Part shown: positions 1 to 18,250 of the stretch, one piece after another | Layout of the letters: each line of letters starts with the position of its first letter | Position numbering within the stretch: the first letter of the stretch is position 1 | DNA from: a virus | Lineage: Duplodnaviria > Heunggongvirae > Uroviricota > Caudoviricetes | Length of the DNA stretch: 18,250 nucleotides | Strand: one strand, 5' to 3' | IMG/VR virus record: IMGVR_UViG_2690315922_000010 | Notes under the pieces: generated by a model | Database searches by the model: none | What the model was told of the DNA's origin: nothing | The model's input: only the letters and a program-made list of their open reading frames with translations | Program-made: the position numbers and the translations under genes

Positions 1-409
1 GCTCGAACTGACCATAACCAGCGCCCGGCAGTGAAGCCCAGATATTGCTGCAACGGTCAATTGCCTGACGAATATCACCGCGATCAATCATCGGTAAAGC
101 GCCACGCTCTTTAATCTGCTGCAATGCCACAGCGTCCTGGCTTTTCGGAGAGAAGTCTTTCAGGCCAAGCTGCTTACGGTATGCATCCCACCAACGGGAA
201 AGAAGCTGGTAACGTCCAGCTGCGGTTGATTTAAGTTGCGGGTTTAGCGTGACAAGTTTGCGAGGATGATCGGAGTAATCCGTGAATAGCTCACCACCTA
301 CAATAACGTCGTAGCCGTGATTGCGGGTTGGCTGTCGCCCGTTATCCGTTCCTTCTGACCACGCCAACATATCGAGAAAAGCTTTACGCTGGGAATTTAG
401 TACCTGCAT
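1..409 (-). CDS. R: Phage endolysin R (lambda R-type lytic transglycosylase), 3' end truncated by the window edge
   Basis: Reverse-strand translation from ATG at 409-407 reads MQVLNSQRKAFLDMLAWSEGTDNGRQPTRNHGYDVIVGGELFTDYSDHPRKLVTLNP...GAGYGQFE, near-identical to lambda R as I recall it (catalytic Glu in AWSEGT). Absent from the ORF track because no stop lies inside the window. Confidence 0.9.
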   Translation of the reverse strand, partial: MQVLNSQRKAFLDMLAWSEGTDNGRQPTRNHGYDVIVGGELFTDYSDHPRKLVTLNPQLKSTAAGRYQLLSRWWDAYRKQLGLKDFSPKSQDAVALQQIKERGALPMIDRGDIRQAIDRCSNIWASLPGAGYGQFE

Positions 410-412
410 AAA

Positions 413-739
413 TTACTCCTTCGAGCTACCAAATTTGTTGCCGATTACTCTCATTGCAGCACCACGAATAGCATCGACGCCGATCAGCCCAACGCCGCCA
501 CCAATGGCAACAGAAAGTGATTTAGGCCATCCGACATACTCAAGCGCGGATGCAAAGGTCAGCGTCAGAGCGCCACAGAGCAAAATCTCGAGCGTTTTTC
601 TCTTCCAGCCACCACCACCGCCAAAATAGGCAATGCGCAAGCCAGCCATAACGATCGACATAATCACTGCGCCCAGCGGTGTGTCTCCACGCCACCAGCT
701 CTGGACCAACTCCAGCCAAGTATTTGGGTTATGAGGCAT
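413..739 (-). CDS. S: Holin (lambda S-like class I), 108 aa
   Basis: Sits immediately upstream of R on the same strand with a 3-nt gap. Small protein with hydrophobic segments, a glycine-rich turn (YFGGGGGW) and a charged C-terminus. GAGGTGA ribosome-binding site upstream, though about 13 nt from the ATG. Confidence 0.7.
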   Translation of the reverse strand: MPHNPNTWLELVQSWWRGDTPLGAVIMSIVMAGLRIAYFGGGGGWKRKTLEILLCGALTLTFASALEYVGWPKSLSVAIGGGVGLIGVDAIRGAAMRVIGNKFGSSKE

Positions 740-887
740 TTGTAGTTATCTCTCACCTCGCTGATACAGCAGGTGCAAATTGAGGAAACATCATGTACCG
801 CAAATCAGAAGCGGAAACGTCAAAGAAGCCGAGCCAATGGATAACTGCGGGATAGACTAGGCCCAACGAATCCCCAGGCCCAGAAAC

Positions 888-915
888 GACAAAACCCGCT
901 CGACGGCGGGTTTAA
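888..915 (-). terminator. Candidate intrinsic terminator upstream of the lysis genes (tR-prime-like position)
   Basis: 8-bp stem AAACCCGC/GCGGGTTT (892-899 and 906-913) with 6-nt loop. Read on the minus strand it is followed by a U-rich tail (UUUUGUCGUUUCU). About 150 bp upstream of S. Confidence 0.35.
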
Positions 916-1030
916 GCTGTGTGGCGAAGTAACCACTCTTAACACAATACAATACTTTTTGCGTACGCGTTAGTGTTTTGATAGAATTTTCAGCCACATA
1001 AAAATCCATTCTTATAATTGGGGATATATA

Positions 1031-2206
1031 ATGGATATAACTTGTTTAGAATGTGGCAATGTTCTTGACGACCCAACTGTAGCTTGCGATAAATGCGGTG
1101 CCACGCCTCATGTTGTAGTGCTGGGCAAACAATCGTACTTTCCTATTGGTGCTGTAACAGCAAATCTTGAAAAAAATGATTCAAGAGCATTTGATTATCG
1201 ATTAGGTGAAGTTTGGGATCTAAAAAATGAAGTCACATCTGAATTCATAACCAGAATTGAGAAAAAATTTAGCCGAAAAAACAAATTTCATAACTTCCTA
1301 GACTCAGATCACAACCCTTCATCCATTCCTACGATCCTAAAAAAATACATTAATAAAAATAATGAATTCATTGATTTATCTAGAGCTATAATAGAGAGGC
1401 TTAAACATAATGCTAATAACGAATCGAGAGTTGCCCAACTTCAGGGGGGGAGCGTTGTTTTCATCCACTATAAGTCTACCGAACCAGAGGATTTGGGGAA
1501 ACTTCTAATCGTAATGGTTGATAAACAAAGCGCCTATGACTTTGATTCGGATAAGTTGACCCCAACAAGATTAAATCCAATTAATACCGATGCCTTACGG
1601 CAGGCTGCGATGTTCGATTTAACTTTATTCGAAGCCAGTTATCCAGAAAACAAGGGTGACTCATATGTACATTTCTTGCAAGGTAAATCTAAAAGCGATT
1701 TTTTCAAAGACTCATTAGGTTGCCGACATGATTCGGACAATAAAAGAAGCATTCAGCAATTATTCAGTGCTATAGATATTTTTGCTAGTAAAAACTCACT
1801 CGGTCGTGTACTGCGTGATACTATTGACAATGAAGTTAAATCCTTACTGGAAAAAAAATCAAAAGATAAACACGGAAATAAGTCCGTTAAGATAGAGGAT
1901 ATTTCAAAAATAATTGACTCATGCCTGACTGATTCACACAAATGTAAGGGAACGTTTGTCGATTTTGTTAATCTTAATGGTTTCCAGATTGACCCTCAAT
2001 TTGAACCAACTCCTAAAGCAGCTGAAAGCGCGCTTACAATTGAAGTGGCAGATAACGACAATAATTTTAAGTTGAAAATAATGCGTGGAGCTATTGGAGA
2101 CGAAAAGTCAAATAAGCCTGTAATTCTCACTGACAACAAATGCGAAATTGTGATAAAATTGAGTCAGGCAAATTATGATGAACTCAAAAGATATAGAGAC
2201 AGCTAA
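1031..2206 (+). CDS. Zinc-ribbon protein with NdpA/YejK-like (nucleoid-associated, PF04245-like) domain, 391 aa; cassette gene 1
   Basis: ATG at 1031 with GGGGA 6 nt upstream. N-terminal CxxC-X10-CxxC (C5, C8, C19, C22). Central block GGSVVFIHYK...LLIVMVDK...YVHFLQGKSKSDFFKDSLG resembles the NdpA/YejK signature as I remember it. Strongly AT-rich codon usage compared with flanking phage genes. Function is inferred, not confirmed. Confidence 0.8.
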   Translation: MDITCLECGNVLDDPTVACDKCGATPHVVVLGKQSYFPIGAVTANLEKNDSRAFDYRLGEVWDLKNEVTSEFITRIEKKFSRKNKFHNFLDSDHNPSSIPTILKKYINKNNEFIDLSRAIIERLKHNANNESRVAQLQGGSVVFIHYKSTEPEDLGKLLIVMVDKQSAYDFDSDKLTPTRLNPINTDALRQAAMFDLTLFEASYPENKGDSYVHFLQGKSKSDFFKDSLGCRHDSDNKRSIQQLFSAIDIFASKNSLGRVLRDTIDNEVKSLLEKKSKDKHGNKSVKIEDISKIIDSCLTDSHKCKGTFVDFVNLNGFQIDPQFEPTPKAAESALTIEVADNDNNFKLKIMRGAIGDEKSNKPVILTDNKCEIVIKLSQANYDELKRYRDS

Positions 2207-2208
2207 TA

Positions 2209-3423
2209 ATGACAATTGCTGATGACTTATCAAGATTAGCGCAGATTATTAACGGAGCCTCAAGCAGAGTTGAGGGCTACTACACTGTCATAAGTCTTGA
2301 AGAAAGCATTGTTATTGTAAATAGTTCTGAAATAATTAGACTGTTACAATCTATAGGTTATAAAAAGGCAACAACCTGCATCGAAAATAATGAAATTTGG
2401 CTAGATCGCCAAGCTTCATCTTGGGATGACGCTATAATTTATGAGAATGTTGAGTCTTTTTGGTCTAGAGTAAACACCCAAAACGCTCTTCCGAAAAATT
2501 ATATCATCGGAACGCCGTTAATACTCCCTACTTCTAAGAATGAAAGCATCGAAAAAATCCATATTTTCTTTATGTGGAAAGATATCCTTTCATTAATTGC
2601 TGATCATCATAACAGTGACTGCTCTGTCTTATTTTTCACCAATGAAGACAAAAGTTATACAGTCGAACTCACGCATTTTTTACAATATAGCGAGATTAAT
2701 CGCTTATCGAACTCGTCTCTTAAATATGAAATTATAAAGGAGCTTCTCGACACAATAAAAATCAATGATTTACACAAAAGCGAGCGCAAGCTCGTTATAC
2801 GCTCAGCCATAAACGAAGTATTTAAAGCAAATGGTACGTTCAATTTCTTTGACTTGCTTAACTCTACTGAACTCGTCAGGAAAAAATATGATGAACTATA
2901 TGAGATTTACACAAAGAGGTTTTCTGTAAATAAAATTCTTAACGAACTCGATGAGAAAAATCTTGAGTTCACGAGTAAAATTAACGAATTCATATCATCT
3001 AATCAGACAAAAGCATTGACTATTCCCGGTGCATTAATAGCAGCTGGTGGCTTAGTGAAGGCTAATGAAACAACCGAAGCAATATTGATTATCGCAGGAC
3101 TTTGGATGATAAAAAAAGTCAATTACATTTCTATTGAGATATTCAATGAAACATTCGACAACTTACGTTCTCGAGTGGAGTCCGCTTTCGATAAGTATTT
3201 AAAGTTTGAAGAAAATAAAGAAATCAAAGATAATGCAGATAGTATTAAGAGTAGCATTACAGGTTTGATTGATAAAGCTAAAAAAAGGATGAGAACTGTT
3301 AAATATCTCGCATCAGCCATGTTTTATGGAGGCCTTATTTACGTTGGATATAAACAGTTCCCAGTCTTTTTTGAAAAATCGGCAGTAAATCTATTTTATT
3401 TTTTATGCCATACTATAAGCTAA
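2209..3423 (+). CDS. Membrane-anchored protein of unknown function, 404 aa; cassette gene 2
   Basis: ATG 2 nt after the stop of gene 1, suggesting translational coupling. About 265 aa soluble N-terminal domain, then a hydrophobic helical hairpin (about aa 268-303, ALTIPGALIAAGGLV...AILIIAGLWMI) and a third hydrophobic segment (about aa 366-380, YLASAMFYGGLIYVGY). AT-rich like gene 1. No recognisable catalytic motif. Confidence 0.75.
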   Translation: MTIADDLSRLAQIINGASSRVEGYYTVISLEESIVIVNSSEIIRLLQSIGYKKATTCIENNEIWLDRQASSWDDAIIYENVESFWSRVNTQNALPKNYIIGTPLILPTSKNESIEKIHIFFMWKDILSLIADHHNSDCSVLFFTNEDKSYTVELTHFLQYSEINRLSNSSLKYEIIKELLDTIKINDLHKSERKLVIRSAINEVFKANGTFNFFDLLNSTELVRKKYDELYEIYTKRFSVNKILNELDEKNLEFTSKINEFISSNQTKALTIPGALIAAGGLVKANETTEAILIIAGLWMIKKVNYISIEIFNETFDNLRSRVESAFDKYLKFEENKEIKDNADSIKSSITGLIDKAKKRMRTVKYLASAMFYGGLIYVGYKQFPVFFEKSAVNLFYFLCHTIS

Positions 3424-3759
3424 CATTGCTAAACAGCCGTCAACAAACCCCATTGCAGTTTGCAGTTCCTTCCTAATTGTGCCATCAGAGCATTTTCTCT
3501 TCTTCGCAATAGTGCGTAATGAGATACCGATAACAAAGTGGGCGATGATGAGCTCATATTCCTCTGGTTTATACCTTCTCAACCGAGCCACACAACTGTC
3601 TATCATGATGCCTTCATCATCATCGCACTGGAGACGTGACTTTTTACCGTGTGGTAGAAGCCCCTTGAAACCAGCCGCTATCGGCTGCCAGTCGACACCA
3701 CTATTTTCTGCTGCAGCCCAAGCCCCCCAACGATCTAAAACTTCGTACATATCACGCAT
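3403..3759 (-). CDS. Q: Late-gene antiterminator Q (phage 21/QuuD-like family), 118 aa
   Basis: MRDMYEVLDRWGAWAAAENSG...AAGFKGLL...RLQCDDDEG...CSDGTIRKELQ matches the small Q family of E. coli lambdoid prophages as I recall it. Lies between the replication genes and the lysis genes. ATG overlaps the stop of the upstream gene (TGATG). Confidence 0.8.
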   Translation of the reverse strand: MRDMYEVLDRWGAWAAAENSGVDWQPIAAGFKGLLPHGKKSRLQCDDDEGIMIDSCVARLRRYKPEEYELIIAHFVIGISLRTIAKKRKCSDGTIRKELQTAMGFVDGCLAMLAYSMA

Positions 3760-4001
3760 CAGCGCAGTACCTCCTGCACCAGTTTTTCAAACTTTCCAAC
3801 TTTGGTTTCCAGCTCTGCCACACAATCAACGAGCTCATCCACCGCTTTTTGTGCGCGATGTTTCGCCTGCATCAGTTCCCTGAGCGCTGGCACCATATCC
3901 CGACGAATGGCATCTTTTGTTACACCTGTTTTTTCCAGTTGTTCCGCCTGTCGCAACATTTCCTGTGCCTGTTTACGTAGTTGTTCAGGGGTAAAAGTCA
4001 T
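3759..4001 (-). CDS. Hypothetical small coiled-coil protein (about 80 aa), nin-region position
   Basis: The ORF track starts at a TTG (4016); I prefer the ATG at 4001 (MTFTPEQLRK...). Charged helical sequence. Its stop overlaps the Q start, and its 5' end abuts the DnaB stop. No clear Shine-Dalgarno. Confidence 0.5.
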   Translation of the reverse strand: MTFTPEQLRKQAQEMLRQAEQLEKTGVTKDAIRRDMVPALRELMQAKHRAQKAVDELVDCVAELETKVGKFEKLVQEVLR

Positions 4002-4012
4002 TGTCTGGTTGT

Positions 4013-5404
4013 TCAAAAGAAACGCTCCATCTTACTGCTGTCAGTTCGTTTGTTGCTGTATCTGCGCGGCTGGGGCTGCTGCATTGGGGTGGAAAGAATC
4101 TGTGCGCTTTCCTGATCCACAGGCAGAAAATGTCCGTTATAAAAACGCCGGTAAATCGTCCCCAGAGAACCGTTACGTTGTTTCGTGATATTGATTTCTG
4201 CTATGCCCCGGGCCTGCGTATCCGGGTTGTACACTTCATCCCTGTAAAGCATCAGAATGATGTCTGCATCCGCCTCTATTTCTCCGGAATTTTTCAGGTC
4301 TGAGTTCATGGGGCGTTTATTGGGTCTGGACTCCACACCACGGGAGAGCTGGCTCAGCGCAATTAAGGGAAAACCACCGGATTTTGCCAGGCCTTTAAGC
4401 CCCTTTGAGATTTCACCCACGGCAAGGTCATGACGCCCCGTGGTTCGGGTTTTTATCAGCCCGAGATAATCAACCACCACCAGCGCCGTTTCCGGATATT
4501 TAATCAGGTGGTGTTTCGTTGTTGCGCATATCTCGTCAATGGTCAGGTTCGCCTGGTCCACCATCCAGATATTGCGCCCGGTCATCCGCCCCACCCCTTG
4601 TGAGAAACGCGCCCAGTCTTCGTCTTCAAAGTGAGCGACAGATTTCAGACGTGATACCGGCATTCCTCCAGCCGCAGATACCATGCGCTCACCAATCTGG
4701 ATGTTCGCCATTTCCATTGTGAACAGAAGAACACCATGCCCCTGCTCAGTCACCTTGTCGATGATATCCAGCGCCAGTTCAGTTTTGCCCATTGACGGAC
4801 GAGCCGCAATAAATACCAGGTCGCCGGGCTCCATGCCGCCTGTTTTTGCGTCCAGTTCATCAATACCGGTCATCAACGTCCTGGATTTCTCCAGCCCCTG
4901 ATTCCGGCATTCAACACGCTCAACCACTTCCGGAAGCACATCATCAATATGTACCGGCTGAATAACGCCCTTTTCCGTCGACAATGAGGCCATCATGTTC
5001 TGCGCATCCTTCAGGGCATCTTCAGCTGCTTCACAGGTATGCGCATCACGTAATTTCTGCAACGCCTCATTCAGCGTCTTTTCTGCATCACGCAGTGCGG
5101 CATTGCGACGCAACGCTGCAACATAGTGCTCCAGTGAAGACTTCACCCAGGTTTTACGCCCGGTATCAGTAATCACCGGAGCAAGTTCCGGCATCTCATT
5201 GCACAGCAGCACAGGATCAATCACACCTGAAACACGAGCCTGTCTGCAGATGCCTGTGTAGATATCCCGATACGCTCGTACAGAAAAAACGTCCGCAGGT
5301 AGTGTGGCCAGAATATCCATCACTTCAGGATCTGCCCCACGCAGAAAGAACGCGCCAATGACAGCGCCTTCCAGGTCATCGTTACGCCAGACTGGTGTTG
5401 TCAT
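4013..5404 (-). CDS. DnaB-family replicative DNA helicase, about 463 aa
   Basis: Walker A AARPSMGKTELAL and other DnaB C-terminal RecA-like motifs (LVFIAARPSMGKT, VVVDYLGLIK, LSQLSRGVESRPNKRP). Start set at ATG 5404, which overlaps the stop of the upstream loader gene (ATGA), rather than the track's GTG at 5512. Confidence 0.9.
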   Translation of the reverse strand: MTTPVWRNDDLEGAVIGAFFLRGADPEVMDILATLPADVFSVRAYRDIYTGICRQARVSGVIDPVLLCNEMPELAPVITDTGRKTWVKSSLEHYVAALRRNAALRDAEKTLNEALQKLRDAHTCEAAEDALKDAQNMMASLSTEKGVIQPVHIDDVLPEVVERVECRNQGLEKSRTLMTGIDELDAKTGGMEPGDLVFIAARPSMGKTELALDIIDKVTEQGHGVLLFTMEMANIQIGERMVSAAGGMPVSRLKSVAHFEDEDWARFSQGVGRMTGRNIWMVDQANLTIDEICATTKHHLIKYPETALVVVDYLGLIKTRTTGRHDLAVGEISKGLKGLAKSGGFPLIALSQLSRGVESRPNKRPMNSDLKNSGEIEADADIILMLYRDEVYNPDTQARGIAEINITKQRNGSLGTIYRRFYNGHFLPVDQESAQILSTPMQQPQPRRYSNKRTDSSKMERFF

Positions 5405-6279
5405 GCAGCCACACCTCTGATACGAGAACGGTAGCTGGGCCAGTTGAACGACAACCAGTTGCGCCCCCCGTCTGTGATCCTGTCGGCAATGCGGGGGCTG
5501 ATGAACGCCCACAACTCTTCCGGTGAAAGGTTGCTGATCAGGATGGTGGGCAGGATACTTTCGTACCGGGCATTGATAATTTCCTGCAAAATAGCCATTT
5601 CAGCCGCGCTGCCAAACTGAACACCAACTTCGTCGATGATCAGCAAATCCATTGACGCATAATGCTCAATAACTTCATCCGCTGTTTTTTCGCTGTCATT
5701 CCGCCAGCAGTTTTTCACAGCACGGGTAAGGCGCATCACGTCGGTGATCTCCACGCTGGCCAGATGATTACGGATGATGTGTTTTGCCATAGCCACAGCC
5801 AGATGATTTTTCCCGGTACCGCAACTGCCAGTCATAACAAGACTGGTGCCGTTCTCCAGCATATCTGGCCAGTTCTCCGCATAGCGGCGACAGGCTGCAA
5901 GATTTCTGGCTGCGTCAGGATTAACCTCCAGATAGTTATCAAACTCACAGTCCCGAAAACGCAGGGCAATTCCGGCGTTATCAGTCAGCTCTTCCGCCTT
6001 GAGGGACGACAGCTCCATGGTCAAATCGTTGGCCTCAGCGATCAAGCAGTCAGGGCAGCATGAAATTTTTTCTCTGTCCTCGCCATTGCGATCGCTCCAC
6101 ACCAGTATATGCGTATGGTATTTACCGTGTTTTTCGCAATACCCGCGACCTTCACGCATCAGGCAGGAACGATAAGGCCATGGCTTTTCGCCCTTCTGAG
6201 CAAATGCAATCTCTGCCCGTAACTCATCCATTCGCGCCTGTAGTCTTGTTTGTTGTTCACGCAGGTTAAACGTCATCAT
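5401..6279 (-). CDS. DnaC/IstB-like AAA+ helicase loader, about 292 aa
   Basis: Walker A GSCGTGKNHLAVAMA and Walker B LLIIDEVG. N-terminal Cys/His-rich segment (CEKHGKYHTH...CCPDC). ATG at 6279 preceded by GAGGTGA; the track start at 6288 is a GTG. Confidence 0.85.
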   Translation of the reverse strand: MMTFNLREQQTRLQARMDELRAEIAFAQKGEKPWPYRSCLMREGRGYCEKHGKYHTHILVWSDRNGEDREKISCCPDCLIAEANDLTMELSSLKAEELTDNAGIALRFRDCEFDNYLEVNPDAARNLAACRRYAENWPDMLENGTSLVMTGSCGTGKNHLAVAMAKHIIRNHLASVEITDVMRLTRAVKNCWRNDSEKTADEVIEHYASMDLLIIDEVGVQFGSAAEMAILQEIINARYESILPTILISNLSPEELWAFISPRIADRITDGGRNWLSFNWPSYRSRIRGVAA

Positions 6280-6289
6280 CGCTGTCACC

Positions 6290-7198
6290 TCAGAATGTCA
6301 ATTTGTCACTGGATTTACCGAATTTGTCAGACATGGCACCAAGGCCAGACAGGACATCGACCTGTCGCTGTCGCCCACCTCCGGGAGCGGCTGGCTGTTG
6401 CCAGAAATCTTCGAAGTGACGATCGGGGCCAAAGAACGTCGCAGCCTGCTTCACGAACTGTGTGCCGGTATTTCCTGTAGCACGTACCCAGGCGGCATAA
6501 CGTCTCACACCATCAAGCATGGTCTCCGGTTTTATTCCCTCCCTGAGACGGGCTTTCCAGGCTTTGAAGGCTGCTGACTTGGAATTGCCACCAGCACGTT
6601 TGGGATATTCCTGCCAGGCCTGTTCAAATTCCGGTGAATATTCCTGTCGGGCAGAACGCGCTGGTGCAGACGCGTCAGCGGATGCGCCAATAGTGTTTTT
6701 ACTCTCTGTAGTATTCTCTGAAGTAATCTCTGTTGTATTCTCTGTAAGATCGAAATTGGTTTTCCCTTCTCCGCGGCGAGGGGTTTCCCGTGTCCGCGGT
6801 GAAGGCTTGCCCTCCTCCGCGAAATTGGGTTTTACAGTTTCCCGAAAACGGGTTTCCCCATTTCGGGAAAACTGATTGTTTTCATTGATAATTTCATTAA
6901 GGCGCTCACAATCTATACGGTAGAACATTTTGTGCTCAAGACGCTTGTTGGTTTCAACCAAAATGCCTCTGGACACAAGATGCTTACGCGCTACAGCCTG
7001 TTGTTCAAATGTAAGTCCGGTTTCGTGTTGTATCTCTTCACGCGTTTTATGTACGCCTTCCGCTGCATGTGCTTTATCCTGCCAGTAAAAAATCTGACCA
7101 AAGAAAATAACAGCGTGCGGACTTCCCATGTATTTAACGAGCCCAGGGTAATAAGCAACCGGATGCCCAAAATCGAGCAGAAGATCAGACGGACGCAT
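6290..7198 (-). CDS. Replication initiator / replisome organiser (lambda O analogue), about 302 aa
   Basis: Immediately upstream of the loader and helicase genes. ATG at 7198 preceded by GGGAGGTGG. The mid-region encodes a repetitive peptide (TENTTEITSENTTESKNT) over tandem DNA iterons, as in lambda O/ori. Family assignment is by position and architecture. Confidence 0.75.
   Translation of the reverse strand: MRPSDLLLDFGHPVAYYPGLVKYMGSPHAVIFFGQIFYWQDKAHAAEGVHKTREEIQHETGLTFEQQAVARKHLVSRGILVETNKRLEHKMFYRIDCERLNEIINENNQFSRNGETRFRETVKPNFAEEGKPSPRTRETPRRGEGKTNFDLTENTTEITSENTTESKNTIGASADASAPARSARQEYSPEFEQAWQEYPKRAGGNSKSAAFKAWKARLREGIKPETMLDGVRRYAAWVRATGNTGTQFVKQAATFFGPDRHFEDFWQQPAAPGGGRQRQVDVLSGLGAMSDKFGKSSDKLTF
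6703..6870. repeat. Origin-like iteron array inside the initiator gene
   Basis: Four tandem 12-bp repeats starting at 6703, 6715, 6727 and 6739 (TCTCTGTAGTAT, TCTCTGAAGTAA, TCTCTGTTGTAT, TCTCTGTAAGAT). Downstream are GGKTTTCCC repeats (about 6768, 6781, 6850) and an inverted repeat TTCCCGAAAA...TTTCGGGAAA (about 6839-6872). Confidence 0.6.
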
Positions 7199-7418
7199 AG
7201 CCACCTCCCAGACGCTTAAACATTTTCCCGGACTGAAAAGCCACCAGCGGATAACTCAGGGTATGAGTACGTCCCTGAACCTGGCAGACAACCTTCTGGC
7301 TTTCTGTATTGACCAGGCAAACCCGCAGAACGTGGCCGTTGCTGGTGGTGAACCACTGCCCCACACGGGGGCAACGGTTGTATCGGTGATACAAGGAATT
7401 AACGACGCGGCGAATCAT
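7185..7418 (-). CDS. Hypothetical protein, 77 aa
   Basis: ATG at 7418 preceded by GGGAGGT and overlapping the stop of the upstream gene (ATGA). Basic and Cys-containing. The track start at 7433 gives a slightly longer form. Confidence 0.55.
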   Translation of the reverse strand: MIRRVVNSLYHRYNRCPRVGQWFTTSNGHVLRVCLVNTESQKVVCQVQGRTHTLSYPLVAFQSGKMFKRLGGGYASV

Positions 7419-8077
7419 GGGCGCACCTCCCATTGATTACGGCGGAAAGCGGTGTGACTGAGACTGGTTTCAGTTTCATGGAATGCTTCAATGCAGCTCT
7501 CGTAGTACCGCATTGTGCGCAGACTTAACCCAAGCTGAAGCATCATCAGGCCATCAAGGGTGATGTAATAACCACGCAGGGAGTCACCATAGATGTGATA
7601 AGTACCCGGTATGAAATTGCGGGTAAAAAATTCGCGCGAGCAGTTCAGATACTCGATTTTGTCGACGATGTTCTGGTGCATGCGCTTGAAATGGCAGGCA
7701 ACATGCAGGGAGAAAATAACGGCCTTGCCGTTGACGACTTCGATTTTCAGGTATGGGGAAGTTGGGACTGTAGCCATGATGGCAGCCTCCGATAACAGTG
7801 AATTACCTTCACCACCGGAAACGCCAATTTCGCTGGTGGTGAACTGAACGGGGTTGGCGTAACCGGCGTTATCGGAAACCGGCGCACCTTTCGGTGCCCC
7901 CGTCCAGCCCACCATAATTTGGGTGTGCGCAGACGCAGACGATAAAAAAGACGCTGGCGCGTCATATATCGCCGATAACATTTCCAGGACGCCAATCCCG
8001 GCACCCGCTTTATAAGGTGCTTGGACAGTGTACCGTCCCGAAATTGCAGAATCAATATTTAGGCTTGAAACATTCAT
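7415..8077 (-). CDS. Hypothetical protein, 220 aa, no recognisable domain
   Basis: Longest ORF in the interval and translationally coupled to the downstream 77-aa gene. Weak ribosome-binding site at its own start, so the start is uncertain. Confidence 0.5.
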   Translation of the reverse strand: MNVSSLNIDSAISGRYTVQAPYKAGAGIGVLEMLSAIYDAPASFLSSASAHTQIMVGWTGAPKGAPVSDNAGYANPVQFTTSEIGVSGGEGNSLLSEAAIMATVPTSPYLKIEVVNGKAVIFSLHVACHFKRMHQNIVDKIEYLNCSREFFTRNFIPGTYHIYGDSLRGYYITLDGLMMLQLGLSLRTMRYYESCIEAFHETETSLSHTAFRRNQWEVRP

Positions 8078-8155
8078 ATGCTTACTGGTATTTTTGTTAA
8101 CGTTCTTGGATTCTTGGGCCTGCTTTATGCAGTTGCCTGTATCAACGTTGAGCGA

Positions 8156-8180
8156 GCCGGGTCACTACCCGGCTTTTTTT
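8156..8180 (+). terminator. Canonical intrinsic terminator, plus-strand polarity
   Basis: GCCGGGT (8156-8162), loop CACT, ACCCGGC (8167-8173), then TTTTTTT (8174-8180). On the minus strand the hairpin follows the Rha stop but has no U-tract. Confidence 0.45.
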
Positions 8181-8893
8181 CACCGCTGCCAGCCAATAAC
8201 CTGAAATAACCCCATTTTCGGGTGATACCAGCGAGTCCCTCGCGGTTCTGCTTCCTCCATAACCCGATAAAAAGCAGCCATAAACGGTTCCACGGCAACA
8301 ATTGCGCGACGTGATAACAATCCGTCCGGCGTCATAAACTCGTGGGTATCTGTAGGAATTTGATAAGCGTTCACCAGATTGCGGCATTTATCATCTGACA
8401 AACCGGTTTTTGCTTTCAGTTGGCGATATCCGGCATAGCCCTCACGAATAGTGCCCTTTTTGATTTGCTCGACTGTTTCAGCAACGTGGCTGACTTTTTC
8501 TTCCACCTGAGTGATCCGTTTCTGCTGGCGAACAGCTTCAAGAGCCATTGCAGCAACCATTTCGATTTCGCTCATTGGCTTACGGATCTGTTCTTCCAGT
8601 TCGCGCCAGCGATCTACCAGGCGGGCTGTGAATTCGGGGCAAAGCTGAGCGACAACAATGATGCTGTCGCGTTTGCCTCGTTCACCTTCGAAAAGATAAT
8701 GCTTACTTTTTTGAGTTAAACCTAACCCATTGATATTTTCAGAAATCCCCATTGGGGGAAGCTGAATAATCCTTCTTTCAGCAAGGCGCTCAATGGATTG
8801 TTTAACTTTGTCATGGCGGCTGCCCACCAGCTCTGCGATTTCAACACTGGTCATGGATGCTTTGCCGTTAAAAATTGCGGTGTTCACTGCCAT
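8180..8893 (-). CDS. Rha-family phage regulatory protein, about 237 aa
   Basis: N-terminus MAVNTAIFNGKASMTSVEIAELVGSRHDKVKQSIERL is typical of the Rha (PF09669-like) domain. ATG at 8893 preceded by TAAGGAG; the track's upstream extension is rejected. Confidence 0.75.
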   Translation of the reverse strand: MAVNTAIFNGKASMTSVEIAELVGSRHDKVKQSIERLAERRIIQLPPMGISENINGLGLTQKSKHYLFEGERGKRDSIIVVAQLCPEFTARLVDRWRELEEQIRKPMSEIEMVAAMALEAVRQQKRITQVEEKVSHVAETVEQIKKGTIREGYAGYRQLKAKTGLSDDKCRNLVNAYQIPTDTHEFMTPDGLLSRRAIVAVEPFMAAFYRVMEEAEPRGTRWYHPKMGLFQVIGWQR

Positions 8894-9006
8894 CTCCTTA
8901 CGGATAAATTCTTTTAAAATTCCGCACATTCGTACTTGTTGGTGCCGAACCTTCCTTTAGTTATCCTTTTGATCCCTATAAACAAAAGAACCAAAGGAGG
9001 TTCGAC

Positions 9007-9258
9007 ATGTCACAAAAAAACGATATTCCTGTTTTTCCTATTACAGCCTGGCAGGCTGGACCATTGCCCGGTTATGGTGCGCTAGCATTAAAATTCCAGT
9101 ACCTGGCTTCCCCTATGCAACCACTGGATTCAGCACAAGAAACTCAGTTCTTCGCGCTTACTCCCGAAATGGCTGAGACTTTGATCTCCGATCTGCGCCG
9201 ACATATTGAGACGCTGAAAAAATCCGGTATTCACAGCCCACAAGAAAACAGGCATTAA
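9007..9258 (+). CDS. Hypothetical protein, 83 aa
   Basis: ATG preceded by AAAGGAGG with ideal spacing. Divergent from Rha and followed by a hairpin terminator. No recognisable domain. Confidence 0.6.
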   Translation: MSQKNDIPVFPITAWQAGPLPGYGALALKFQYLASPMQPLDSAQETQFFALTPEMAETLISDLRRHIETLKKSGIHSPQENRH

Positions 9259-9289
9259 TCGAAAACACGGTTGCCACATAATTTCTTGA

Positions 9290-9322
9290 AAAGCGTCGCG
9301 CACTGGCGCTTTTCATTTCTCT
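9290..9322. terminator. Hairpin terminator between convergent genes (possibly bidirectional)
   Basis: GAAAAGCG (9290-9297) pairs with CGCTTTTC (9308-9315), followed by a T-rich tract on the plus strand. Lies between the 3' ends of the 9007-9258 gene and the cro-like gene. Confidence 0.45.
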
Positions 9323-9342
9323 ACGATCAACAAGCATGCACT

Positions 9343-9588
9343 TCACTTCACCTCCCCCGTACGCGCTAAGCTTGGATGTGGAAAAAGCTCTGGTAGGTCT
9401 GGACGAAATTCATACGCTTGGATCTTTCCGTCGACAGCTGCAACCAATAACGGCACAAATTCTGGTGAAATCTTGTTCTTGCAGTTCAACCAATCGCAGA
9501 CTGTTGACTGGGCCTTTCCGCATCGCTTGGCTAAGGCTTGCTGACTTCCAAGAATCTCAATAGCTTTCTCTATGGCTTTATGTTTCAT
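9343..9588 (-). CDS. Cro/YdaS-like helix-turn-helix regulator, about 81 aa
   Basis: MKHKAIEKAIEILGSQQALAKRCGKAQSTVCDWLN... has a YdaS/Cro-type HTH pattern. Divergent from the CI-like repressor. ATG at 9588 preceded by AGGAGA. Confidence 0.75.
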   Translation of the reverse strand: MKHKAIEKAIEILGSQQALAKRCGKAQSTVCDWLNCKNKISPEFVPLLVAAVDGKIQAYEFRPDLPELFPHPSLARTGEVK

Positions 9589-9610
9589 AATCGCATCTCC
9601 TATTGAACGC

Positions 9611-9639
9611 ATAATAACAACAGGAAAAGCGATATTCAA
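9611..9639 (-). promoter_or_regulatory. pR-like sigma70 promoter for the cro-like/early-right operon
   Basis: Read on the minus strand: TTGAAT (plus 9634-9639), 17-nt spacer, TATTAT (plus 9611-9616). Predicted start about 20 nt upstream of the cro-like ribosome-binding site. Confidence 0.5.
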
Positions 9640-9655
9640 CGTTAAACCTAGAATA

Positions 9656-9675
9656 TTTATCGGAAAGCCGATAAA
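9656..9675. promoter_or_regulatory. Candidate operator palindrome in the cI/cro intergenic region
   Basis: TTTATCGG-AAAG-CCGATAAA, perfect 8-bp arms. Adjacent to a pRM-like -10 (TAGAAT, 9649-9654). Related half-site motifs (CGATAAAC) recur near the downstream pL-like promoter. Confidence 0.4.
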
Positions 9676-9707
9676 CTAGCCAAGATAGAGAGGGGAGGAA
9701 AATCGCA

Positions 9708-10400
9708 ATGACATTTTCAGAACGACTTGATTTAGCTATGCGCAACGCAAAATTTACGCAAGGTAGGCTGGCCAAAGAAGTGGGTATGGCTCAGTCCAGT
9801 GTTAATCAACTACTTAACAAAGCCAACGGTTCCAGAAAAACAGTCGAAATAGCAAAAGTTTTGGGCGTTAACCCGGAATGGCTCGCATCGGGTGTTGGTC
9901 CAATGGAAATCGTGACCTCTGCAGACTCACACCAAATACGTAACATTTCTGAAGATTGGGTTACTGATTCGTATGTCGTGGATGTTTTAGACATCAGATA
10001 TAGTTGCGGACCTGGTAGTTATAACTCTGATTTTCCTGACATTGTCAGATCTATAGCGATAGAACCAGGATACGCATCAAGAGTTTTTGGCGGCAGACCA
10101 GCATCAGCAATCAAAGCAATAAACGCCCACGGCGACAGTATGAAAGGCACAATAGACCCTGAAGACTTGGTATTTGTAGATGTATCAGTTCGCACATTTA
10201 ATGGTGATGGTATATACGCCTTTACATACTCTGGAACATCGCACATCAAAAGACTTCAAAAAATCAAAGATACTCTAACGGTGATATCTGACAACCCAGC
10301 TTACAAGGATTGGGCTATCGAACCGGAAGACTTCGAACAACTTCACATTGACGGAAAAGTAATTGTCAGTTGGCCTATGACACTACACCGTTTTGCATAA
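9708..10400 (+). CDS. cI: CI-like prophage repressor (XRE HTH N-domain + S24 LexA-like peptidase C-domain), 230 aa
   Basis: N-terminal HTH (LAKEVGMAQSSVNQLLN). C-terminal autoproteolysis domain with the GDSM motif (Ser nucleophile) and a downstream Lys. AGGGGAGGA ribosome-binding site. Divergent from cro-like. Confidence 0.9.
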   Translation: MTFSERLDLAMRNAKFTQGRLAKEVGMAQSSVNQLLNKANGSRKTVEIAKVLGVNPEWLASGVGPMEIVTSADSHQIRNISEDWVTDSYVVDVLDIRYSCGPGSYNSDFPDIVRSIAIEPGYASRVFGGRPASAIKAINAHGDSMKGTIDPEDLVFVDVSVRTFNGDGIYAFTYSGTSHIKRLQKIKDTLTVISDNPAYKDWAIEPEDFEQLHIDGKVIVSWPMTLHRFA

Positions 10401-10418
10401 GCAAAAATCATTTAACCC

Positions 10419-10444
10419 GCCCACTCTTAAGTGGGCTTTTTTTT
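10419..10444 (+). terminator. Intrinsic terminator after cI
   Basis: GCCCACT (10419-10425), loop CTTAA, GTGGGC (10431-10436), then TTTTTTTT (10437-10444). Confidence 0.6.
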
Positions 10445-10467
10445 GGAAAAAAAAATCGATAAACCGA

Positions 10468-10496
10468 TTGACAGGCGAAATCGGTAAACCTATTAT
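10468..10496 (+). promoter_or_regulatory. pL-like sigma70 promoter for the early-left operon
   Basis: TTGACA (10468-10473), 17-nt spacer, TATTAT (10491-10496). Flanked by direct repeats ATCGATAAACC (10455-10465) and ATCGGTAAACC (10480-10490), which resemble the operator half-sites. Confidence 0.55.
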
Positions 10497-10545
10497 CTTG
10501 ACATAGGTATCGAACTCACCAAAGCAATTATAGAGGATGAGAAAA

Positions 10546-11043
10546 ATGTCATCGTATATGGGATTACCAACAAATCAGCACGATGCTCTTGAGAATATTC
10601 AGCTCTTAGTAGGGGCTGGTGCACTACTGTATAGCAGCAATAACCCTGAGTTAATTGAACTTGCCAGCTCCATCCTGGCTGTAACTCAAAAATATAGCCT
10701 CACCGCGTCACGTTTATGCAAACAAAATTTAGCTATTAATTCCCAGAATCGGATTCGCACCCAACGCGAAGCCTGCGGCTTAACAACCGCCGAACTCGCC
10801 AGGCTGCTCGAACTCGATGAAGAAATCATCATTCAGTGGGAGAGTGGAGAGTATGAACCAACCATCAGTATGCTTATCCCACTGGCTAATGTTCTTGGCT
10901 GCGATCCGATGTGGCTGTTAACTGGCGAGGTTACTCCTCCGGAGCAACCAAAAAGTGAGGAGCAGCAACACCATGACGCATCTCAACAAGTTTGCTCCTT
11001 ATCTCGCGAAGCTCTTCTACGGAAGAACCAATACCAATGGTGA
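10546..11043 (+). CDS. XRE-family HTH protein with about 70-aa N-terminal extension, about 165 aa
   Basis: ATG at 10546 preceded by AGAGGA; the track start is at 10537. HTH segment TQREACGLTTAELARLLELDEEIIIQWESGEYEPTISMLIPLANVLGCDPMWLL. First gene downstream of the pL-like promoter. The C-terminal tail may be shorter than the ORF. Confidence 0.6.
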   Translation: MSSYMGLPTNQHDALENIQLLVGAGALLYSSNNPELIELASSILAVTQKYSLTASRLCKQNLAINSQNRIRTQREACGLTTAELARLLELDEEIIIQWESGEYEPTISMLIPLANVLGCDPMWLLTGEVTPPEQPKSEEQQHHDASQQVCSLSREALLRKNQYQW

Positions 11044-11171
11044 CATAATCGCCGCTTCGCCCCTCAAGGTACATGCGAACATTTTTATCAATCATTGCGG
11101 AAACAGTCTCAATATGAAAACACTTCTGAGACTCGCTATATAGCAGAACATATAAGTCAGCTGAGGAAGCC

Positions 11172-11537
11172 ATGAAAAAGTTCGAAAACATAACTGTTCT
11201 CCATGTTGATGACTTTGATTATACAAACCCGAAACTTCTCCCGAAGGTTGTAAAGGCAATAGATGTTGCCGATATAGTGATTAGAGGAAAGAGAATTGTC
11301 AAAAACAGGCTCGCATGCACTTCAGGAGCAATGACAGAAACAACCTCACAACAAGATGATTATGAAGGCATTTGTCTGGAGCCTGATTCATTTGCGGTAA
11401 ATGTTTATCATTTATTGCATGCAACACAGGTATTACATATGTCAAGTAATCACGAAACAAAAACACTTGGCAGCGAAATTCTGAATTTTGCATGTGAATA
11501 TGCAAAAGCTGCTGCCGAAAAAGAATTAGCGCAATAA
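11172..11537 (+). CDS. Hypothetical protein, 121 aa
   Basis: ATG preceded by GAGGAA. AT-rich. No recognisable domain. Confidence 0.6.
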   Translation: MKKFENITVLHVDDFDYTNPKLLPKVVKAIDVADIVIRGKRIVKNRLACTSGAMTETTSQQDDYEGICLEPDSFAVNVYHLLHATQVLHMSSNHETKTLGSEILNFACEYAKAAAEKELAQ

Positions 11538-11615
11538 CAATAAATATTCCCTGAATGTTTATTACGGTTTTATCGCCGGAGATTGTTGCAACCTTTATTC
11601 GCAGGAGATTATGTT

Positions 11616-11729
11616 ATGACTTTCCTGAAACATAAGGCATCGTATAAAACTGCCTGCCTCATTGCACAACATGGAGATTCTTATCTTCATATAGCCAACC
11701 TGTATTTGCGCAAAGCATATGGGAGATAA
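11616..11729 (+). CDS. Possible small protein, 37 aa
   Basis: ATG preceded by AGGAGA at ideal spacing. Stop lies within the ribosome-binding site of the next gene. Not in the ORF track because it is below the length cut-off. Confidence 0.3.
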   Translation: MTFLKHKASYKTACLIAQHGDSYLHIANLYLRKAYGR

Positions 11730-11733
11730 GTCA

Positions 11734-11922
11734 ATGGAAGAAAAACAACAAAACATAACACATAAAAAAGTAAGAGTGTTGCTAACCATTGAAAATGGTG
11801 AAGTAATTTACTCAAAACATCTGTTGGATAGTGAATTCGTTGGCTGCATGGATACATTTCTGTGGATGGCAAAAAGAGCTGGCTACACGATTATTCCACC
11901 AGCAAAGGAGCAAACATTATGA
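11734..11922 (+). CDS. Hypothetical protein, about 62 aa
   Basis: ATG at 11734 preceded by GGGAGA; the track start is at 11719. Stop overlaps the next gene's start (ATGA). Confidence 0.5.
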   Translation: MEEKQQNITHKKVRVLLTIENGEVIYSKHLLDSEFVGCMDTFLWMAKRAGYTIIPPAKEQTL

Positions 11923-12500
11923 ATCATTCAGAGTTCCGACCAGAAGTTACTCCACATGGCATAAAAATTGGCAATACAACCATTGATTATGTTGAAGCTG
12001 TGCGGCGTCTTAATGATGGTGAATACGATTATCCAAATTCACGCGGTTTAAGAATCCTTCAGTGCCTTGCCGAAGCTGATGATGCCGGATTGCTGGGGAA
12101 ATTTTCCATCGATATGAAGGTTGCACAATGGCGCTGGCTGTATGTAACGATATTTATAAACGAAGAGGAATATAAGAACGGCACCATTGATATCTCGAAC
12201 GAAAACGGAACTACAGGTCGCGCAGTTATTTATAAAGGGAAATATGGTTGTATGGGTATCTACCCGGGACCAATTCGCATTGCCCTGCAAAACCATGTCG
12301 AATGGGGATTTATTGAAAAATATGGTGAAGATGAAGGTATGGGGCGAGTTCTGTTTCTCTATCAAAAAATGCTCATCGCAGATCCTGATAATGGTTTCAT
12401 TGTTTCTGCTATGGGACGCGAAGGGCTTGAACTCCTTCTGGATGAAATGATTAACGACCTGAATACTCATGGTATGCCAGAAGCGCCAGTGACACATTAA
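11919..12500 (+). CDS. Hypothetical protein, about 193 aa
   Basis: ATG at 11919 preceded by AAGGAG and coupled to the upstream gene. The track's longer N-terminus is rejected. No recognisable domain. Confidence 0.65.
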   Translation: MNHSEFRPEVTPHGIKIGNTTIDYVEAVRRLNDGEYDYPNSRGLRILQCLAEADDAGLLGKFSIDMKVAQWRWLYVTIFINEEEYKNGTIDISNENGTTGRAVIYKGKYGCMGIYPGPIRIALQNHVEWGFIEKYGEDEGMGRVLFLYQKMLIADPDNGFIVSAMGREGLELLLDEMINDLNTHGMPEAPVTH

Positions 12501-12546
12501 ATATTAAGAAGAAAATAATTCTTCCAGTTTTTTACTAACCGTTTAT

Positions 12547-12654
12547 ATGAAAAGCAACCGTGAATTAAACAGAGTAAAACTGATTTTAATCCTTGCCACA
12601 GTGGTGACACTAACTGAAATTATTATTCTCTTTATTGCGCTGTCAGTCGGTTAA
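12547..12654 (+). CDS. Possible small hydrophobic peptide, 35 aa (single transmembrane helix)
   Basis: MKSNRELNRVKLILILATVVTLTEIIILFIALSVG. No clear Shine-Dalgarno. Below the track cut-off. Confidence 0.3.
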   Translation: MKSNRELNRVKLILILATVVTLTEIIILFIALSVG

Positions 12655-12677
12655 AAATATCGGGATACCACAGACCA

Positions 12678-12866
12678 ATGAGACTGTATTTCACAATAGT
12701 AATTTTACTGGCAATTATCGCATGCATTTACGGATTACTCGTTCCGTTCCTTATATCCATGAAGGATACGATAGCAGTTATTTCTGGCTTTGCACTGGCG
12801 TTTCTGACCCCGCCCTGCATTTATGCCATTTACAAGGGTCTTTCTTTCACTAAGGATAAAAGATGA
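12678..12866 (+). CDS. Small membrane protein, 62 aa (two predicted transmembrane helices)
   Basis: Two hydrophobic helices. Stop overlaps the start of the SPFH gene (ATGA), suggesting co-translation with it. Confidence 0.5.
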   Translation: MRLYFTIVILLAIIACIYGLLVPFLISMKDTIAVISGFALAFLTPPCIYAIYKGLSFTKDKR

Positions 12867-13690
12867 AAAAAATTATTTTTGCTTTAGCCATTGTTCTGCC
12901 GACTATTGGCCTCGTCGGTTGCGATCGCGTTGAACCAGGTAATGTTGGCATCAAGGTAAATAAACTGGGCGACGACAAAGGCGTCGGTGAGGTGGTCGGT
13001 GTTGGTCGCTACTGGACAGGCTGGAACACTGAAGTTTATATCTTCCCGACCTTTAAGCAGATGAAGACCTACGATGATCCATTCAGTTTCCAGATGAGCG
13101 ATGGAACAACCATTGGTTACCACATCGGAGTAGCCTACAAAGTTGATCCATCCAAAGTTACCACGGTGTTTCAAACCTACCGCAAAGGTGTGGATGACAT
13201 TACCGACACCGACCTGCGCCAGAAGATAGCAGATGCACTAAATCGGCTGGCCAGCAAAATGACCACCGACAAATTTATCGACGGCGGCAAGTCTGAGCTG
13301 CTGGATGCAGCTCTAAAAGATATTCAGGCAGAAATGACGCCCATCGGTATTCAGGTAATGAGCCTGTCTTATGTAGGTAAACCGGAGTACCCGCCAACCG
13401 TTATCGACAGCATTAACGCCAAAGTCACGGCAAACCAGAAAACCCTGCAACGCGAGCAGGAAGTAAAACAGCGCGAAGCGGAAGCCAACATGTTGCGTGC
13501 GGAGGCTGCCGGACAGGCAGATGCAATTCGCACAAAAGCTCAGGCCGAAGCCGATGCTATTCGTTTACGCGGTGAAGCTCTGCGCCAGAACCCCGGTGTT
13601 ATGGAGCTGGAAGCCATCAATAAATGGAACGGCACACTGCCGCAATACATGACCAGCGGTGCCAATACACCATTTATCCAGGTTAAATAA
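12863..13690 (+). CDS. SPFH/Band-7 (stomatin/HflK/C-like) lipoprotein, 275 aa
   Basis: Signal peptide with lipobox LVGC. Band-7 core followed by an Ala/Glu/Gln-rich coiled coil (QREQEVKQREAEANMLRAEAAGQADAIRTKAQAEADAIRLRGEA). AAGGA ribosome-binding site. Confidence 0.85.
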   Translation: MKKIIFALAIVLPTIGLVGCDRVEPGNVGIKVNKLGDDKGVGEVVGVGRYWTGWNTEVYIFPTFKQMKTYDDPFSFQMSDGTTIGYHIGVAYKVDPSKVTTVFQTYRKGVDDITDTDLRQKIADALNRLASKMTTDKFIDGGKSELLDAALKDIQAEMTPIGIQVMSLSYVGKPEYPPTVIDSINAKVTANQKTLQREQEVKQREAEANMLRAEAAGQADAIRTKAQAEADAIRLRGEALRQNPGVMELEAINKWNGTLPQYMTSGANTPFIQVK

Positions 13691-13730
13691 CTTATATGCC
13701 CGGCAGGCCGCCGGGCTAAGGGAAAAGCAG

Positions 13731-14090
13731 ATGAACACCCATAATGCCCAACCGCAAATAATGAACTATGACCCGAATCTGACGTCATGCGGACGCATGG
13801 CAAAACAAACCGTTCGATTAACTTTCGGGTTATGGGAATACCGCGAAACATTCGAAGTCACTGTCGGTGGCAACCTGACCGGACTCGATGTTATCAGTTG
13901 CGCTATTGAAAGCCTGTACGCAACGCTGCCTTATGAAGAAGTCGAGGATGAGCGCGATATCATCGCCACCATTAATATCGGCGGCGTGAAATGCAAGGAT
14001 GAAAACTTGATCGGAGAACTCTGGCTTGCCGGGATGCTTATCTCTGCAGAAATTATCAGTATTGAACCCGCTACAAACATACCGCTCTGA
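13731..14090 (+). CDS. Hypothetical protein, about 119 aa
   Basis: ATG at 13731 preceded by AAGGGA; the track start at 13659 is rejected because it overlaps the SPFH gene. Confidence 0.6.
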   Translation: MNTHNAQPQIMNYDPNLTSCGRMAKQTVRLTFGLWEYRETFEVTVGGNLTGLDVISCAIESLYATLPYEEVEDERDIIATINIGGVKCKDENLIGELWLAGMLISAEIISIEPATNIPL

Positions 14091-14121
14091 AGTTCTCACA
14101 ACTCAGGGAACAGGAGAAAAA

Positions 14122-14364
14122 ATGTTCGCTTTGATTAATCAAGGGCAACTGTATACCGACAGTGCCGGTTACCCGGTAAAAATTATTCGCTGCATAAATA
14201 ACATCGTGTTGTACAGAAGAATGGATGGGCGAACACAGTCGGTAAAAATAAACGATTTTAATGAACTGTTTGAACGGATCGCTCACCAGGAATACCGACA
14301 AATTCTGGCAGAAACAGAGCAGGAAGCTCATCTGAAAAAATTACGAGCCATGAAAAGGAAGTAA
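14122..14364 (+). CDS. Hypothetical small protein, about 80 aa
   Basis: ATG at 14122 preceded by AGGAGA. Typical small lambdoid early-left gene. Confidence 0.6.
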   Translation: MFALINQGQLYTDSAGYPVKIIRCINNIVLYRRMDGRTQSVKINDFNELFERIAHQEYRQILAETEQEAHLKKLRAMKRK

Positions 14365-14367
14365 AGA

Positions 14368-14514
14368 ATGAATAAAGCATTTGAACGATGGGTCCACCAG
14401 CGTTACGGCAATCGCTATGACCTGACACGAGATGTCGACGGTTTCTACTGTCGTGAAATTGTGAAACGAATGTTTGAAGTGTGGTGCCACTGCCGCGGAC
14501 TGAGTGTTGTGTGA
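14368..14514 (+). CDS. Possible small protein, 48 aa
   Basis: ATG preceded by AAAGGAAG, 3 nt after the upstream stop. Cys/His-containing. Below the track cut-off. Confidence 0.4.
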   Translation: MNKAFERWVHQRYGNRYDLTRDVDGFYCREIVKRMFEVWCHCRGLSVV

Positions 14515-14521
14515 GGGAAAT

Positions 14522-14758
14522 ATGGGGAATGTGATTCAACTGGCTCCCAATGAATGGGTGTGTGAAAGCGTTCTTATCGCGATTACCGGACTCAAACCAG
14601 GCACAATTCTTCGGGCCCGGAAAGAATGCTGGATGGTTGGAAAAGAGTATATTCACGTATCACCAGACGGTAATCCAAAGCCTTCCAGCGAGTGTATGTA
14701 TAACAGAAAAGCAATAGATGCTTGGGTCGCTTCAATGAAAAACAAACAACCTGGGTGA
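14522..14758 (+). CDS. Excisionase-like protein, about 78 aa
   Basis: Immediately upstream of int. ATG at 14522 preceded by GAGGGA. Small basic protein with a W/R-rich DNA-binding-like region. Assignment is by position and size. Confidence 0.6.
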   Translation: MGNVIQLAPNEWVCESVLIAITGLKPGTILRARKECWMVGKEYIHVSPDGNPKPSSECMYNRKAIDAWVASMKNKQPG

Positions 14759-14813
14759 TTTAATGCCATGAAGTATGTAATCTCGTATCGCTCTTGGGCG
14801 TCTGGAGGTATCA

Positions 14814-16127
14814 ATGGATAAAGTCAAATATCCAACAGGCGTCGAAAACCACGGCGGCACATTACGCATCTGGTTTAATTTTAAAGGTAAACGTGTCAGG
14901 GAAAATCTTGGTGTCCCTGACACTGCCAAGAACAGGAAGATCGCCGGGGAACTACGGACATCGGTATGTTTTGCCATCCGCACAGGAAGCTTTGATTATG
15001 CTGCACAGTTCCCTGACTCCCCTAACCTTCAGGCTTTTGGGGTAAGTAAAAAAGAAATTACGGTGAAAGAACTTGAAGAAAAATGGCTGGATCTGAAACG
15101 AATGGAAATCTCTGCAAATGCATTCAATCGCTATGAATCCGTTGCAAGAACGATGGTTCCGAAAATTGGAGGCAGCAGACTGGTGTCATCGGTAACTAAA
15201 GAGGAATTGCTGTATATCAGGAAAGATTTGCTGACCGGGTATCAGAATCCAACGAAAAACAAAGCAGCAGCAAAAGGACGGAGCGTCGTTACTGTAAATT
15301 ATTACATGACGACAATCGCTGGAATGTTTCAGTTTGCTGCAGATCACGGTTACTTAGAAGCAAATCCCTTCCAGGGAATTAAGCCTCTTAAAAGAGCCAG
15401 GGCAGAGCCAGATCCGCTAACTCGTGACGAATTTATTCGCCTGATAGATGCTTGCCGACATCAGCAGACGAAAAACCTGTGGTCATTGGCTGTGTACACA
15501 GGAATGCGTCACGGTGAACTGGTCTCCCTGGCCTGGGAAGATATCGATCTGAAAGCAGGAACTATTACTATCAGGCGCAATTATACGAAACTCGGTGAGT
15601 TCACTCTACCTAAAACTGAAGCAAGTACAAACAGGGTTGTGCATCTTATCCAGCCCGCTATCAGTGTCCTGAAAAATCAGGCTGAAATGACAAGACTGGG
15701 TAAGCAGCACCACATCAAGGTTCAACTACGTGAATATGGGCGTTCAGTGAATCATGAATGTACTTTCGTATTTAACCCCCAGGTGGTTAGAAAAAGCAAA
15801 CAGGTCGGTTTTATCTACAAGGTAGATTCTATTGGCGACTCATGGGAAACAGCCATTAAGCGTGCGGGCATCAGGCACCGGAAAGCATACCAGTCACGAC
15901 ACACTTATGCGTGCTGGTCGTTATCTGCCGGAGCAAATCCAAGCTTCATTGCCAGCCAGATGGGCCATGCAAGTGCCCAGATGGTGTTCAATGTATACGG
16001 AGCATGGATGACTGACAGTAATGCAGAACAGATCGCAATGCTGAATCAGAAGCTGGCAGATTATGTCCCAATGATGCCCCATAGTCACCAAAATGGCACA
16101 AAAGGCTTATTAAAATCAGTAAGTTAA
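14814..16127 (+). CDS. int: Tyrosine integrase (lambda Int-like, IntR/IntE-type N-terminal arm-binding domain), 437 aa
   Basis: GGAGG ribosome-binding site. N-terminus PTGVENHGGTLRIWFNFKGKRVRE...GSFDYAAQFPDSP is typical of E. coli lambdoid integrases. C-terminal catalytic region has conserved Arg, His-x-x-Arg (SRHTYA) and Tyr. Last gene before the host junction. Confidence 0.9.
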   Translation: MDKVKYPTGVENHGGTLRIWFNFKGKRVRENLGVPDTAKNRKIAGELRTSVCFAIRTGSFDYAAQFPDSPNLQAFGVSKKEITVKELEEKWLDLKRMEISANAFNRYESVARTMVPKIGGSRLVSSVTKEELLYIRKDLLTGYQNPTKNKAAAKGRSVVTVNYYMTTIAGMFQFAADHGYLEANPFQGIKPLKRARAEPDPLTRDEFIRLIDACRHQQTKNLWSLAVYTGMRHGELVSLAWEDIDLKAGTITIRRNYTKLGEFTLPKTEASTNRVVHLIQPAISVLKNQAEMTRLGKQHHIKVQLREYGRSVNHECTFVFNPQVVRKSKQVGFIYKVDSIGDSWETAIKRAGIRHRKAYQSRHTYACWSLSAGANPSFIASQMGHASAQMVFNVYGAWMTDSNAEQIAMLNQKLADYVPMMPHSHQNGTKGLLKSVS

Positions 16128-16136
16128 TCCTTAATA

Positions 16137-16555
16137 CCCGTCATGTTAACTGCGTAGAGGGCAACACTACTCTGTATGCACTGCCGAAAGCGGAAGTTGT
16201 GCTGCGCTGGCGTGAGCAAACCAGCGACGATTTCCGTTTTTGTTTTAAGTTCCCGGCAACTATTTCGCATCAGGCTGCATTACGTCATTGCGACGATTTA
16301 GTGACAGAGTTTTTCACCCGTATGTCGCCGCTGGCACCACGCATTGGGCAATTCTGGCTGCAATTACCCGCTACCTTCGGTCCACGGGATCTGCCTGCGC
16401 TTTGGCATTTTCTCGATACTCTACCTGGCGAGTTTACCTACGGTGTGGAAGTTCGCCATCCGCTATTTTTTGCCAAAGGGGAAGAAGAACAAACGCTTAA
16501 TCGCGGCTTGCATCAACGTGGCGTTAATAGGGTAATACTAATCAGACACGTTTAA
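16137..16555 (+). pseudogene. yecE: Internal fragment of host DUF72 gene (yecE-like), disrupted at both ends
   Basis: The open frame reads ...NCVEGNTTLYALPKAEVVLRWREQTSDDFRFCFKFPATISHQ...NRGLHQRGVNRVIL with no ATG start (the track uses a GTG at 16199). My recollection of E. coli YecE matches from about residue 30 to about 165. Upstream it runs into the int stop region and downstream it diverges into a stop. Confidence 0.6.
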
Positions 16556-16605
16556 ATACACCATCCAAAGCGATACAATCACACTATTAGTTTTTTATGG
16601 TGTAT
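16556..16605. repeat. Perfect 9-bp inverted repeat upstream of the serine recombinase gene (candidate att or regulatory site)
   Basis: ATACACCAT (16556-16564) and ATGGTGTAT (16597-16605), flanking 32 bp of AT-rich DNA. Lies at the point where the yecE-like frame is lost. Confidence 0.5.
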
Positions 16606-16610
16606 AAACT

Positions 16611-18134
16611 ATGAAACGTGCAATCAGTTACATCCGATTCAGTTCTGAGAAGCAATCCCGAGGTGATTCACTACGCCGACAATCGAAGTTGGTCACTGAC
16701 TGGCTTAAAGCTCGTCCTGAGTATCATCTAGATGAATCTCTTACCTTCCGTGATTTGGGGAAAAGTGCTTTTAGCGGTAAGCACTTGAAAGGTGGCTTAG
16801 GCGACTTCTTAACCGCTATTGAGAAAGGGCTTGTAAGAGCTGGTGATACGCTCTTGATAGAGTCTCTTGACCGTCTGTCACGGCAAGATGTAGACCGAGC
16901 AAGTGAACTACTCAGAAACATCCTTCGCTCTGGTGTCGATGTGGTCACATTATCCGATAATGAACACTACACAAAGGAATCTCTTAAAGACCCGTTAGCC
17001 TTGATTAAGTCAATCCTGATTATGCAACGAGCGCATGAGGAAAGTTTGAGGAAGTCTGAGCGTATACAGGCTGCATGGGATGCAAAGAAAGAAGCCGCTA
17101 AAGCTGGTATCAAGATTTCTAAGCGTTGCCCTGCATGGCTTAAGCTTAATAATGACCGTAAAAGTTTCTCTGTAATCCCTGAGAAGGTAGCGACGGTAAA
17201 GCGATGCTTCCAGCTACGGTTAGAGGGTAAGTCTATCTTGGAAATTGTCAGAACTCTTAATAGTGAGGGACATCAGACGCTTAACCAGTACAAAGCGGGT
17301 AAATTTAGTCAGACTTCTGTGCAAGACCTTTTGAAGAATCGCTCTGTAATTGGTTATTTCACCCCCAAAGGCTGTGAAGAAATTTCAAACTATTACCCCT
17401 CTATCATCCCTGAGACTGATTTCTACAAAGTCCAGCAACTATCATATCCTCGTTACGGTAGAAAACCTGCTTCAGATAAACCATTGAGTGTGAATCTTTT
17501 CAAGGGTGTTATCCGTTGTTCTGAATGTGGTCATGCTCTGATTATCACAGGCTTTAGCGATACAAGGAACGGGATATATCGCTGCCCTCTTCGTAATGAA
17601 AACCGTTGCAGTGCTAAGGGTCTGTCACGTAAGCAAACTGATGGAACATTACTTGCTTTGCTCTCTCGTCTTGACCGATTTGAGAATGGTACAACGAATG
17701 CCATTGATACACTGAAGCTACACCGTGAACACATTTCAAACAATATTGAGAAGCTGGTACAACTCTCACTTGAAGTCGAAGACCTGACCGCTATTACCAG
17801 CAAGTTAAAACAGTTAAAGGGGGAGTTATCACAGGTTGATGCTGATATTGAGAAGGAGGCACAACGCCTTAAATCTATTGACGTGGGTTGTTTGTCTGAT
17901 TGTGACTTGAGTACAAAGGCGGGAAGGATTGAAGCACAACTGATTATTCGTAGTGCTGTTAAAGAAGTTGTTTTAAACACTGCTAAACGTCGCTGTAGAG
18001 TAACTTTTCACAATGGCAAGGTGATTGACCTGTCGATAACAGAAAACCCCGCTCAGGACATTACAGAGGCTGAAAAGTCGCTTACTGAAATTGCTGAGAA
18101 GGGTCTGTTAGATGTTGACGCCTTCCAACTGTAG
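16611..18134 (+). CDS. Large serine recombinase (serine integrase), 507 aa
   Basis: N-terminal resolvase-type catalytic domain (AISYIRFSSEKQSRGDSLRRQ with Ser nucleophile, LIESLDRLSR). Recombinase domain, Cys-rich zinc-ribbon (CSECGH...YRCPLRNENRC) and C-terminal coiled coil. Confidence 0.9.
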   Translation: MKRAISYIRFSSEKQSRGDSLRRQSKLVTDWLKARPEYHLDESLTFRDLGKSAFSGKHLKGGLGDFLTAIEKGLVRAGDTLLIESLDRLSRQDVDRASELLRNILRSGVDVVTLSDNEHYTKESLKDPLALIKSILIMQRAHEESLRKSERIQAAWDAKKEAAKAGIKISKRCPAWLKLNNDRKSFSVIPEKVATVKRCFQLRLEGKSILEIVRTLNSEGHQTLNQYKAGKFSQTSVQDLLKNRSVIGYFTPKGCEEISNYYPSIIPETDFYKVQQLSYPRYGRKPASDKPLSVNLFKGVIRCSECGHALIITGFSDTRNGIYRCPLRNENRCSAKGLSRKQTDGTLLALLSRLDRFENGTTNAIDTLKLHREHISNNIEKLVQLSLEVEDLTAITSKLKQLKGELSQVDADIEKEAQRLKSIDVGCLSDCDLSTKAGRIEAQLIIRSAVKEVVLNTAKRRCRVTFHNGKVIDLSITENPAQDITEAEKSLTEIAEKGLLDVDAFQL

Positions 18135-18141
18135 ATAAGTC

Positions 18142-18168
18142 AGGGGCTTCATGGCCCCTTCCTTCTTT
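18142..18168 (+). terminator. Intrinsic terminator after the recombinase gene
   Basis: AGGGGC (18142-18147), loop TTCATG, GCCCCT (18154-18159), followed by a T-rich tract TCCTTCTTT. Confidence 0.5.
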
Positions 18169-18250
18169 AGTAAGTGCCACGCTTATTAGGGTTCACAGAG
18201 TATTTCCGCAGAGCATTACCTGCCTTGAGTACCTTTTCAGCACCTGAATT

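Follow-up and report, generated by a model that had tools for sequence, protein, structure and literature searches.

The window analysed here, an 18,250-nucleotide stretch of DNA from a virus of the Caudoviricetes (IMG/VR record IMGVR_UViG_2690315922_000010), raises the question of what two conspicuously AT-rich genes are doing between the antiterminator gene Q and the lysis genes of a lambdoid prophage. An earlier note, made from the sequence alone, had proposed that they form an undescribed defence or abortive-infection module. The layout it described is confirmed by the coordinates and by the junction of the two genes (TAA-TA-ATG, a gap of 2 nt): two co-directional open reading frames encoding 391 and 404 residues lie between Q, recognised by phrog_79, and a holin gene, recognised by TIGR01594 (Table 1). 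The 3′ end of the second gene overlaps that of Q by 21 nt, the two genes being convergent. The AT-richness of the pair, which the note had put forward as a point on which it could be refuted, is borne out by computation, with a GC content of 34.9% at positions 1031-3423 against 51.7% at 1-900 and 51.2% at 3424-8000. The claim that the pair lies on the strand opposite to every surrounding gene stands locally, where the neighbours (Q, DnaB-like, DnaC-like, O-like and holin genes) occupy the - strand; it does not extend to the window from ~9 kb onward, where genes lie on the + strand.

Table 1. Coordinates of the cassette, of regions within its products and of the flanking elements in the window
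Feature	Position	Strand	Description
Lambda-family holin, first late (lysis) gene	413..739	-	TIGR01594, 122 bits vs cut-off 55.05; phrog_126, E 1e-36
Conserved junction element, ~90 bp	891..984	-	terminator-like hairpin 913..892 (scan)
Own 5′ region of the DS-1 cassette	985..1030	+	promoter-like site and Shine-Dalgarno
DS-1A gene	1031..2206	+	391 aa, ATG start; C4 zinc ribbon fused to YejK/NdpA (NA37) fold
Zinc-ribbon codons	1043..1096	+	residues 5-22, CxxC-x10-CxxC, read from translation
DS-1B gene	2209..3423	+	404 aa, ATG start; membrane protein
DS-1B N-terminal alpha/beta domain	2209..2703	+	residues 1-165; acidic, weakly conserved; secondary structure from model
DS-1B most conserved core	2884..3060	+	residues 226-284, KKYDELYEIYTKRFSVNKILNELDEK...SSxQTKALTIPGALIAxGxL, reaching into first hydrophobic helix
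DS-1B predicted transmembrane hairpin	3010..3135	+	residues ~268-309; family-averaged hydropathy peaks 2.02, 1.85
DS-1B third predicted transmembrane helix	3298..3357	+	residues ~364-383; hydropathy peak 1.76
Q antiterminator	3403..3759	-	phrog_79, E 6e-50; RefSeq 'antiterminator Q family protein'

Identity of the cassette

By sequence, the cassette is the anti-phage system DS-1, already published and experimentally validated as DefensePredictor discovered system 1 (id D390; DeWeirdt, Mahoney and Laub, bioRxiv 2025; Science 2026). The first protein, DS-1A, scores 452.3 bits (E 1.2e-135, residues 10-377) against NCBIfam NF053868.1 (DS1_1_antiphage; equivalog cut-off 330), and the second, DS-1B, scores 375.2 bits (E 2.8e-112) against NF053869.1 (DS1_2_antiphage; equivalog cut-off 315). 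Furthermore, DS-1A of the window is identical to the tested protein (WP_000355468.1) at 390 of 391 positions, the sole and conservative change being R123K, while all 399 printed residues of WP_000150292.1 are identical in DS-1B; RefSeq gives these same accessions the names 'nucleoid-associated anti-phage protein' and 'anti-phage protein'. Gene order and spacing are alike in the window and in the tested construct, and the transcription unit measures 2,393 bp in both. The tested copy was taken from E. coli contig NZ_RRVY01000002.1 (DeWeirdt, Mahoney and Laub) and differs from the window only in the prophage mosaic around the cassette. The exact DS-1A sequence of the window is on record from Escherichia albertii, and none of the complete E. 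coli genomes carries more than 65% of the window.

The description of the pair as undescribed, and as answering to no named system, must therefore be abandoned, given that both equivalog cut-offs are passed and a virtually identical construct has been published. Neither protein finds a match in PADLOC v2.0.0 (2023), even at E<1, and that library holds no DS-1 model, which explains the failure of the earlier note to name the system; this null result reflects the age of the library and is not evidence against a defence role. The guess that the genes serve defence was, on the other hand, a sound one, since the near-identical DS-1 construct lowered phage plating. In plaque assays on E. coli MG1655 carrying DS-1 on a low-copy plasmid under its native promoter, -log EOP values were 7.6 for Bas1, 2.7 for Bas26, 1.7 for Bas3, 1.7 for T3, 1.0 for T5 and 0.9 for T7, SECphi27 being affected in plaque size only, with smaller plaques (Table S7, DeWeirdt, Mahoney and Laub). 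Phenotypes are entered in the same table for T5 and for T5-like, T1-like and T3/T7 phages, T4 having no entry, and the system is flagged as replicated (DeWeirdt, Mahoney and Laub).

The system itself, being published, validated and already present in the NCBI annotation models, adds no discovery. What is new here is the conservation of the pair across seven lineages, a DS-1B for which no structural relative has been solved, and the variable cargo slot in which the cassette lies.

The two proteins and the conservation of the pair

DS-1A matches Pfam NA37 (E 5.5e-24, 85.6 bits vs a cut-off of 24.6) and carries the CxxC-x10-CxxC motif, in agreement with the earlier reading of a C4 zinc ribbon joined to an NdpA/YejK-like region. 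The zinc-ribbon matches in Pfam lie below threshold (E 0.07-0.28), and an HHpred search by the authors of DS-1 returned a NinF-type zinc ribbon at 86% probability (DeWeirdt, Mahoney and Laub). The motif occurs in only 23 of 50 members of the DS-1A family, the remainder having an acidic N-terminal tail. Compared with E. coli YejK (PDB 9be2), to which it is ~20% identical, DS-1A has the zinc ribbon as an N-terminal addition. At the position of R176 in YejK, 48 of the 50 family members have K or R, and the C-terminal dimerisation arm can be aligned to that of YejK and is also predicted in the structural model. The second DNA-binding patch of YejK (R276/R280/K284), a basic patch in the pore, is not conserved in DS-1A, where it aligns to P328/E332/T336; this difference speaks against the PANGU-like mechanism set out below.

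DS-1A is not the housekeeping protein YejK/NdpA, scoring 82.1 bits against an equivalog cut-off of 341 for NF001557; E. coli YejK is encoded in the rplY-yejK-yejL housekeeping locus, whereas DS-1A lies in the Q-holin slot of a prophage beside a membrane partner. A housekeeping or regulatory role on the mobile element, in which prophage DNA is organised or silenced by a xenogeneic paralogue of YejK and resistance arises only as a by-product of plasmid-borne expression, strikes us as highly improbable. NA37 paralogues on mobile elements can indeed regulate, as exemplified by NdpA2, which is reported to control transfer of the ICE PAPI-1 (PMC8565334), and at the loci examined the DS-1 cassette is always found on mobile elements. 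However, protection was obtained repeatedly from the native promoter at low copy number, the pair adjoins defence genes in other lineages (AbiEii, an AAA_21/AAA_15 ATPase, BstA and NERD), and silencing would give the obligatory membrane partner no role.

DS-1B belongs to no Pfam family. Its AF2 model (pLDDT 84.8) consists of an N-terminal alpha/beta domain followed by long helices. The N-terminal domain (residues 1-165) has a net charge of -9 and a pI of 4.8, the family median charge being -7, and contains few invariant columns, namely W72, P95, D132 and H133. The majority of invariant or near-invariant columns in the family alignment (A1) fall instead within residues 226-284, a block that can also be aligned in the Pseudomonas and metagenomic partners. 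Hydropathy averaged over the family in 15-residue windows reveals three conserved hydrophobic segments (~267-290, ~279-308 and ~363-386), with which the helices of the model across the hairpin (271-283 and 288-331) agree; the picture of a large soluble domain anchored by C-terminal transmembrane helices thus holds. Residues 345-365, ahead of the third predicted transmembrane helix, are basic (+7/-1), and among homologues the C-terminal tail ranges from 6 to 134 aa, one of them bearing a C-terminal SH3 fusion. A sequence search of the PDB returned no solved relative and the best Foldseek match had an E-value of 0.42, leaving DS-1B, whose juxtamembrane core is very strongly conserved, with no structural counterpart. 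An identity as a CorA/Mrs2/ZntB channel was also considered and rejected, neither a CorA Pfam domain nor a significant fold match being found.

Homologues of both open reading frames are numerous and always paired, as the earlier note had suggested checking; seven lineages retain it, down to ~26-30% identity. That a co-directional pair with a 2-nt gap has been kept in seven lineages argues that DS-1A and DS-1B work together. Relatives of DS-1B were found only in the Gammaproteobacteria, and a profile search intended to widen the family added almost nothing, missing even the Pseudomonas partner that hhalign confirmed.

The cargo slot between Q and the holin

Homology to relatives without the cassette stops at ~984, where the conserved junction element ends. 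This element recurs, with 87-96% identity, in SfII, in mEp460 and in an Stx1a phage, the last of which has it between cargo on the opposite strand and stx1A. On the other side, homology to Q of the Stx1a phage picks up only at window position 3437, inside the Q gene. A megablast search of INPHARED found only ~80 bp of the junction and no cassette. At least five different cargoes occupy this single Q-holin junction.

From these comparisons we infer that the junction element is a late-promoter/qut/terminator module and that the cassette probably sits in a variable cargo slot between Q and the late promoter (pR′). A consensus scan of the - strand at 890-1030 gave no convincing sigma-70 match, and the 12 promoter-like matches in the scan compare with 9.4 expected from shuffled sequence; since no promoter signal rises above the shuffled level, the placement relative to pR′ is drawn entirely from comparative evidence. 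On the + strand, a promoter-like site, TTGATA-16-AAAAAT (a consensus match only), lies at 978-1005, and a Shine-Dalgarno sequence, GGGGA, precedes the ATG of DS-1A by 7 nt. With at least five cargoes already recorded, the Q-holin junction is a practical place in which to seek further defence genes.

Possible modes of action

Type II PANGU, represented in E. coli by PANGU^Ecu, is an anti-phage operon of Pag2A and Pag2B (Li et al., bioRxiv April 2026). Its YejK-like sensor, held on the nucleoid, is freed by genome damage that the phage inflicts and activates a membrane effector, whereupon infection is aborted (Li et al., 2026). In PANGU^Ecu both genes are needed and neither is toxic by itself; Pag2A, which binds the N-domain of Pag2B at 19 nM, departs from the nucleoid upon infection, and T4 denA mutants escape (Li et al., bioRxiv April 2026). 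The abortive phenotype, relocalisation of the nucleoid-associated protein (NAP) and escape by phage nuclease mutants are reported for both PANGU^Ecu and PANGU^Ff (Li et al., 2026). Likened by this published description, not by sequence, DS-1 has the same plan: its first gene encodes a YejK-like NAP, and DS-1B, like Pag2B, combines an acidic N-terminal part with a transmembrane region in its C-terminal last third. The 'DNA-mimicking' (DMK) domain of Pag2B binds the NAP, and residues 1-266 of DS-1B are acidic (net charge -9, pI 5.2; family median charge -8).

On balance we lean, if only slightly, towards the view that DS-1 is prophage cargo under its own promoter that works by a type II PANGU-like mechanism. 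DS-1A would be seated on host DNA as a YejK-like dimeric ring, and degradation of the host chromosome by an infecting phage would set it free. The freed protein would bind DS-1B through the acidic N-terminal part that the latter exposes to the cytoplasm and thereby switch on the conserved helical and transmembrane module of DS-1B; membrane function would then be damaged, the infected cell would stop growing and the phage would fail to multiply. The near-invariant basic residue equivalent to R176 and the alignable dimerisation arm lend support to this mechanism, as does the match of the acidic N-terminal part and three hydrophobic helices of DS-1B to the description of Pag2B. The sensor and membrane effector of abortive infection, invoked in the earlier note, would likewise agree with the type II PANGU reports.

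The phages that are restricted bear on the trigger. T7 and T3 degrade host DNA via gp3 and gp6. T1 and T5 are cited as degraders of the host genome (Li et al., bioRxiv April 2026), and the inclusion of such phages among those restricted (T5, a T5-like phage, T1-like Drexlerviridae and T3/T7) supports a trigger in genome damage. Bas1 is restricted by 10^7.6 and Bas3, of the same family, ~50-fold, a disparity more readily reconciled with a specific trigger or inhibitor than with a generic signal of damage.

The same disparity could reflect different entry routes of the two Drexlerviridae, Bas01 using LptD, if DS-1B acted as an anchor or sensor where the phage DNA enters the cell while DS-1A clamped the incoming linear DNA and blocked its replication or transcription, with no killing of the cell. 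Kiwa (KwaA/KwaB) and lambda RexAB resemble DS-1 in being defences of two genes, one for a membrane protein and one for a DNA-binding protein, and such interception would share this logic with Kiwa; rings of the YejK type are able to load onto DNA and might serve as roadblocks, and with Bas1 plaques disappear altogether, as is typical of direct immunity. We nevertheless consider this account of DS-1 unlikely. As to membership, the DS-1 pair has neither the KwaB DUF4868 with a multi-pass KwaA of Kiwa, nor the RexA-like (RdgC-like) sensor with a RexB-like membrane protein of RexAB.

Inner-membrane proteins of prophages commonly block injection, and DS-1B alone might hinder DNA injection or another membrane step of particular phages, DS-1A serving only to regulate or stabilise it. 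The spectrum of DS-1 is indeed phage-specific, and DefensePredictor assigns a higher log-odds to DS-1B (12.7) than to DS-1A (8.6) (DeWeirdt, Mahoney and Laub). Such superinfection exclusion nevertheless appears very unlikely, because the pair is strictly kept in every lineage examined, PANGU^Ecu needed both genes, and conservation in DS-1B is highest in a cytoplasmic, juxtamembrane stretch and not in the periplasm.

Returning to the PANGU-like mechanism, the two systems also differ. T4 is blocked by PANGU^Ecu while T1 and T5 escape it, whereas DS-1 phenotypes are recorded for T5, T5-like and T1-like phages and none for T4; expression differed as well, DS-1 having been assayed from its native promoter and PANGU^Ecu from IPTG-induced, codon-optimised genes. 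Neither a zinc ribbon nor a prophage location is mentioned in the text of the PANGU preprint, which calls type II PANGU 'inter-phylum', in contrast to the gammaproteobacterial confinement of the known DS-1B relatives. A less probable reading, which we put forward tentatively, is that DS-1 is separate from the PANGU^Ecu family: a system of YejK-like NAP and membrane protein with a different trigger and a DS-1B fold without solved relative, housed in a hotspot that lambdoid phages dedicate to defence cargo, between Q and the late promoter, and transcribed independently of the late operon. A different trigger would explain why T1-, T5- and T7-like phages are restricted and T4 is not, as well as the ~10^6 gap within one phage family.

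DS-1 and type II PANGU present the same architecture, described independently, and neither cites the other in those portions of the two texts that were searched. If the two are one family, DS-1 inherits the sensing of infection by release of a NAP from the damaged nucleoid, and the conflicting phage spectra become a puzzle of expression level or of phage counter-defence.

Identity of the cassette with DS-1

Both proteins of the cassette at window positions 1031-3423 belong to families that already carry an anti-phage name. The first gene product (DS-1A, a YejK/NA37-fold protein) scores 452 bits against NCBIfam NF053868.1 (DS1_1_antiphage, nucleoid-associated anti-phage protein; cut-off 330), and the second (DS-1B, a membrane protein) scores 375 bits against NF053869.1 (DS1_2_antiphage, anti-phage protein; cut-off 315), both models being of equivalog level. 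The name DS-1 originates with DeWeirdt, Mahoney and Laub ('DefensePredictor', bioRxiv January 2025; Science April 2026; PMC13092281), whose Table S6 gives a transcription unit of 2,393 bp (working id D390) encoding WP_000355468.1 (391 aa, YejK) and WP_000150292.1 (404 aa). DS-1A of the window is identical to its published counterpart at 390 of 391 residues, the sole change being R123K, and DS-1B is identical across all 399 printed residues. The exact DS-1A of the window, with R at position 123, is WP_059276177.1, recorded from Escherichia albertii. Newer RefSeq annotations already give the two published accessions their anti-phage names.

Judged by sequence, the cassette is DS-1, a system already known, and the earlier note's claim of an undescribed module matching no named system must be withdrawn. 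Of the searches suggested there, Pfam assigned gene 1 to NA37 (E 5.5e-24) and returned no family for gene 2, and neither protein has a model in PADLOC 2.0.0 (2023). Of 5,426 complete E. coli genomes, 106 contain the cassette in full, and E. coli TUM9868 has it at 100% identity; none of the complete E. coli genomes shares over 65% of the 18-kb window.

The guess of a defence function was correct, as a near-identical DS-1 construct restricts phages (PMC13092281). The test construct, a low-copy plasmid in MG1655, carried DS-1 behind its predicted native promoter; it was exposed to a panel of 24 phages, and its phenotype is flagged as replicated (PMC13092281). Table S7 of that study gives -log EOP values of 7.6 for Bas1 and 1.0 for T5, with plaques not smaller, and of 2.7 for Bas26, 1.7 for Bas3, 1.7 for T3, 0.9 for T7 and about 0 for SECphi27, all with smaller plaques (PMC13092281). 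By these Table S7 values, Bas1 and Bas3 are ~10^6-fold apart in sensitivity to DS-1.

A cargo slot between Q and the holin

The layout read by eye in the earlier note was borne out by computation. The ORF list and the junction (TAA-TA-ATG) agree on two co-directional genes with 2 nt between them, a spacing at which translational coupling would be possible. Matches for the Q antiterminator and the holin place the pair between Q and the lysis genes, on the strand opposite to both; DnaB-like, DnaC-like and O-like replication genes upstream of Q also lie on the minus strand. The GC content of the cassette is 34.9%, against 51.7% (1-900) and 51.2% (3424-8000) in its flanks. DS-1B and Q are convergent, and their 3' ends share 21 nt (3403-3423).

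Features of the cassette, its slot and the remainder of the window
Feature	Position	Strand	Description
Lambda-family holin	413-739	-	TIGR01594, 122 bits
Left junction element	891-984	-	~90 bp; terminator-like hairpin 913..892
DS-1A ORF	1031..2206	+	391 aa
DS-1B ORF	2209..3423	+	404 aa
Q antiterminator	3403-3759	-	phrog_79, E 6e-50
HTH protein	10537-11043		in second low-GC stretch
Two ORFs without family	11172-11537 and 11862-12500		in second low-GC stretch
SPFH/Band-7 protein	12863-13690		after the two family-less ORFs
Tyrosine integrase	14814-16127
Large serine recombinase	16611-18134		after tyrosine integrase

Against relatives lacking the cassette, homology stops at ~984 and restarts at ~3437, inside the end of Q. 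Since homology to a related Q restarts only there, the last ~11 codons of Q travel with the cargo and not with the rest of the gene. The left junction element, situated between the cargo and the first late gene, is conserved: SfII, mEp460 and an Stx1a phage have it too. In the Stx1a phage, which has the same replication module as the window and a Q that is 89.5% identical, the element separates three opposite-strand cargo genes from stx1A, and it is the only non-coding sequence that the two have in common between Q and the late genes. As near-identical Q proteins should need the same promoter-proximal site, we infer that the element holds pR'/qut/tR', so that the cargo would lie between Q and the late promoter. 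The placement of pR' goes no further than inference because a consensus scan of the element gave no convincing sigma-70 promoter match.

Among related lambdoid phages (the window and loci L002, L003, L016 and L017), this junction is filled by five different cargoes. DS-1 occupies it in the window and in TUM1226. SfII carries SfII_50/49 there, with SfII_50 hitting the PADLOC candidate PDC-M53A at E 2e-32. A protein of 309 aa and unknown function takes the place in mEp460, the Stx1a phage has three unknown genes (350, 130 and 220 aa), and STEC313 has a GIY-YIG nuclease. TUM1226 carries the same Q-cassette-holin block on a different prophage backbone. The junction has the look of a hotspot for defence genes or cargo.

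Elsewhere, a second low-GC stretch (10300-12900; 0.38-0.40) lies between a cI-like repressor and the integrase and may represent another cargo region. After its integrase, the related STEC313 prophage continues with DUF72, yecN and cmoA, where the window has the serine recombinase; the window's prophage therefore abuts another site or a further mobile element.

Conservation and anatomy of the pair

In every lineage examined, the DS-1B homologue directly follows an NA37 gene of 362-392 aa on the same strand, so that the pair is kept together, and in these lineages it is always on mobile DNA. The pair occupies the Q-holin slot, on the opposite strand, in Yersinia enterocolitica (DS-1B identity 38%), adjoins BstA and recombinases in Serratia marcescens (33%), shares an island with an integrase, AbiEii and an AAA_21 ATPase in Pseudoteredinibacter (30%), and adjoins an integrase in Pseudoalteromonas (30%; upstream gene 35% identical to DS-1A). 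It adjoins Pf-like filamentous-phage genes in P. aeruginosa (partner hhalign E 5e-56) and a NERD gene in a metagenomic lineage (partner hhalign E 4e-44). In Serratia and Pseudoteredinibacter the pair thus has other defence genes as neighbours. All named relatives are Gammaproteobacteria. At the P. aeruginosa loci (L012/L013, 5001-7422), an NA37 protein of 386 aa and a partner of 425 aa neighbour Zot and DUF2523; in S. marcescens (L006, 4804-8334) the BstA match is a C-terminal-domain protein; the Pseudoteredinibacter island (L004, 4845-12594) also holds DUF4145, its ATPase being AAA_21/AAA_15.

DS-1A combines the NA37 region with a zinc ribbon (CxxC-x10-CxxC, residues 5-22), as had been proposed. 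In the family alignment with E. coli YejK, the DNA-binding residue R176 is matched by K219, a position that holds K or R in 48 of the 50 members and sits inside a near-invariant G-K-S-K-S-D-F-F-K motif. The second basic patch of YejK (R276/R280/K284) aligns to P328/E332/T336 and is not conserved; the C-terminal arm is alignable with YejK and is also predicted in the structure model. Only 23 of 50 relatives have the zinc ribbon (alignment A2). Pseudomonas-type and other members have in its place an acidic, probably disordered N-terminal tail, and are nevertheless paired with a DS-1B homologue. That DS-1A is mainly a regulatory nucleoid-associated protein (NAP) we regard as very improbable.

In the DS-1B model (pLDDT 84.8), residues 1-165 form an alpha/beta domain, followed by a helical region and, beyond it, very long helices. 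In line with the C-terminal transmembrane helices noted earlier, family-averaged hydropathy shows three conserved segments of hydrophobic character (about 267-290, 279-308 and 363-386), the third preceded by a +7/-1 charge stretch. The N-terminal 266 residues are acidic (net charge -9; family median -8). Conservation peaks at residues 226-284, a helix continuing into the first hydrophobic segment, and the N-terminal domain is variable across the family. C-terminal tails of homologues span 6 to 134 residues; one homologue (P0058, Pseudoteredinibacter isoporae, 527 aa) extends past the third hydrophobic helix with an SH3 domain, according to its source name, and others have long charged tails at that position. 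Such variable tails and an SH3 end would fit, and hint at, a periplasmic C-terminus of DS-1B. Exclusion of phage by this membrane protein seems an improbable account of DS-1.

A candidate PANGU-like mechanism

PANGU systems are operons of a YejK-like NAP and an effector; in type II, the NAP Pag2A is partnered by Pag2B, whose N-terminal 'DNA-mimicking' domain is acidic and whose C-terminal region is transmembrane (Li et al., 2026 preprint, 10.64898/2026.04.06.716658). PANGU^Ecu, from uropathogenic E. coli, needs both genes, neither being toxic alone, and arrests cultures at high MOI; binding of Pag2A to the N-domain of Pag2B is at 19 nM, Pag2A-GFP departs from the nucleoid when T4 infects, and T4 denA mutants escape (10.64898/2026.04.06.716658). 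DS-1 has the same architecture, a YejK-like NAP with an acidic-N-domain membrane partner. By this analogy a PANGU-like mechanism is best supported, and we lean slightly towards it. DS-1A would act as a clamp on host DNA, to be released by phage-induced genome breakdown; the freed protein would bind the acidic domain of DS-1B and thereby activate its membrane module, aborting infection.

The phages restricted by DS-1 are known host-DNA degraders. T7 and T3 degrade host DNA, Bas01 belongs to the Drexlerviridae and Bas26 is T5-like. T1 and T5 are cited as host-genome degraders (10.64898/2026.04.06.716658). However, PANGU^Ecu blocks T4 and not T1 or T5 (10.64898/2026.04.06.716658), whereas DS-1 restricts T1-like, T5-like and T3/T7 phages, and Table S7 of PMC13092281 has no T4 entry. 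The two spectra barely overlap, as drawn from two publications that differ in expression. This conflict and the gap between Bas1 and Bas3 remain tensions for the PANGU-like reading. Interception of incoming DNA in the manner of Kiwa would be a different route to restriction, and one we consider unlikely.

The text of 10.64898/2026.04.06.716658 does not mention DefensePredictor or DS-1, and a literature search combining DS-1 and DefensePredictor yielded just the DS-1 paper in its two versions. The residual interest of the cassette lies in DS-1B, an uncharacterised effector without a structural relative, in a putative, so far unrecognised connection of DS-1 to type II PANGU, with phage spectra that conflict, and in a slot that accommodates multiple cargoes.

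Follow-up and report, generated by a model that had tools for sequence, protein, structure and literature searches.

The gene pair at positions 1031 to 3423 on the plus strand of the window (the whole 18.25-kb stretch of DNA analyzed) is almost certainly the anti-phage defense system DS-1. It forms a cassette of two genes:

1031 to 2206, plus strand: DS-1A, a YejK/NdpA-like (NA37) nucleoid-associated anti-phage protein of 391 amino acids with an ATG start.
2209 to 3423, plus strand: DS-1B, the partner and putative membrane effector, 404 amino acids (NF053869, PHROG 5023).

DS-1A scores 452.3 bits against the NCBIfam model NF053868 (DS1_1_antiphage; equivalog cutoff, 330), with residues 10 to 377 aligned to positions 3 to 369 of the 369-position profile, and DS-1B scores 375.2 bits against NF053869 (DS1_2_antiphage; equivalog cutoff, 315). 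DS-1A is identical to WP_000355468.1 at 390 of 391 residues, the sole change being K123R, and DS-1B is identical to WP_000150292.1 at all 399 residues compared. These two accessions constitute D390, or DS-1, in the tables of the DefensePredictor paper, from which both the name and the working identifier are taken (DeWeirdt et al., Science 2026, PMC13092281; bioRxiv 10.1101/2025.01.08.631726). The published system agrees with the window in gene content and order, in the NA37 annotation (residues 42 to 382 of WP_000355468.1 in those tables), and in the weak zinc-ribbon match at residues 3 to 26; the K123R substitution in DS-1A is the only difference. Neither DS-1A nor DS-1B matched any model of the 2023 release of PADLOC at E values up to 1; that release is older than the description of DS-1.

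DS-1 is thus a published and experimentally validated two-gene anti-phage system of lambda-like prophages. It was assayed in MG1655, which lacks the prophage, from a low-copy plasmid under its native promoter (PMC13092281). In the plating rows listed for the K123 allele, DS-1 lowered plating by 7.6 logs for Bas1, 2.7 for Bas26, 1.7 for both Bas3 and T3, 1.0 for T5, and 0.9 for T7 (PMC13092281). The main text of that paper names only the YejK nucleoid-associated domain for DS-1 and gives no mechanism. The first-pass annotation had read DS-1A as a zinc ribbon fused to an NdpA/YejK-like nucleoid protein; this interpretation is supported and essentially right, and since DS-1 had already been published and validated, the observation is correct but its object was already known.

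The bulk of DS-1A is a YejK-like body that begins after the N-terminal extension:

1136 to 2203, plus strand: YejK-fold clamp body of DS-1A (residues 36 to 391), with PHROG 3767 matched at residues 36 to 390.

The gene carries a GGGGA Shine-Dalgarno sequence 5 nucleotides upstream of its ATG. The protein matches Pfam NA37 (PF04245) with an E value of 5.5e-24 and 85.6 bits (gathering cutoff, 24.6), residues 64 to 376 aligning to positions 27 to 318 of the 325-position profile, and the family profile retrieves the solved structure of Escherichia coli YejK (9be2) with an E value of 1.2e-18. The resemblance to an NdpA-like core noted in the first-pass annotation is borne out by this profile match, by the alignment of the quoted motifs to GGFVLFCHYR and YLTFLKGRvgrKVADFFMDFLG of YejK, and by the AlphaFold2 (AF2) model, in which the two-domain YejK fold is predicted with its N-domain, its C-domain, and both extended dimerization arms. 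The predicted secondary structure places a beta-hairpin arm at about residues 157 to 196 and the C-terminal strands and helix at residues 336 to 390. A CD-NTase or other nucleotidyltransferase fold, which had been set aside at the outset for want of a clear GS...[DE]x[DE] motif, found no profile or fold match. DS-1A falls below the equivalog model of housekeeping YejK (NF001557; 82.1 bits against a cutoff of 341) and by sequence belongs to a mobile, paralogous branch distinct from the chromosomal protein. It differs from E. coli YejK in an N-terminal extension of about 35 residues that carries the ribbon, in having, by profile alignment, no basic triad in the C-domain, and in being AT-rich, prophage-borne, and operon-linked to a putative membrane protein.

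YejK dimerizes into a clamp whose basic pore measures 30 Å, and its DNA binding needs R173, R176, and K177 in the N-domain and R276, R280, and K284 in the C-domain (Schumacher et al., NAR 2024, PMC11229321; PDB 9BE2). The profile alignment shows that DS-1A keeps the N-domain loop, G218-K219-S220-K221...K226, in which K219 is the equivalent of YejK R173. The K219 column is lysine or arginine in 98% of homologs and the K226 column is basic in 93%; the stretch E77-K-K-F-x-R-K-N-K85 is also conserved. In the same alignment, R276, R280, and K284 of YejK fall on the nonbasic residues P328, E332, and T336 of DS-1A.

The feature that sets this protein apart at its N terminus is a pair of CxxC knuckles:

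1043 to 1096, plus strand: zinc ribbon CxxC-X10-CxxC of DS-1A (residues 5 to 22), with cysteines invariant in ribbon-bearing homologs.

Residues 5 to 22 read CLECGNVLDDPTVACDKC, that is, C5xxC8-X10-C19xxC22, and the protein starts MDITC-LE-C-GNVLDDPTVA-C-DK-C. Among 54 aligned full-length homologs, 36 to 96% identical to DS-1A, 25 bear the ribbon. The CxxC-X10-CxxC spacing (18 residues) is fixed and all four cysteines are conserved in every one of these 25, whereas the spacer positions are just 24 to 68% conserved. This invariance of the cysteines amid variable spacer residues points to selection on the cysteines themselves and indicates, from the alignment, that the pattern is not due to chance and is under strong purifying selection. 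The assignment as a zinc ribbon, as first proposed, holds for the two conserved knuckles and does not extend to the generic Pfam models: Zn_Ribbon_1, DZR, and Zn_ribbon_3 all stayed below gathering on DS-1A (best E value, 0.07; 13.4 bits against 25), a threshold that short motifs seldom reach. The supplement of the DS-1 paper lists an HHblits match to NinF/Zn_Beta_Ribbon at residues 3 to 26 with a probability of 86 (PMC13092281).

The ribbon and the flexible linker that follows it to about residue 35 form an acidic appendage with a net charge of −3. AF2 confidence is low for residues 1 to 33 (pLDDT, 50 to 65) and drops below 50 in the linker to the body, against which the ribbon is not packed in the model. 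PHROG 3767 begins at residue 36, after the ribbon, and part of the family lacks the ribbon altogether: Pseudomonas-type proteins carry tails of 21 to 35 residues without cysteines, and nine Vibrio-type proteins have no extension and begin at the first strand. In an unbootstrapped neighbor-joining tree of the core, the ribbon marks a large enterobacterial clade and a separate pair (P0071 and P0091), which implies either loss or a second gain. The ribbon segment is acidic in all 25 proteins that have it (net charge, −2 to −9; median, −4), and the nonribbon tails of at least 15 residues are likewise acidic (−1 to −10; median, −4). The ribbon is thus a small acidic domain on a tether, interchangeable with an acidic tail, and this speaks against a role as an extra DNA-binding module. 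It is more likely a clade-specific acidic appendage that would tune clamp loading, release, or partner docking rather than bind DNA. The function of the ribbon is not addressed in the DS-1 paper (PMC13092281) or in the preprint on the related PANGU systems (bioRxiv 10.64898/2026.04.06.716658).

The partner protein, DS-1B, matches PHROG 5023 with an E value of 2e-158, and its AF2 model (mean pLDDT, 84.8) delimits the following regions:

2209 to 2703, plus strand: N-terminal alpha/beta domain of DS-1B (residues 1 to 165; from AF2), candidate docking ("DNA-mimic") domain.
3013 to 3135, plus strand: conserved hydrophobic helical hairpin of DS-1B (residues 269 to 309; from hydropathy and AF2).
3295 to 3363, plus strand: second hydrophobic segment of DS-1B (residues 363 to 385; from hydropathy and AF2).

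The N-terminal domain has a net charge of −9 (family median, −7; range, −17 to +1, the last value from one member), so that its acidity, as calculated from sequence, is only moderate. Within a helical stalk, residues 226 to 284 are the most conserved stretch of the protein and include the invariant residues Q266, K268, A269, P273, A275, and A278. The hairpin at residues 269 to 309 has a family-averaged hydropathy of 1.2 to 1.6 and predicted helices at residues 271 to 284 and 288 to 331, and the segment at residues 363 to 385 has a family-averaged hydropathy above 1.2 and lies over predicted helices at residues 337 to 383 and 385 to 403; most windows in these segments do not reach 1.6, the customary Kyte-Doolittle cutoff for transmembrane segments. 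A Foldseek search of the model against the PDB returned nothing significant (best E value, 0.4). The top nonsignificant matches, the alpha-pore-forming toxins AhlB, MakA, and SmhB together with CorA, give only a hint, from a predicted model, that DS-1B may be pore-former-like.

The two genes travel together. In the window, they lie on the same strand with 2 nucleotides between the DS-1A stop at 2206 and the DS-1B start at 2209, and a DS-1B-like gene follows within about 20 nucleotides of a DS-1A-like gene in all eight loci sampled, with profile E values of 1e-25 to 1e-154 for DS-1A and 2e-35 to 1e-111 for DS-1B. Four of these loci are a Pseudomonas aeruginosa locus beside a Pf filamentous prophage, a Vibrio-type locus, a ribbon-bearing metagenomic locus, and an integrase-adjacent locus; the other four (L010 to L013) were reached from three remote DS-1B relatives. 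Relatives without the ribbon, with either a tail or no extension, keep the DS-1B partner where checked. Homologs of DS-1A occur in Enterobacterales, Pseudomonas, Oceanimonas, Vibrio, and Vogesella, and those of DS-1B are similarly spread; an exhaustive profile search (E values up to 1e-3) retrieved 778 DS-1B representatives at 50% identity, nearly all of 380 to 450 amino acids and matched along most of their length. The cassette itself is present at 99% identity or more in 106 of 5,426 complete E. coli genomes (about 2%), always abutting the antiterminator gene Q, and its carriers include the O104:H4 and O103 lineages. Most of the RefSeq records listed still label the pair "nucleoid-associated protein" and "hypothetical protein."

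Several individual loci illustrate the fate of the pair. In P. aeruginosa (L002 and L003, positions 6001 to 8422), a ribbonless homologous pair adjoins a Pf-type filamentous prophage (Zot, DUF2523), and DS-1 thus rides on unrelated classes of temperate phage. In Vibrio splendidus (P0108; L004, positions 6001 to 6780), a truncated DS-1A-like gene of 259 amino acids adjoins a phage integrase without a DS-1B gene; it looks like a decayed remnant and, being truncated and without a partner, was left out of the system count. In E. coli O103 WL1467 (L001, positions 16031 to 17026), DS-1A is annotated with 331 amino acids and is separated from DS-1B by 183 nucleotides, as if the allele were truncated or frameshifted; some carriers may thus have an inactive system.

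The position of the cassette within the prophage is conserved. In RefSeq E. coli, it lies between the Q gene and the holin/lysis genes of a lambdoid prophage, on the strand opposite to both, and the corresponding features of the window are as follows:

413 to 739, minus strand: lambda-family holin, the start of the lysis cassette (RefSeq annotation of near-identical loci).
892 to 973, minus strand: 60-nucleotide block (973 to 914) followed by a terminator hairpin (913 to 892) and a T-tract (terminator scan and cross-locus conservation).
978 to 1005, plus strand: candidate promoter-like site TTGATA-16-AAAAAT, upstream of DS-1A (consensus scan).
3403 to 3759, minus strand: antiterminator Q gene (Pfam Phage_antitermQ, E value of 2.1e-47, in agreement with the RefSeq annotation).

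This placement between Phage_antitermQ and a lambda-family holin confirms that the cassette is phage-borne, and its GC content of 0.349 against 0.504 in the flanks (about 0.35 over positions 1000 to 3500 against about 0.50) confirms that it is AT-rich, both as first noted. DS-1B and Q are convergent, with 3′ ends that overlap by 21 nucleotides (3403 to 3423). Homologs in Enterobacter (54% identity) and Yersinia (45%) occupy the same inverted position, with a DS-1B/Q gap of 12 to 20 nucleotides. The junction has thus stayed tight although the DS-1 proteins have diverged to 35 to 54% identity, which implies that it is old.

Across these three prophages, DS-1A is 45 to 54% identical, DS-1B is 35 to 43% identical, Q is 65 to 80% identical, and the holins are 13 to 24% identical. 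The spacer from the DS-1A start to the holin measures 270 to 290 nucleotides and carries the 60-nucleotide block, which is nearly invariant in E. coli, Enterobacter, and Yersinia (window 892 to 973; L014:6734-7000; L016:6713-7000). In the adjoining hairpin, the stem sequence varies among loci and the pairing is kept. Because the conservation of the block tracks that of Q and not that of the holins, the block and hairpin are probably, on this comparative evidence, the late promoter or utilization site of Q together with tR′. The cassette would then stand between Q and the site on which Q acts, out of the path of late transcription, and this fixed inverted position could couple expression of the defense to the lysogenic or lytic state of the prophage. 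The niche is not described in the DS-1 paper (PMC13092281). As for the expression of the cassette itself, promoter-like sites were no more frequent than in shuffled sequence, and the call for a DS-1 promoter is weak; an Rfam search of positions 1 to 4000 gave only subthreshold noise.

The remainder of the window is the early and immunity region of a prophage, with integrases. An SPFH/Band 7 domain protein (12863 to 13690, plus strand; Pfam E value of 1.1e-30) is encoded in the early/accessory region, near a CI-like repressor (9708 to 10400) and upstream of an integrase; it has no PADLOC match and may be another accessory gene. The right end of the window holds two unlike recombinases next to each other on the plus strand, a tyrosine integrase that has an Arm-DNA-binding domain (14814 to 16127) and a large serine recombinase (16611 to 18134), an arrangement suggestive of a composite element or of a prophage end that abuts another integrative element. 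Among complete E. coli genomes, none carries as much as 80% of the 18.25-kb window contiguously; coverage in the best match is 65%, and identity is 93.5%. The similarity to the DS-1 region ends near position 3761, and the prophage is thus a mosaic.

A functional precedent for DS-1 is the PANGU family, in which YejK-like proteins bind the chromosome nonspecifically and need DNA of at least 400 bp (Li et al., bioRxiv 10.64898/2026.04.06.716658). According to that preprint, phage nucleases degrade the host DNA, and the nucleoid protein thus freed binds an acidic "DNA-mimicking" (DMK) domain of an effector. The type II system of uropathogenic E. coli, PANGU-Ecu, consists of Pag2A and Pag2B, the latter with an N-terminal DMK domain, bound by Pag2A with a KD of 19 nM, and a C-terminal transmembrane domain; both genes are required, and growth curves are abortive infection-like (bioRxiv 10.64898/2026.04.06.716658). 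A Pag2A-GFP fusion leaves the nucleoid upon T4 infection, and T4 escapes through denA (bioRxiv 10.64898/2026.04.06.716658). Type I PANGU (Pag1A and the GRel toxSAS effector Pag1B) follows the same proposed logic of a clamp and an acidic docking domain on the effector, but its effector is a soluble alarmone synthetase, whereas DS-1B is a putative membrane protein. DS-1 resembles type II in architecture, namely, a YejK-like protein and a downstream partner in a two-gene anti-phage operon of E. coli; DS-1B, with its moderately acidic N-domain and candidate membrane hairpins of moderate hydropathy toward the C terminus, may correspond to Pag2B. Zinc, DS-1, and a prophage location are all absent from the PANGU preprint (bioRxiv 10.64898/2026.04.06.716658).

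Since DS-1 shares this architecture, the PANGU mechanism was adopted as the most likely one, and we consider it fairly probable that DS-1, as an AT-rich two-gene insert in a lambdoid prophage, acts by a type II PANGU-like mechanism. In the healthy cell, DS-1A would sit nonspecifically on the host chromosome as a dimeric YejK-fold clamp. Degradation of host DNA by the phage would release it, and free DS-1A would bind the acidic cytoplasmic N-domain of membrane-embedded DS-1B. The conserved hydrophobic helical hairpins of DS-1B would in turn disrupt the membrane, leaving an infected cell that no longer supports phage growth, as in abortive infection. Against this mechanism stand the nonbasic residues of DS-1A that align with the C-domain triad of YejK, the moderate acidity of the DS-1B N-domain and moderate hydropathy of its hairpins, with no significant structural match, and the difference in listed phage spectra: the PANGU-Ecu assay used T4 and IPTG induction, whereas DS-1 was assayed from its native promoter and its listed rows (Bas1, Bas3, Bas26, T3, T5, and T7) do not include T4 (PMC13092281).

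Three other explanations are less well supported than the PANGU-like mechanism. A membrane protein tightly linked to a nonspecific DNA clamp would also suit a Kiwa-like system, in which DS-1B senses phage attachment or DNA entry at the envelope and recruits or releases DS-1A, and DS-1A clamps the incoming phage DNA and blocks replication or late transcription; cell death is not needed. The listed Bas1 value fits such a scheme, because direct immunity more often gives protection this strong than leaky abortive infection does. We nonetheless regard it as improbable: the PADLOC models that neither DS-1 protein matched at E values up to 1 include KwaA and KwaB, the abortive infection growth curves and the denA escapes of type II PANGU speak for sensing of host DNA degradation and not of entry, and the length requirement of Pag1A (DNA of at least 400 bp) comes with no specificity for phage DNA. 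The case that DS-1A is mainly a regulator encoded by its mobile element, which like NdpA2 of PAPI-1 or other foreign nucleoid proteins would modulate transcription of the prophage or the host, and that defense is a side effect of overexpression from a plasmid, draws on documented NdpA-like proteins that were acquired horizontally and regulate the element carrying them (PMC8565334, PMC6606824) and on the fact that the cassette directly adjoins the late regulatory region of the prophage. It is very hard to reconcile with defense from a low-copy plasmid under the native promoter in a strain without the prophage (PMC13092281), and prophage regulation does not explain why DS-1A has its obligate partner, a membrane protein, outside prophages as well. 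Furthermore, DS-1A and DS-1B diverge faster than Q and are AT-rich, as is typical of defense cargo. We therefore give this explanation very little weight.

The remaining alternative concerns the ribbon and was implicit in the first reading of the sequence, namely, that as an added nucleic acid-binding module it directs the clamp to new DNA or RNA targets, such as phage DNA. Nucleic acid binding is common among zinc ribbons, and both the strong purifying selection on the cysteines and the weak NinF-like/Zn_Beta_Ribbon similarity in the supplement of PMC13092281 are compatible with such a role. It appears unlikely, as the ribbon is net acidic in every protein that has it, other clades carry probably disordered tails of the same acidic charge or, in the nine Vibrio-type proteins, no extension, the ribbonless relatives retain the DS-1B partner where checked, and the AF2 model holds the ribbon off the body on a low-confidence linker.

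The N-terminal appendage of DS-1A may be a functional element in its own right, present as a zinc ribbon in the lambdoid prophage clade and as an acidic disordered tail in Pseudomonas-type clades, while the conserved niche could couple expression of the defense to the state of the prophage; this joint reading is tentative and, taken as a whole, rather doubtful. One possibility is that the appendage mimics DNA within the same molecule, filling the basic pore of the clamp like a "plug" after the loss of DNA and setting the threshold for release. Another is that it provides a handle by which free DS-1A docks on DS-1B and gates it. An acidic appendage as a functional element is described in neither the DS-1 nor the PANGU paper.

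The immediate value of the identification is a clean annotation, in that two poorly labeled RefSeq genes are a validated defense system. What remains of interest is the clade-specific acidic ribbon or tail, the effector mechanism of DS-1B, and the conserved prophage niche. Three leads, namely, the acidic appendage, the nonbasic residues aligned with the C-domain triad, and the siting of the cassette between Q and the probable late promoter, could help to resolve how the membrane effector is switched on. The repurposing of housekeeping nucleoid proteins as infection sensors is an idea of 2025 to 2026, and this locus would be a natural, prophage-borne example of it.

Follow-up and report, generated by a model that had tools for sequence, protein, structure and literature searches.

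A DS-1 anti-phage cassette separates the antiterminator gene Q from a probable late promoter PR' in a lambdoid prophage

The window, i.e., the whole stretch of 18,250 nucleotides of caudoviral DNA analysed here (IMG/VR record IMGVR_UViG_2690315922_000010), very probably belongs to a P27/SfV-like lambdoid prophage and contains its late-regulation module, where the antiterminator gene Q and the late promoter PR' are split by a cargo slot that holds the anti-phage system DS-1 (Table 1). Q is a trans-acting protein, so the distance between Q and PR' is irrelevant, and their separation affects the layout of the module but not how it works. With PR' just beyond the cassette and Q acting in trans, late transcripts would therefore never cross the cassette. 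An earlier note on this DNA had instead proposed that late transcription runs antisense through the cassette, or that the late promoter had been shifted or lost through the insertion, which would leave the prophage lysis-defective, or that the insertion altered the C-terminus of Q.

Table 1. Features of the late-regulation module, with positions in the window.
Feature	Position	Strand	Remarks
Endolysin R, cut by the window edge	1..409	minus	lambda R-like; translation starts MQVLNSQRKAFLDMLAWSEGTDNG
Holin S, 108 aa	413..739	minus	Pfam PF05106, E = 5.7e-25; full length; first late gene after PR'/tR'
Predicted intrinsic terminator tR'	884..913	minus	8-bp stem, 6-nt loop, then TTTTGTCGTTT; +25..+54
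PR' late promoter homologue	~979-937	minus	cassette on one side, holin gene on the other
Putative PR' start region	937..942	minus	A937 homologous to the Sp5 dRNA-seq start; T942 if the upstream hexamer is used
Putative PR' -10 hexamer TATTGT	944..949	minus	aligns with TATCAT of Sp5/933W; alternative overlapping hexamer at 949-954
TAACGCGTACGCAAAA, Q-subfamily-specific, -35..-20	957..972	minus	candidate Q-binding element; overlaps the weak -35
A-tract, -42..-39	976..979	minus	possible proximal UP-element-like feature
Candidate cassette promoter(s)	978..1018	plus	consensus scan and direct reading
DS-1 first gene, 391 aa	1031..2206	plus	YejK/NA37-like nucleoid-associated domain, N-terminal zinc ribbon
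DS-1 second gene (DS-1B), 404 aa	2209..3423	plus	without Pfam domain; NCBIfam NF053869
Convergent overlap	3403..3423	both	Q codons L-A-Y-S-M-A-stop (minus); DS-1B codons C-H-T-I-S-stop (plus)
Cargo-specific C-terminal Q tail and recombination junction	3403..3436	minus	codon-by-codon comparison, 18 class representatives
Antiterminator Q, 118 aa	3403..3759	minus	Pfam PF06530; short subfamily of the Q21/Q933W family

Q matches PF06530 at 160.3 bits (cutoff 26), with residues 1-115 aligned; it shares 47% identity with VT2-Sakai Q and weakly matches the Q21 structures 6P18 (E = 0.0028) and 6JNX. No CII-type TTGYN6TTGY (paQ-like) site was found in or near the gene. At the other end of the module, endolysin R is annotated in matching genomes as a glycoside hydrolase of family 24 or 104. 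The two genes in between are both on the plus strand, 2 nt apart, and both exceed the NCBIfam equivalog cutoffs of DS-1: the first matches NF053868 (DS1_1_antiphage) at 452.3 bits (cutoff 330), as well as Pfam NA37 (E = 5.5e-24), and the second matches NF053869 (DS1_2_antiphage) at 375.2 bits (cutoff 315). The cassette DNA is 99.4-100% identical to E. coli genomes that bear the accessions WP_000355468.1 (first gene) and WP_000150292.1 (second gene), which are those of the DS-1 proteins cloned and validated by DefensePredictor (PMC13092281). Among 5,426 complete E. coli genomes, 106 carry the cassette at >=99% identity. The supplement of PMC13092281 gives the protection conferred by this pair of proteins (MG1655 pCV1) as replicated. 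The cloned span of DS-1 (DefensePredictor working id D390; NF053868/NF053869), of 2,393 bp, corresponds to positions 1031-3423, and no sequence difference was found between the two. Judged by its sequence, the cassette is the validated DS-1 anti-phage system. Its genomic context, between Q and PR' and overlapping Q, is not described in the sections of PMC13092281 consulted.

The cassette has a GC content of 0.35, against 0.47-0.52 in its flanks. Its candidate promoters (TTGATA-16-AAAAAT, spanning 978-1005, and the full consensus hexamer TATAAT at 1013-1018) are divergent from PR', and the plus strand 3' of DS-1B shows neither a terminator nor a stable structure. DS-1 fills the slot as a low-GC unit that is oriented towards Q and would be transcribed from a promoter of its own. 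PADLOC v2 (2023) did not recognise the system. A Klebsiella phage, P7641, has a cassette that also overlaps Q and was considered as a DS-1 carrier; it was rejected, since tblastn revealed no similarity and the NA37 domain alone is common to both.

When the minus strand was scanned with the consensus TTGACA/TATAAT, no promoter-like site was found in 916-1030 or just downstream of Q, in agreement with the earlier note, and the total of 12 sites is at chance level (9.1 +/- 3.0). However, the interval 916-1030 does contain a homologue of PR', which the scan does not call because its -35 is poor (CTAACG, 18-bp spacer, 3/6 consensus). A homologue of the late promoter that seemed to be missing thus lies within 740-1030, one of the places where, according to the earlier note, such a promoter would refute its proposals. 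Two of its elements, TAACGCGTACGCAAAA (972-957) and TTAAGAGTGGTTAC (942-929), have one exact copy each on the minus strand of the window. Among 31 distinct sequences of the block, T-12, A-11 and T-7 of the -10 element are invariant and positions -10 to -8 are variable, and the A-tract is conserved at 94-97% at -42..-40 and at 68% at -39, despite the differing cargo upstream. Two overlapping TAnnnT hexamers are conserved, and the start, probably within 937-942, is for that reason uncertain by 5 nt. We found no convincing sigma-dependent pause element, no TAnnnT being conserved downstream of A937.

The assignment of this block as a promoter comes from its homology with the PR'-tR' region of the Stx prophages Sp5 (an Stx2 prophage) and 933W (Q933W), whose start and tR' are known from dRNA-seq and Term-seq maps (Sy et al. 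2020, PMC7547250). When window positions 949-884 (minus) are aligned with Sp5/VT2-Sakai, 50 of the 69 aligned columns match, with about 80% identity over the first 60. The Sp5 start is L007:692, the sole position that fits both the 258-nt distance to tR' and the RNase E site GU|AUU at +173 (PMC7547250), and it aligns with A937. The two systems share the PF06530 family of Q, a core from -12 to about +50 that is ~80% identical and includes TAAGAGTGGTTAC, the first hairpin and the T-run, a palindrome and an A-tract on the upstream side of the -10, and late genes that come next on the same strand. They differ in the palindrome itself (TACGATCGTA against GCGTACGC), in the -35, which is usable in Sp5 (TTTACG), and in layout. 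The Sp5 block starts 10 nt past the Q stop and the start lies 22 nt past it, so that the promoter overlaps the end of Q, whereas the putative start in the window is 2,464 nt from the Q stop, with the cargo in between. The earlier suggestion that the promoter was displaced thus stands in a trivial sense (2.46 kb from the Q stop against ~20 nt in 933W/Sp5), but the PR' homologue was not lost.

Downstream of the putative start, the hairpin 913-892 (minus), followed by TGTCGTTTCT, is the sole terminator-like hairpin between the cassette and S, which bears out what the earlier note had seen upstream of S. The leader RNA folds at -19.6 kcal/mol (z = -2.5), and the hairpin and T-run are retained at this place in most of 113 distinct leaders, with variable sequence. 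A possible RNA stem between TTAAG (-5..-1) and CTTAA (+22..+26) showed no clear covariation, and the leader falls in no known family: an Rfam search of 600-4100 at E <= 1 returned two chance snoRNA matches only. The tR' mapped in Sp5 is not this first hairpin but a second terminator, located at +258; in the window, S follows the first hairpin by ~150 nt. The homologous first hairpin of Sp5 evidently passes some transcripts on to the +258 terminator.

In the lysogen, PR' would yield just a leader of ~50 nt, ending at tR'. Upon induction, Q would be made from the early rightward operon, act in trans at PR' and load onto RNA polymerase, and the Q-loaded polymerase would pass tR' into the lysis and morphogenesis genes.

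The module is not peculiar to this window. In all related loci of sufficient length, across some 20 cargo classes, the PR' block is found at a distance of 1.1-3.8 kb downstream of Q. All 80 IMG/VR loci that have a Q at least 88% identical and reach far enough carry the block 1.2-3.8 kb from Q; in the reverse sampling, every motif-selected locus (29/29) has a Q-like open reading frame 1.1-3.0 kb upstream, with the recognition helix CSDG[TS]IRK in 28 of them. None of the 81 Q-selected and reference loci of sufficient length lacks TAACGCGTACGCAAAA, and at its position 933W and phiP27, which have other Q helices, carry different palindromes; phage 21 also differs. This makes TAACGCGTACGCAAAA a candidate Q-binding element. 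Within the Q subfamily, the distance from Q to PR' is never below ~1.1 kb and the textbook layout of Q followed directly by PR' was not encountered. Distances of 104, 248 and 922 nt, obtained with a looser motif, were discarded as chance matches within cargo; they are absent under a stricter pattern. The split layout is also found in deposited phages (mEp460, SfII, phiP27, Stx1a and Stx2a phages, Klebsiella P7641). The arrangement of Q, cargo and PR' is thus the ordinary architecture of the lineage. Since the same block lies beyond the cargo in all loci that can be judged, and the cargo reads towards Q, the cassette would remain uncrossed and the PR' homologue has not been lost.

These data bear on two other ways of reading the locus. 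One would keep the textbook layout, in which PR' directly follows the Q gene (bioRxiv 10.1101/651190), and place the late promoter within the 3' end of DS-1B, with late transcription running antisense through the cassette to S. The minus strand has no terminator between Q and the cassette, so that transcripts leaving Q do enter it antisense. Yet consensus sites on the minus strand between 3402 and 1031 are at chance level only, the elements homologous to the Sp5 PR' occur once only, at 972-929, and the sequence directly downstream of Q is different in each cargo class, which makes a conserved Q-specific binding site impossible there. We consider this layout highly improbable: the PR' homologue is on the S-proximal side and would fire away from the cassette, contrary to the antisense transcription proposed earlier. 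The other reading takes the block 979-884 as a terminator, a small-RNA gene or a recombination flank devoid of promoter, the late genes being reached by antiterminated early read-through across Q and the cassette. It agrees with the conservation of both flanks of the slot, as in recombination targets, and the promoter call for this Q subfamily does rest on the homology to Sp5. It would, however, leave the Q protein with no target, for want of PR'/qut, and it accounts poorly for the pattern of TAnnnT conservation, typical of a -10 element, for the TEX-enriched primary start at the homologous position of Sp5, and for an upstream element that tracks the recognition helix of Q in both sampling directions. 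We give it very little credence.

The slot itself accommodates very different genes. Between the 3' end of Q and the PR' block, the ~20 cargo classes span 1.2-3.8 kb with a GC content of 0.30-0.40, and their open reading frames are nearly all antisense to Q, reading towards it. The cargo proteins include Pfam domains RelA_SpoT, caspase with ThsB-TIR, NA37, HEPN with GmrSD_N, and Metallophos-NACHT, and PADLOC matches to PDC-S33, PDC-S60 and NsnA; about half of those tested have no domain or PADLOC match. Most cargo classes carry a bidirectional terminator, which is absent in DS-1 and in two other classes, and these overlap Q. The slot therefore consists of conserved flanks around many unrelated cassettes of foreign composition and mostly of defence type.

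The overlap of Q and DS-1 was reported earlier as 21 bp at 3403-3423, and this is exact: the 3' ends of Q (minus) and DS-1B (plus) overlap by precisely these positions, and the stop codon TAA of DS-1B reads on the opposite strand as TTA, the codon for Leu113 of Q. The overlap is also recurrent: 31 viral loci of IMG/VR and 106 of the complete E. coli genomes have it, and PGAP annotated the identical overlap in E. coli TUM9868. A diverged DS-1 allele (87-92% amino-acid identity) keeps an overlap, of 30 bp. The overlap is not an artefact.

The overlap would be a by-product of cargo exchange. In the codon-by-codon comparison of the 18 class representatives, the match in nucleotides to relatives that carry different cargo breaks down past the codons for GFVDG; between cargo classes identity stops within Q codons ~108-113, and the megablast match to Stx1a phages stops at window position 3440. 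The junction thus falls within the last codons of Q, and each cargo class therefore has its own short Q tail. Here the tail is AYSMA, the last five residues, encoded by the complement of the 3' end of the cassette; in the nearest relatives with other cargo, Q ends 3-5 residues sooner. Throughout the group, the conserved GF[VIL][DE]G is followed by a tail of 5-14 residues that depends on the cargo, and the tails of 933W and phiP27 are longer still. The suspicion that the C-terminus of Q was altered is thus justified insofar as its last five codons lie in cassette DNA, but this appears to be normal variation and the five residues are presumably harmless.

It is conceivable that the insertion crippled late regulation, either because PR' is dead through its weak -35 or because AYSMA impairs Q, and that the prophage is lysis-defective with only the defence cassette under selection. 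Besides the poor -35, one could invoke the lack of any DS-1-carrying isolated phage in INPHARED (megablast and tblastn gave only distant YejK-like proteins in Pseudomonas phages) and the state of the DS-1 prophage of E. coli TUM9868, the one complete genome examined, whose tail region is degraded, with truncated genes, and which also carries an inserted IS1. However, mEp460, SfII and Stx phages share the weak -35 and the invariant upstream element. Both mEp460 and SfII propagate as phages. Tails of 5-14 residues are normal, the Pfam alignment of Q extends to residue 115 and S is complete; the module Q-DS-1-PR'-S is >=98.6% identical in ~80 complete genomes, whose upstream early regions vary, and the diverged allele retains the overlap. 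We thus regard such damage as unlikely. The earlier idea of a lysis defect caused by the insertion finds little support, as the PR' homologue is intact and its separation from Q is invariable in the Q subfamily, including mEp460, SfII, phiP27 and the Stx-converting phages.

A late-regulation module split by a cargo slot resembles the hotspots of P2/P4 (Rousset et al. 2022) and morons, which also have conserved flanks and interchangeable, low-GC, mostly defence cassettes with their own expression signals. Unlike in these, the cargo here is nearly always antisense to the early and late operons, and one flank lies within the coding sequence of Q, so that cargo exchange rewrites the C-terminus of Q. 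Its location, too, is new with respect to those described: compared with morons of the stx type, the cargo is upstream of PR' and stx downstream of it. Our search of the literature found nothing specific on a hotspot between Q and PR'. We tentatively suggest, as one possibility that may well prove wrong, that P27/SfV-like lambdoid phages use the interval from Q to PR' as a dedicated, polarity-constrained defence hotspot, where cargo would be swapped by recombination between the last conserved Q codons (GF.DG) and the A-tract/QBE flank of PR'. In DS-1 and the two other classes that overlap Q, convergent transcription with no terminator could couple the cargo to Q. If the coupling is true, read-through of the defence operon would damp Q in the lysogen, and the defence would in turn be silenced by early transcripts running through Q once lysis is committed. 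There is a parallel with paQ of lambda and 21, in that antisense transcription into Q could damp it in lysogeny and that DS-1 transcripts meet no detectable terminator before Q; in the window, such antisense RNA would be operon read-through with no dedicated promoter, which is wholly speculative.

In the E. coli, Shigella and Klebsiella prophages of this widespread group, including those converting for Stx1, Stx2 and Stx2e, the place to look for the late promoter is 1-4 kb past Q and not beside it. Consensus scans miss PR' because of its poor -35, which bears on predictions of inducibility and toxin expression. The slot, bounded by the Q tail and by TAACGCGTACGCAAAA, also provides an anchor for mining defence cassettes. 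The variable Q tails and the element that tracks the helix offer testable hypotheses on the specificity of Q for DNA in this subfamily.

Phage 21 offers a second point of comparison. Its Q (structures in Yin et al. 2019 and Shi et al. 2019) is of the same family, and the QBE, the SDPE and a promoter-proximal terminator of its pR' are annotated in OL657228. We compared the promoters through these annotated elements, as MAFFT gave no alignment of phage 21 to the PR' family. As in the layout proposed for the window, the QBE lies between -35 and -10, the leader is very short, with a terminator within ~50 nt (annotated at +3..+50, similarly promoter-proximal), and a TAAG motif adjoins the start. 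The differences are that Q21 has 162 aa and is weakly similar, that the -35 is consensus and the promoter abuts Q, and that the QBE is a direct repeat (ATTGAGCA/AATGAGCA), unlike the window element. The sequence TAAGAG at 942-937 resembles the phage 21 SDPE TAAGCT, but only a start at ~942 would place it within the transcript.

An earlier note had reported that the antiterminator gene Q and the second gene of a two-gene cassette (DS-1B of the anti-phage system DS-1, as identified below) overlap tail to tail by 21 bp, that no consensus promoter lies near Q or in 916-1030, and that a hairpin precedes the holin gene S; it had inferred that the late promoter is absent. The observations hold: the ORF table gives an overlap at 3403-3423, and neither the surroundings of Q nor 916-1030 gave a promoter-like minus-strand site in a consensus scan, which found one good terminator on that strand, at 913-892. 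The inference fails, because a homologue of the Q-dependent late promoter PR' lies at ~979-937 (-), inside the interval judged empty.

Several phages with different genes beside Q match the interval from the cassette to S (~880-1004); in prophage Sp5 (VT2-Sakai), the homologue of this interval starts 10 nt past the Q stop codon. The primary start of the Sp5 PR' transcript was mapped with dRNA-seq, and this RNA is cleaved by RNase E (GU|AUU) after +173 and has its 3' end, at the terminator tR', 258 nt downstream of the start (Sy et al., PMC7547250). Both distances fit a single position of the VT2-Sakai locus, L007:692, which is the A of GATAAGAGTGG and lies 7 nt past TATCAT. The window and VT2-Sakai align gaplessly between the -10 and the first hairpin, with matches in 50 of 69 columns (~80% in the first 60). 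The 16-mer at 957-972 (-), a candidate Q-binding element (QBE), and the TTAAGAGTGGTTAC core have one exact occurrence each in the window, and the putative PR' and Q-utilisation elements are therefore placed in this block (see table). Judged by homology, the "missing" late promoter thus appears to be present and akin to a mapped one.

Positions of the genes and of the predicted late-promoter elements
Feature	Position	Strand	Basis
Q, 118 aa	3403-3759	-	ORF table; Pfam PF06530
First cassette ORF, 391 aa	1031-2206	+	ORF table; YejK/NA37 domain
Second cassette ORF, 404 aa	2209-3423	+	ORF table; adjoins first cassette ORF
Holin (S), lambda-type	413-739	-	Domain search
Endolysin (R), lambda R-like	after holin, runs past window edge	-	Annotation/translation
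-10 (TATTGT)	949-944	-	Alignment to Sp5 block
PR' start, predicted	A937	-	Alignment to Sp5 mapped start
First hairpin	+25..+46	-	Alignment to Sp5 block

The general plan is that of the phage 21 record, which annotates a -35, QBE, -10, start, sigma-dependent pause element (SDPE) and terminator, the last less than 50 nt from the start. The -35 of the window is weak (CTAACG, 18-bp spacer), and no pause element could be assigned with confidence at its PR'. Another TAnnnT, at -17..-12, is conserved as well; if this were the -10 instead, the start could be at ~942, with TAAGAG at +2..+7, exactly like the pause element of phage 21. The homologous first hairpin of Sp5 is evidently not fully efficient, since a 258-nt RNA is made. 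Across 113 distinct leaders (loci L002-L208; 921-942 (-) in the window), the PR' leader begins with a conserved small hairpin at +2..+17 (GUGGU/GCCAC), flanked in 86 of 96 distinct leaders by the inverted repeat TTAAG (-5..-1)/CTTAA (+22..+26). The changes T+7C and C+14A tend to co-occur; -5 and +26 show no clear covariation among distinct leaders, and the repeat is a candidate RNA structure or DNA site.

Among 80 viral contigs encoding a Q at least 88% identical to that of the window, the PR' block was found 1.2-3.8 kb downstream of the Q stop in every sufficiently long locus and adjoining Q in none. Its consensus is TAACGCGTACGCAAAA - N7 - TAnnnT - GTTAAGAGTGGTYAC. The 31 distinct versions all have T-12, A-11 and T-7 and differ at -10 to -8, the pattern typical of a -10 hexamer; conservation extends to T-35 and the A-tract at -42..-40, and the sequence farther upstream is cargo-specific. 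When contigs were instead fetched by the 16-mer alone, 29 loci extended at least 4.2 kb upstream of it; each of them has a Q-like ORF on that side, at a distance of 1.1-3.0 kb, and 28 of these ORFs encode the same CSDG[TS]IRK recognition helix. Other recognition helices go with other sequences at this position (TACGATCGTA in 933W, GGAATTCC in phiP27), and phage 21 has a direct-repeat QBE there. The element of the window (GCGTACGC) and those of 933W and phiP27 are perfect palindromes followed by AAAAA, at a constant distance from the -10 and different for each Q type (957-972 (-) in the window; 658-673 in L007; ~3060-3075 (-) in comparison locus L001).

Late transcripts would begin at ~937 and proceed leftwards, past the hairpin and on into S and R, and DS-1 would therefore not be traversed by them. 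The suggestion that late transcription runs antisense through the whole cassette is thus not borne out, as the inferred start lies on the S side and reads leftwards. The other proposal, that the insertion displaced or removed the late promoter, holds only in the trivial sense of displacement: a PR' homologue is present, and the split layout is typical of the lineage. This layout is found in the deposited genomes of mEp460 and SfII, both of which propagate as phages, and in those of phiP27, Stx1a- and Stx2a-converting phages and a Klebsiella phage. In lambdoid phages, Q is a trans-acting factor whose target is RNA polymerase pausing close to PR', and the distance between the Q gene and its target site should therefore not matter. 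Antisense entry into the cassette would come only from early transcription continuing beyond Q, which would enter it because no terminator follows Q (none was found on the minus strand by the scan). Scans also detected no terminator or stable structure after DS-1B, before transcription runs antisense into Q, and no paQ-type CII site was found; a regulatory value of this convergent transcription is speculation. No isolated phage carrying DS-1 was found by megablast and tblastn among INPHARED phages, and the one DS-1 prophage inspected in full (E. coli TUM9868) has degraded tail genes. The main alternatives of the earlier note are not revived by these two points, nor by the weak -35, the alternate -10, the unassigned pause element or the leaky Sp5 hairpin.

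In the cassette, a known defence system occupies a cargo slot typical of the lineage. The two cassette proteins score 452 and 375 bits with the NCBIfam equivalog models DS1_1_antiphage (cutoff 330) and DS1_2_antiphage (cutoff 315). The DefensePredictor study (PMC13092281) counts DS-1 among its validated systems, and the supplement lists it as D390 (working id), with proteins WP_000150292.1 and WP_000355468.1, a cloned span of 2,393 bp and a result marked as replicated. The length of 1031-3423 equals this listed span. In E. coli TUM9868, where the DNA is at least 99% identical, both proteins are annotated beside a Q gene. The cassette has a GC content of 0.35 (0.47-0.52 in the surroundings) and is present in 106 of 5,426 complete E. 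coli genomes. The TUM9868 prophage, located at icd, is interrupted by IS1 within its tail genes and carries iss (increased serum survival, bor-like; L090 18851-19144 (+)) antisense within its lysis cassette.

Inserts between Q and PR' fall into ~20 classes, all of low GC (0.30-0.40) and with nearly all ORFs antisense to Q. Their products include RelA/SpoT-like proteins (PADLOC PDC-S33), a caspase and ThsB-type TIR pair, NA37 proteins with differing partners, a HEPN and GmrSD_N/NsnA-like pair with a C5 methylase, and a Metallophos-NACHT protein (PDC-S60); about half of the cargo proteins tested had no match. YejK/NA37-like proteins occur in three otherwise unrelated cassettes (window 1031-2206 (+), L006 5055-6230 (-), L046 8380-9489 (-)), their partners being a 404-aa protein (DS-1), a 405-aa protein (Klebsiella phage P7641) and a RelA_SpoT protein (L046). 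Most classes have a bidirectional hairpin terminator at most ~60 nt from the Q stop; the DS-1 class and two others are without it and overlap Q by 4-30 nt. A GC-rich hairpin between A- and T-runs separates Q from convergent cargo in L005 (1101-1130), L038, L053, L069, L086, L065, L046 and L054.

Compared codon by codon, relatives that carry different cargo match the window almost completely through the GF[VIL][DE]G codons of Q and diverge after them, giving class-specific tails of 5-14 residues. The tail in the window, CLAML-AYSMA, has at L113 the codon TTA, complementary to the stop codon of DS-1B, and AYSMA is read off the complement of the final DS-1B codons. A diverged DS-1 allele (87-92% protein identity) retains the overlap, at 30 bp, and its Q tail co-varies (AQCMA). 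The overlap is thus a stable, tolerated consequence of the site where cargo exchange occurs. As a whole, the finding is ordinary and for the most part accounted for; what is mildly novel is that the Q-PR' interval forms a defence hotspot, one of constrained polarity and with an exchange that rewrites the Q tail, of which we found no published description in the literature.

PF06530 matches Q at 160 bits (cutoff 26) over residues 1-115; the Q21 crystal and cryo-EM chains match it weakly, and its identity with the VT2-Sakai/933W Q is 47%. The SfII Q (L004 4844-5155 (-)), of the same subfamily, is without 13 residues (AENSGVDWQPIAA) after WGAWA, which suggests that this loop is dispensable. Elsewhere in the window, a tyrosine integrase (14814-16127 (+)) is followed ~500 bp on by a large serine recombinase (16611-18134 (+), PHROG 95), and two recombinases at one prophage end may mean a second element or a tandem insertion. 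Two Ant/Rha-like regulator genes (7415-8077 (-) and 8180-8929 (-)) lie in the early rightward operon, flanked by the immunity region (cI-like gene, 9708-10400 (+)) and the replication genes. The DnaB-like helicase ORF (4013-5512 (-)) would overlap the upstream DnaC-like ORF (5401-6288 (-)) by ~110 nt from its first start codon; its true start is probably an internal ATG.

Follow-up and report, generated by a model that had tools for sequence, protein, structure and literature searches.

We located a probable vegetative replication origin at positions 6666-6871 of the 18,250-nucleotide phage sequence analysed here (the window), within the part of the replication initiator gene that codes for a disordered linker. 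Its sequence organisation and the analogy with known origins make it likely that the segment serves an Eru7-type lambdoid prophage by the steps proposed below. More tentatively, and with appreciable doubt, we suggest that the tandem 12-mers it contains (TCTCTG-N6 on the plus strand, core AGAnTAC on the sense strand) may be an undescribed sequence-specific origin element, standing beside replicon-specific iterons in 23-bp phase and acting as an opening or helicase-loading site from Enterobacterales to Staphylococcus. A probable origin is hereby placed for Eru7, a widespread class of Stx-type prophages, and the candidate offers a concrete point at which phage replication, a driver of toxin gene dosage, could be studied or blocked.

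The replication module and its initiator

The initiator gene occupies 6290-7198 on the minus strand (302 aa, ATG at 7198; alternative start GTG at 7204, ORF 6290-7204) and matches phrog_270 'replication initiation protein' (E 3e-66). Immediately downstream on the same strand follow the genes of a DnaC-like helicase loader (5401-6288; Pfam IstB_IS21, E 9.5e-16, and Bac_DnaA ATPase; phrog_50 'DnaC-like helicase loader', E 3e-90) and a DnaB-like replicative helicase (4013-5512; Pfam DnaB_C, E 1.5e-72, with a DnaB N-terminal domain; phrog_19, E 7e-118), the latter with its true start likely near 5404. The original prediction of repeats embedded in an initiator gene thus agrees with both the protein match and the gene neighbourhood. 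The three genes form one operon, with Rha/Ash regulators (Pfam Phage_pRha and Phage_ASH, 7415-8077 and 8180-8929) and a cI-like repressor (9708-10400) upstream.

PMC8951638 sets the Eru type of a phage by the genes beside cI, describes no origin, and notes that nothing is known about the proteins of Eru phage replication. In the window, as in Eru7, cI has Rha and Rha/Ash proteins beside it, and the replication genes downstream are those of that type, at high identity. At the nucleotide level, the initiator gene is 96-98.5% identical to genes annotated 'replication protein O' of Stx1a/Stx2a-converting phages and phage ASU11, and 95-98.5% identical to initiator genes of the Eru7 type (95.4% with LC567818, 98.5% with LC567819). 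Compared with the Eru7 region of LC567818, the window has the same order of cI, Rha/Ant, Ash/Rha, a small ORF, initiator, DnaC-like, DnaB-like and Q genes, with 100% identity over the 65-nt 12-mer region; it differs in having no stx genes, two other plus-strand ORFs after Q and a synonymous change in the third iteron. This change (GGGAAA to GGGCAA) affects a conserved position, does not occur in any of the six close relatives aligned and is one of three sites within the aligned stretch 6640-6900 that distinguish the window from the Stx1_14040 phage. The replication module of the window is intact.

A disordered linker separates the N-terminal winged-helix domain of the initiator from a helical C-terminal domain. 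In the AlphaFold2 model, residues 1-113 and approximately 180-256 are confidently predicted, the former as helices with a beta wing, and residues 114-177 have pLDDT below 50. The N-terminal domain (aa 1-113, encoded at 6860-7198 on the minus strand), presumed to be the iteron-binding domain, has homologs with 45-85% identity across Gamma- and Betaproteobacteria, and hhalign ties it to the initiator of Pseudomonas phage CF63a (98.8%) and to ORF012 of Staphylococcus phage 37 (92.6%). Foldseek searches of the PDB with this domain gave weak winged-helix matches, including the plasmid RepA_N initiators 5kbj and 4pql (E 0.07-0.16); since matches in the PDB were only generic winged helices, with E no better than about 0.02, no structural family can be assigned to the initiator.

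By sequence, the initiator lies outside the lambda O family (PF04492 Phage_rep_O). A Pfam search returned no match at E 0.01 and PF04492 was absent even at E 1, the control, lambda O itself, scoring 5.7e-36; BLASTP, hhalign and an iterative profile likewise gave no link to lambda O. The original comparison with lambda, where ori lies inside gene O, therefore applies to the layout, which equals that of oriLambda, but not to the protein.

Two classes of phased repeats in the linker-coding region

The repeats at 6698-6871 encode initiator residues approximately 110-167, the linker between the two confidently modelled domains, and since residues 114-177 are predicted to be disordered, coding constraint across the origin-encoding part should be weak. 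Four tandem 12-mers lie at 6698-6745 and read ACAGAGAATACA, ACAGAGATTACT, TCAGAGAATACT and ACAGAGAGTAAA on the sense (minus) strand, with TCTCTG at 6703, 6715, 6727 and 6739 of the plus strand in an exact 12-bp period. Tandem Repeats Finder (TRF), named in the original prediction as a check, recovered period 12 (3.7 copies, 81% matches, 6703-6746), and 28 of 36 positions match at lag 12 (at most 23 when the window was shuffled 300 times with dinucleotides preserved). As predicted, the coding strand yields a repetitive peptide (DLTENTTEITSENTTESKNT, within ORF 6290-7204), in which the 12-mers, 12 being a multiple of three, encode a TENT/TEIT repeat.

The second class consists of five repeats with a 23-bp period at 6747-6861 on the minus strand, in exact register: 6839-6861, 6816-6838, 6793-6815, 6770-6792 and 6747-6769, adjoined by an additional half-site, TTTTCCCGAA, at 6862-6871. 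The units are of the GGGTTTCCC type, with gGGgAAAgCCcatTTCGcGAAnn as the sense-strand family consensus, and each is a partial inverted repeat. The GGKTTTCCC motif noticed earlier is exact at 6758, 6781 and 6850 of the plus strand and degenerate at 6804 (GGCTTGCCC) and 6827 (GGGTTTTAC), all five copies sharing the 23-bp register. TRF detected period 23 (2.7 copies, 6761-6821), and lag-23 matches reached 60 of 92, the maximum among the 300 shuffles being 47; for neither class did any shuffle attain the observed periodicity. Counted over the whole window, neither GGKTTTCCC nor TCTCTGNNGTA is significant; the non-random signal is the phasing and clustering of the repeats, not the motif counts alone. 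The predicted inverted repeat was found at 6838-6852/6856-6870 (87% complementary), together with a second one at 6765-6783/6787-6805, and the range of the array, put at 6703-6870, proved slightly wider, comprising the 12-mers from 6698, the iterons and half-site up to 6871 and a palindrome at 6666-6679.

The two classes also differ physically. Within the initiator gene, duplex stability over 48 bp is lowest at 6690-6738 (-55.7 kcal/mol; mean -68.3, standard deviation 5.2, nearest-neighbour calculation), AT content at 6690-6740 is 65-70% and the 12-mers are unstructured as single-stranded DNA, whereas the 23-bp array in single-stranded form folds with z = -4.8. The features of the 12-mers lead us to propose that DNA unwinding or helicase loading takes place there. 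As possible readers of the 12-mers, primase trinucleotides (CTG antisense, CTA/TTA sense), DnaA-trios and IHF/Fis sites were weighed by eye, with no support for any of them.

Conservation of the repeats across phages and hosts

Homologous initiator genes lacking the repeats, which would speak against an origin, were not encountered: initiator homologs in 26 of 26 other species kept both classes, in the same order and phase, and in each of the 26 related loci with a last-iteron anchor the 12-mers directly adjoin that iteron. In 27 homologous loci picked by protein similarity alone (Enterobacterales, Burkholderiales, Pasteurellaceae and Acinetobacter), a position weight matrix, which gives five sites at 23-bp spacing in the window, identified 86 sites, spaced by 23 bp in 58 of 64 cases and by 46 bp in four. 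The iteron sequence varies with the type of N-terminal domain (CATCGGGTCAAAATGAC in mEp460, CCnTCAGAATCTGAAC in phiP27), and phages of Pseudomonas, Bacillus and Staphylococcus each have their own distinct upstream repeats. The 23-bp GGGAAA...TTCG repeats are the class that tracks the N-terminal domain of the initiator. These repeats are most likely the initiator binding sites, i.e. iterons.

The 12-mers behave differently. In mEp460-type initiator genes they are 97.5% identical to those of the window, although the upstream 23-bp repeats differ and the protein has no BLASTP similarity to the window initiator. They also occur in phages of Pseudomonas, Bacillus and Staphylococcus, and were counted in at least 120 viral contigs; there they nearly always fall at aa 140-185 of an ORF of 290-370 aa, downstream of a 23-nt periodicity. 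Where phage or plasmid records have an informative annotation at the 12-mer match, it is nearly always a replication-initiator-type gene; some matches have no annotation, or just the names 'hypothetical' or 'transcriptional regulator'. By the fourth iteration of a profile search, 81 of 85 initiators carrying 12-mers fell into one broad winged-helix superfamily that excludes lambda O. We define a superfamily of phage winged-helix initiators by the combination of an N-terminal winged-helix domain with QxFYW...GxYK...ETGLS...ARKxL, phased repeats (23-bp iterons) and at least two ACAGAGATTACT 12-mers abutting the last repeat, all of which are present in the window. The range of the element covers Enterobacterales, Burkholderiales, Pseudomonas, Acinetobacter, Bacillus, Geobacillus and Staphylococcus; easy melting alone does not account for such strict conservation across phyla.

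These data bear on the possibility that the repeats have no role in cis and merely encode a flexible, low-complexity Thr/Glu-rich linker expanded by slippage. The 12-bp period with its TENT/TEIT peptide, the predicted disorder of the segment and the variable copy number among close relatives (L113 has five copies) would fit such an origin of the repeats, but we regard it as very improbable. The 23-bp period is not a multiple of three, therefore this repetition exists at the level of DNA and cannot be that of a peptide. Conservation of the 12-mers is as high at third codon positions as at first and second ones, in a position sample partly selected by pattern, and the 12-mers ignore host codon bias, their GC3 being 0.25 whether that of the host ORF is 0.27 or 0.76. 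Because the viral contigs were chosen with the 12-mer pattern, the per-position information content is partly circular, and we relied instead on loci found by protein similarity. Furthermore, intact genes of Pasteurellaceae, Suttonella and Acinetobacter contain 12-mer variants with periods of 13-15 nt in mixed reading frames, which retain the AGAnTAC core in differing frames and encode unrelated peptides, e.g. NTLDYNTRLHT. Finally, the small Bacillus plasmid pBSG3 carries PM1-type iterons, 12-mers and about 45 bp more outside any initiator ORF. Judged by their sequences, the 12-mers are conserved as DNA rather than as peptide. Such near-constancy of a short DNA element within a coding sequence, maintained from one bacterial phylum to another in spite of codon bias, is rare.

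The pBSG3 arrangement suggests that small plasmids can capture a cassette of iterons and 12-mers because the 12-mer element is separable; orphan cassettes of the window type were looked for on plasmids and not found. In openly accessible full texts, a literature search (repeat strings, peptides, iteron phage origins, pBSG3) yielded no description of the 12-mers, although an earlier one may exist in subscription-only papers, and no binding, melting or replication data for the initiator family of the window.

Mosaicism offers a further reading of the same block, namely that it is mainly a homologous-recombination joint for swapping the N-terminal (origin-specific) and C-terminal (helicase-recruiting) modules and is kept for that purpose, not for initiation. 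Mosaic boundaries do fall exactly at the 12-mers: phiP27 and PhiR49_2 share only 6290-6694 of the window, and in about 1,500 E. coli genomes the shared part is limited to the 40 bp at 6712-6751. Moreover, clusters of the N- and C-terminal parts of the initiators occur in several combinations. Yet weak selection for exchangeability would not hold the 12-mer constant from Staphylococcus to Burkholderia, nor fix its distance from the last iteron; the pBSG3 orphan cassette has no modules to swap, and mosaic joints are the expected by-product of any conserved cis element. We therefore consider a joint function as the main reason for conservation unlikely. It is compatible with the function of the segment as an origin. 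The phage 'P27' of PMC7466680, which has a lambda-like O protein and origin, is not the phiP27 whose L17 protein shares its C-terminal domain with the initiator studied here.

Which repeats are the iterons

The original prediction described an iteron-type origin without assigning roles to the two classes. That designation probably applies to the 23-bp repeats, the 12-bp repeats, nearly identical in mEp460-type genes, being probably not initiator-specific iterons. One could assign the roles in the opposite way, with the TCTCTG-N6 repeats as duplex-bound iterons and the GGKTTTCCC repeats as accessory enhancer, bending or control sites. The 12-mers are indeed tandem, exactly phased and highly conserved, and since nearly all of their initiators belong to one winged-helix superfamily, a conserved domain surface could read a conserved 12-mer. 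However, the same 12-mers stand beside N-terminal domains beyond BLASTP detection and beside quite different upstream repeats, which places replicon-specific recognition in the 23-bp repeats, and it is these that have the dyad symmetry and approximately two-turn spacing of lambda O sites. A 12-bp period also sets successive sites on different faces of the helix, the 12-mers coincide with the duplex-stability minimum, and L17 of phiP27 belongs to the same profile superfamily even though another repeat replaces the 12-mers. On balance, the reversed assignment appears improbable, if somewhat less so than the two readings above.

With the 23-bp repeats as the favoured iterons, the origin would work in four steps. 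Covariation and the analogy with lambda suggest that the N-terminal winged-helix domain binds the five repeats at 6747-6861 to give an O-some-like complex, dimers being the probable binding form. Stress from this complex would then melt the adjoining 12-mers at 6698-6745, as their computed instability suggests. Conservation at the DNA level points to 12-mers that are sequence-specific and not just AT-rich, most likely held open or read in single-stranded form by the initiator or loader, like the 13-mers of oriC and RK2. Lastly, the C-terminal domain would recruit the downstream-encoded DnaC-like loader and DnaB-like helicase, in keeping with the gene order and the module common with phiP27. 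Either a conserved initiator surface or a replication factor that all bacterial hosts share would read the 12-mers. If the 12-mers are a melting or loading site, they would provide a common handle on origin opening in a very large group of temperate phages and a simple signature for phage origins in genomes and metagenomes, and would explain the mosaic joints in initiator genes.

Comparison with known origins

In oriLambda, repeats are followed by an AT-rich segment inside gene O (PMC7466680; PMC5043065). Three features of this architecture are found in the window: placement in the central, linker-coding part of the initiator gene, phased dyad repeats, which in both are partly palindromic sites about two helical turns apart (20-24 bp in lambda, with units beginning at 39034, 39054, 39078 and 39101; exactly 23 bp in the window), and an AT-rich, easily melted segment transcription-downstream of the repeats. 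The division of labour would also be alike, the repeats being assigned to the N-terminal domain and helicase delivery to the C-terminal one, and in both, mosaic exchange occurs at the linker. The differences concern the parts themselves. Lambda has four dyad iterons of 18-19 bp, an AT-rich tract and an inverted repeat, the window five iterons in strict phase; the window initiator has neither detectable similarity to lambda O nor a Phage_rep_O domain; and helicase delivery relies on a phage DnaC-like loader and the phage's own DnaB-like helicase instead of P and host DnaB. In place of the purine-rich AT tract of lambda, the window has a tandem array conserved in sequence, whose 12-mers are only moderately AT-rich (about 67%) with a mild purine strand bias (58-65%) compared with lambda.

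Iteron plasmids (RK2 oriV, F, pSC101, P1) and oriC resemble the window in their winged-helix initiator and phased direct repeats, and the window's array is likewise adjoined by short direct repeats, here the proposed unwinding element. Unwinding elements of the RK2 and oriC type are short direct repeats of 12-13 nt whose exact sequence matters (PMC5043065). Unlike those origins, that of the window lies inside the initiator coding sequence, its iterons look like dimer sites, and its 12-mers are unrelated in sequence to the 13-mers of oriC or RK2 and common to several phyla. The adjacent DnaA box typical of iteron plasmids is also missing, as TTATCCACA with up to one mismatch does not occur within 6200-7300.

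Origins with direct repeats inside 'replisome organizer' initiator genes are a feature of Gram-positive phages, such as SPP1 (oriL in gene 38) and the lactococcal phages TP901-1 and Tuc2009, and such origins, once cloned, can function in cis in the absence of the gene; the pBSG3 orphan cassette is a parallel. None of the three phages is among the listed BLAST matches to the 12-mers.

Elements flanking the repeats

About 20 bp past the 12-mers, a repeat search revealed a GC-rich near-palindrome, GCAGACGCGTCAGC, at 6666-6679, which falls in the segment common to the phiP27 L17 gene and, by analogy with the inverted repeat right of the lambda AT-rich region, may be the far boundary of the origin. 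On the opposite side of the iterons lies another AT-rich patch (6869-6917) that was not found in high-GC relatives. An internal promoter or sRNA was dropped from consideration, the promoter and terminator scan of 6200-7500 being at chance level and its sole 'terminator' an iteron dyad; Rfam detected no RNA family within the origin. In Burkholderiales relatives, a perfect DnaA box, TGTGGATAA, is located just past the 12-mers.

Repeat arrays within the initiator gene

The motif TCTCTG recurs on the + strand at 6703, 6715, 6727 and 6739 with a period of exactly 12 bp, followed by GG(G/T)TTTCCC-type units that start at 6758, 6781, 6804, 6827 and 6850 in a 23-bp register. Tandem Repeats Finder placed the 12-bp array at 6703-6746 and the 23-bp one at 6761-6821. 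Among the five units of the 23-bp register lie two inverted repeats (6765-6783/6787-6805 and 6838-6852/6856-6870). Identity was 28/36 at lag 12 and 60/92 at lag 23; in 300 dinucleotide-preserving shuffles of the window the maxima were 23 and 47, respectively, so that neither value was attained. The repeat pattern is therefore real and not due to chance, and the 12-bp, GGKTTTCCC and inverted repeats of the original prediction are all present. On the sense strand the 12-mers read ACAGAGAATACA ACAGAGATTACT TCAGAGAATACT ACAGAGAGTAAA, with a GATC site (6748) at their junction with the 23-bp units.

The repeats are located in an ORF of 302 aa on the - strand (6290-7198) that matches PHROG 270 ("replication initiation protein", E 3e-66) and no Pfam family, and they are indeed read as a repetitive peptide, ...FDLTENTTEITSENTTESKNT... 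In an AlphaFold2 model of the initiator, residues 1-113 form an N-terminal winged-helix domain predicted with confidence and residues about 180-256 a helical C-terminal domain, with pLDDT < 50 in the repeat-encoded segment (residues 114-177). Genes for a DnaC/IstB-like ATPase (5401-6288, -; immediately downstream) and a DnaB-like helicase (4013-5512, -) follow, then the Q antiterminator; all three replication genes are intact. Upstream lie Ash/Rha and Rha/Ant-type regulators, and beyond them a cI-like repressor in divergent orientation, early-left genes and an integrase. Gene order is the same as in Stx-converting-phage relatives. Many Stx1a- and Stx2a-converting phages, and phage ASU11, carry a gene annotated "replication protein O" that shares 96-98.5% identity with the window's initiator gene. 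This organisation is that of the "Eru7" replication type of Stx phages, to which the window origin belongs; the paper defining this type describes the Eru phages' replication proteins as wholly uncharacterised (PMC8951638).

The proposed lambda-like origin inside an initiator gene is supported in kind. The architecture is that of oriLambda; the comparison with O-type proteins did not hold, the initiator being outside the lambda O family. Iteron-plasmid origins are similar overall, but the window origin differs in its position inside a gene, its dimer-like sites and the absence of a DnaA box. By itself it is an ordinary member of a known origin class. What was unexpected is the cross-phylum conservation of the 12-mers at the DNA level and the fixed phase of the 23-bp repeats, neither of which we found described in the searchable literature, although older or subscription-only papers may contain a description.

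The 23-bp units as candidate iterons

Homologs were gathered with the N-terminal domain as query and one genome per species was scanned, giving 26 loci chosen by protein similarity alone, from Yersinia, Morganella, Proteus, Serratia, Burkholderia/Paraburkholderia/Caballeronia, several Pasteurellaceae, Suttonella and Acinetobacter. In most of them, repeats of the window's type follow the N-domain and keep to a register of exactly 23 nt up to the first 12-mer. A PWM refined on homologous loci yielded 86 sites (consensus gGGgAAAgCCcatTTCGcGAAnn), spaced by 23 bp in 58/64 cases and by 46 bp in another 4. No site scored above threshold in five loci, chiefly the most diverged ones, from Pasteurellaceae, Suttonella and Acinetobacter. 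Since 23 is not divisible by three, this is a repeat of DNA and not of peptide. Each unit is a partial palindrome, as are the O-binding sites of lambda.

Initiators with other N-domains go with other repeats at the same place: CATCGGGTCAAAATGAC-type units in phages mEp460 and HannyBb, CCnTCAGAATCTGAAC in gene L17 of phiP27, and own repeats in each of the Pseudomonas, Bacillus and Staphylococcus phages. Across viral contigs we counted at least 8 types of upstream repeat, and the best upstream period was 23 nt in nearly all. This co-variation marks the 23-bp repeats as a replicon-specific class, as iterons are. Of the original assignment of parts, the repeats themselves stand, but the 12-bp units probably do not serve as the iterons; that role likely belongs to the 23-bp units, and the 12-mers form a separate conserved element.

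Distribution and DNA-level conservation of the 12-mers

Of 5,426 E. coli genomes, 1,673 match the gene, and most of these carry a 40-bp stretch (6712-6751) at 97.5% identity, as do phages mEp460, HannyBb and PhiR42_1. BLASTP detects no similarity between the initiator of mEp460 and the window protein. That roughly one in three complete E. coli genomes matches the stretch is explained by an mEp460-type initiator, as in the Qin-type defective prophage of an E. coli B derivative (L036), where a 321-aa "hypothetical protein" (3534-4499) beside a YdaT-family gene is such an initiator carrying 12-mers. Gene L17 of phiP27 encodes a C-terminal domain near-identical to that of the window and has a different short repeat at the 12-mer position. 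The distribution of the 12-mers is thus mosaic.

Sensitive BLASTN with the 12-mer region or consensus matched 115-120 phage records (hosts include Acinetobacter, Klebsiella, Pseudomonas, Burkholderia, Xanthomonas, Vibrio, Erwinia, Bacillus, Geobacillus, Staphylococcus and Synechococcus) and 52 plasmid records. Informative annotations at the phage matches nearly always named a replication-initiator-type gene; some matches were unannotated, "hypothetical" or "transcriptional regulator". An exact 23-nt pattern occurred in at least 120 viral contigs, and all four distant phages inspected had their own repeats first and then ACAGAGATTACTACAGAG... Copy number in non-redundant arrays ranged from 2 to 5, most often 3; viral contig L113, with an otherwise near-identical origin, has five 12-mers against the four at 6698-6745.

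Several observations bear on the level at which the 12-mers are conserved. GC3 inside the arrays is 0.25 in nearly all hosts; that of the surrounding ORF is 0.65-0.76 in Burkholderiales and one Pseudomonas phage and 0.35 in two Bacillus phages. Among loci collected on protein similarity, AGAnTAC persists as the core even at periods of 13-15 nt, where successive copies fall in different frames and the gene stays intact (e.g. NTLDYNTRLHT in Pasteurellaceae). Three database proteins (P0013, P0018 and P0023) read the 12-mer DNA in another frame (ILQRLQQR; …ILQRLQQRILQR…) and then end early, likely representing frameshifts or gene-calling artefacts over a conserved DNA block. Furthermore, the 8.4-kb rolling-circle Bacillus plasmid pBSG3 (NC_014104, L157) carries at 716-888 an orphan cassette of about 170 bp homologous to phage PM1, with PM1-type iterons, three 12-mers and the next ~45 bp; it is non-coding, without an initiator ORF, and homology ends at both its edges, so it has moved in nature as a non-coding unit. 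It may be a captured phage origin, serving as a decoy or hitch-hiking device. Other B. velezensis and Bacillus sp. plasmids, 8.4-8.9 kb in size, contain the same 12-mer match. The 12-mers are conserved at the DNA level.

Proposed mechanism

The least stable 48-bp duplex of the gene is 6690-6738 (-55.7 kcal/mol; mean -68.3, sd 5.2). In single-stranded form the iteron part is strongly folded (z = -4.8) and the 12-mers are unpaired. Taking oriLambda and iteron plasmids as analogues (PMC7466680; PMC5043065), we propose that the winged-helix domain would bind the five phased repeats and distort the DNA, that the 12-mer array abutting them would open, and that the C-terminal domain would recruit the phage DnaC-like loader with the DnaB-like helicase. 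The anatomy, the conservation, the co-variation, the duplex instability and the orphan cassette were observed directly; binding, melting and loading are what we infer.

Strict conservation of their sequence suggests that the 12-mers are read specifically, probably as single strands. In this they would be like the oriC and RK2 13-mers, for which the precise sequence is important (PMC5043065). Lambda O, P and DnaB can each bind single strands (PMC5043065). The phiP27 origin region has the C-domain and loader type of the window but another element in place of the 12-mers, so the reader depends on neither of the two. An iterative profile placed 81/85 12-mer-carrying ORFs in one broad winged-helix superfamily that excludes lambda O, and hhalign linked the initiators of Pseudomonas phage CF63a (probability 98.8%) and Staphylococcus phage 37 (ORF012, 92.6%). 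This makes a conserved initiator surface one candidate reader, the alternative being a universal host factor.

No DnaA box was found near the window origin. A perfect one, TGTGGATAA, lies within the initiator gene about 25-45 bp past the 12-mers in Burkholderiales loci L014, L018, L019, L020, L022 and L023, with TGTGGACAA at this place in L015; the Burkholderiales-type box is absent from the window and its enterobacterial relatives. In Pasteurellaceae loci L017, L021 and L028, and in L013, C-rich short tandem repeats (CCCCTTA / CCCCCCTTA, two to four copies) and then GGGG directly follow the 12/13-mers, a further repeat class adjoining the origin in some lineages.

Sequence variation and neighbouring genes

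Aligned over 6640-6900, the window and the Stx1_14040 phage show three differences. Two lie past the 12-mers; the other changes GGGAAA to GGGCAA in iteron 3, the third 23-bp unit (+ strand GGCTTGCCC at 6804-6812, GGCTTTCCC in relatives), and this variant was absent from all six close relatives aligned. The change is synonymous (GGA to GGC, Gly), yet affects an informative position, the conserved A of the half-site. In lambda the iterons nearest the AT-rich region suffice in vitro and the others are dispensable (PMC7466680).

Just upstream of the replication genes, C4 antisense RNA (RF01695, 82.8 bits; 7832-7919, -) and isrK (RF01394, 63.7 bits; 7944-8020, -) matched at Rfam gathering level, both within ORF 7415-8077, which itself matches Ash and Rha protein families. 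The pair suggests P1/P7-style antisense-RNA control of an antirepressor and raises doubt about the coding status of the 5' part of this ORF. Beyond Q, two large ORFs on the opposite strand, 1031-2206 (+; phrog_3767, "nucleoid associated protein") and 2209-3423 (+; phrog_5023, a family with no assigned function), may be cargo or defence genes; a related Stx1 phage has three opposite-strand hypothetical genes and then stx1AB in this region. At the prophage end, a tyrosine integrase gene (14814-16127, +) is followed by a large serine recombinase/invertase-type gene (16611-18134, +), which may come from another element or from the insertion site.

Follow-up and report, generated by a model that had tools for sequence, protein, structure and literature searches.

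The stretch at positions 10546–12500 of the window (by which we mean the whole 18,250-nt piece of phage DNA analysed) is best explained as the opening 2 kb of the early-left (pL) transcription unit, under repressor control, of a lambdoid prophage of the phiP27 type, one that belongs to a class lacking recombination (Rec) genes and whose early genes would encode a regulator pair and accessory proteins. Taken jointly, this explanation appears to us somewhat better than even. The block itself is not new: it is the L10–L06 left arm of the Stx2e phage phiP27 (NC_003356) and a common E. coli prophage type, found in 390 of 5426 complete E. coli genomes (~7%). Synteny and sequence identity agree on this assignment. 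phiP27 L10–L01 is 94% identical to the window at the nucleotide level, with gene order unchanged (85–94% from L08 to int), and the products of L08, orf37, L07 and L06 share 98%, 97%, 98% and 87% identity, respectively, with their phiP27 counterparts. The two prophages differ in the immunity region and in the N-domain of the first regulator (type B in phiP27, type A in the window), in L09, which is truncated in phiP27 and intact in the window, and at the site of stx2e, where the window's prophage carries the DS1 anti-phage pair (1031–3423). The left-arm block is also common to the window and Stx1a- and Stx2a-converting phages, such as the Stx2a phage LC567840. Since it occurs in inducible Stx1a, Stx2a, Stx2d and Stx2e phages, its genes would be made at every induction, and none of them has a known role.

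The gene order of the window is that of a lambdoid phage (Q, DnaB, DnaC-like, O-like, cro / cI, pL ... xis, int). An earlier note, made from the sequence alone, had described five uncharacterized genes behind pL; the stretch holds six. On the plus strand are the 165-aa XRE regulator homologous to phiP27 L10 (10546–11043; matching phrog_4739 and phrog_4836), the 121-aa L08 (11172–11537; phrog_5451, 4.5e-82), the 37-aa orf37 (11616–11729), the 62-aa L07 (11734–11922; phrog_340, 3.5e-23) and the 193-aa L06 (11919–12500). The sixth, an 86-aa homologue of L09 (10931–11191; phrog_6104, 9.6e-50), lies on the minus strand. To assess coding, we counted substitutions at codon positions 1/2/3 among variants, an excess at the third position supporting translation. 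The counts were 9/7/47 for the HTH core and 95/60/220 for L06, both without internal stops, 13/6/24 for orf37 (zero stops in 23 variants), 16/11/39 for L07 (likewise free of internal stops) and 11/5/25 for L09 (zero stops in 22 variants). The N-terminal half of L08 stayed open in 34 variants, yet showed no third-position bias (28/23/31). The five plus-strand ORFs are real AT-rich genes, as had been proposed, with a GC content of 0.376–0.40 over 11000–12250 compared with 0.50–0.55 in the replication genes. The strong Shine-Dalgarno sequences noted before were also seen: reading the sequence, we found a GGAG-type motif 5–8 nt upstream of each ORF, including AGGAG 8 nt before orf37 and GGAG 7 nt before the L09 start codon (ATG, 11191). 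Of the overlapping stop and start codons claimed for several genes, the one between the 62-aa and 193-aa genes (ATGA, 11919–11922) was found, and there is no other within 10546–12500. A 4-nt spacer lies between the 37-aa and 62-aa genes, and the 128-nt gap between the HTH gene and the 121-aa gene is occupied by L09, which overlaps the former by 113 nt and the latter by 20 nt. With L09 on the minus strand, the description as a plainly co-directional operon had to be abandoned; that the genes are uncharacterized stood. The syntenic core of HTH gene, L08, orf37, L07 and usually L06 is kept across seven immunity types, and the order of the first four is partly kept across genera as well.

The pL-like promoter that had been placed upstream of the stretch is indeed present. 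Downstream of the intrinsic terminator of the cI transcript (10419–10436, plus strand; a 7-bp stem with five GC pairs followed by a T8 run), a near-consensus promoter (10449–10499, plus strand) combines TTGACA at 10468 and TATTAT at 10496 with a 17-nt spacer, matching the consensus at 11 of 12 positions. It is embedded in operator-like inverted arms of 21 nt each (10449–10469 and 10479–10499), whose ACCGATT-N9-AATCGGT core occurs once in the window. The half-sites resemble TTTATCGG-N4-CCGATAAA at 9657–9676, between cro and cI, and TTTAYCG half-sites are common to the pL repeats and this intergenic region. The pL repeats may therefore be operators of the repressor, an assignment made from the repeats alone. 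No internal promoter above chance was found in the block, nor any plus-strand terminator above chance up to int. Because all the plus-strand genes lie directly behind a promoter set in operator-like repeats, with no internal promoter, they should stay unexpressed in the lysogen and be made early after induction or infection.

This expectation runs against the suggestion that the block holds prophage-expressed cargo, for which we found no support: the plus-strand genes sit behind a repressor-type promoter, form a conserved syntenic core and gave no PADLOC match. PADLOC 2.0 recovered the generic HTH of the regulator and nothing for L09, L08, orf37 (in a 48-aa reading), L07, L06, the 62-aa membrane protein or the SPFH protein further downstream. 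Nothing in the data pointed to defence cargo expressed in the lysogen. The broader proposal, that these genes are morons expressed in the lysogen to give superinfection exclusion, or else anti-defence or host-modulation factors, is unlikely in our judgement but has more in its favour than the other alternatives considered below. The block has a lower GC content than the remainder of the prophage; both L06 and L09 can be absent; the missing third-position bias of the L08 N-domain is frequent in arms-race proteins; L06 relatives adjoin primase-helicase genes in early operons of unrelated elements, much as mobile accessory genes do; and a membrane protein and an SPFH lipoprotein follow downstream. 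Anti-defence, moreover, needs no expression in the lysogen and is compatible with early expression. Besides the promoter arrangement and the PADLOC result, however, no structural relative emerged, and the order HTH, L08, orf37, L07, held constant from one immunity type to another and to some extent between genera, is more what one would expect of core early functions than of cargo.

L09 is the one gene of the block with a moron-like layout. Its presence varies among otherwise identical loci, so that it behaves as an optional cassette, and homologues with 59–97% identity occur in E. albertii, Salmonella and Citrobacter, one Salmonella locus having the same overlapping arrangement as the window. 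Antisense elements are familiar in lambdoid early operons, examples being sieB of lambda and Rac, oop RNA and P22 sar. Like these, L09 lies on the opposite strand inside the pL unit, and a transcript of it would have a sequence complementary to the early mRNA; its antisense position thus recalls lambda sieB and counts among the points in favour of morons. By contrast with SieB, L09 encodes a soluble 86-aa protein without SieB similarity, and unlike the sieB, oop and sar elements it overlaps both neighbours and has as its promoter a candidate −10 box alone (TGTATAAT, 11225–11218, minus strand), with no −35 box; this −10 is degraded in the Salmonella relative. Any transcript that L09 has from its own promoter would be antisense to the pL message over the start site of the 121-aa gene.

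We favour the view that orf37, L07 and L06 are early accessory proteins, whose synthesis would await derepression and which would act on host or phage partners. orf37 is a micro-protein conserved across genera: homologues of the form MTFI..A.YK.A...A..G...IA.LYLRKAYGR occur in Raoultella, Phytobacter, Salmonella and phage CharmingMan, and the gene is annotated in LC567840. As a candidate Kil, cIII or N it was rejected, having no Pfam or PHROG match. About 40 nt upstream of it lies a small conserved RNA hairpin (CGGU-UUUAUC-GCCG; 11565–11578, plus strand), followed by GGAGAUU here and by GGGGAUU in most relatives; its stem is paired throughout, with compensatory changes in three of four pairs, among E. 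coli, Raoultella and Salmonella relatives. L07 weakly matches the C-terminus of the anti-repressor family phrog_4792, and distant homologues lie upstream of L06 in Raoultella and Budvicia. For L06 a confident structure model was obtained, and a structure search with it found no relative; no Pfam domain was found fused to its longer relatives. The label "2-polyprenylphenol hydroxylase" carried by L06 homologues in Klebsiella phages we take to be a legacy mis-annotation, since it has no Pfam or NCBIfam support. When genomes were scanned for L06, a broad alignment contained no sufficiently conserved block and a narrower one worked. An L06 model without structural match and a cross-genus micro-protein are both targets for screens of anti-defence and host-takeover functions.

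The first gene of the unit was confirmed as an XRE-family HTH protein with an N-terminal extension. PF01381 (HTH_3) matched at residues 73–127 of the 168-aa form (3.4e-11; 43.4 bits against a gathering threshold of 23), leaving an extension of about 70 aa, and the nearest solved structure to the HTH is the N-terminal domain of P22 C2 (E 3.9e-6). The protein is modular, consisting of a variable helical-hairpin N-domain, an HTH core nearly invariant among relatives, and a dispensable 38-aa tail that is antisense to L09, is replaced by 9 aa in relatives lacking L09 and is truncated in one further locus. An inverted-repeat search of 9600–12700 for an operator of the invariant core returned the pL repeat only; an AT-rich inverted repeat at 11540–11564 was discarded as a candidate, not being conserved in divergent relatives.

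The N-terminal extension is homologous to the C-terminal domain of L08, and the two represent a helical module not described before. L08 consists of a fast-evolving N-domain of ~55 aa and a C-terminal helical hairpin, and phrog_4587 is matched both by residues 57–121 of L08 (1.6e-28) and by residues 3–58 of the regulator. Direct alignment of the two domains gave an hhalign probability of 95.6% (E 1.2e-8); BLASTP of regulator against L08 gave E 0.006, and type-D N-domains are 43% identical to L08. AF2 placed L08 helices at 74–89 and 94–119 with pLDDT ~70–78 in a model that is poor overall (whole-model pLDDT 56.8), and a structure search with it was dropped for that reason. The hairpin also exists alone. 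Proteins of 66–69 aa consisting of it are found in E. coli, and stand-alone hairpin proteins of Raoultella were recognized by pairwise BLASTP (E 2e-12 and 1e-10), while narrow hairpin HMMs gave no matches among small proteins of Raoultella, Phytobacter and Budvicia. In relatives without L09, the regulator stop codon overlaps (ATGA) the start of L08 or of a 66-aa hairpin-only protein. An apparent fusion of regulator and L08 in one locus proved to be an in-frame deletion variant and was set aside as uninformative.

Our best guess on function, made from these sequence relationships, is a domain-sharing pair of regulator and partner accompanied by early accessory proteins. In Bacillus subtilis, the XRE repressor SinR is paired with SinI, a small antagonist that carries the helical oligomerization domain of SinR. 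The phage locus likewise encodes an XRE HTH regulator bearing a two-helix domain and, adjacent to it and often translationally coupled, a small protein that is, or ends in, a homologous two-helix domain, which is not the DNA-binding part of the regulator. The hairpin may thus serve as a protein-protein interaction or oligomerization module; regulator and hairpin protein could form a domain-sharing pair in the SinR/SinI manner, the small protein joining or titrating the regulator's hairpin and so tuning a conserved early promoter target. The two systems differ in that the two-helix domain is C-terminal in SinR and N-terminal here, and in that the alleles of the small protein do not co-vary with those of the regulator. 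A Pfam scan at E<=1 returned HTH families only for the regulator and nothing for L08, with no SinI/SinR family among them. When the L08 hairpin, which occurs as two alleles, was compared with the seven regulator N-domain types, no co-variation was seen; this speaks against a specific heterodimer of regulator and L08, unless contact is made through the conserved part.

At least seven strongly diverged types of the regulator hairpin exist, and over ~80 loci each of them is invariably accompanied by a single CI type; this one-to-one linkage extends across genera. It might be read as an immunity-specific switch, in which the variable hairpin would bind its cognate CI (or Cro), lock the lytic/lysogenic decision and replace the N/cII/cIII circuitry. 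In its full form, the hairpin would be an interaction module so far undescribed, which diversifies fast, moves along with the immunity region and founds a new decision circuit in lambdoid phages lacking N, cII and cIII, Stx-converting ones included; the first pL protein would bind cognate CI, Cro or a hairpin paralogue, and tuning of the switch would fall to L08 or the hairpin-only proteins and to the antisense L09 transcript. We regard both the switch and this fuller circuit as improbable. The strict pairing, with one CI type for each of the seven hairpin types, speaks for the switch, as does its survival in Raoultella, whose hairpin is encoded by a 71-aa gene of its own beside the gene for a CI 63% identical to that of phiP27, and phiP27 is reported to be without N, cII and cIII (PMC3430580). 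However, the hairpin gene lies ~150 bp from cI, so that linkage without function explains the association, and L08, with its homologous domain, assorts freely relative to CI type. The linkage of CI and N-domain types may also reflect merely a lack of homology for recombination between types. In phages lacking N, cII and cIII, some other element must govern when early genes are transcribed and whether lysis or lysogeny follows, and the modular regulator with its hairpin partners offers the obvious candidates.

The statement that exo/bet/gam-, N- and cIII-like genes are missing between pL and xis was borne out, with zero matches in Pfam, PHROGs and NCBIfam. The Exo/Bet/Gam, RecE/RecT and Erf/Abc families were absent from the matches of these three collections for ORFs at 10546–14758, and longer relatives of the block gave no matches to Rec, N or cIII either. 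In lambda, N/nutL, cIII and Red/Gam occupy the same position, just downstream of pL/OL and upstream of xis-int, but none has a sequence relative in the window. The first pL gene is the HTH protein rather than an N-like gene, the pL leader of ~43 nt contains no boxA or boxB on reading the sequence, Rfam gave no match over 9000–15000 other than a sub-threshold Trp leader at the cI terminator, and, in contrast to lambda, there is no plus-strand terminator that would need antitermination.

For phiP27, the absence of Rec, N, cII and cIII genes is on record (PMC3430580). The Rec module is missing in 22% of lambdoid phages, among which a no-Rec, high-Chi class has been described; Chi enrichment is the signature of phages that use RecBCD and carry no inhibitor (PMC12315714, which cites the Rec-/Inh- class of Bobay et al. 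2013). The window's prophage belongs to this published class and in addition lacks N, cII and cIII. Its genes are in lambdoid order, its early-left operon encodes neither an SSAP, a nuclease or an SSB nor an anti-RecBCD protein, and the Chi sequence (GCTGGTGG) occurs 10 times in the window against 0.41 expected, a count that none of 200 shuffles reached and that, covering ~16 kb of prophage, corresponds to a density ~25 times the composition-based expectation. Seven of the ten sites are on the strand that corresponds to the lambda "top" strand, here the minus strand of the window, so that most are in the orientation active for RecBCD entering from the right end. The early-left genes of LLS and ST64B (yfbR, yfdQ and yfdP types) differ from those of the window. 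Phages of this type would depend on the RecBCD of their host and its action at numerous Chi sites, and it is this strategy, already published, that accounts for the absence of Rec genes. That the Rec module is instead cryptic, with L06 or another protein of the block providing an unrecognized recombination or anti-RecBCD function, seems very improbable: the proteins do sit in the Rec-module position, no known fold could be assigned to L06, and unrecognizable Rec proteins are formally allowed for (PMC12315714), but certain blocks that are otherwise the same do without L06, searches turned up nothing resembling an SSAP, an exonuclease or a Gam fold, and Chi enrichment marks host-RecBCD phages without an inhibitor. 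Least credible of all is a toxin-antitoxin or abortive-infection module with the HTH protein as antitoxin and a downstream small protein as toxin, since the weak matches to antitoxin (MqsA-type, 24.9 bits against a cut-off of 61.8; HipB-type, 24.8 against 71.65), CapH and RmrA models are confined to the generic HTH domain and far under curated cut-offs, none of the proteins encoded downstream gave a toxin-family match, and the HTH gene simply leads the pL unit of a layout that is otherwise ordinary for a lambdoid phage.

Beyond L06, the pL unit continues on the plus strand over 12547–13690 with a 35-aa hydrophobic ORF (12547–12654), a 62-aa membrane protein (12678–12866) and an SPFH lipoprotein corresponding to phiP27 L05 (12863–13690), the last two overlapping by ATGA (12863–12866); these downstream genes match phrog_1130, phrog_200 and PF01145 (1.1e-30).

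The prophage in the window is lambdoid and lies opposite to the lambda map. A holin gene (413-739, minus strand), an AT-rich insert, a Q-like antiterminator gene (3403-3759, minus), genes for DnaB, DnaC-like and O-like replication proteins, Ash- and Rha-like regulators and a cro-like gene (9343-9639, minus) precede a LexA-type cI (9708-10400, plus), after which begins a run of plus-strand genes with xis (14504-14758) near its end and int (14814-16127) as its last member. An intrinsic terminator at the end of cI (10419-10436) is followed by a promoter, TTGACA-17-TATTAT (10468-10496), that matches the consensus at 11 of 12 positions and is enclosed by 21-nt inverted arms. The ACCGATT/AATCGGT cores of these arms were found nowhere else in the window, and the palindrome between cro and cI, TTTATCGG-N4-CCGATAAA, is similar to them. 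Judged by sequence, terminator, promoter and arms probably constitute a pL/OL-type arrangement. No internal promoter or terminator above chance was seen from pL to int; in view of the lack of such a terminator, N-type antitermination would not be needed. The earlier note had proposed cargo expressed by the prophage; with no internal promoter above chance, the plus-strand genes would instead stay off during lysogeny, their transcription from pL starting upon derepression.

The five ORFs described there are present at the sizes reported: a helix-turn-helix (HTH) regulator (10546-11043; L10 homologue, named like the others after the Stx2e phage phiP27), the 121-aa L08 (11172-11537), a 37-aa ORF (orf37, 11616-11729), the 62-aa L07 (11734-11922) and the 193-aa L06 (11919-12500). 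All five have GGAG-type Shine-Dalgarno sequences 5-8 nt upstream, and GC content is 0.38-0.40 over 11000-12250 versus 0.50-0.55 in the replication genes. Of the several overlapping stop and start codons claimed, only one exists within these coordinates (ATGA, 11919-11922, L07/L06), and, as a second difference from the description, an 86-aa minus-strand gene fills the 128-nt gap between regulator and L08. Among unique variants from related loci, substitutions were concentrated at third codon positions in the HTH core (9/7/47), orf37 (13/6/24), L07 (16/11/39) and L06 (95/60/220), with zero internal stops, indicating that all are real genes, including orf37, which PGAP left uncalled in the closest E. 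coli genome.

This operon is an ordinary, widespread early-left operon of the phiP27 type. The block corresponds to the L10-L06 arm of phiP27 (94% nucleotide identity), also occurs in Stx1a, Stx2a and Stx2d phages, and was found in 390 of 5426 complete E. coli genomes; what is new lies in the detail, namely an antisense gene, a shared hairpin module, a conserved micro-protein and an L06 model without structural match. As the earlier note had observed, recombination, N and cIII genes are absent: searches of Pfam, PHROGs and NCBIfam from pL to xis returned no relative of Exo, Bet, Gam, RecE/T, Erf, N or cIII. Smith et al. 2012 (PMC3430580) had already described phiP27 as devoid of N, cII and cIII, and Zheng, Casjens and colleagues (2025, PMC12315714) found the Rec module missing from 22% of lambdoid phages, which are Chi-rich instead and use host RecBCD. 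Chi (GCTGGTGG) occurs 10 times in the window (at 692, 3043, 4477, 6588, 7241, 7341, 7832, 8824, 11896 and 14394) versus 0.41 expected, a count reached in 0 of 200 shuffles, and 7 of the 10 sites lie on the minus strand, which is the "top" strand in lambda orientation. The window thus appears to fit this no-Rec/high-Chi class, so the missing recombination genes are a known and already explained class property. Rec genes were never found in relatives with longer early-left regions, whose extra genes are Ea22-like, DUF4752 or DUF551 genes or an IS110-family transposase.

The regulator and L08 share a helical-hairpin domain. The 66-residue family phrog_4587 was matched by regulator residues 3-58 (E 3.5e-7) and by L08 residues 57-121 (E 1.6e-28); the two hairpins matched directly by BLASTP (E 0.006), identity to L08 rises to 43% for other regulator types, and when the profile of all regulator N-domains was aligned to that of all L08 C-domains, the probability was 95.6% (E 1.2e-8, 49 columns). 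AlphaFold placed helices at L08 residues 74-89 and 94-119 (pLDDT about 70-78) in an otherwise poor model (56.8). The hairpin was found in four contexts. E. coli and Raoultella have it as stand-alone proteins of 66-72 aa, and a 138-aa Raoultella protein carries it in tandem; regulators with one or two HTH domains have it at the N-terminus, and L08 has it at the C-terminus. One Raoultella locus (L084, 4541-5372 of that locus) encodes separate 71-aa and tandem 138-aa hairpin proteins directly after CI. The N-terminal half of L08 is open in 34 variants without third-position bias (28/23/31), which points to either rapid evolution or a double constraint.

The hairpin may be an interaction or oligomerisation module, and the regulator may act together with the neighbouring hairpin protein as a pair that shares a domain, like SinR/SinI. 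The regulator HTH core is near-invariant among relatives and the hairpin falls into seven or more very divergent types, none of which was found with more than one CI type (about 80 loci). This linkage holds in Raoultella, where a phiP27-type separate 71-aa hairpin gene follows a CI with 63% identity to that of phiP27. It would agree with a possible immunity-specific role in which the hairpin binds CI or Cro, but simple physical linkage accounts for the same data. A specific heterodimer of regulator and hairpin protein appears weakened by the lack of allele co-variation, as the L08 hairpin has two alleles that, unlike the regulator hairpin, assort freely. By sequence, a Pfam scan placed neither protein in the SinR/SinI family itself.

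The 86-aa minus-strand gene (10931-11191) is phiP27 L09 (phrog_6104, 9.6e-50). It has GGAG 7 nt 5′ of its ATG, a coding signature of 11/5/25 and 0 stops in 22 variants, and full-length homologues (59-97% identity) occur in E. albertii, Salmonella and Citrobacter, their core invariant and their C-terminus variable. L09 and the regulator gene overlap tail to tail over 113 nt, and L09 and the L08 gene head to head over 20 nt; a Salmonella prophage also keeps this double overlap. Comparison of relatives points to an optional cassette: where L09 is absent, the regulator stops nine residues past ...WLLTG and its stop overlaps the L08 ATG, and where it is present, the regulator has 38 extra C-terminal residues, which are just the L09 3′ end read in reverse; one genome has this tail truncated. 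If L09 is transcribed, its RNA would be antisense to the pL message over the L08 ribosome-binding site; the candidate promoter consists of a single −10, TGTATAAT (11225-11218, minus), which lacks a −35 element and has not been kept in Salmonella.

The remaining three products, orf37, L07 and L06, would be early accessory proteins. The earlier note had raised superinfection exclusion, anti-defence or host modulation for cargo in this position; a role in anti-defence or host takeover is plausible for the three, but a PADLOC search gave no match to any of them. The micro-protein orf37 (MTFI..A.YK.A...A..G...IA.LYLRKAYGR) is conserved in prophages of E. coli, Salmonella, Raoultella and Phytobacter as well as in phage CharmingMan; one Stx2a phage has it annotated, and neither Pfam nor PHROGs assigned it to a family. 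About 40 nt 5′ of it lies an RNA hairpin, CGGU-UUUAUC-GCCG (11565-11578, plus), followed by GGAGAUU here and GGGGAUU in most relatives; every cell of its alignment is paired, 3 of its 4 pairs show compensatory changes in Raoultella and Salmonella relatives, and it is missing wherever orf37 abuts the upstream gene. The intergenic RNA (11530-11640, plus) folds better than shuffles (z −3.25), the orf37 Shine-Dalgarno sequence and AUG pairing with codons 2-4, and our reading of the alignment suggests similar SD:anti-SD pairing in another register in divergent relatives. L07 belongs to phrog_340 and faintly resembles the C-terminus of an anti-repressor family.

L06 gave a confident model (pLDDT 88.2, pTM 0.84), for which no structural match was found. 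Exhaustive profile searching gathered 116 clusters of proteins of about 190-210 aa sharing conserved WRW, NG, YP, Arg, Glu and GRE motifs and a C-terminal His. In Klebsiella, Raoultella, Phytobacter and Budvicia phages these relatives lie in early-left operons, often with an anti-repressor-like gene after them. Elements of Pantoea, Erwinia, Tatumella and Symbiopectobacterium have them shortly upstream of a Toprim/DUF927 primase-helicase (domains checked in locus L087 only); in four of five loci (L087, L089, L091, L093, L094) a gene of about 117 aa intervenes, and in L093 the primase-helicase follows directly. L06 is missing from some otherwise identical blocks and is therefore not essential.

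Several neighbouring elements were also observed. A 35-aa hydrophobic ORF (12547-12654, plus; 12/3/10, 0 stops in 22 variants) is conserved, and two promoter-like minus-strand sites (12646-12619 and 12610-12583) lie across it, a layout that recalls type I toxin-antitoxin loci; an Rfam search of the locus gave no match. The genes for a membrane protein of 62 aa and for an SPFH/Band-7 lipoprotein, phiP27 L05, frequently mislabelled "serine protease", overlap by ATGA (12678-13690, plus). The two proteins resemble stomatin/NfeD-type pairs and show weak similarity to HflK/HflC, modulators of FtsH, in a phage without cIII. A BssS-family ORF (9007-9258, plus; PF13991, 1.3e-15; phrog_10846) with its own terminator (9287-9315) lies within the pR operon on the opposite strand, between the Rha-like gene and cro, a moron-like layout. 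Between the Q-like antiterminator and the holin, the stx slot of Stx phages, two AT-rich genes of 391 and 404 aa (1031-3423, plus; GC 0.33-0.36) match the NCBIfam equivalogs DS1_1 (452 bits; named as a nucleoid-associated anti-phage protein) and DS1_2 (375 bits), a pair for which PADLOC 2.0 holds no model. Directly after int lies a yecE-like remnant (16199-16555, plus; DUF72-like by eye), consistent with insertion at yecE, a published Stx-phage insertion site (PMC8065619). Next comes a protein of 507 aa with the look of a large serine recombinase (16611-18134, plus), which suggests a second integrative element adjoining the prophage.

What the first reader, a model, noticed from the sequence alone, without database searches (positions are those of the whole stretch)
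12547..13690. Prophage-encoded SPFH/Band-7 lipoprotein with one or two small membrane partners
A lipobox-containing SPFH protein with a C-terminal coiled coil is translationally coupled to a 62-aa two-helix membrane protein and preceded by a possible 35-aa single-helix peptide. Host SPFH proteins HflK/HflC are known to modulate FtsH, which degrades lambda CII and CIII. A phage-borne SPFH module in the early-left operon could therefore influence the lysis-lysogeny decision, membrane-protein quality control or superinfection exclusion. I cannot distinguish these from the sequence.
Basis: partly seen in the sequence, partly recalled or inferred. Interest (0 to 1): 0.6.

Follow-up and report, generated by a model that had tools for sequence, protein, structure and literature searches.

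The report
Phage prohibitin-like lipoprotein with mini-membrane partner
This prophage carries a conserved two-gene membrane module, a tiny two-helix membrane protein plus a lipid-anchored prohibitin-like scaffold protein, that occurs in hundreds of virulent and temperate phages, so it is a general phage membrane device of untested function rather than a lysogeny switch.

Summary
The SPFH lipoprotein (12863-13690) and the overlapping 62-aa two-helix protein (12678-12866) are real. Pfam Band_7 scores E 1e-30, and the lipobox is LVGC with Asp at +2. The closest solved relatives are prohibitins and HflK/C.

The 35-aa ORF (12547-12654) exists but has no support as a gene or as part of the module.

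The locus is the left arm of a phiP27-like prophage. It lies downstream of an operator-flanked, PL-like promoter.

Three results are new here:
- The SPFH belongs to one phage family (phrog_200) found in 735 phage records. These include strictly virulent phages (N4-like, rV5-like, FelixO1-like, crAss-like, Staphylococcus phage K) and haloarchaeal viruses.
- A small two-helix protein with a conserved periplasmic loop motif lies directly upstream in most lineages, usually overlapping the SPFH start. One contig carries the two as a single fused ORF.
- The module moves between P1-like, P2-like and lambdoid phages.

I read it as an early-lytic, periplasm-facing prohibitin-type ring on the inner membrane, built with a dedicated membrane adaptor. 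Its purpose is untested.

The family is common in virulent and archaeal viruses, and the window holds no CII/CIII homologue. No functional study was found.

The parts
12678..12866 (+). 62-aa partner protein: a two-helix inner-membrane hairpin, N-in/C-in, with the conserved periplasmic loop motif YG-x-x-x-P-x-L-I-S-x-K-D-T-x-x-V-x-x-G
   Evidence: ORF. phrog_1130, E 2.5e-23. Two hydrophobic segments. Motif alignment across 13 phages. Charge distribution: K+R 1.16 at the N-terminus, 0.56 in the loop, 4.02 at the C-terminus. 98 clusters at 50% identity, 55-90 aa long. Annotated by RefSeq in E. coli SE11.
12863..13690 (+). 275-aa prohibitin-type SPFH lipoprotein. Its start overlaps the partner's stop (ATGA). 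A Shine-Dalgarno AAGGA lies at 12852-12856.
   Evidence: Band_7 E 1.1e-30. phrog_200 E 1.7e-114. PDB profile search: prohibitin-2 at E 2.8e-17, full length. Foldseek: HflK, PHB1/2 and HflC on top, E about 1e-10.
12863..12922 (+). Lipoprotein signal peptide ending in the lipobox L-V-G-C (Cys20). The next residue is Asp, the classical inner-membrane retention signal in Enterobacteria.
   Evidence: Sequence. Cys20 at least 90% conserved. The meaning of Asp+2 rests on established knowledge of Lol sorting and was not tested.
12926..13486 (+). SPFH/Band 7 domain (residues 22-208)
   Evidence: Pfam PF01145 envelope.
13394..13588 (+). Long helix (residues 178-242), equivalent to the coiled-coil wall of SPFH cages
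   Evidence: AlphaFold2 secondary structure H178-242, block pLDDT about 73-87. Aligns with the prohibitin-2 coiled-coil region.
13607..13687 (+). C-terminal tail with the family motif A-I-N-K-W-N-G-x-L-P ... P-F-I-x-V-K (W255, G257 and P260 nearly invariant)
   Evidence: Alignment A1. phrog_38808 fragment match. The model is of low confidence here.
12547..12654 (+). 35-aa ORF. Doubtful, and not part of the conserved module.
10455..10496 (+). Strong sigma-70-like promoter (TTGACA-17-TATTAT, 11 of 12) overlapped by two operator-like palindromes (10455-10468 and 10480-10493). It is the likely repressor-controlled early-left promoter that drives the operon containing the module.
   Evidence: The scan lists only one weak terminator-like site on the + strand between it and the end of the SPFH gene (13352-13366, inside that gene).
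9659..9672 (.). Perfect copy of the same palindrome (ATCGGAAAGCCGAT) in the repressor/cro-like intergenic region
   Evidence: 7 matches against 1.36 expected; no shuffle reached 7.
13698..13716 (+). GC-rich hairpin just after the SPFH stop, with no U-tract. It is not a canonical terminator.
   Evidence: -17.1 kcal/mol, z -1.95. Not listed as a terminator.

Best explanation
The feature is a two-gene phage membrane module.

The 62-aa protein inserts into the inner membrane as a helical hairpin. Both of its ends are in the cytoplasm, and a short conserved polar loop faces the periplasm.

The 275-aa protein is exported, lipid-modified at Cys20 and retained on the periplasmic face of the inner membrane. 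Like its nearest relatives (prohibitins, HflK/C), it probably assembles through its long helix and C-terminal tail into a ring or cage that encloses a patch of membrane. The hairpin protein would serve as its membrane-embedded adaptor or client.

In this prophage the pair is transcribed with the repressor-controlled early-left operon, so it acts during lytic growth rather than in the lysogen. The same module is used by virulent phages early in infection. I therefore take its job to be general: partitioning or shielding the infected cell's inner membrane during the latent period. Blocking entry by other phages is the leading guess. Holding back membrane damage or membrane-protein turnover is next.

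Shown: gene pair, family membership, lipobox, topology signals, conserved synteny, and distribution across phage lifestyles.
Inferred: inner-membrane retention, ring assembly, physical contact between the two proteins, and early-lytic timing.
Speculative: the cellular target and the benefit to the phage.

My rough confidences are 0.8 for the architecture, 0.6 for the timing and 0.3 for the purpose.
For: Family and fold:
- Band_7 at E 1e-30.
- Full-length profile matches to prohibitin-2 and -1 at E 3e-17 to 1e-15, then HflC/HflK and erlins.
- Foldseek top hits are HflK, PHB1/2 and HflC.
- These three clades all place the SPFH domain on the non-cytoplasmic side (established knowledge; PMC12048511 and PMC12624060 abstracts).

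Anchor and topology:
- The lipobox Cys is conserved. Asp at +2 occurs in the enterobacterial members and in Burkholderia phage vB_RY5.
- Phage K and halovirus homologues use an N-terminal transmembrane anchor instead. This fixes the site of action at the outer face of the cytoplasmic membrane.
- The partner follows the positive-inside rule.

Coupling of the two genes:
- The start and stop overlap in ATGA.
- A partner-profile hit lies upstream in 119 of 124 loci, 93 of them with the 4-base overlap.
- In a wider set of 343 loci, 52 of 63 clusters at 90% SPFH identity have the hit, and 23 of 33 clusters at 70%.
- Clusters without a profile hit still carry a two-helix ORF that ends at or just upstream of the SPFH start, overlapping it in four of the five examined.
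- One contig (L114) has an in-frame fusion: partner, then signal peptide and lipobox, then SPFH.
- The halovirus has a 44-aa single-helix ORF directly downstream.

Timing:
- The operator-flanked promoter lies upstream, and the scan lists only one weak terminator-like site (13352-13366, inside the SPFH gene) between it and the end of the SPFH gene.
- In a P1-like phage the module sits between the Dam methylase gene (dmt) and the replicative helicase gene (ban homologue); in canonical P1 that interval belongs to the C1-controlled ban operon. In P2-like P88 it lies between cox and the replication gene.
- In N4-like phages it sits just after the RNA polymerase 2 gene.

General role: 735 phage records hold the family, including many virulent phages, and all those tested fall in phrog_200.
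Against: - Nothing here shows localisation, oligomerisation, contact between the two proteins, or any phenotype.
- The AlphaFold2 model is mediocre: mean pLDDT 66.6, with residues 13-63 and 249-275 poor.
- The +2 residue is not Asp in many relatives (Y, E, S, A, N, G), so inner-membrane retention is not proven for the family.
- A P. multocida prophage SPFH protein was found in outer-membrane vesicles (PMC9872710).
- The partner and the SPFH do not co-diverge. The mature SPFH proteins of P88 and the P1-like phage are 95-96% identical to this one, yet their partners are only 25-32% identical. This argues against a large specific interface.
- The fusion rests on a single metagenome-assembled contig.
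- Promoter and operator calls are pattern matches only.
Confidence: 0.45

Rival explanations
1. One reading: the phage SPFH mimics or perturbs HflK/C. It thereby changes FtsH activity, stabilising CII/CIII-type regulators or membrane substrates and biasing the lysis-lysogeny decision.
For: - The nearest relatives, prohibitins and HflK/C, are the two SPFH clades known to work with FtsH-family proteases, and they share the exoplasmic topology (PMC12048511).
- The weak best NCBIfam hits are HflC and HflK.
- The module sits in the early-left operon of a temperate phage.
Against: - The same family is common in strictly virulent phages and in haloarchaeal viruses. Archaea lack FtsH (established knowledge).
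- The HflC and HflK models score far below their cut-offs: 24.7 against 134.4 and 22.7 against 159.4.
- Structure-based alignments to HflK/C show about 15-18% identity, which makes co-assembly unlikely.
- No CII- or CIII-like ORF is found in the immunity and early regions of the window.
- The family does not share HflK's transmembrane-helix anchoring.
Confidence: 0.15
2. Superinfection exclusion at the inner membrane. The ring and its partner occupy or sequester the membrane site or host proteins that incoming phages need to translocate DNA, as T4 Imm or Gram-positive Ltp-type lipoproteins do.
For: - The gene is accessory, patchy and highly mobile between P1-like, P2-like and lambdoid phages.
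- It is expressed early in both virulent and temperate contexts.
- It faces the periplasm at the inner membrane.
- PHROGs file the partner under 'moron, auxiliary metabolic gene and host takeover'.
- In N4-like and Vi01-like phages the SPFH gene lies next to a gene annotated as superinfection exclusion. In the N4-like phage this is a P22 gp17-type gene, PF17420.
Against: - There is no similarity to any known exclusion protein and no PADLOC hit.
- Exclusion genes of temperate phages are usually expressed in the lysogen, whereas this one appears to be repressor-controlled.
- The neighbouring gp17-type protein is soluble and its adjacency may be coincidental.
Confidence: 0.25
3. Control of lysis. 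The small membrane protein is holin- or antiholin-like, and the SPFH ring corrals it to set lysis timing or to help export lytic enzymes.
For: - The partner is small, has two helices and carries a basic C-terminal tail, as class II holins do.
- In Staphylococcus phage K the homologue MbpS, with the holin-like MbpV upstream, sits between the endolysin gene and tgl. A role in Tgl export has been suggested (PMC7150955).
Against: In N4-like, rV5-like, FelixO1-like, crAss-like, P1-like, P2-like and phiP27-like genomes, no lysis gene is annotated within the 1.5-6 kb shown on either side of the module. In most of these stretches the neighbours are early, replication or regulatory genes, or hypothetical proteins. 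Phage K's MbpV is not homologous to the partner.
Confidence: 0.08
4. Lysogenic-conversion lipoprotein. It is made in the lysogen and acts on the bacterial surface or on an animal host, like the prophage SPFH protein PM0222 of Pasteurella multocida.
For: PM0222 is a prophage-encoded 'HflK/C-like' protein of 25-35 kDa. It is present in outer-membrane vesicles, signals through TLR1/2 and contributes to virulence (PMC9872710). The module is common in pathogenic E. coli prophages, including Stx phages.
Against: - Whether PM0222 belongs to this family was not tested.
- No promoter or terminator of its own was found, and promoter-like sites are no more frequent than chance (11 against 12.4 expected).
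- The likely driving promoter carries operators.
- The wide presence in virulent phages of non-pathogens and archaea argues for a phage-centred role.
Confidence: 0.07

Closest known systems
Prohibitin complexes (PHB1/PHB2) of the mitochondrial inner membrane
   Same: They are the best full-length sequence match among solved structures, E 3e-17 to 1e-15. The domain order is the same: anchor, SPFH, long helix, and a conserved 'NP-x-x-x-x-L' C-terminal segment. The SPFH domain is on the non-matrix (exoplasmic) side. Structural similarity was confirmed by Foldseek.
   Different: The anchor is a lipid rather than an N-terminal transmembrane helix. One gene replaces the PHB1/PHB2 pair. A separate two-helix mini-protein is attached. 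Structure-based alignments show about 15-16% identity. Ring formation was not shown here.
E. coli HflK/HflC-FtsH complex
   Same: It is a periplasm-facing SPFH cage on the inner membrane, a top Foldseek hit and a weak profile hit. It is historically tied to phage lambda lysogeny.
   Different: The HflC and HflK equivalog models are failed by a wide margin. There is no transmembrane helix and no HflK-type N-terminal extension. The family also occurs in viruses of archaea, which have no FtsH.
Prokaryotic SPFH-NfeD operons (stomatin/STOPP, QmcA-YbbJ, YqiK-YqiJ, FloA-NfeD2)
   Same: An SPFH gene is paired and co-transcribed with a small membrane-protein gene.
   Different: The partner here has no NfeD domain (no Pfam hit). 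It is only about 60 aa, lies upstream, and faces a periplasmic rather than a cytoplasmic SPFH domain.
Staphylococcus phage K MbpS (with MbpV)
   Same: Same phage family, phrog_200, E 1.3e-92. A small membrane-protein gene lies immediately upstream. Function is unknown; a role in Tgl secretion has been suggested (PMC7150955).
   Different: It is anchored by a transmembrane helix rather than a lipobox. The upstream protein has one helix and is not homologous to the partner. It lies in the lysis region.
Pasteurella multocida prophage protein PM0222
   Same: It is a prophage-borne SPFH 'HflK/C-like' protein of similar size and the only prophage SPFH with experimental data found here (PMC9872710).
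   Different: It was reported in outer-membrane vesicles, with an effect on the animal host.
phiP27 L05 / Stx-phage 'serine protease' / RefSeq 'SPFH domain-containing protein'
   Same: Direct orthologues, 99% identical in protein for phiP27, with the same neighbours.
   Different: The 'serine protease' name is an annotation artefact. No protease domain is detectable.

Membership tests
SPFH / Band 7 superfamily (PF01145) | Profile match above the curated threshold | tested here: met
   107.5 bits against a cut-off of 23.6, E 1.1e-30, residues 22-208.
SPFH / Band 7 superfamily (PF01145) | SPFH alpha/beta fold followed by a long helix | tested here: met
   The Foldseek top 50 are all SPFH proteins or the related vault protein, at probability 1.00. 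The model is only moderately confident, mean pLDDT 66.6.
Cage-forming SPFH assemblies (prohibitin, HflK/C, stomatin, flotillin, erlin) | Homo- or hetero-oligomeric ring or cage abutting a membrane | not testable with these tools
   Only a monomer could be predicted. The long helix 178-242 and the conserved C-terminal tail are compatible with a cage.
HflK / HflC (FtsH modulators) | Match to the NCBIfam equivalog models TIGR01932/TIGR01933 at their cut-offs | tested here: not met
   24.7 bits against 134.4 and 22.7 bits against 159.4.
HflK / HflC (FtsH modulators) | Physical and functional association with FtsH | not testable with these tools
   No ftsH linkage appears in any locus examined. The family is present in archaeal viruses.
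Bacterial lipoprotein | Signal peptide with a lipobox [LVI][ASTVI][GAS]C near residues 15-35 and a basic n-region | tested here: met
   MKK...IGLVGC with Cys20. The Cys is at least 90% conserved. No dedicated predictor was available.
Bacterial lipoprotein | Lipid modification and signal peptidase II cleavage; membrane sorting | not testable with these tools
   Asp at +2 predicts inner-membrane retention (established knowledge). Experiment is needed.
SPFH-NfeD operon | Adjacent gene encoding an NfeD-domain protein | tested here: not met
   The partner and the flanking ORFs have no NfeD hit.
PHROG 200 (phage SPFH 'lipoprotein') with PHROG 1130 (small membrane protein) | Profile matches to both families in adjacent genes | tested here: met
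   E 1.7e-114 and 2.5e-23. The same pair is present in an N4-like phage.
Known anti-phage defence systems (PADLOC-DB v2) | Match to any defence-system protein model | tested here: not met
   No hit at E up to 0.1 for the SPFH, the partner or the flanking ORFs.
Class II holins | Small two-helix protein with a charged C-terminus, located with endolysin and spanin genes, that causes lysis | tested here: inconclusive
   Size, helix number and basic tail fit. No lysis gene is nearby in the window or in most phages examined. Activity was not testable.
Serine protease (legacy annotation of phiP27 L05 and Stx-phage orthologues) | Recognisable protease domain or catalytic motif | tested here: not met
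   Band_7 is the only Pfam match above its cut-off; the other listed hit, DUF7945, is far below (14.4 bits against 27). No protease family is listed. The only hint is a weak overlap with phrog_11227 'protease' in the coiled-coil region.

The most novel reading that the evidence does not exclude
The prohibitin-like lipoprotein and its mini-membrane partner form a previously unrecognised, pan-phage two-component 'membrane cage' system. It would have a dedicated role in conflict at the cell envelope, such as excluding superinfecting phages or neutralising membrane-targeting host defences from the periplasmic side. It is conserved from enterobacterial prophages to crAss-like phages and, with other small partners, to Staphylococcus phages and haloarchaeal viruses.
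Probability: 0.25. Interest if true: 0.75.

Novelty: new variant of a known kind. Interest (0 to 1): 0.5.

Why it matters
SPFH scaffolds (prohibitins, stomatins, flotillins, HflK/C) are a long-standing puzzle: their structures are now known, but their cellular logic is still debated.

Phages carry a compact, lipid-anchored version with a roughly 60-aa partner. It is found in at least 735 sequenced phages, including N4-like and P1-like phages and therapeutic Staphylococcus and Pseudomonas phages. Genome papers repeatedly call its presence unexplained.

Recognising it as a conserved two-gene module used in lytic growth gives a small, genetically tractable system. It could be used to ask what an SPFH ring does to a membrane and what phages gain from one.

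It also corrects two recurring annotation habits. 'Serine protease' is wrong. The gene should not be read as a marker of a temperate lifestyle, or as an HflKC-like lysogeny factor, when screening therapeutic phages.

Tried and rejected
- P1 plp/upl lead. I suspected that canonical P1 Plp ('putative lipoprotein') and Upl were this pair. They are not: Plp is 125 aa and lies on the other strand. P1-like variants carry the module in place of the plp-upl-tciABC cassette.
- Defence system. PADLOC gave no hits.
- NfeD partner. No Pfam hit.
- Autonomous 'moron' with its own promoter and terminator. Promoter-like sites are no more frequent than chance (11 against 12.4 expected). The upstream hairpin is weak (-4.3 kcal/mol, z -0.47). 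The downstream hairpin lacks a U-tract.
- The 35-aa ORF as a third component. Rejected.
- Lambda-type CII/CIII in the window. None found.
- Pattern search with the 17-sequence alignment. It failed for lack of conserved stretches. The first IMG/VR scan returned only near-identical copies, so I re-queried with distant members.
- Structure prediction. It was limited to a shallow alignment (75-95% identity) because locus-derived sequences are not accepted. The resulting model is mediocre. I did not attempt a complex prediction.
- Literature. Eight searches found no functional study of a phage SPFH protein, only genome-paper remarks and the P. multocida PM0222 work.
- Chromosomal copies in Dyella and Luteibacter. 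I examined these for informative neighbours such as ftsH and found none.
Full report
**What is in the sequence**

The 275-aa ORF (12863-13690) is an SPFH protein:
- Pfam Band_7 scores E 1.1e-30 over residues 22-208, far above the curated cut-off.
- PHROGs places it in phrog_200 'lipoprotein' at E 1.7e-114.
- Its N-terminus, MKKIIFALAIVLPTIGLVGC-D, has a basic start, a hydrophobic core and an L-V-G-C lipobox.
- The cysteine is at least 90% conserved in a diverse alignment and in a closer one.

The 62-aa ORF (12678-12866) ends in the TGA of an ATGA that contains the SPFH start codon. A good AAGGA ribosome-binding site lies 6 nt before that start. The 62-aa protein belongs to phrog_1130 'membrane protein' (E 2.5e-23). 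It has two hydrophobic segments, and RefSeq annotates it in E. coli SE11.

The 35-aa ORF (12547-12654) is open here and in close relatives, but it has little else in its favour:
- I see no Shine-Dalgarno sequence upstream in the sequence.
- It matches no family and has no RefSeq annotation.
- Its substitutions are 9 synonymous to 18 non-synonymous, which is near neutral. The 62-aa gene shows 34 to 26.
- It is missing from 33 of 85 loci that carry the close partner, and from every other phage context.

I treat it as unsupported.

**Where it sits**

The window is the left arm and immunity region of a phiP27-like prophage.
- The queried 1.4-kb stretch (12400-13800) is 95% identical in nucleotides to phiP27 and 92% to several Stx2 phages. 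The gene order is the same as in phiP27 and E. coli SE11.
- On the + strand lie an S24/HTH repressor (9708-10400), a second HTH protein, several unknowns, the module, DUF5406, DUF4222, an excisionase and a tyrosine integrase.
- The replication genes run on the other strand.
- Directly after the repressor gene there is a clean terminator (10419-10436). A strong promoter follows (10468-10496, 11 of 12 consensus positions).
- That promoter is overlapped by two copies of a 14-bp palindrome. A perfect copy of the same palindrome lies in the repressor/cro-like intergenic region. There are 7 matches in the window against 1.36 expected, and no shuffle reached 7.
- The scan lists only one weak terminator-like site on the + strand between this promoter and the end of the SPFH gene (13352-13366, inside that gene). 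Promoter-like sites around the module are no more frequent than chance.
- The hairpin upstream of the module is weak. The one downstream has no U-tract.

This rests on pattern matches, not on transcript data.

**What kind of SPFH protein it is**

- A profile of 17 diverse phage homologues finds prohibitin-2 and prohibitin-1 as the best solved relatives. The matches cover the full length, at E 3e-17 to 1e-15. HflC, erlins, QmcA and HflK follow.
- The AlphaFold2 model is only moderately confident (mean pLDDT 66.6). The core beta-strands 65-94, the helices and the 65-residue helix 178-242 are well supported.
- Foldseek returns HflK, PHB1/2 and HflC at the top, E about 1e-10.
- The NCBIfam equivalog models for HflC and HflK are missed by a wide margin. 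It is therefore not an HflK or HflC orthologue.
- Prohibitins, HflK/C and erlins are the SPFH clades whose SPFH domain lies on the non-cytoplasmic side of the membrane. A lipoprotein anchor gives the same orientation.
- Asp at +2 is the classical signal for retention in the inner membrane in Enterobacteria (established knowledge, not tested here).
- Homologues from Staphylococcus phage K and a haloarchaeal virus carry an N-terminal transmembrane anchor instead of a lipobox. In those hosts the anchor can only sit in the cytoplasmic membrane. This supports the outer face of the cytoplasmic membrane as the family's site of action.
- The legacy name 'serine protease', used for phiP27 L05 and Stx-phage orthologues, has no basis. 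Pfam lists no protease family, and Band_7 is the only match above its cut-off.

**Distribution: not a lysogeny gene**

A tblastn search of the phage collection finds the protein in 735 records. Besides temperate phages, these include:
- strictly virulent N4-like Schitoviridae, including an Enquatrovirus N4 isolate;
- rV5-like, FelixO1-like, crAss-like and phiCbK-like phages, and jumbo phages;
- 223 Staphylococcus phage records, including phage K (protein MbpS);
- haloarchaeal tailed viruses.

All the representatives I tested fall in the same PHROG at E 1e-63 to 1e-95.

Within temperate phages the gene is mobile. A core from about 12911 to 13657 is 87-89% identical in nucleotides in the P2-like phage P88 and in P1-like phage-plasmids. 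In P88 it lies between cox and the replication gene. In the P1-like phages it lies between the Dam methylase gene (dmt) and the replicative helicase gene (ban homologue), replacing the plp-upl-tciABC cassette of canonical P1. Those are also repressor-controlled early operons. In N4-like phages it follows the RNA polymerase 2 gene.

**The partner is part of the module**

In every Gram-negative-host phage I opened, a 49-84-aa two-helix ORF lies just upstream of the SPFH gene. In most it overlaps the SPFH start; in SSE121 and UFV-P2 it lies 140-147 nt upstream. These proteins are only 25-38% identical to the window's, except 68% in a Klebsiella prophage. They share a clear pattern: helix 1 ending in Y-G, then x-x-x-P-x-(L/M)-(I/V)-S-x-x-(D/N)-(T/S)-x-x-V-x-x-G leading into helix 2.

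Survey results with a profile of 13 of these proteins:
- It finds an upstream, same-strand hit in 119 of 124 SPFH loci. In 93 of them the overlap is the 4-base ATGA type.
- After adding 230 more viral contigs seeded from Pseudomonas-, crAss- and rV5-like members, I de-replicated the set by SPFH identity. 52 of 63 clusters at 90% identity carry the hit, and 23 of 33 clusters at 70%.
- The clusters without a hit that I inspected still have a two-helix ORF with a polar S/N-x-x-S/N-T loop. In four of the five it overlaps the SPFH start, and in the fifth it ends 56 nt upstream.

True exceptions carry other small membrane proteins:
- a 4-helix protein in a phiCbK-like phage;
- the 1-helix MbpV in phage K;
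- a 44-aa 1-helix ORF immediately downstream in the halovirus.

In one metagenome-assembled Iamiaceae contig the partner, a basic linker, the signal peptide and lipobox, and the SPFH form a single ORF. Basic residues concentrate at the partner's two ends and acidic ones in the loop. The ends should therefore be cytoplasmic and the conserved loop periplasmic. The fusion's implied topology agrees with this.

A search of 1.84 billion representative proteins with a partner profile finds 98 clusters. Almost all are 55-90 aa, so it is a stand-alone mini-protein family. PHROGs splits the partners over several families or none. This probably explains why the pairing has not been noted.

**How it most likely works**

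Shown:
- two co-translated genes;
- one inner-membrane hairpin with a conserved periplasmic loop;
- one exported, lipobox-bearing prohibitin-type SPFH protein;
- conserved synteny across very distant phages;
- presence in both virulent and temperate phages.

Inferred from the family:
- The lipoprotein stays on the periplasmic face of the inner membrane.
- It assembles through its long helix and conserved C-terminal tail into a ring or cage over a membrane patch.
- The hairpin protein is its membrane-embedded adaptor or client. This would be a 'split' version of the transmembrane anchor that prohibitins and HflK/C carry in cis.

Inferred from context: it is made early in lytic growth.

Speculative: what the enclosed patch is for. 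My leading guess is protection of the infected cell's inner membrane during the latent period, most plausibly by excluding DNA entry from other phages. Modulation of membrane-protein turnover comes next.

The FtsH/CII idea has one point in its favour. The two closest characterised clades both partner FtsH-type proteases. Several points count against it:
- The family thrives in phages that never lysogenise and in viruses of archaea, which lack FtsH.
- The protein fails the HflK and HflC models.
- No CII- or CIII-like ORF is found in the window.

A lysis-timing role is suggested only by phage K, where the gene sits in the lysis region (PMC7150955). Elsewhere no lysis gene is annotated in the stretches shown around the module.

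A lysogenic-conversion role like that of P. multocida PM0222 (PMC9872710) cannot be excluded. It fits poorly with the operator-controlled promoter and the distribution in virulent phages. I could not test whether PM0222 belongs to this family.

**Loose ends**

- The mature SPFH proteins of P88 and the P1-like phage are 95-96% identical to this one. Their partners are only 25-32% identical and their signal peptides about 40%.
  - Either the SPFH core was recently exchanged between phages that already had the module, or partner recognition rests on the short loop motif alone.
  - This also argues against a large co-evolving interface.
- The +2 residue varies across the family (D, Y, E, S, A, N, G), so sorting may differ between hosts.
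- Several Dyella and Luteibacter genomes carry the pair among ordinary chromosomal genes.

**Comparison with what is known, and novelty**

The gene itself is known and annotated: phiP27 L05, RefSeq 'SPFH domain-containing protein', and phrog_200. Genome papers have repeatedly remarked on phage SPFH genes and called their role unclear, or guessed at lysogeny control (PMC13239085, PMC8540360, PMC10269572, PMC7150955). I found no functional study in eight literature searches.

What I did not find described is:
- the conserved two-helix partner, a non-NfeD counterpart of the classical SPFH-NfeD operon;
- the fused form;
- the consistent early-lytic placement;
- the implication that the family is a general phage membrane device.

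I therefore rate it a new variant of a known kind, of moderate interest. It is not surprising in kind. It is widespread, unexplained and directly testable.

Noticed in passing
window 9007-9258 (+), terminator-like hairpin 9287-9315: A BssS-family (biofilm regulator) gene sits between the Rha-type gene and the cro-like gene, on the opposite strand to both. A clean terminator-like hairpin follows it (Pfam E 1.3e-15). It looks like an inserted accessory gene in the immunity region.
   Followed up: no
window 16611-18134 (+), just after the tyrosine integrase 14814-16127: A 507-aa large serine recombinase (Resolvase, Recombinase and zinc-ribbon domains) lies right next to the prophage integrase. 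In E. coli SE11 the integrase abuts yecE/yecN/cmoA instead. A second mobile element or a tandem prophage may therefore adjoin this one.
   Followed up: partly
window 1031-3423 (+): A 391-aa protein of the NA37 nucleoid-associated family is followed by a 404-aa ORF with no Pfam match. Both lie beyond the replication genes and on the opposite strand to them.
   Followed up: no
window 12911-13657 compared with L002 (P88) and L003 (P1-like): There is a mosaic boundary inside the signal peptide. The mature SPFH is 95-96% identical across lambdoid, P2-like and P1-like phages. The upstream partners are only 25-32% identical.
   Followed up: partly
L114 (Iamiaceae metagenome-assembled contig) 3809-4960: A single 383-aa ORF fuses the two-helix partner, a basic linker, a signal peptide with lipobox, and the SPFH. 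It is a single observation. An assembly frameshift cannot be excluded.
   Followed up: no
L112-L122 (Dyella, Luteibacter and related Lysobacterales genomes): The partner-plus-SPFH pair occurs in what looks like ordinary chromosomal context. Neighbours include zinc dehydrogenase, aldo-keto reductase, PI-PLC-like and PpnN genes. The module is therefore not confined to phages.
   Followed up: partly
L007 (N4-like VEc25) 1407-1721; phage PhiSH19 75,137-75,457: In two unrelated virulent phage families a gene annotated as superinfection exclusion sits just upstream of the SPFH gene. In the N4-like phage it is a P22 gp17-type gene, PF17420.
   Followed up: partly
L124 (canonical P1) 11473-12930 compared with L003: The interval between the tRNA genes and ban in P1-like phages is a variable accessory slot. 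Canonical P1 has plp-upl-tciABC there. Several P1-like phage-plasmids have the partner-SPFH pair instead.
   Followed up: yes
L015 (Haloarcula virus HCTV-10) 2354-2488: A 44-aa single-helix ORF starts 2 nt after the SPFH stop. This suggests that pairing with a mini-membrane protein extends to archaeal viruses, though with a different partner and gene order.
   Followed up: no
phrog_200 profile, positions 1-80: All SPFH proteins tested align from about position 76-81 of the 379-position profile. The profile may include N-terminally extended or partner-fused members.
   Followed up: no
window 13731-14090 (+) and 11862-12500 (+): The flanking genes are DUF5406 (phrog_3409) and phrog_1515, both of unknown function. 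They accompany the module only in phiP27-like prophages and are absent from the P1-like, P2-like and virulent-phage contexts.
   Followed up: partly

Follow-up and report, generated by a model that had tools for sequence, protein, structure and literature searches.

Integration of phiP27-type and Stx phages in yecE is textbook knowledge in STEC typing. The att sequence at yecE was reported as 5'-CAYGCAGTTAA-3' (PMC5592225), and the Stx phages of O145:H28 were found to duplicate a 21-bp att at the same spot of the gene (PMC8112680). The prophages residing in ompW carry attB-in-PP_1, a 100-bp yecE-like attB (Nakamura et al. 2021, PMC8112680). The window analyzed in this study, namely the whole stretch of 18,250 nucleotides, is the entire contig BBVO01000033.1 of the assembly GCA_001514765.1, in which a fragment of yecE lies between the int-side end of a phiP27-type prophage and a second element bearing a large serine recombinase. 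We regard it as well founded, with a probability of about 0.95, that two unrelated mobile elements integrated site-specifically at two att sites within the yecE gene of the host. In the scenario proposed here, the canonical attB at yecE nt 86-96 would have received a lambdoid prophage whose tyrosine integrase is of the phiP27 type, and a second attB, with its centre at yecE nt ~479, would have received an element of ~11 kb with a large serine recombinase. The gene would thereby be in three pieces, with nt 1-96 adjoining the outer end of the prophage, nt 86-479 in the window, and nt 480-819 beyond the element, and would be inactivated by this split. For this particular strain, the three-piece layout is what the sister contigs and the closed E. 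coli genomes lead us to expect.

Gene-splitting elements with serine integrases are well known, and the present finding adds a new case to known kinds of ordinary mobile-element biology. Our survey of the literature retrieved no description of the serine-recombinase element or of a double occupancy of yecE; the second yecE attB and the double occupancy are apparently undescribed. The serine-recombinase element is the more unusual part of the finding than the split yecE itself.

The yecE fragment and its host

The reading frame at 16127-16555 matched the Pfam family DUF72 (PF01904) with an E-value of 9e-34 and a score of 117.9 bits (against a cut-off of 25.3), and the match covered positions 16-138 of the 217 in the profile. 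The initial annotation had taken this frame for the middle of a DUF72/YecE-like protein; a frame devoid of DUF72/yecE similarity, which it had considered as the opposite outcome, was not what we found. The comparison with an uninterrupted yecE that it had proposed was made with two sequences, the gene of E. coli K-12 and that of the same species in L003. The latter is a sister contig with the order aspS, yecD, the 5' part of yecE, and the serine-recombinase element, and served as the same-species reference for yecE. Both alignments delimited the internal fragment of the host yecE (DUF72) to 16146-16539 on the plus strand. These 394 nt correspond to nt 86-479 of the 819 in yecE, or to about codons 29-160 of 272, and both termini of the YecE-like frame are indeed absent, as had been proposed. 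The frame is only a piece of the gene and not a full-length, functional member of DUF72.

The span given earlier, 16128-16610, does contain the yecE fragment, but its limits had to be trimmed on both sides. Positions 16128-16145 are the DNA of the phage attP arm and lie outside the yecE-derived part, and positions 16540-16610 belong to the P' arm of the serine-recombinase element. The stop codon of the yecE frame (16553-16555) is located 14 nt beyond the crossover.

Between the fragment and the yecE of L003, 389 of the 394 nt were identical (5 mismatches, 98.7%). The nucleotide identity to the K-12 yecE was 84.5% for the fragment and 85.6% for the whole reconstructed yecE of L003. Judging from these alignments, the segment 16146-16539 stems from the yecE of the chromosome itself, of which it makes up the middle third. 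As for the identity of the host, the housekeeping genes on a sister contig were 90-95% identical to those of all 5,426 closed E. coli genomes, and the cluster 99% identical to the serine recombinase in the window bears the name 'recombinase family protein [Escherichia albertii]'. Thus, the host is a non-coli member of Escherichia, and these sequence comparisons make it almost certainly E. albertii.

The two att sites and their recombinases

According to the Pfam scans and the gene table, positions 1-16145 comprise the early/regulatory half of a lambdoid prophage. The genes detected there encode a Q antiterminator, a DnaB-type helicase, a DnaC/IstB-like loader, Rha/Ash regulators, an S24 LexA/CI-type repressor, and an SPFH protein, followed by xis and int, and their order matches that in the yecE prophages of E. 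coli SCU-387 and JNEC-KY173. The window covers the int-side end of the prophage, and the opposite end lies outside it. The excisionase gene (DUF1233/PF06806) at 14522-14758 (plus strand; 7912-8148 in L006, which is the same contig with coordinates smaller by 6610) is situated directly upstream of int, and the phiP27 record annotates an equivalent xis-int pair. The latter gene (14814-16127, plus strand) encodes a phiP27-type tyrosine integrase of 437 aa with the Pfam domains Arm-DNA-bind_2 and Phage_integrase. The amino acid identity of this integrase was 96.1% to phiP27 Int and 97.7% to the Int of phage PhiR49_2, and its gene was 96-98% identical at the nucleotide level to the int genes of E. 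coli yecE prophages.

Alignment to intact yecE and to the phiP27 att placed the int-proximal attachment junction of the prophage at 16136-16156 (plus strand). The att core TTAACTGCGT at 16146-16155 is preceded by the imperfect yecE-like bases CCCGTCATG, and the identity to intact yecE begins at 16146. The 11th base of the core is A, not G, in the window, as it is in the uninterrupted yecE of the same species. The phiP27 record AJ298298 annotates an 11-bp attL/attR that reads TTAACTGCGTG on the int-coding strand, and the yecE-like sequence in the phiP27 genome comprises this 11-bp core and ~10 imperfect bases only. As judged from the alignments, the left junction lies at the yecE attB that is canonical for integrases of this family (yecE nt 86-96; core TTAACTGCGTR). 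A related Int with an adjacent excisionase and a junction at the core CAYGCAGTTAA assign the prophage to the phiP27-type module. No stx is visible in the window, and nothing there marks the prophage as an stx carrier.

Just downstream of Q, two genes at 1031-3423 (plus strand) are opposed to late transcription. One of them encodes a protein of 391 aa belonging to the NA37 (YejK-like nucleoid-associated) family, and the other encodes a protein of 404 aa for which no match was found in Pfam or PADLOC. The slot downstream of Q holds stx or defence cargo in related prophages, and a DUF262 protein and a HEPN nuclease are found at the corresponding slot in E. coli SCU-387. The PADLOC scan of the prophage cargo and of the proteins of the serine-recombinase element yielded no defence system, the only match being homing-endonuclease-like.

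On the other side of the fragment, the gene at 16611-18134 (plus strand) encodes a large serine recombinase of 507 aa, the predicted integrase of the ~11 kb element, in which the Pfam domains Resolvase (PF00239), Recombinase (PF07508), and Zn_ribbon_recom (PF13408) were identified. Its N-terminus, MKRAISYIRFSSEKQ, contains SYIRFSSEKQ at residues 6-15, the YxRxS context of the catalytic serine. The gene and the following 116 nt are 100% identical at the nucleotide level to the copy in L003. The attL of the element was assigned to 16515-16565 (plus strand) by comparing attL and attR at five loci. The strand exchange falls inside TAATACT at 16533-16539, which is common to attL and attR, and this comparison places the crossover most likely at the CT dinucleotide at 16538-16539. 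With a slash separating the half-sites, the attL reads …GGGTAATACT/AATCAGACACG… and the attR of L003 reads …GACCTTGATAATACT/GGACAGCCGCC…, from which we predicted the attB to be GGGTAATACT/GGACAGCC and the attP to be GATAATACT/AATCAGACACG. The empty attB in K-12 is GGGTGATTTT/AGACAGCC, and the copies of the element in E. coli cross over at the identical position. In silico removal of 10,990 bp from L003 produced an uninterrupted yecE of 819 nt and 272 codons. The reconstructed attP shows imperfect dyad symmetry, with GTGyATTTArAC on both arms, and such predicted symmetry is typical of serine-integrase sites. Altogether, the recombinase belongs to the serine integrases by its serine motif, its three domains, and the combination of attL and attR that restores attB and gives attP.

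These two junctions bear out what the initial annotation had stated about the surroundings of the fragment. The N-terminal break, said to abut a tyrosine-integrase prophage, coincides with the phiP27 att core next to an Int 96% identical to that of phiP27. The statement that yecE is a known integration site of Stx-type lambdoid phages agrees with the att in AJ298298 and with the literature (PMC5592225; PMC8112680). The C-terminal divergence, described as lying just before an inverted repeat and a serine recombinase gene, corresponds to the attL with its crossover at 16533-16539, and excision restores yecE.

The P' arm contains a putative regulatory region of the recombinase gene at 16551-16605 (plus strand), proposed from a consensus match. 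It comprises a promoter-like site, TTTAAA-17-TACAAT, at 16551-16579, which matches the consensus and may serve as the promoter, and an inverted repeat of 14 nt (16556-16569 and 16592-16605; 86% complementary), the one already pointed out in the initial annotation. Beyond the recombinase gene, a terminator-like hairpin at 18142-18159 (plus strand), likewise recognized from a consensus match only, lies between two convergent genes. The second of these is represented by the last 27 codons of a Dit-like/tail-tube-initiator-like gene (18167-18250, minus strand), which was recognized by its identity to L003 and is cut by the contig end. The short-read assemblies of related E. albertii (L005, L008, L009, and L010) break 60-145 nt past the stop codon of the recombinase, and their break points fall within the tube-initiator-like gene, as does the end of the window at 18250. 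That several independent assemblies break inside this gene suggests that it is repeated elsewhere in those genomes, for instance as part of a second element or of a related phage.

Independence of the two integrations

The two elements were found separately as well as together. The serine-recombinase element alone, with the 5' part of yecE intact, was detected in the E. albertii-type contigs L003, L004, and L007 as well as in two E. coli genomes, O157:H7 Rafaela_II and Z0117EC0032; L015 and L016 are likewise loci with this element alone. O104:H4 and many other genomes have only the prophage with a phiP27-type Int. Double occupancy was found in at least 11 closed E. coli genomes, in which the variants of the element differ (83-86% identity to the query), and in Citrobacter freundii. 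Rough counts among the matches listed gave no sign that the co-occurrence of the two elements is enriched. The two attB sites are ~385 bp apart, so that the occupation of one leaves the other usable.

The complete arrangement can be followed in the closed genome of E. coli JNEC-KY173, which displays yecD, yecE nt 1-96, a prophage of ~41 kb, int, the middle of yecE, the element, the 3' part of yecE, and yecN in this order. A second att core is present at the far end of this prophage, next to yecD and yecE nt 1-96. E. coli SCU-387 (NZ_CP051688; L018/L001) was rejected as a model of the outer prophage end, as the far end of its yecE prophage abuts potB, not yecD, and JNEC-KY173 was used instead. 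SCU-387 probably experienced a large chromosomal rearrangement by recombination between prophages, and its potB junction indicates that prophage-mediated rearrangements can scramble the outer pieces of yecE.

The three segments around the two junctions differ in their divergence. When the window is compared with E. coli, the identity amounts to 96-98% for int, 84-85% for the middle of yecE, and 84-86% for the recombinase gene. The middle of yecE in the E. coli genomes with the same layout is 98% identical to that of K-12, and the corresponding piece in Citrobacter is Citrobacter-like, with 76% identity to K-12. These values point to discordant histories of int, the yecE piece, and the recombinase gene.

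The initial annotation had raised the alternative that one element carries the yecE fragment. In this case, the yecE-like fragment would be cargo, for example a decoy attB, and the second element would have integrated into the first. A precedent exists in the ompW prophages, which have a 100-bp stretch 87% identical to yecE that is the attB for yecE-type phages (PMC8112680), and the fragment in the window, only about 85% identical to the E. coli yecE, is superficially alike. However, ~85% is the divergence between the yecE genes of E. albertii and E. coli, as the value of 85.6% to K-12 for the whole gene tells, and the fragment is nearly identical (98.7%) to a same-species yecE that is contiguous with yecD. 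Furthermore, genomes of E. coli and Citrobacter arranged in this way carry fragments that are E. coli-like (98%) and Citrobacter-like, respectively, the ends of the phiP27 genome possess merely the 11-bp core, and the attP-bearing copy of the serine-recombinase element (see below) contains no yecE. As the fragment is always the resident chromosome's own, and follows the host species where the flanking elements do not, we reject its carriage by an element as highly improbable. The recurrence of the order int, fragment, and recombinase in E. albertii, E. coli, and C. freundii could also be expected if the prophage, the fragment, and the serine-recombinase element were a single composite unit acquired at once. 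This proposal is equally hard to sustain, because each half occurs alone at its own att site, the intervening piece is always the yecE of the resident species, the divergence is discordant (96-98% for int versus 84-86% for the recombinase gene), and the variants of the element paired with the prophage differ among genomes.

The least probable of the explanations, which we consider practically negligible, is that the juxtaposition of int, the fragment, and the recombinase gene is a chimera in the assembly of a draft genome. The window comprises a complete contig assembled from short reads, which breaks off within the gene next to the recombinase gene, 116 nt past the latter, and several assemblies of related runs end near the same place. 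Nevertheless, the identical junctions were found in two NCBI assemblies, three independent Logan assemblies, and no fewer than 11 E. coli chromosomes closed with long reads, as well as in one C. freundii genome.

We therefore retain two independent integrations into one host gene, as had been proposed at the outset: each element is also found alone, which makes the insertions independent and speaks against a carried fragment, the predicted excision is precise, and the fragment tracks the host. The spacing estimated earlier, about 400 bp, was right in its order of size and is refined here to about 385-390 bp between the crossover points, the 394 bp of the fragment including the duplicated core. 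We infer that both recombinases are currently active and that both elements are able to excise in this strain.

The serine-recombinase element and known systems

The region of the recombinase matched 282-297 of the 5,426 closed E. coli genomes (about 5%), and it adjoins a DUF72 fragment in nearly all matches listed and at every locus inspected. Nine loci in IMG/VR carry the recombinase, and a search of genome contigs for the recombinase retrieved two partial loci only. The window contains 16540-18250 of the element, of which a full copy is available at L003:9930-20919. In the E. albertii copy, the recombinase is followed by a Dit_like protein of 256 aa (its gene complete in L003 and assigned to Pfam Dit_like), a tape measure protein of 687 aa, six small/unknown proteins, a weak replication-initiator-like protein, a Dam methylase, and a small invertase. 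The Pfam, PHROG, and NCBIfam scans of the element proteins detected no capsid, portal, terminase, sheath, or tube gene; matches were restricted to the recombinase, Dit_like, the tape measure protein, Dam, the invertase, and the weak replication initiator, and NCBIfam added nothing for the small proteins. Across five copies of the element, the gene lengths are conserved and dN/dS ranges from 0.07 to 0.34, even at protein identities of 45-55%, which argues against a decaying remnant.

The attP pattern was searched for in metagenomes and found in one contig (L031; ERZ1090866 NODE-760, 11,473 bp) at 2943-2981. In this contig, the element is circularly permuted, with the right end joined to the left end, the main ORFs intact, and no yecE. 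L031 represents a related variant of the element, not the strain of the window; its ends do not overlap and bear Nextera adapter sequence, so the closure of a circle is not proven. Such an arrangement would mark an excised element in circular or concatemeric form. The same search among the viral contigs of IMG/VR gave no match.

Two more distant recombinases were noticed. In the enterobacterial sequence CP027618.1 (L036, 9600-21160), a recombinase with 51% identity interrupts yecE at about nt 477-529, and the cargo of that element is unrelated, with neither a tape measure nor a Dit_like gene. E. coli 2785200 (L035) possesses a recombinase with 64% identity in an element of ~4 kb at a different locus, near an lpxL-like gene. 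Thus, the recombinase clade is broader than the elements bearing a tape measure gene. Identity of the O157:H7 element with SpLE2 of Sakai was considered and rejected, as SpLE2 lies between cobU and yeeB, near sbcB.

The Dit_like protein of the element is 75-82% identical to the product of the gene after the tape measure gene in virulent FelixO1-like phages. In the E. coli copies, the Dit_like gene is up to 92% identical to the phage gene over ~540 nt, a stretch that corresponds to the tube-like N-terminal part of the initiator; divergence is strong in the C-terminal part and in the tape measure, the latter being about 28% identical at the amino acid level to its FelixO1-like counterpart. In a cryo-EM study of Bas63, gp18 is the tail-tube initiator (PMC12609058), and the gene order suggests that the Dit_like gene of the element corresponds to Bas63 gp18. 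Furthermore, some copies share a non-coding stretch of ~60-100 nt with the FelixO1-like intergenic region upstream of a DUF5681 gene (L020:25640-25735, L031:1520-1640, and partially L003 near 19258-19290; 24700-24830 in phage SP116, NC_027329). This stretch reads TTGACAAGGT…GATATC-N7-GATATCTATCTTTTATCTTAAAAG, sits upstream of the Dam gene in the element, and could be a common promoter, operator, or packaging signal.

With its tape-measure and initiator genes under purifying selection, the element is a candidate for a phage satellite or for an element directed against phages. It is conceivable, albeit rather improbable in our estimation, that the element represents an undescribed family of 11-13 kb in Escherichia and Citrobacter that parasitises or blocks virulent FelixO1-like myoviruses. 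The features behind this possibility are the intact homologues of the tape measure and the tube initiator, the replication-initiator-like gene, the non-coding motif of ~60 nt in common with a FelixO1-like intergenic region, and the attP-bearing copy free of yecE. If so, the element would hijack the tails of the helper or poison the nucleation of the tail tube. Our search of the literature on Felixounavirus satellites found nothing describing this element.

At the level of the locus, yecE, which is used in typing the insertion of Stx phages, has two independent att sites ~385 bp apart, and both can be filled at the same time in E. albertii, E. coli, and Citrobacter. As the element is present in about 5% of the closed E. 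coli genomes, PCR or in silico assays that score yecE as occupied or intact for Stx phages may be confounded, and annotation pipelines will list two or three DUF72 pseudogenes in place of one gene. The element also supplies a natural large serine integrase of Enterobacteriaceae with attB, attP, attL, and attR defined by sequence comparison. FelixO1-like phages are widely used in the biocontrol of Salmonella and E. coli, and if the link to these phages is functional, the element would be a new satellite or defence element against them.

Among the described systems, the prophage in the window resembles phiP27, a Stx2e phage, and the other yecE-integrating Stx or lambdoid prophages of E. coli O26:H11, O145:H28, and O157 in the integrase family, the xis-int order, and the place of attB, and its Int is 76% identical at the amino acid level to the IntR of the O145:H28 Stx phage. 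It differs from the phiP27/Stx prophages of E. coli in that the host is E. albertii and the attB reads TTAACTGCGTA, and in that the window shows no stx and no late genes, with two reverse-oriented genes downstream of Q. Like attB-in-PP_1 of the ompW prophages, the piece in the window is a yecE-like sequence beside a prophage with a phiP27/yecE-type integrase. In contrast to attB-in-PP_1, which is ~100 bp long, prophage-borne, and 87% identical to the host yecE, the piece in the window is 394 bp long, is the host's own (98.7%), and resides in the native yecD-yecN locus.

The recombinase shares the Resolvase, Recombinase, and zinc ribbon domains with the large serine integrases of phiC31, Bxb1, A118, and SPbeta and with the integrase of the Vibrio cholerae PLE. 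The int gene beside attP, the short att sites with imperfect dyad symmetry around a central crossover, and the predicted precise integration into and excision from a protein-coding gene are further likenesses. Recombination directionality factors are not known to share a sequence signature. Among phage-encoded proteins, the nearest relative is YbcK-like, comes from lambda-like phages, and shows an identity of only 35%, and unlike the large serine integrases of phages, the recombinase moves an element of 11-13 kb that lacks capsid, portal, terminase, sheath, and tube genes.

The marker genes of the four satellite families P4-like, PICI, cf-PICI, and PLE (for example psu, delta, sid, and alpha of P4; alpA, pri-rep, and terS of PICI; the capsid module of cf-PICI) were not found in the Pfam, PHROG, and NCBIfam scans. 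In contrast to satellites, the element bears homologues of the tape measure and the tube initiator instead of genes for capsid remodelling or packaging. In common with these satellites, it is small (11-13 kb), encodes an integrase of its own and, by a weak match, a replication initiator, is devoid of most virion genes, has sequence in common with one particular group of phages, and was found in an attP-bearing copy without host DNA. If the element parasitises or blocks FelixO1-like phages, the two would be the enterobacterial counterpart of the Vibrio PLE-ICP1 relationship.

What the first reader, a model, noticed from the sequence alone, without database searches (positions are those of the whole stretch)
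16556..16610. Perfect 9-bp inverted repeat at the serine-recombinase element boundary
ATACACCAT...ATGGTGTAT flanks an AT-rich 32-bp core directly upstream of the recombinase start, which has no obvious Shine-Dalgarno, and just past the point where host coding sequence ends. It could be part of attL for the serine integrase or an autoregulatory site.
Basis: seen in the sequence. Interest (0 to 1): 0.4.

Follow-up and report, generated by a model that had tools for sequence, protein, structure and literature searches.

The report
Integrase attL half-site plus ribosome site
The 9-bp inverted repeat is real, but it is probably a lineage-specific overlap of two ordinary signals: its left arm lies in the element-side half of the serine integrase's attachment site (attL), its right arm is the integrase gene's ribosome-binding region, and the host/element crossover lies 17 bp to its left.

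Summary
The repeat exists exactly as described: ATACACCAT at 16556-16564 and ATGGTGTAT at 16597-16605, with a 32-nt, 31% GC spacer and the ATG at 16611.

It is not the recombination site. Occupied and empty yecE loci, both ends of the same element in other contigs, and one contig carrying the joined attP were compared. They place the crossover at CT 16538-16539, inside TAATACT 16533-16539, which attL and attR share. The element-side half-site (P') runs about 16540-16564.

The left arm belongs to the distal motif TAAATACACC (16553-16562). That motif's true inverted partner, GTGTATTTA or GTGCATATA, sits at the other end of the element, symmetric about the crossover. This is the layout of known large-serine-integrase attP sites.

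The right arm holds the weak Shine-Dalgarno GGTG (16599-16602), which is GAGGTG in E. coli relatives.

Across 17 leader variants only ACC/GGT stays complementary. There is no covariation, and complementarity beats chance only in this Escherichia albertii variant.

A conserved promoter-like site (TTTAAA-17-TACAAT, 16551-16579) overlaps the motif, so autoregulation by integrase binding is plausible but only inferred.

Verdict: an ordinary, previously undescribed member of a known kind. Low interest.

The parts
16128..16539 (+). Internal fragment of host yecE (DUF72). It is bounded on the left by a lambdoid prophage and on the right by the serine-integrase element. Its last ~20 bp form the B arm of attL.
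   Evidence: Pfam DUF72, profile positions 38-138. Alignment with intact E. coli yecE ends at 16533-16539.
16533..16539 (.). TAATACT, the block shared by attL and attR of this element type. The crossover dinucleotide is CT 16538-16539, assigned by homology with the E. coli variant, where the only shared bases are TT.
   Evidence: attL and attR of L007/L008, which carry an identical integrase and identical attL. E. coli DEC5B attL/attR/attB overlap is TT only. The dyad axis of the attP motifs falls on the same dinucleotide.
16540..16564 (.). P' half-site of attL, the element-derived half of attP: AATCAGACACGTTTAAATACACCAT.
   Evidence: Symmetric positions between the P and P' arms number 15-17 of 25 in three attP variants. 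AGACACGTTTAAATACAC is invariant in every locus that was retrieved without using that motif as the search key.
16553..16562 (.). Distal motif TAAATACACC at +14 to +23 of P'. It sits where the zinc-ribbon-domain ('ZD') motif sits in known attP sites. Its inverted partner lies at the other end of the element.
   Evidence: GTGTATTTA-N13-TT-N13-TAAATACAC in the observed attP of L033 and in the reconstructed DEC5B attP. GTGCATATA (7/9) in the E. albertii-type attR. The LI integrase ZD motif occupies positions 16-24 of a 25-bp half-site (PMC3783163).
16556..16564 (.). Left arm of the reported inverted repeat, ATACACCAT. It lies inside the P' half-site.
16551..16579 (+). Promoter-like site for the integrase gene: -35 TTTAAA (16551-16556), 17-nt spacer, -10 TACAAT (16574-16579). 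The -35 overlaps the distal att motif. The predicted transcription start is near 16586.
   Evidence: It is the only + strand hit upstream of int, in attL context and in attP context. The block AAAGCGATACAATC (16567-16580) lies beyond a 25-bp half-site, is identical in sequence and position in every yecE-type locus found by protein, and is followed by a hypervariable leader.
16581..16596 (+). Variable leader. It differs in sequence and in length among relatives, including 20-25-nt insertions.
16597..16605 (.). Right arm of the reported inverted repeat, ATGGTGTAT. It contains the weak Shine-Dalgarno GGTG (16599-16602), 8 nt before the ATG.
   Evidence: Relatives have GAGGTG or ATGGTG 4-8 nt before the ATG. 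The bases after GGTG vary by indels (GGTGTATAAAC, GGTGGTAAAC, GGTGAAC).
16611..18134 (+). Large serine recombinase (integrase), 507 aa, N-terminus MKRAISYIRFSS.
   Evidence: Pfam Resolvase + Recombinase + Zn_ribbon_recom. Weak match to the A118/LI integrase C-terminal domain, 4KIS. A 99% identical protein is named as Escherichia albertii.

Best explanation
The region 16519-16610 is attL of an ~11-kb integrative element, followed by the expression signals of its large serine integrase.

Integration into yecE occurred by a 2-bp crossover at 16538-16539 (CT here, TT in E. coli variants). To the right lies the ~25-bp P' half-site. Its distal motif TAAATACACC is, by analogy with LI/A118 integrase, the contact for the integrase zinc-ribbon domain. 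The motif's real inverted partner is in the P arm, which after integration sits ~11 kb away in attR.

The right arm is the integrase ribosome-binding region: a weak SD, GGTG, plus spacer.

The 9-bp perfect complementarity arose in the E. albertii lineage. A TA-containing indel after GGTG extended a trivial CACC/GGTG match. The repeat probably has no function as a unit.

Between the arms lies a conserved sigma-70-like promoter whose -35 overlaps the att motif. Integrase bound at attL or attP would then be expected to dampen its own transcription.

Shown: the junction, the dyad, the motif, non-conservation of the repeat, and the existence of an attP junction in nature.

Inferred: the zinc-ribbon-domain contact, promoter activity, autoregulation, and that the repeat has no function of its own.
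For: 1. Junction. E. coli attB (GGGTGATT[TT]AGACAGCC), attL and attR of strain DEC5B share only TT. In L007/L008 (integrase and attL identical to the window) attL and attR share TAATACT.

2. The attP junction is seen directly in metagenome contig L033: GTGTATTTA-N13-TT-N13-TAAATACAC, with gene order Dam-invertase-attP-int-Dit-TMP. This order is circularly permuted relative to the integrated form.

3. Dyad symmetry is 15-17 of 25 positions, with a perfect or 7/9 block at +14 to +22. The ZD motif of LI integrase sits in the same place.

4. The protein is a large serine recombinase.

5. In 17 leader variants the right arm keeps only (GA/AT)GGTG before the ATG. Left and right variants occur in nearly all combinations. 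Formal pair counting shows no covariation above shuffles (273 of 500 shuffles reach the observed score), and the repeat's ends are unpaired in 11-16 of 17 variants.

6. Motif-to-RBS duplex strength beats chance only in the window variant (p = 0.002). It is borderline in L071 (p about 0.05) and 0.12-0.84 in eight other variants and lineages. The eleventh lineage tested, L072, gave conflicting nulls (p < 0.001 against shuffled motifs, 0.23 against locus 16-mers) for a pairing that does not involve a Shine-Dalgarno.

7. The only promoter-like site upstream of int, in attL and in attP context, is TTTAAA-17-TACAAT. A terminator follows the upstream invertase gene in attP context.
Against: - The window's own attR is not in the window. 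It was taken from other contigs with an identical integrase and attL.
- In E. albertii the attL/attR overlap is 7 bp, so CT is assigned by homology and dyad symmetry, not uniquely.
- Locally the 9-bp repeat is improbable (p about 0.002-0.02), so a lineage-specific function is not excluded.
- Whole-leader folding energies are lower than shuffles in several variants (p < 0.002 to 0.10). This leaves room for some RNA structure.
- The promoter is a 9/12 consensus match only, and no transcription data are available.
- ZD-like motifs shifted 5 bp inward could not be clearly recognised in attB (4-5 of 9 on the B arm, 1 of 9 on B').
- Invariance of the two conserved blocks among the 33 metagenome and 9 viral loci is built in by the search pattern. 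The independent evidence is the 14 distinct protein-retrieved loci (9 distinct sequence variants).
Confidence: 0.7

Rival explanations
1. The two arms form an RNA hairpin in transcripts that enter from upstream, either yecD-yecE read-through in the lysogen or transcription across attP in the circle. The hairpin hides the SD, and with the outer ACGUUU/AAACGU stem the start codon too, so integrase is translated only from its own short-leader mRNA.
For: RNAfold pairs the SD with the left-arm region at p 0.81-1.0 in all 17 variants. MFE z-scores are -2.8 (window) and -4.3 (L001 type). Native leaders fold better than shuffled-upstream controls (p < 0.002 to 0.10). C/U changes in the left arm lie opposite G.
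Against: With shuffled upstream sequence the SD is still paired at 0.8 or more in 28-46% of cases. There is no covariation above shuffles. Motif-to-RBS duplexes are not better than chance in eight of the eleven variants and lineages tested. Variants are related, not independent. The predicted promoter would start the mRNA downstream of the left arm. No Rfam family matches.
Confidence: 0.12
2. The repeat is a DNA operator. A dimeric regulator (a repressor or directionality factor), or a second integrase contact, binds both arms. The right arm read backwards is TTTATACAC, 7 of 9 to the distal motif. Binding would bracket the -10 element and control int transcription.
For: The arms flank the predicted -10. 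The right arm resembles the att motif as closely as the genuine E. albertii P arm does (7/9). The local chance estimate is 0.2-2%.
Against: The repeat is absent or reduced to 3-6 bp in all E. coli, Citrobacter and other variants of the same element, which keep the same promoter block. The leader between the -10 and the SD varies in length by up to ~25 nt, which a fixed two-arm operator would not tolerate. No candidate regulator was identified.
Confidence: 0.08
3. The repeat is itself the attachment-site dyad, with strand exchange inside the AT-rich 32-bp spacer.
For: It lies at the element boundary next to the integrase gene, and its sequence is AT-rich.
Against: Sequence identical to the element continues 17 bp to the left of the repeat in every occupied site. 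Empty sites diverge at 16539/16540, not inside the spacer. The observed attP junction joins P-arm DNA at that same point. The spacer is hypervariable among relatives.
Confidence: 0.02

Closest known systems
attP/attL sites of large serine integrases, best defined for Listeria phage A118/LI integrase (structure 4KIS; PMC3783163); also phiC31 and Bxb1
   Same: The integrase gene lies next to attP. The site is an imperfect ~50-bp dyad around a non-palindromic 2-bp crossover. A 9-10-bp distal motif sits at about positions 15-24 of each half-site, where the zinc-ribbon domain binds. Only the crossover dinucleotide needs to be shared between attP and attB. The protein has Resolvase + Recombinase + zinc-ribbon domains.
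   Different: Protein similarity to A118/LI integrase is marginal (E about 1e-3 over 75 residues). Sequences and target (yecE) differ. No biochemical data exist. attB motifs shifted 5 bp inward were not clearly recognisable. No directionality factor was identified.
Tn3 / gamma-delta resolvase res site (a small serine recombinase that represses its own promoter by binding its recombination site; from my own knowledge of that system)
   Same: A recombinase-binding sequence overlaps the promoter of the recombinase gene, which suggests autoregulation.
   Different: In that system repression is demonstrated and uses three dimer-binding subsites. Here the promoter is only a consensus match and binding is inferred. 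This is a large serine integrase with a single half-site over the -35.
YbcK-type large serine recombinases of lambdoid coliphages and the DLP12 prophage
   Same: They are the nearest homologues in deposited phage genomes (35% identity over the full length).
   Different: They lie in the nin region of lambdoid phages, not at a prophage end. They are too distant to share att sites.
SD-sequestering leader hairpins (translational repression by an upstream anti-SD sequence)
   Same: In this variant CACCAU upstream is complementary to AUGGUG at the RBS, with a predicted stem of about -12 kcal/mol.
   Different: There is no covariation. The predicted transcription start lies between the arms. Complementarity in relatives is at chance level.

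Membership tests
Large-serine-integrase attachment site (attL/attP) | An adjacent gene encodes a large serine recombinase (catalytic domain + recombinase domain + zinc-ribbon domain). | tested here: met
   Pfam PF00239, PF07508 and PF13408 in the 507-aa ORF 16611-18134. Weak match to the A118/LI integrase C-terminal domain.
Large-serine-integrase attachment site (attL/attP) | Occupied and empty sites differ by a precise insertion. attL, attR and attB share as little as a 2-bp crossover sequence, with no long target duplication. | tested here: met
   E. coli DEC5B attL/attR versus empty yecE: the overlap is TT only. E. albertii-type attL/attR share TAATACT.
Large-serine-integrase attachment site (attL/attP) | attP is an imperfect inverted repeat of ~50 bp centred on the crossover, with a conserved distal motif at about positions 16-24 of each half-site. 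| tested here: met
   GTGTATTTA-N13-TT-N13-TAAATACAC in the observed attP of L033. 15-17 of 25 positions are symmetric in three variants. Geometry as in PMC3783163.
Large-serine-integrase attachment site (attL/attP) | The central dinucleotide is non-palindromic and sets orientation. | tested here: met
   TT (E. coli types) or CT (E. albertii type, by homology and dyad axis). A more distant integrase lineage sits in yecE in the opposite orientation, with host homology ending at the same two bases read as AA; its other junction was not examined.
Large-serine-integrase attachment site (attL/attP) | attB carries the same distal motif shifted ~5 bp towards the centre. | tested here: inconclusive
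   By eye, using the sequences: the B arm at +9 to +17 matches TAAATACAC at 4/9 (E. coli) or 5/9 (E. albertii), and B' matches at 1/9.
Large-serine-integrase attachment site (attL/attP) | Integrase-dependent attP x attB recombination, and excision that needs a directionality factor. | not testable with these tools
   Indirect evidence only. One metagenome contig carries the attP junction (L033), and the site is empty in most E. coli genomes.
SD-sequestering regulatory RNA hairpin | Base pairing between the two arms is conserved through compensatory changes among relatives. | tested here: not met
   The count of structure pairs on 17 variants gave a covariation score of 0.047 against 0.044 in shuffles (273/500). 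The end pairs are broken in 11-16 of 17 variants.
SD-sequestering regulatory RNA hairpin | Both arms lie in the same transcript. | not testable with these tools
   The only promoter-like site would start transcription near 16586, between the arms. No transcript data are available.
Recombination site that doubles as the operator of the recombinase gene (res-like autoregulation) | An active promoter overlaps the recombinase-binding sequence. | tested here: inconclusive
   A consensus match of 9/12 whose -35 lies inside the distal att motif. The -10 block has the same sequence and position in every yecE-type locus retrieved by protein. Activity and repression were not tested.

The most novel reading that the evidence does not exclude
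The integrase promoter is built into the P' half-site, so integrase bound to attL or attP represses its own synthesis. In the E. albertii lineage the newly gained inverted copy of the distal motif over the RBS (TTTATACAC, 7/9) adds a second layer of control. That layer would act either as an extra integrase contact or as an SD-masking hairpin in read-through transcripts. To my knowledge, att-site-embedded autoregulation has not been established for a large serine integrase.
Probability: 0.2. Interest if true: 0.35.

Novelty: new member of a known kind. Interest (0 to 1): 0.17.

Why it matters
The work gives base-level att sites (attB, attP, attL, attR and the crossover dinucleotide) for an uncharacterised enterobacterial large serine integrase that targets yecE. 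This could be useful as a genome-engineering part and for annotating prophage boundaries in E. albertii and E. coli.

It also shows that a striking perfect inverted repeat at an element boundary need not be the recombination site. The real dyad partner can sit at the far end of the element.

The possible overlap of the int promoter with the att half-site is a testable, modestly interesting regulatory idea.

Tried and rejected
1. Conserved RNA hairpin. At first sight the L001-type variant seemed to show compensatory changes (ACUACCU/GAGGUGGU), and sister elements seemed to repeat the motif-RBS complementarity. Null models removed this. Duplex strength is at chance in eight of the eleven variants and lineages tested. 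The SD pairs in 28-46% of shuffled controls. There is no covariation.

2. Rfam scan of 16350-16750 at E <= 1: nothing.

3. Species-representative genomes (search for related loci): only 2 loci, both of a sister lineage at another site.

4. Deposited phage genomes: no homologue above 36% identity. The best hits (YbcK type) are not prophage-end integrases.

5. Literature searches for yecE with serine recombinase or serine integrase, and for the assembly accession: nothing specific.

6. Promoter on the P-arm side reading across attP: one weak hit, below shuffle expectation, in L007, and none in L033.

7. ZD motif shifted 5 bp inward in attB: not convincingly found.

8. Empty yecE of E. albertii itself could not be fetched. 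attB for this species is reconstructed from attL and attR.

Full report
**Observation**

The window reads ...GGGTAATACTAATCAGACACGTTTAAATACACCATCCAAAGCGATACAATCACACTATTAGTTTTTTATGGTGTATAAACTATGAAACGT....
- ATACACCAT occupies 16556-16564 and its perfect reverse complement ATGGTGTAT occupies 16597-16605.
- The 32 nt between them are 31% GC.
- The next ORF, 16611-18134 (507 aa), is a large serine recombinase with Resolvase, Recombinase and Zn_ribbon_recom domains. It has a marginal match to the A118/LI integrase C-terminal domain.
- Upstream are a yecE (DUF72) fragment and a tyrosine integrase, 14814-16127.

On chance, 1.9% of local dinucleotide shuffles contain a perfect 9-bp inverted repeat. 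The whole window has 7 such repeats against 5.5 +/- 3.1 expected. The repeat is real and locally unusual, but not exceptional for an 18-kb scan.

**Source and relatives**

The exact integrase protein is encoded on BBVO01000033.1 (18,250 nt, which is this window) and on eight other contigs. A 99% identical protein is named as Escherichia albertii.

E. coli carries 84-91% identical versions of the element at the same place in yecE. At least 191 of 5,426 complete genomes have a match covering 80% or more of the query. The site is empty in most genomes.

**Where the junction is**

In E. coli O55:H7 strain DEC5B the element is ~13 kb. The three sites read as follows.
- Empty yecE: GGGTGATT[TT]AGACAGCC.
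- attL: GGGTGATT[TT]CATCAGACACGTTTAAATACACC.
- attR: GGTGTATTTAGACCTTGCTAATC[TT]AGACAGCC.

Only TT is common to all three, so TT is the crossover dinucleotide.

Two metagenome contigs (L007, L008) carry an integrase and attL identical to the window's, plus the whole ~11-kb element. Their attR is ...AGTGCATATAGACCTTGATAATACT|GGACAGCCGCC. attL and attR share TAATACT, which is window 16533-16539. Spacing to the conserved flanks is the same as in E. coli, which puts the crossover at CT 16538-16539.

The junction is therefore 17 bp to the left of the reported repeat, not inside it.

**The real dyad**

Reconstructed attP sites are imperfect inverted repeats about that dinucleotide: 17/25, 17/25 and 15/25 symmetric positions. 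The block at +14 to +22/23 is perfect or 7/9: TAAATACAC(C) on the P' side and GTGTATTTA or GTGCATATA on the P side.

One metagenome contig, L033 (11,473 nt), contains the joined attP itself: GTGTATTTA-N13-TT-N13-TAAATACAC. Its gene order is Dam-invertase-attP-int-Dit-TMP, circularly permuted relative to the integrated form. The predicted attP therefore exists in nature, as an excised or episomal copy or as a tandem copy.

The geometry matches the LI/A118 integrase-attP structure. There a 9-bp zinc-ribbon-domain motif occupies positions 16-24 of a 25-bp half-site (PMC3783163).

Its functional inverted partner lies at the far end of the element.

**The right arm**

Seventeen distinct leader variants were collected from viral and metagenome contigs and from E. 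coli genomes. The scans used a pattern that fixes AGACACGTTTAAATACAC and AAA-N-CGATACAAT. The invariance of those two blocks is therefore informative only for the loci found by protein or by whole-gene similarity: L001, L002, L007-L009, L015-L023 and L071. In all of those loci both blocks are present, unchanged except for one G/A position.

Everything between the -10-like block and the SD varies, including 20-25-nt insertions. The stretch before the ATG reads ATGGTGTATAAACT, GAGGTGGTAAACA, ATGGTGGTAAAGA, GAGGTGAACA or GGTGAGGTGAACA. The constant feature is (GA/AT)GGTG, 4-8 nt before the ATG. That is a Shine-Dalgarno sequence, weak in the window and good in most E. coli variants.

The 9-bp repeat is unique to the E. 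albertii variant. The DEC5B type keeps 6 bp (CACCAT/ATGGTG). The others keep only ACC/GGT.

**Is there a conserved hairpin?**

Early folds were suggestive.
- The SD paired with the left-arm region in all 17 variants.
- z-scores were -2.8 (window) and -4.3 (L001 type).
- Sister elements (63-67% identical integrases, inserted in an MFS transporter gene next to an lpxL-like gene) also looked complementary.

Controls did not support this.
- Duplex energy between the distal motif and the RBS region beats shuffled motifs and random locus 16-mers only in the window (p = 0.002). It is borderline in L071 (about 0.05) and 0.12-0.84 in eight other variants and lineages. L072 gave conflicting nulls (below 0.001 and 0.23) for a pairing that involves no SD.
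- With shuffled upstream sequence the SD is still paired at 0.8 or more in 28-46% of cases.
- Left and right variants occur in almost all combinations.
- Pair counting gives no covariation above shuffles (273/500), and the end pairs break in 11-16 of 17 variants.
- The invariant outer 6-bp pairing ACGTTT (16548-16553) with AAACGT (16614-19) is explained by the att half-site on one side and codons 2-3 (Lys-Arg) on the other.
- Rfam has no match.

Whole-leader MFEs remain somewhat lower than shuffles (p < 0.002 to 0.10). A minor structural role cannot be excluded.

**Promoter**

The only + strand sigma-70-like site upstream of int is TTTAAA (16551-16556), 17 nt, TACAAT (16574-16579). This holds in attL context and in attP context.
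- The -35 lies inside the distal att motif.
- The -10 block lies beyond a 25-bp half-site and keeps the same sequence and position in every yecE-type locus found by protein.
- The sequence after the -10 block is hypervariable, which is the pattern expected of a promoter followed by a 5'UTR.
- In attP context a terminator follows the upstream invertase gene. This argues that int has its own promoter.

If the promoter is real, transcription starts near 16586, between the two arms. The left arm would then be absent from the main int mRNA, and integrase bound to P' would sit on the -35.

This is inference from consensus and conservation, by analogy with resolvase/res autoregulation, which I cite from my own knowledge.

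**Conclusion**

The repeat is a composite. The left arm is part of the attL P' half-site, and this is well supported. The right arm is the RBS, also well supported. The perfect 9-bp match is a lineage-specific extension with no demonstrated function, and this part is a judgement.

It is wrong about the core and the junction.

The element's att sites have not been described in the literature I could search. This is an ordinary new member of the large-serine-integrase att-site class.

Noticed in passing
window 14814-16150: yecE is hit twice. A lambdoid prophage ends with xis-int (tyrosine integrase with Arm-DNA-bind_2, 14814-16127). It joins yecE near 16136-16150, about nt 75-90 of the gene. Only a ~400-bp yecE fragment is left between the two mobile elements. 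The same tandem arrangement occurs in some E. coli (e.g. JKHS016) and in Citrobacter (L071).
   Followed up: partly
L072-L074 and L076, positions ~1100-1200: A more distant large-serine-integrase lineage (46-52% identity) sits in yecE in the opposite orientation. In L076 host homology ends at the same two bases (...GGCTGTCTAA|GGATAATGCC; AA is the reverse complement of TT). The other junction of these elements was not examined. Its P' arm has a related motif, TTATGATACAC. These genes have no recognisable SD before the called ATG.
   Followed up: partly
L067-L070, L005, L006 (upstream of position 1201 / 3001 / 2528): Sister integrases (63-67% identity), with the same Dit-like and TMP neighbours, integrate into an MFS transporter gene next to an lpxL-like acyltransferase gene. 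Their P' arm keeps a similar distal motif (TCTAAATACACCC, CCTAAACACATC or CTTAATATACCCC), but only ~25-45 nt separate it from the start codon. They lack the AAAGCGATACAATC block.
   Followed up: partly
L033 1-11473 (ERZ1090866 NODE-760): This metagenome contig carries the attP junction and nearly the whole element in circularly permuted order. It suggests an excised, replicating or tandem form. One contig end is Nextera adapter sequence (CTGTCTCTTATACACATCT), so circularity could not be checked through a terminal overlap.
   Followed up: partly
L007 9940-20920: The ~11-kb element encodes the integrase, a Dit-like baseplate protein, a 687-aa tape-measure protein, a replication-initiator-like protein, a Dam-type methyltransferase and a small DNA invertase. 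No capsid, terminase or lysis genes were recognisable. It looks like a satellite-like element or a heavily reduced prophage, and it is conserved across E. coli, E. albertii and Citrobacter.
   Followed up: partly
window 16597-16614: The right arm starts a five-codon mini-ORF (ATG GTG TAT AAA CTA TGA, MVYKL*). Its stop codon overlaps the integrase start (ATGA). It has no SD of its own and is absent from the E. coli variants.
   Followed up: no
L036 ~1766-1790; L053 (minus strand) ~4603-4627: Two leader variants carry a ~22-nt insertion, GGTTGGTACAAGCCCAACTGC, between the -10-like block and the SD. It is a small GTTGG/CCAAC hairpin. A longer relative of it lies near the P arm of the E. albertii-type element (L007 ~20826-20860).
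   Followed up: no
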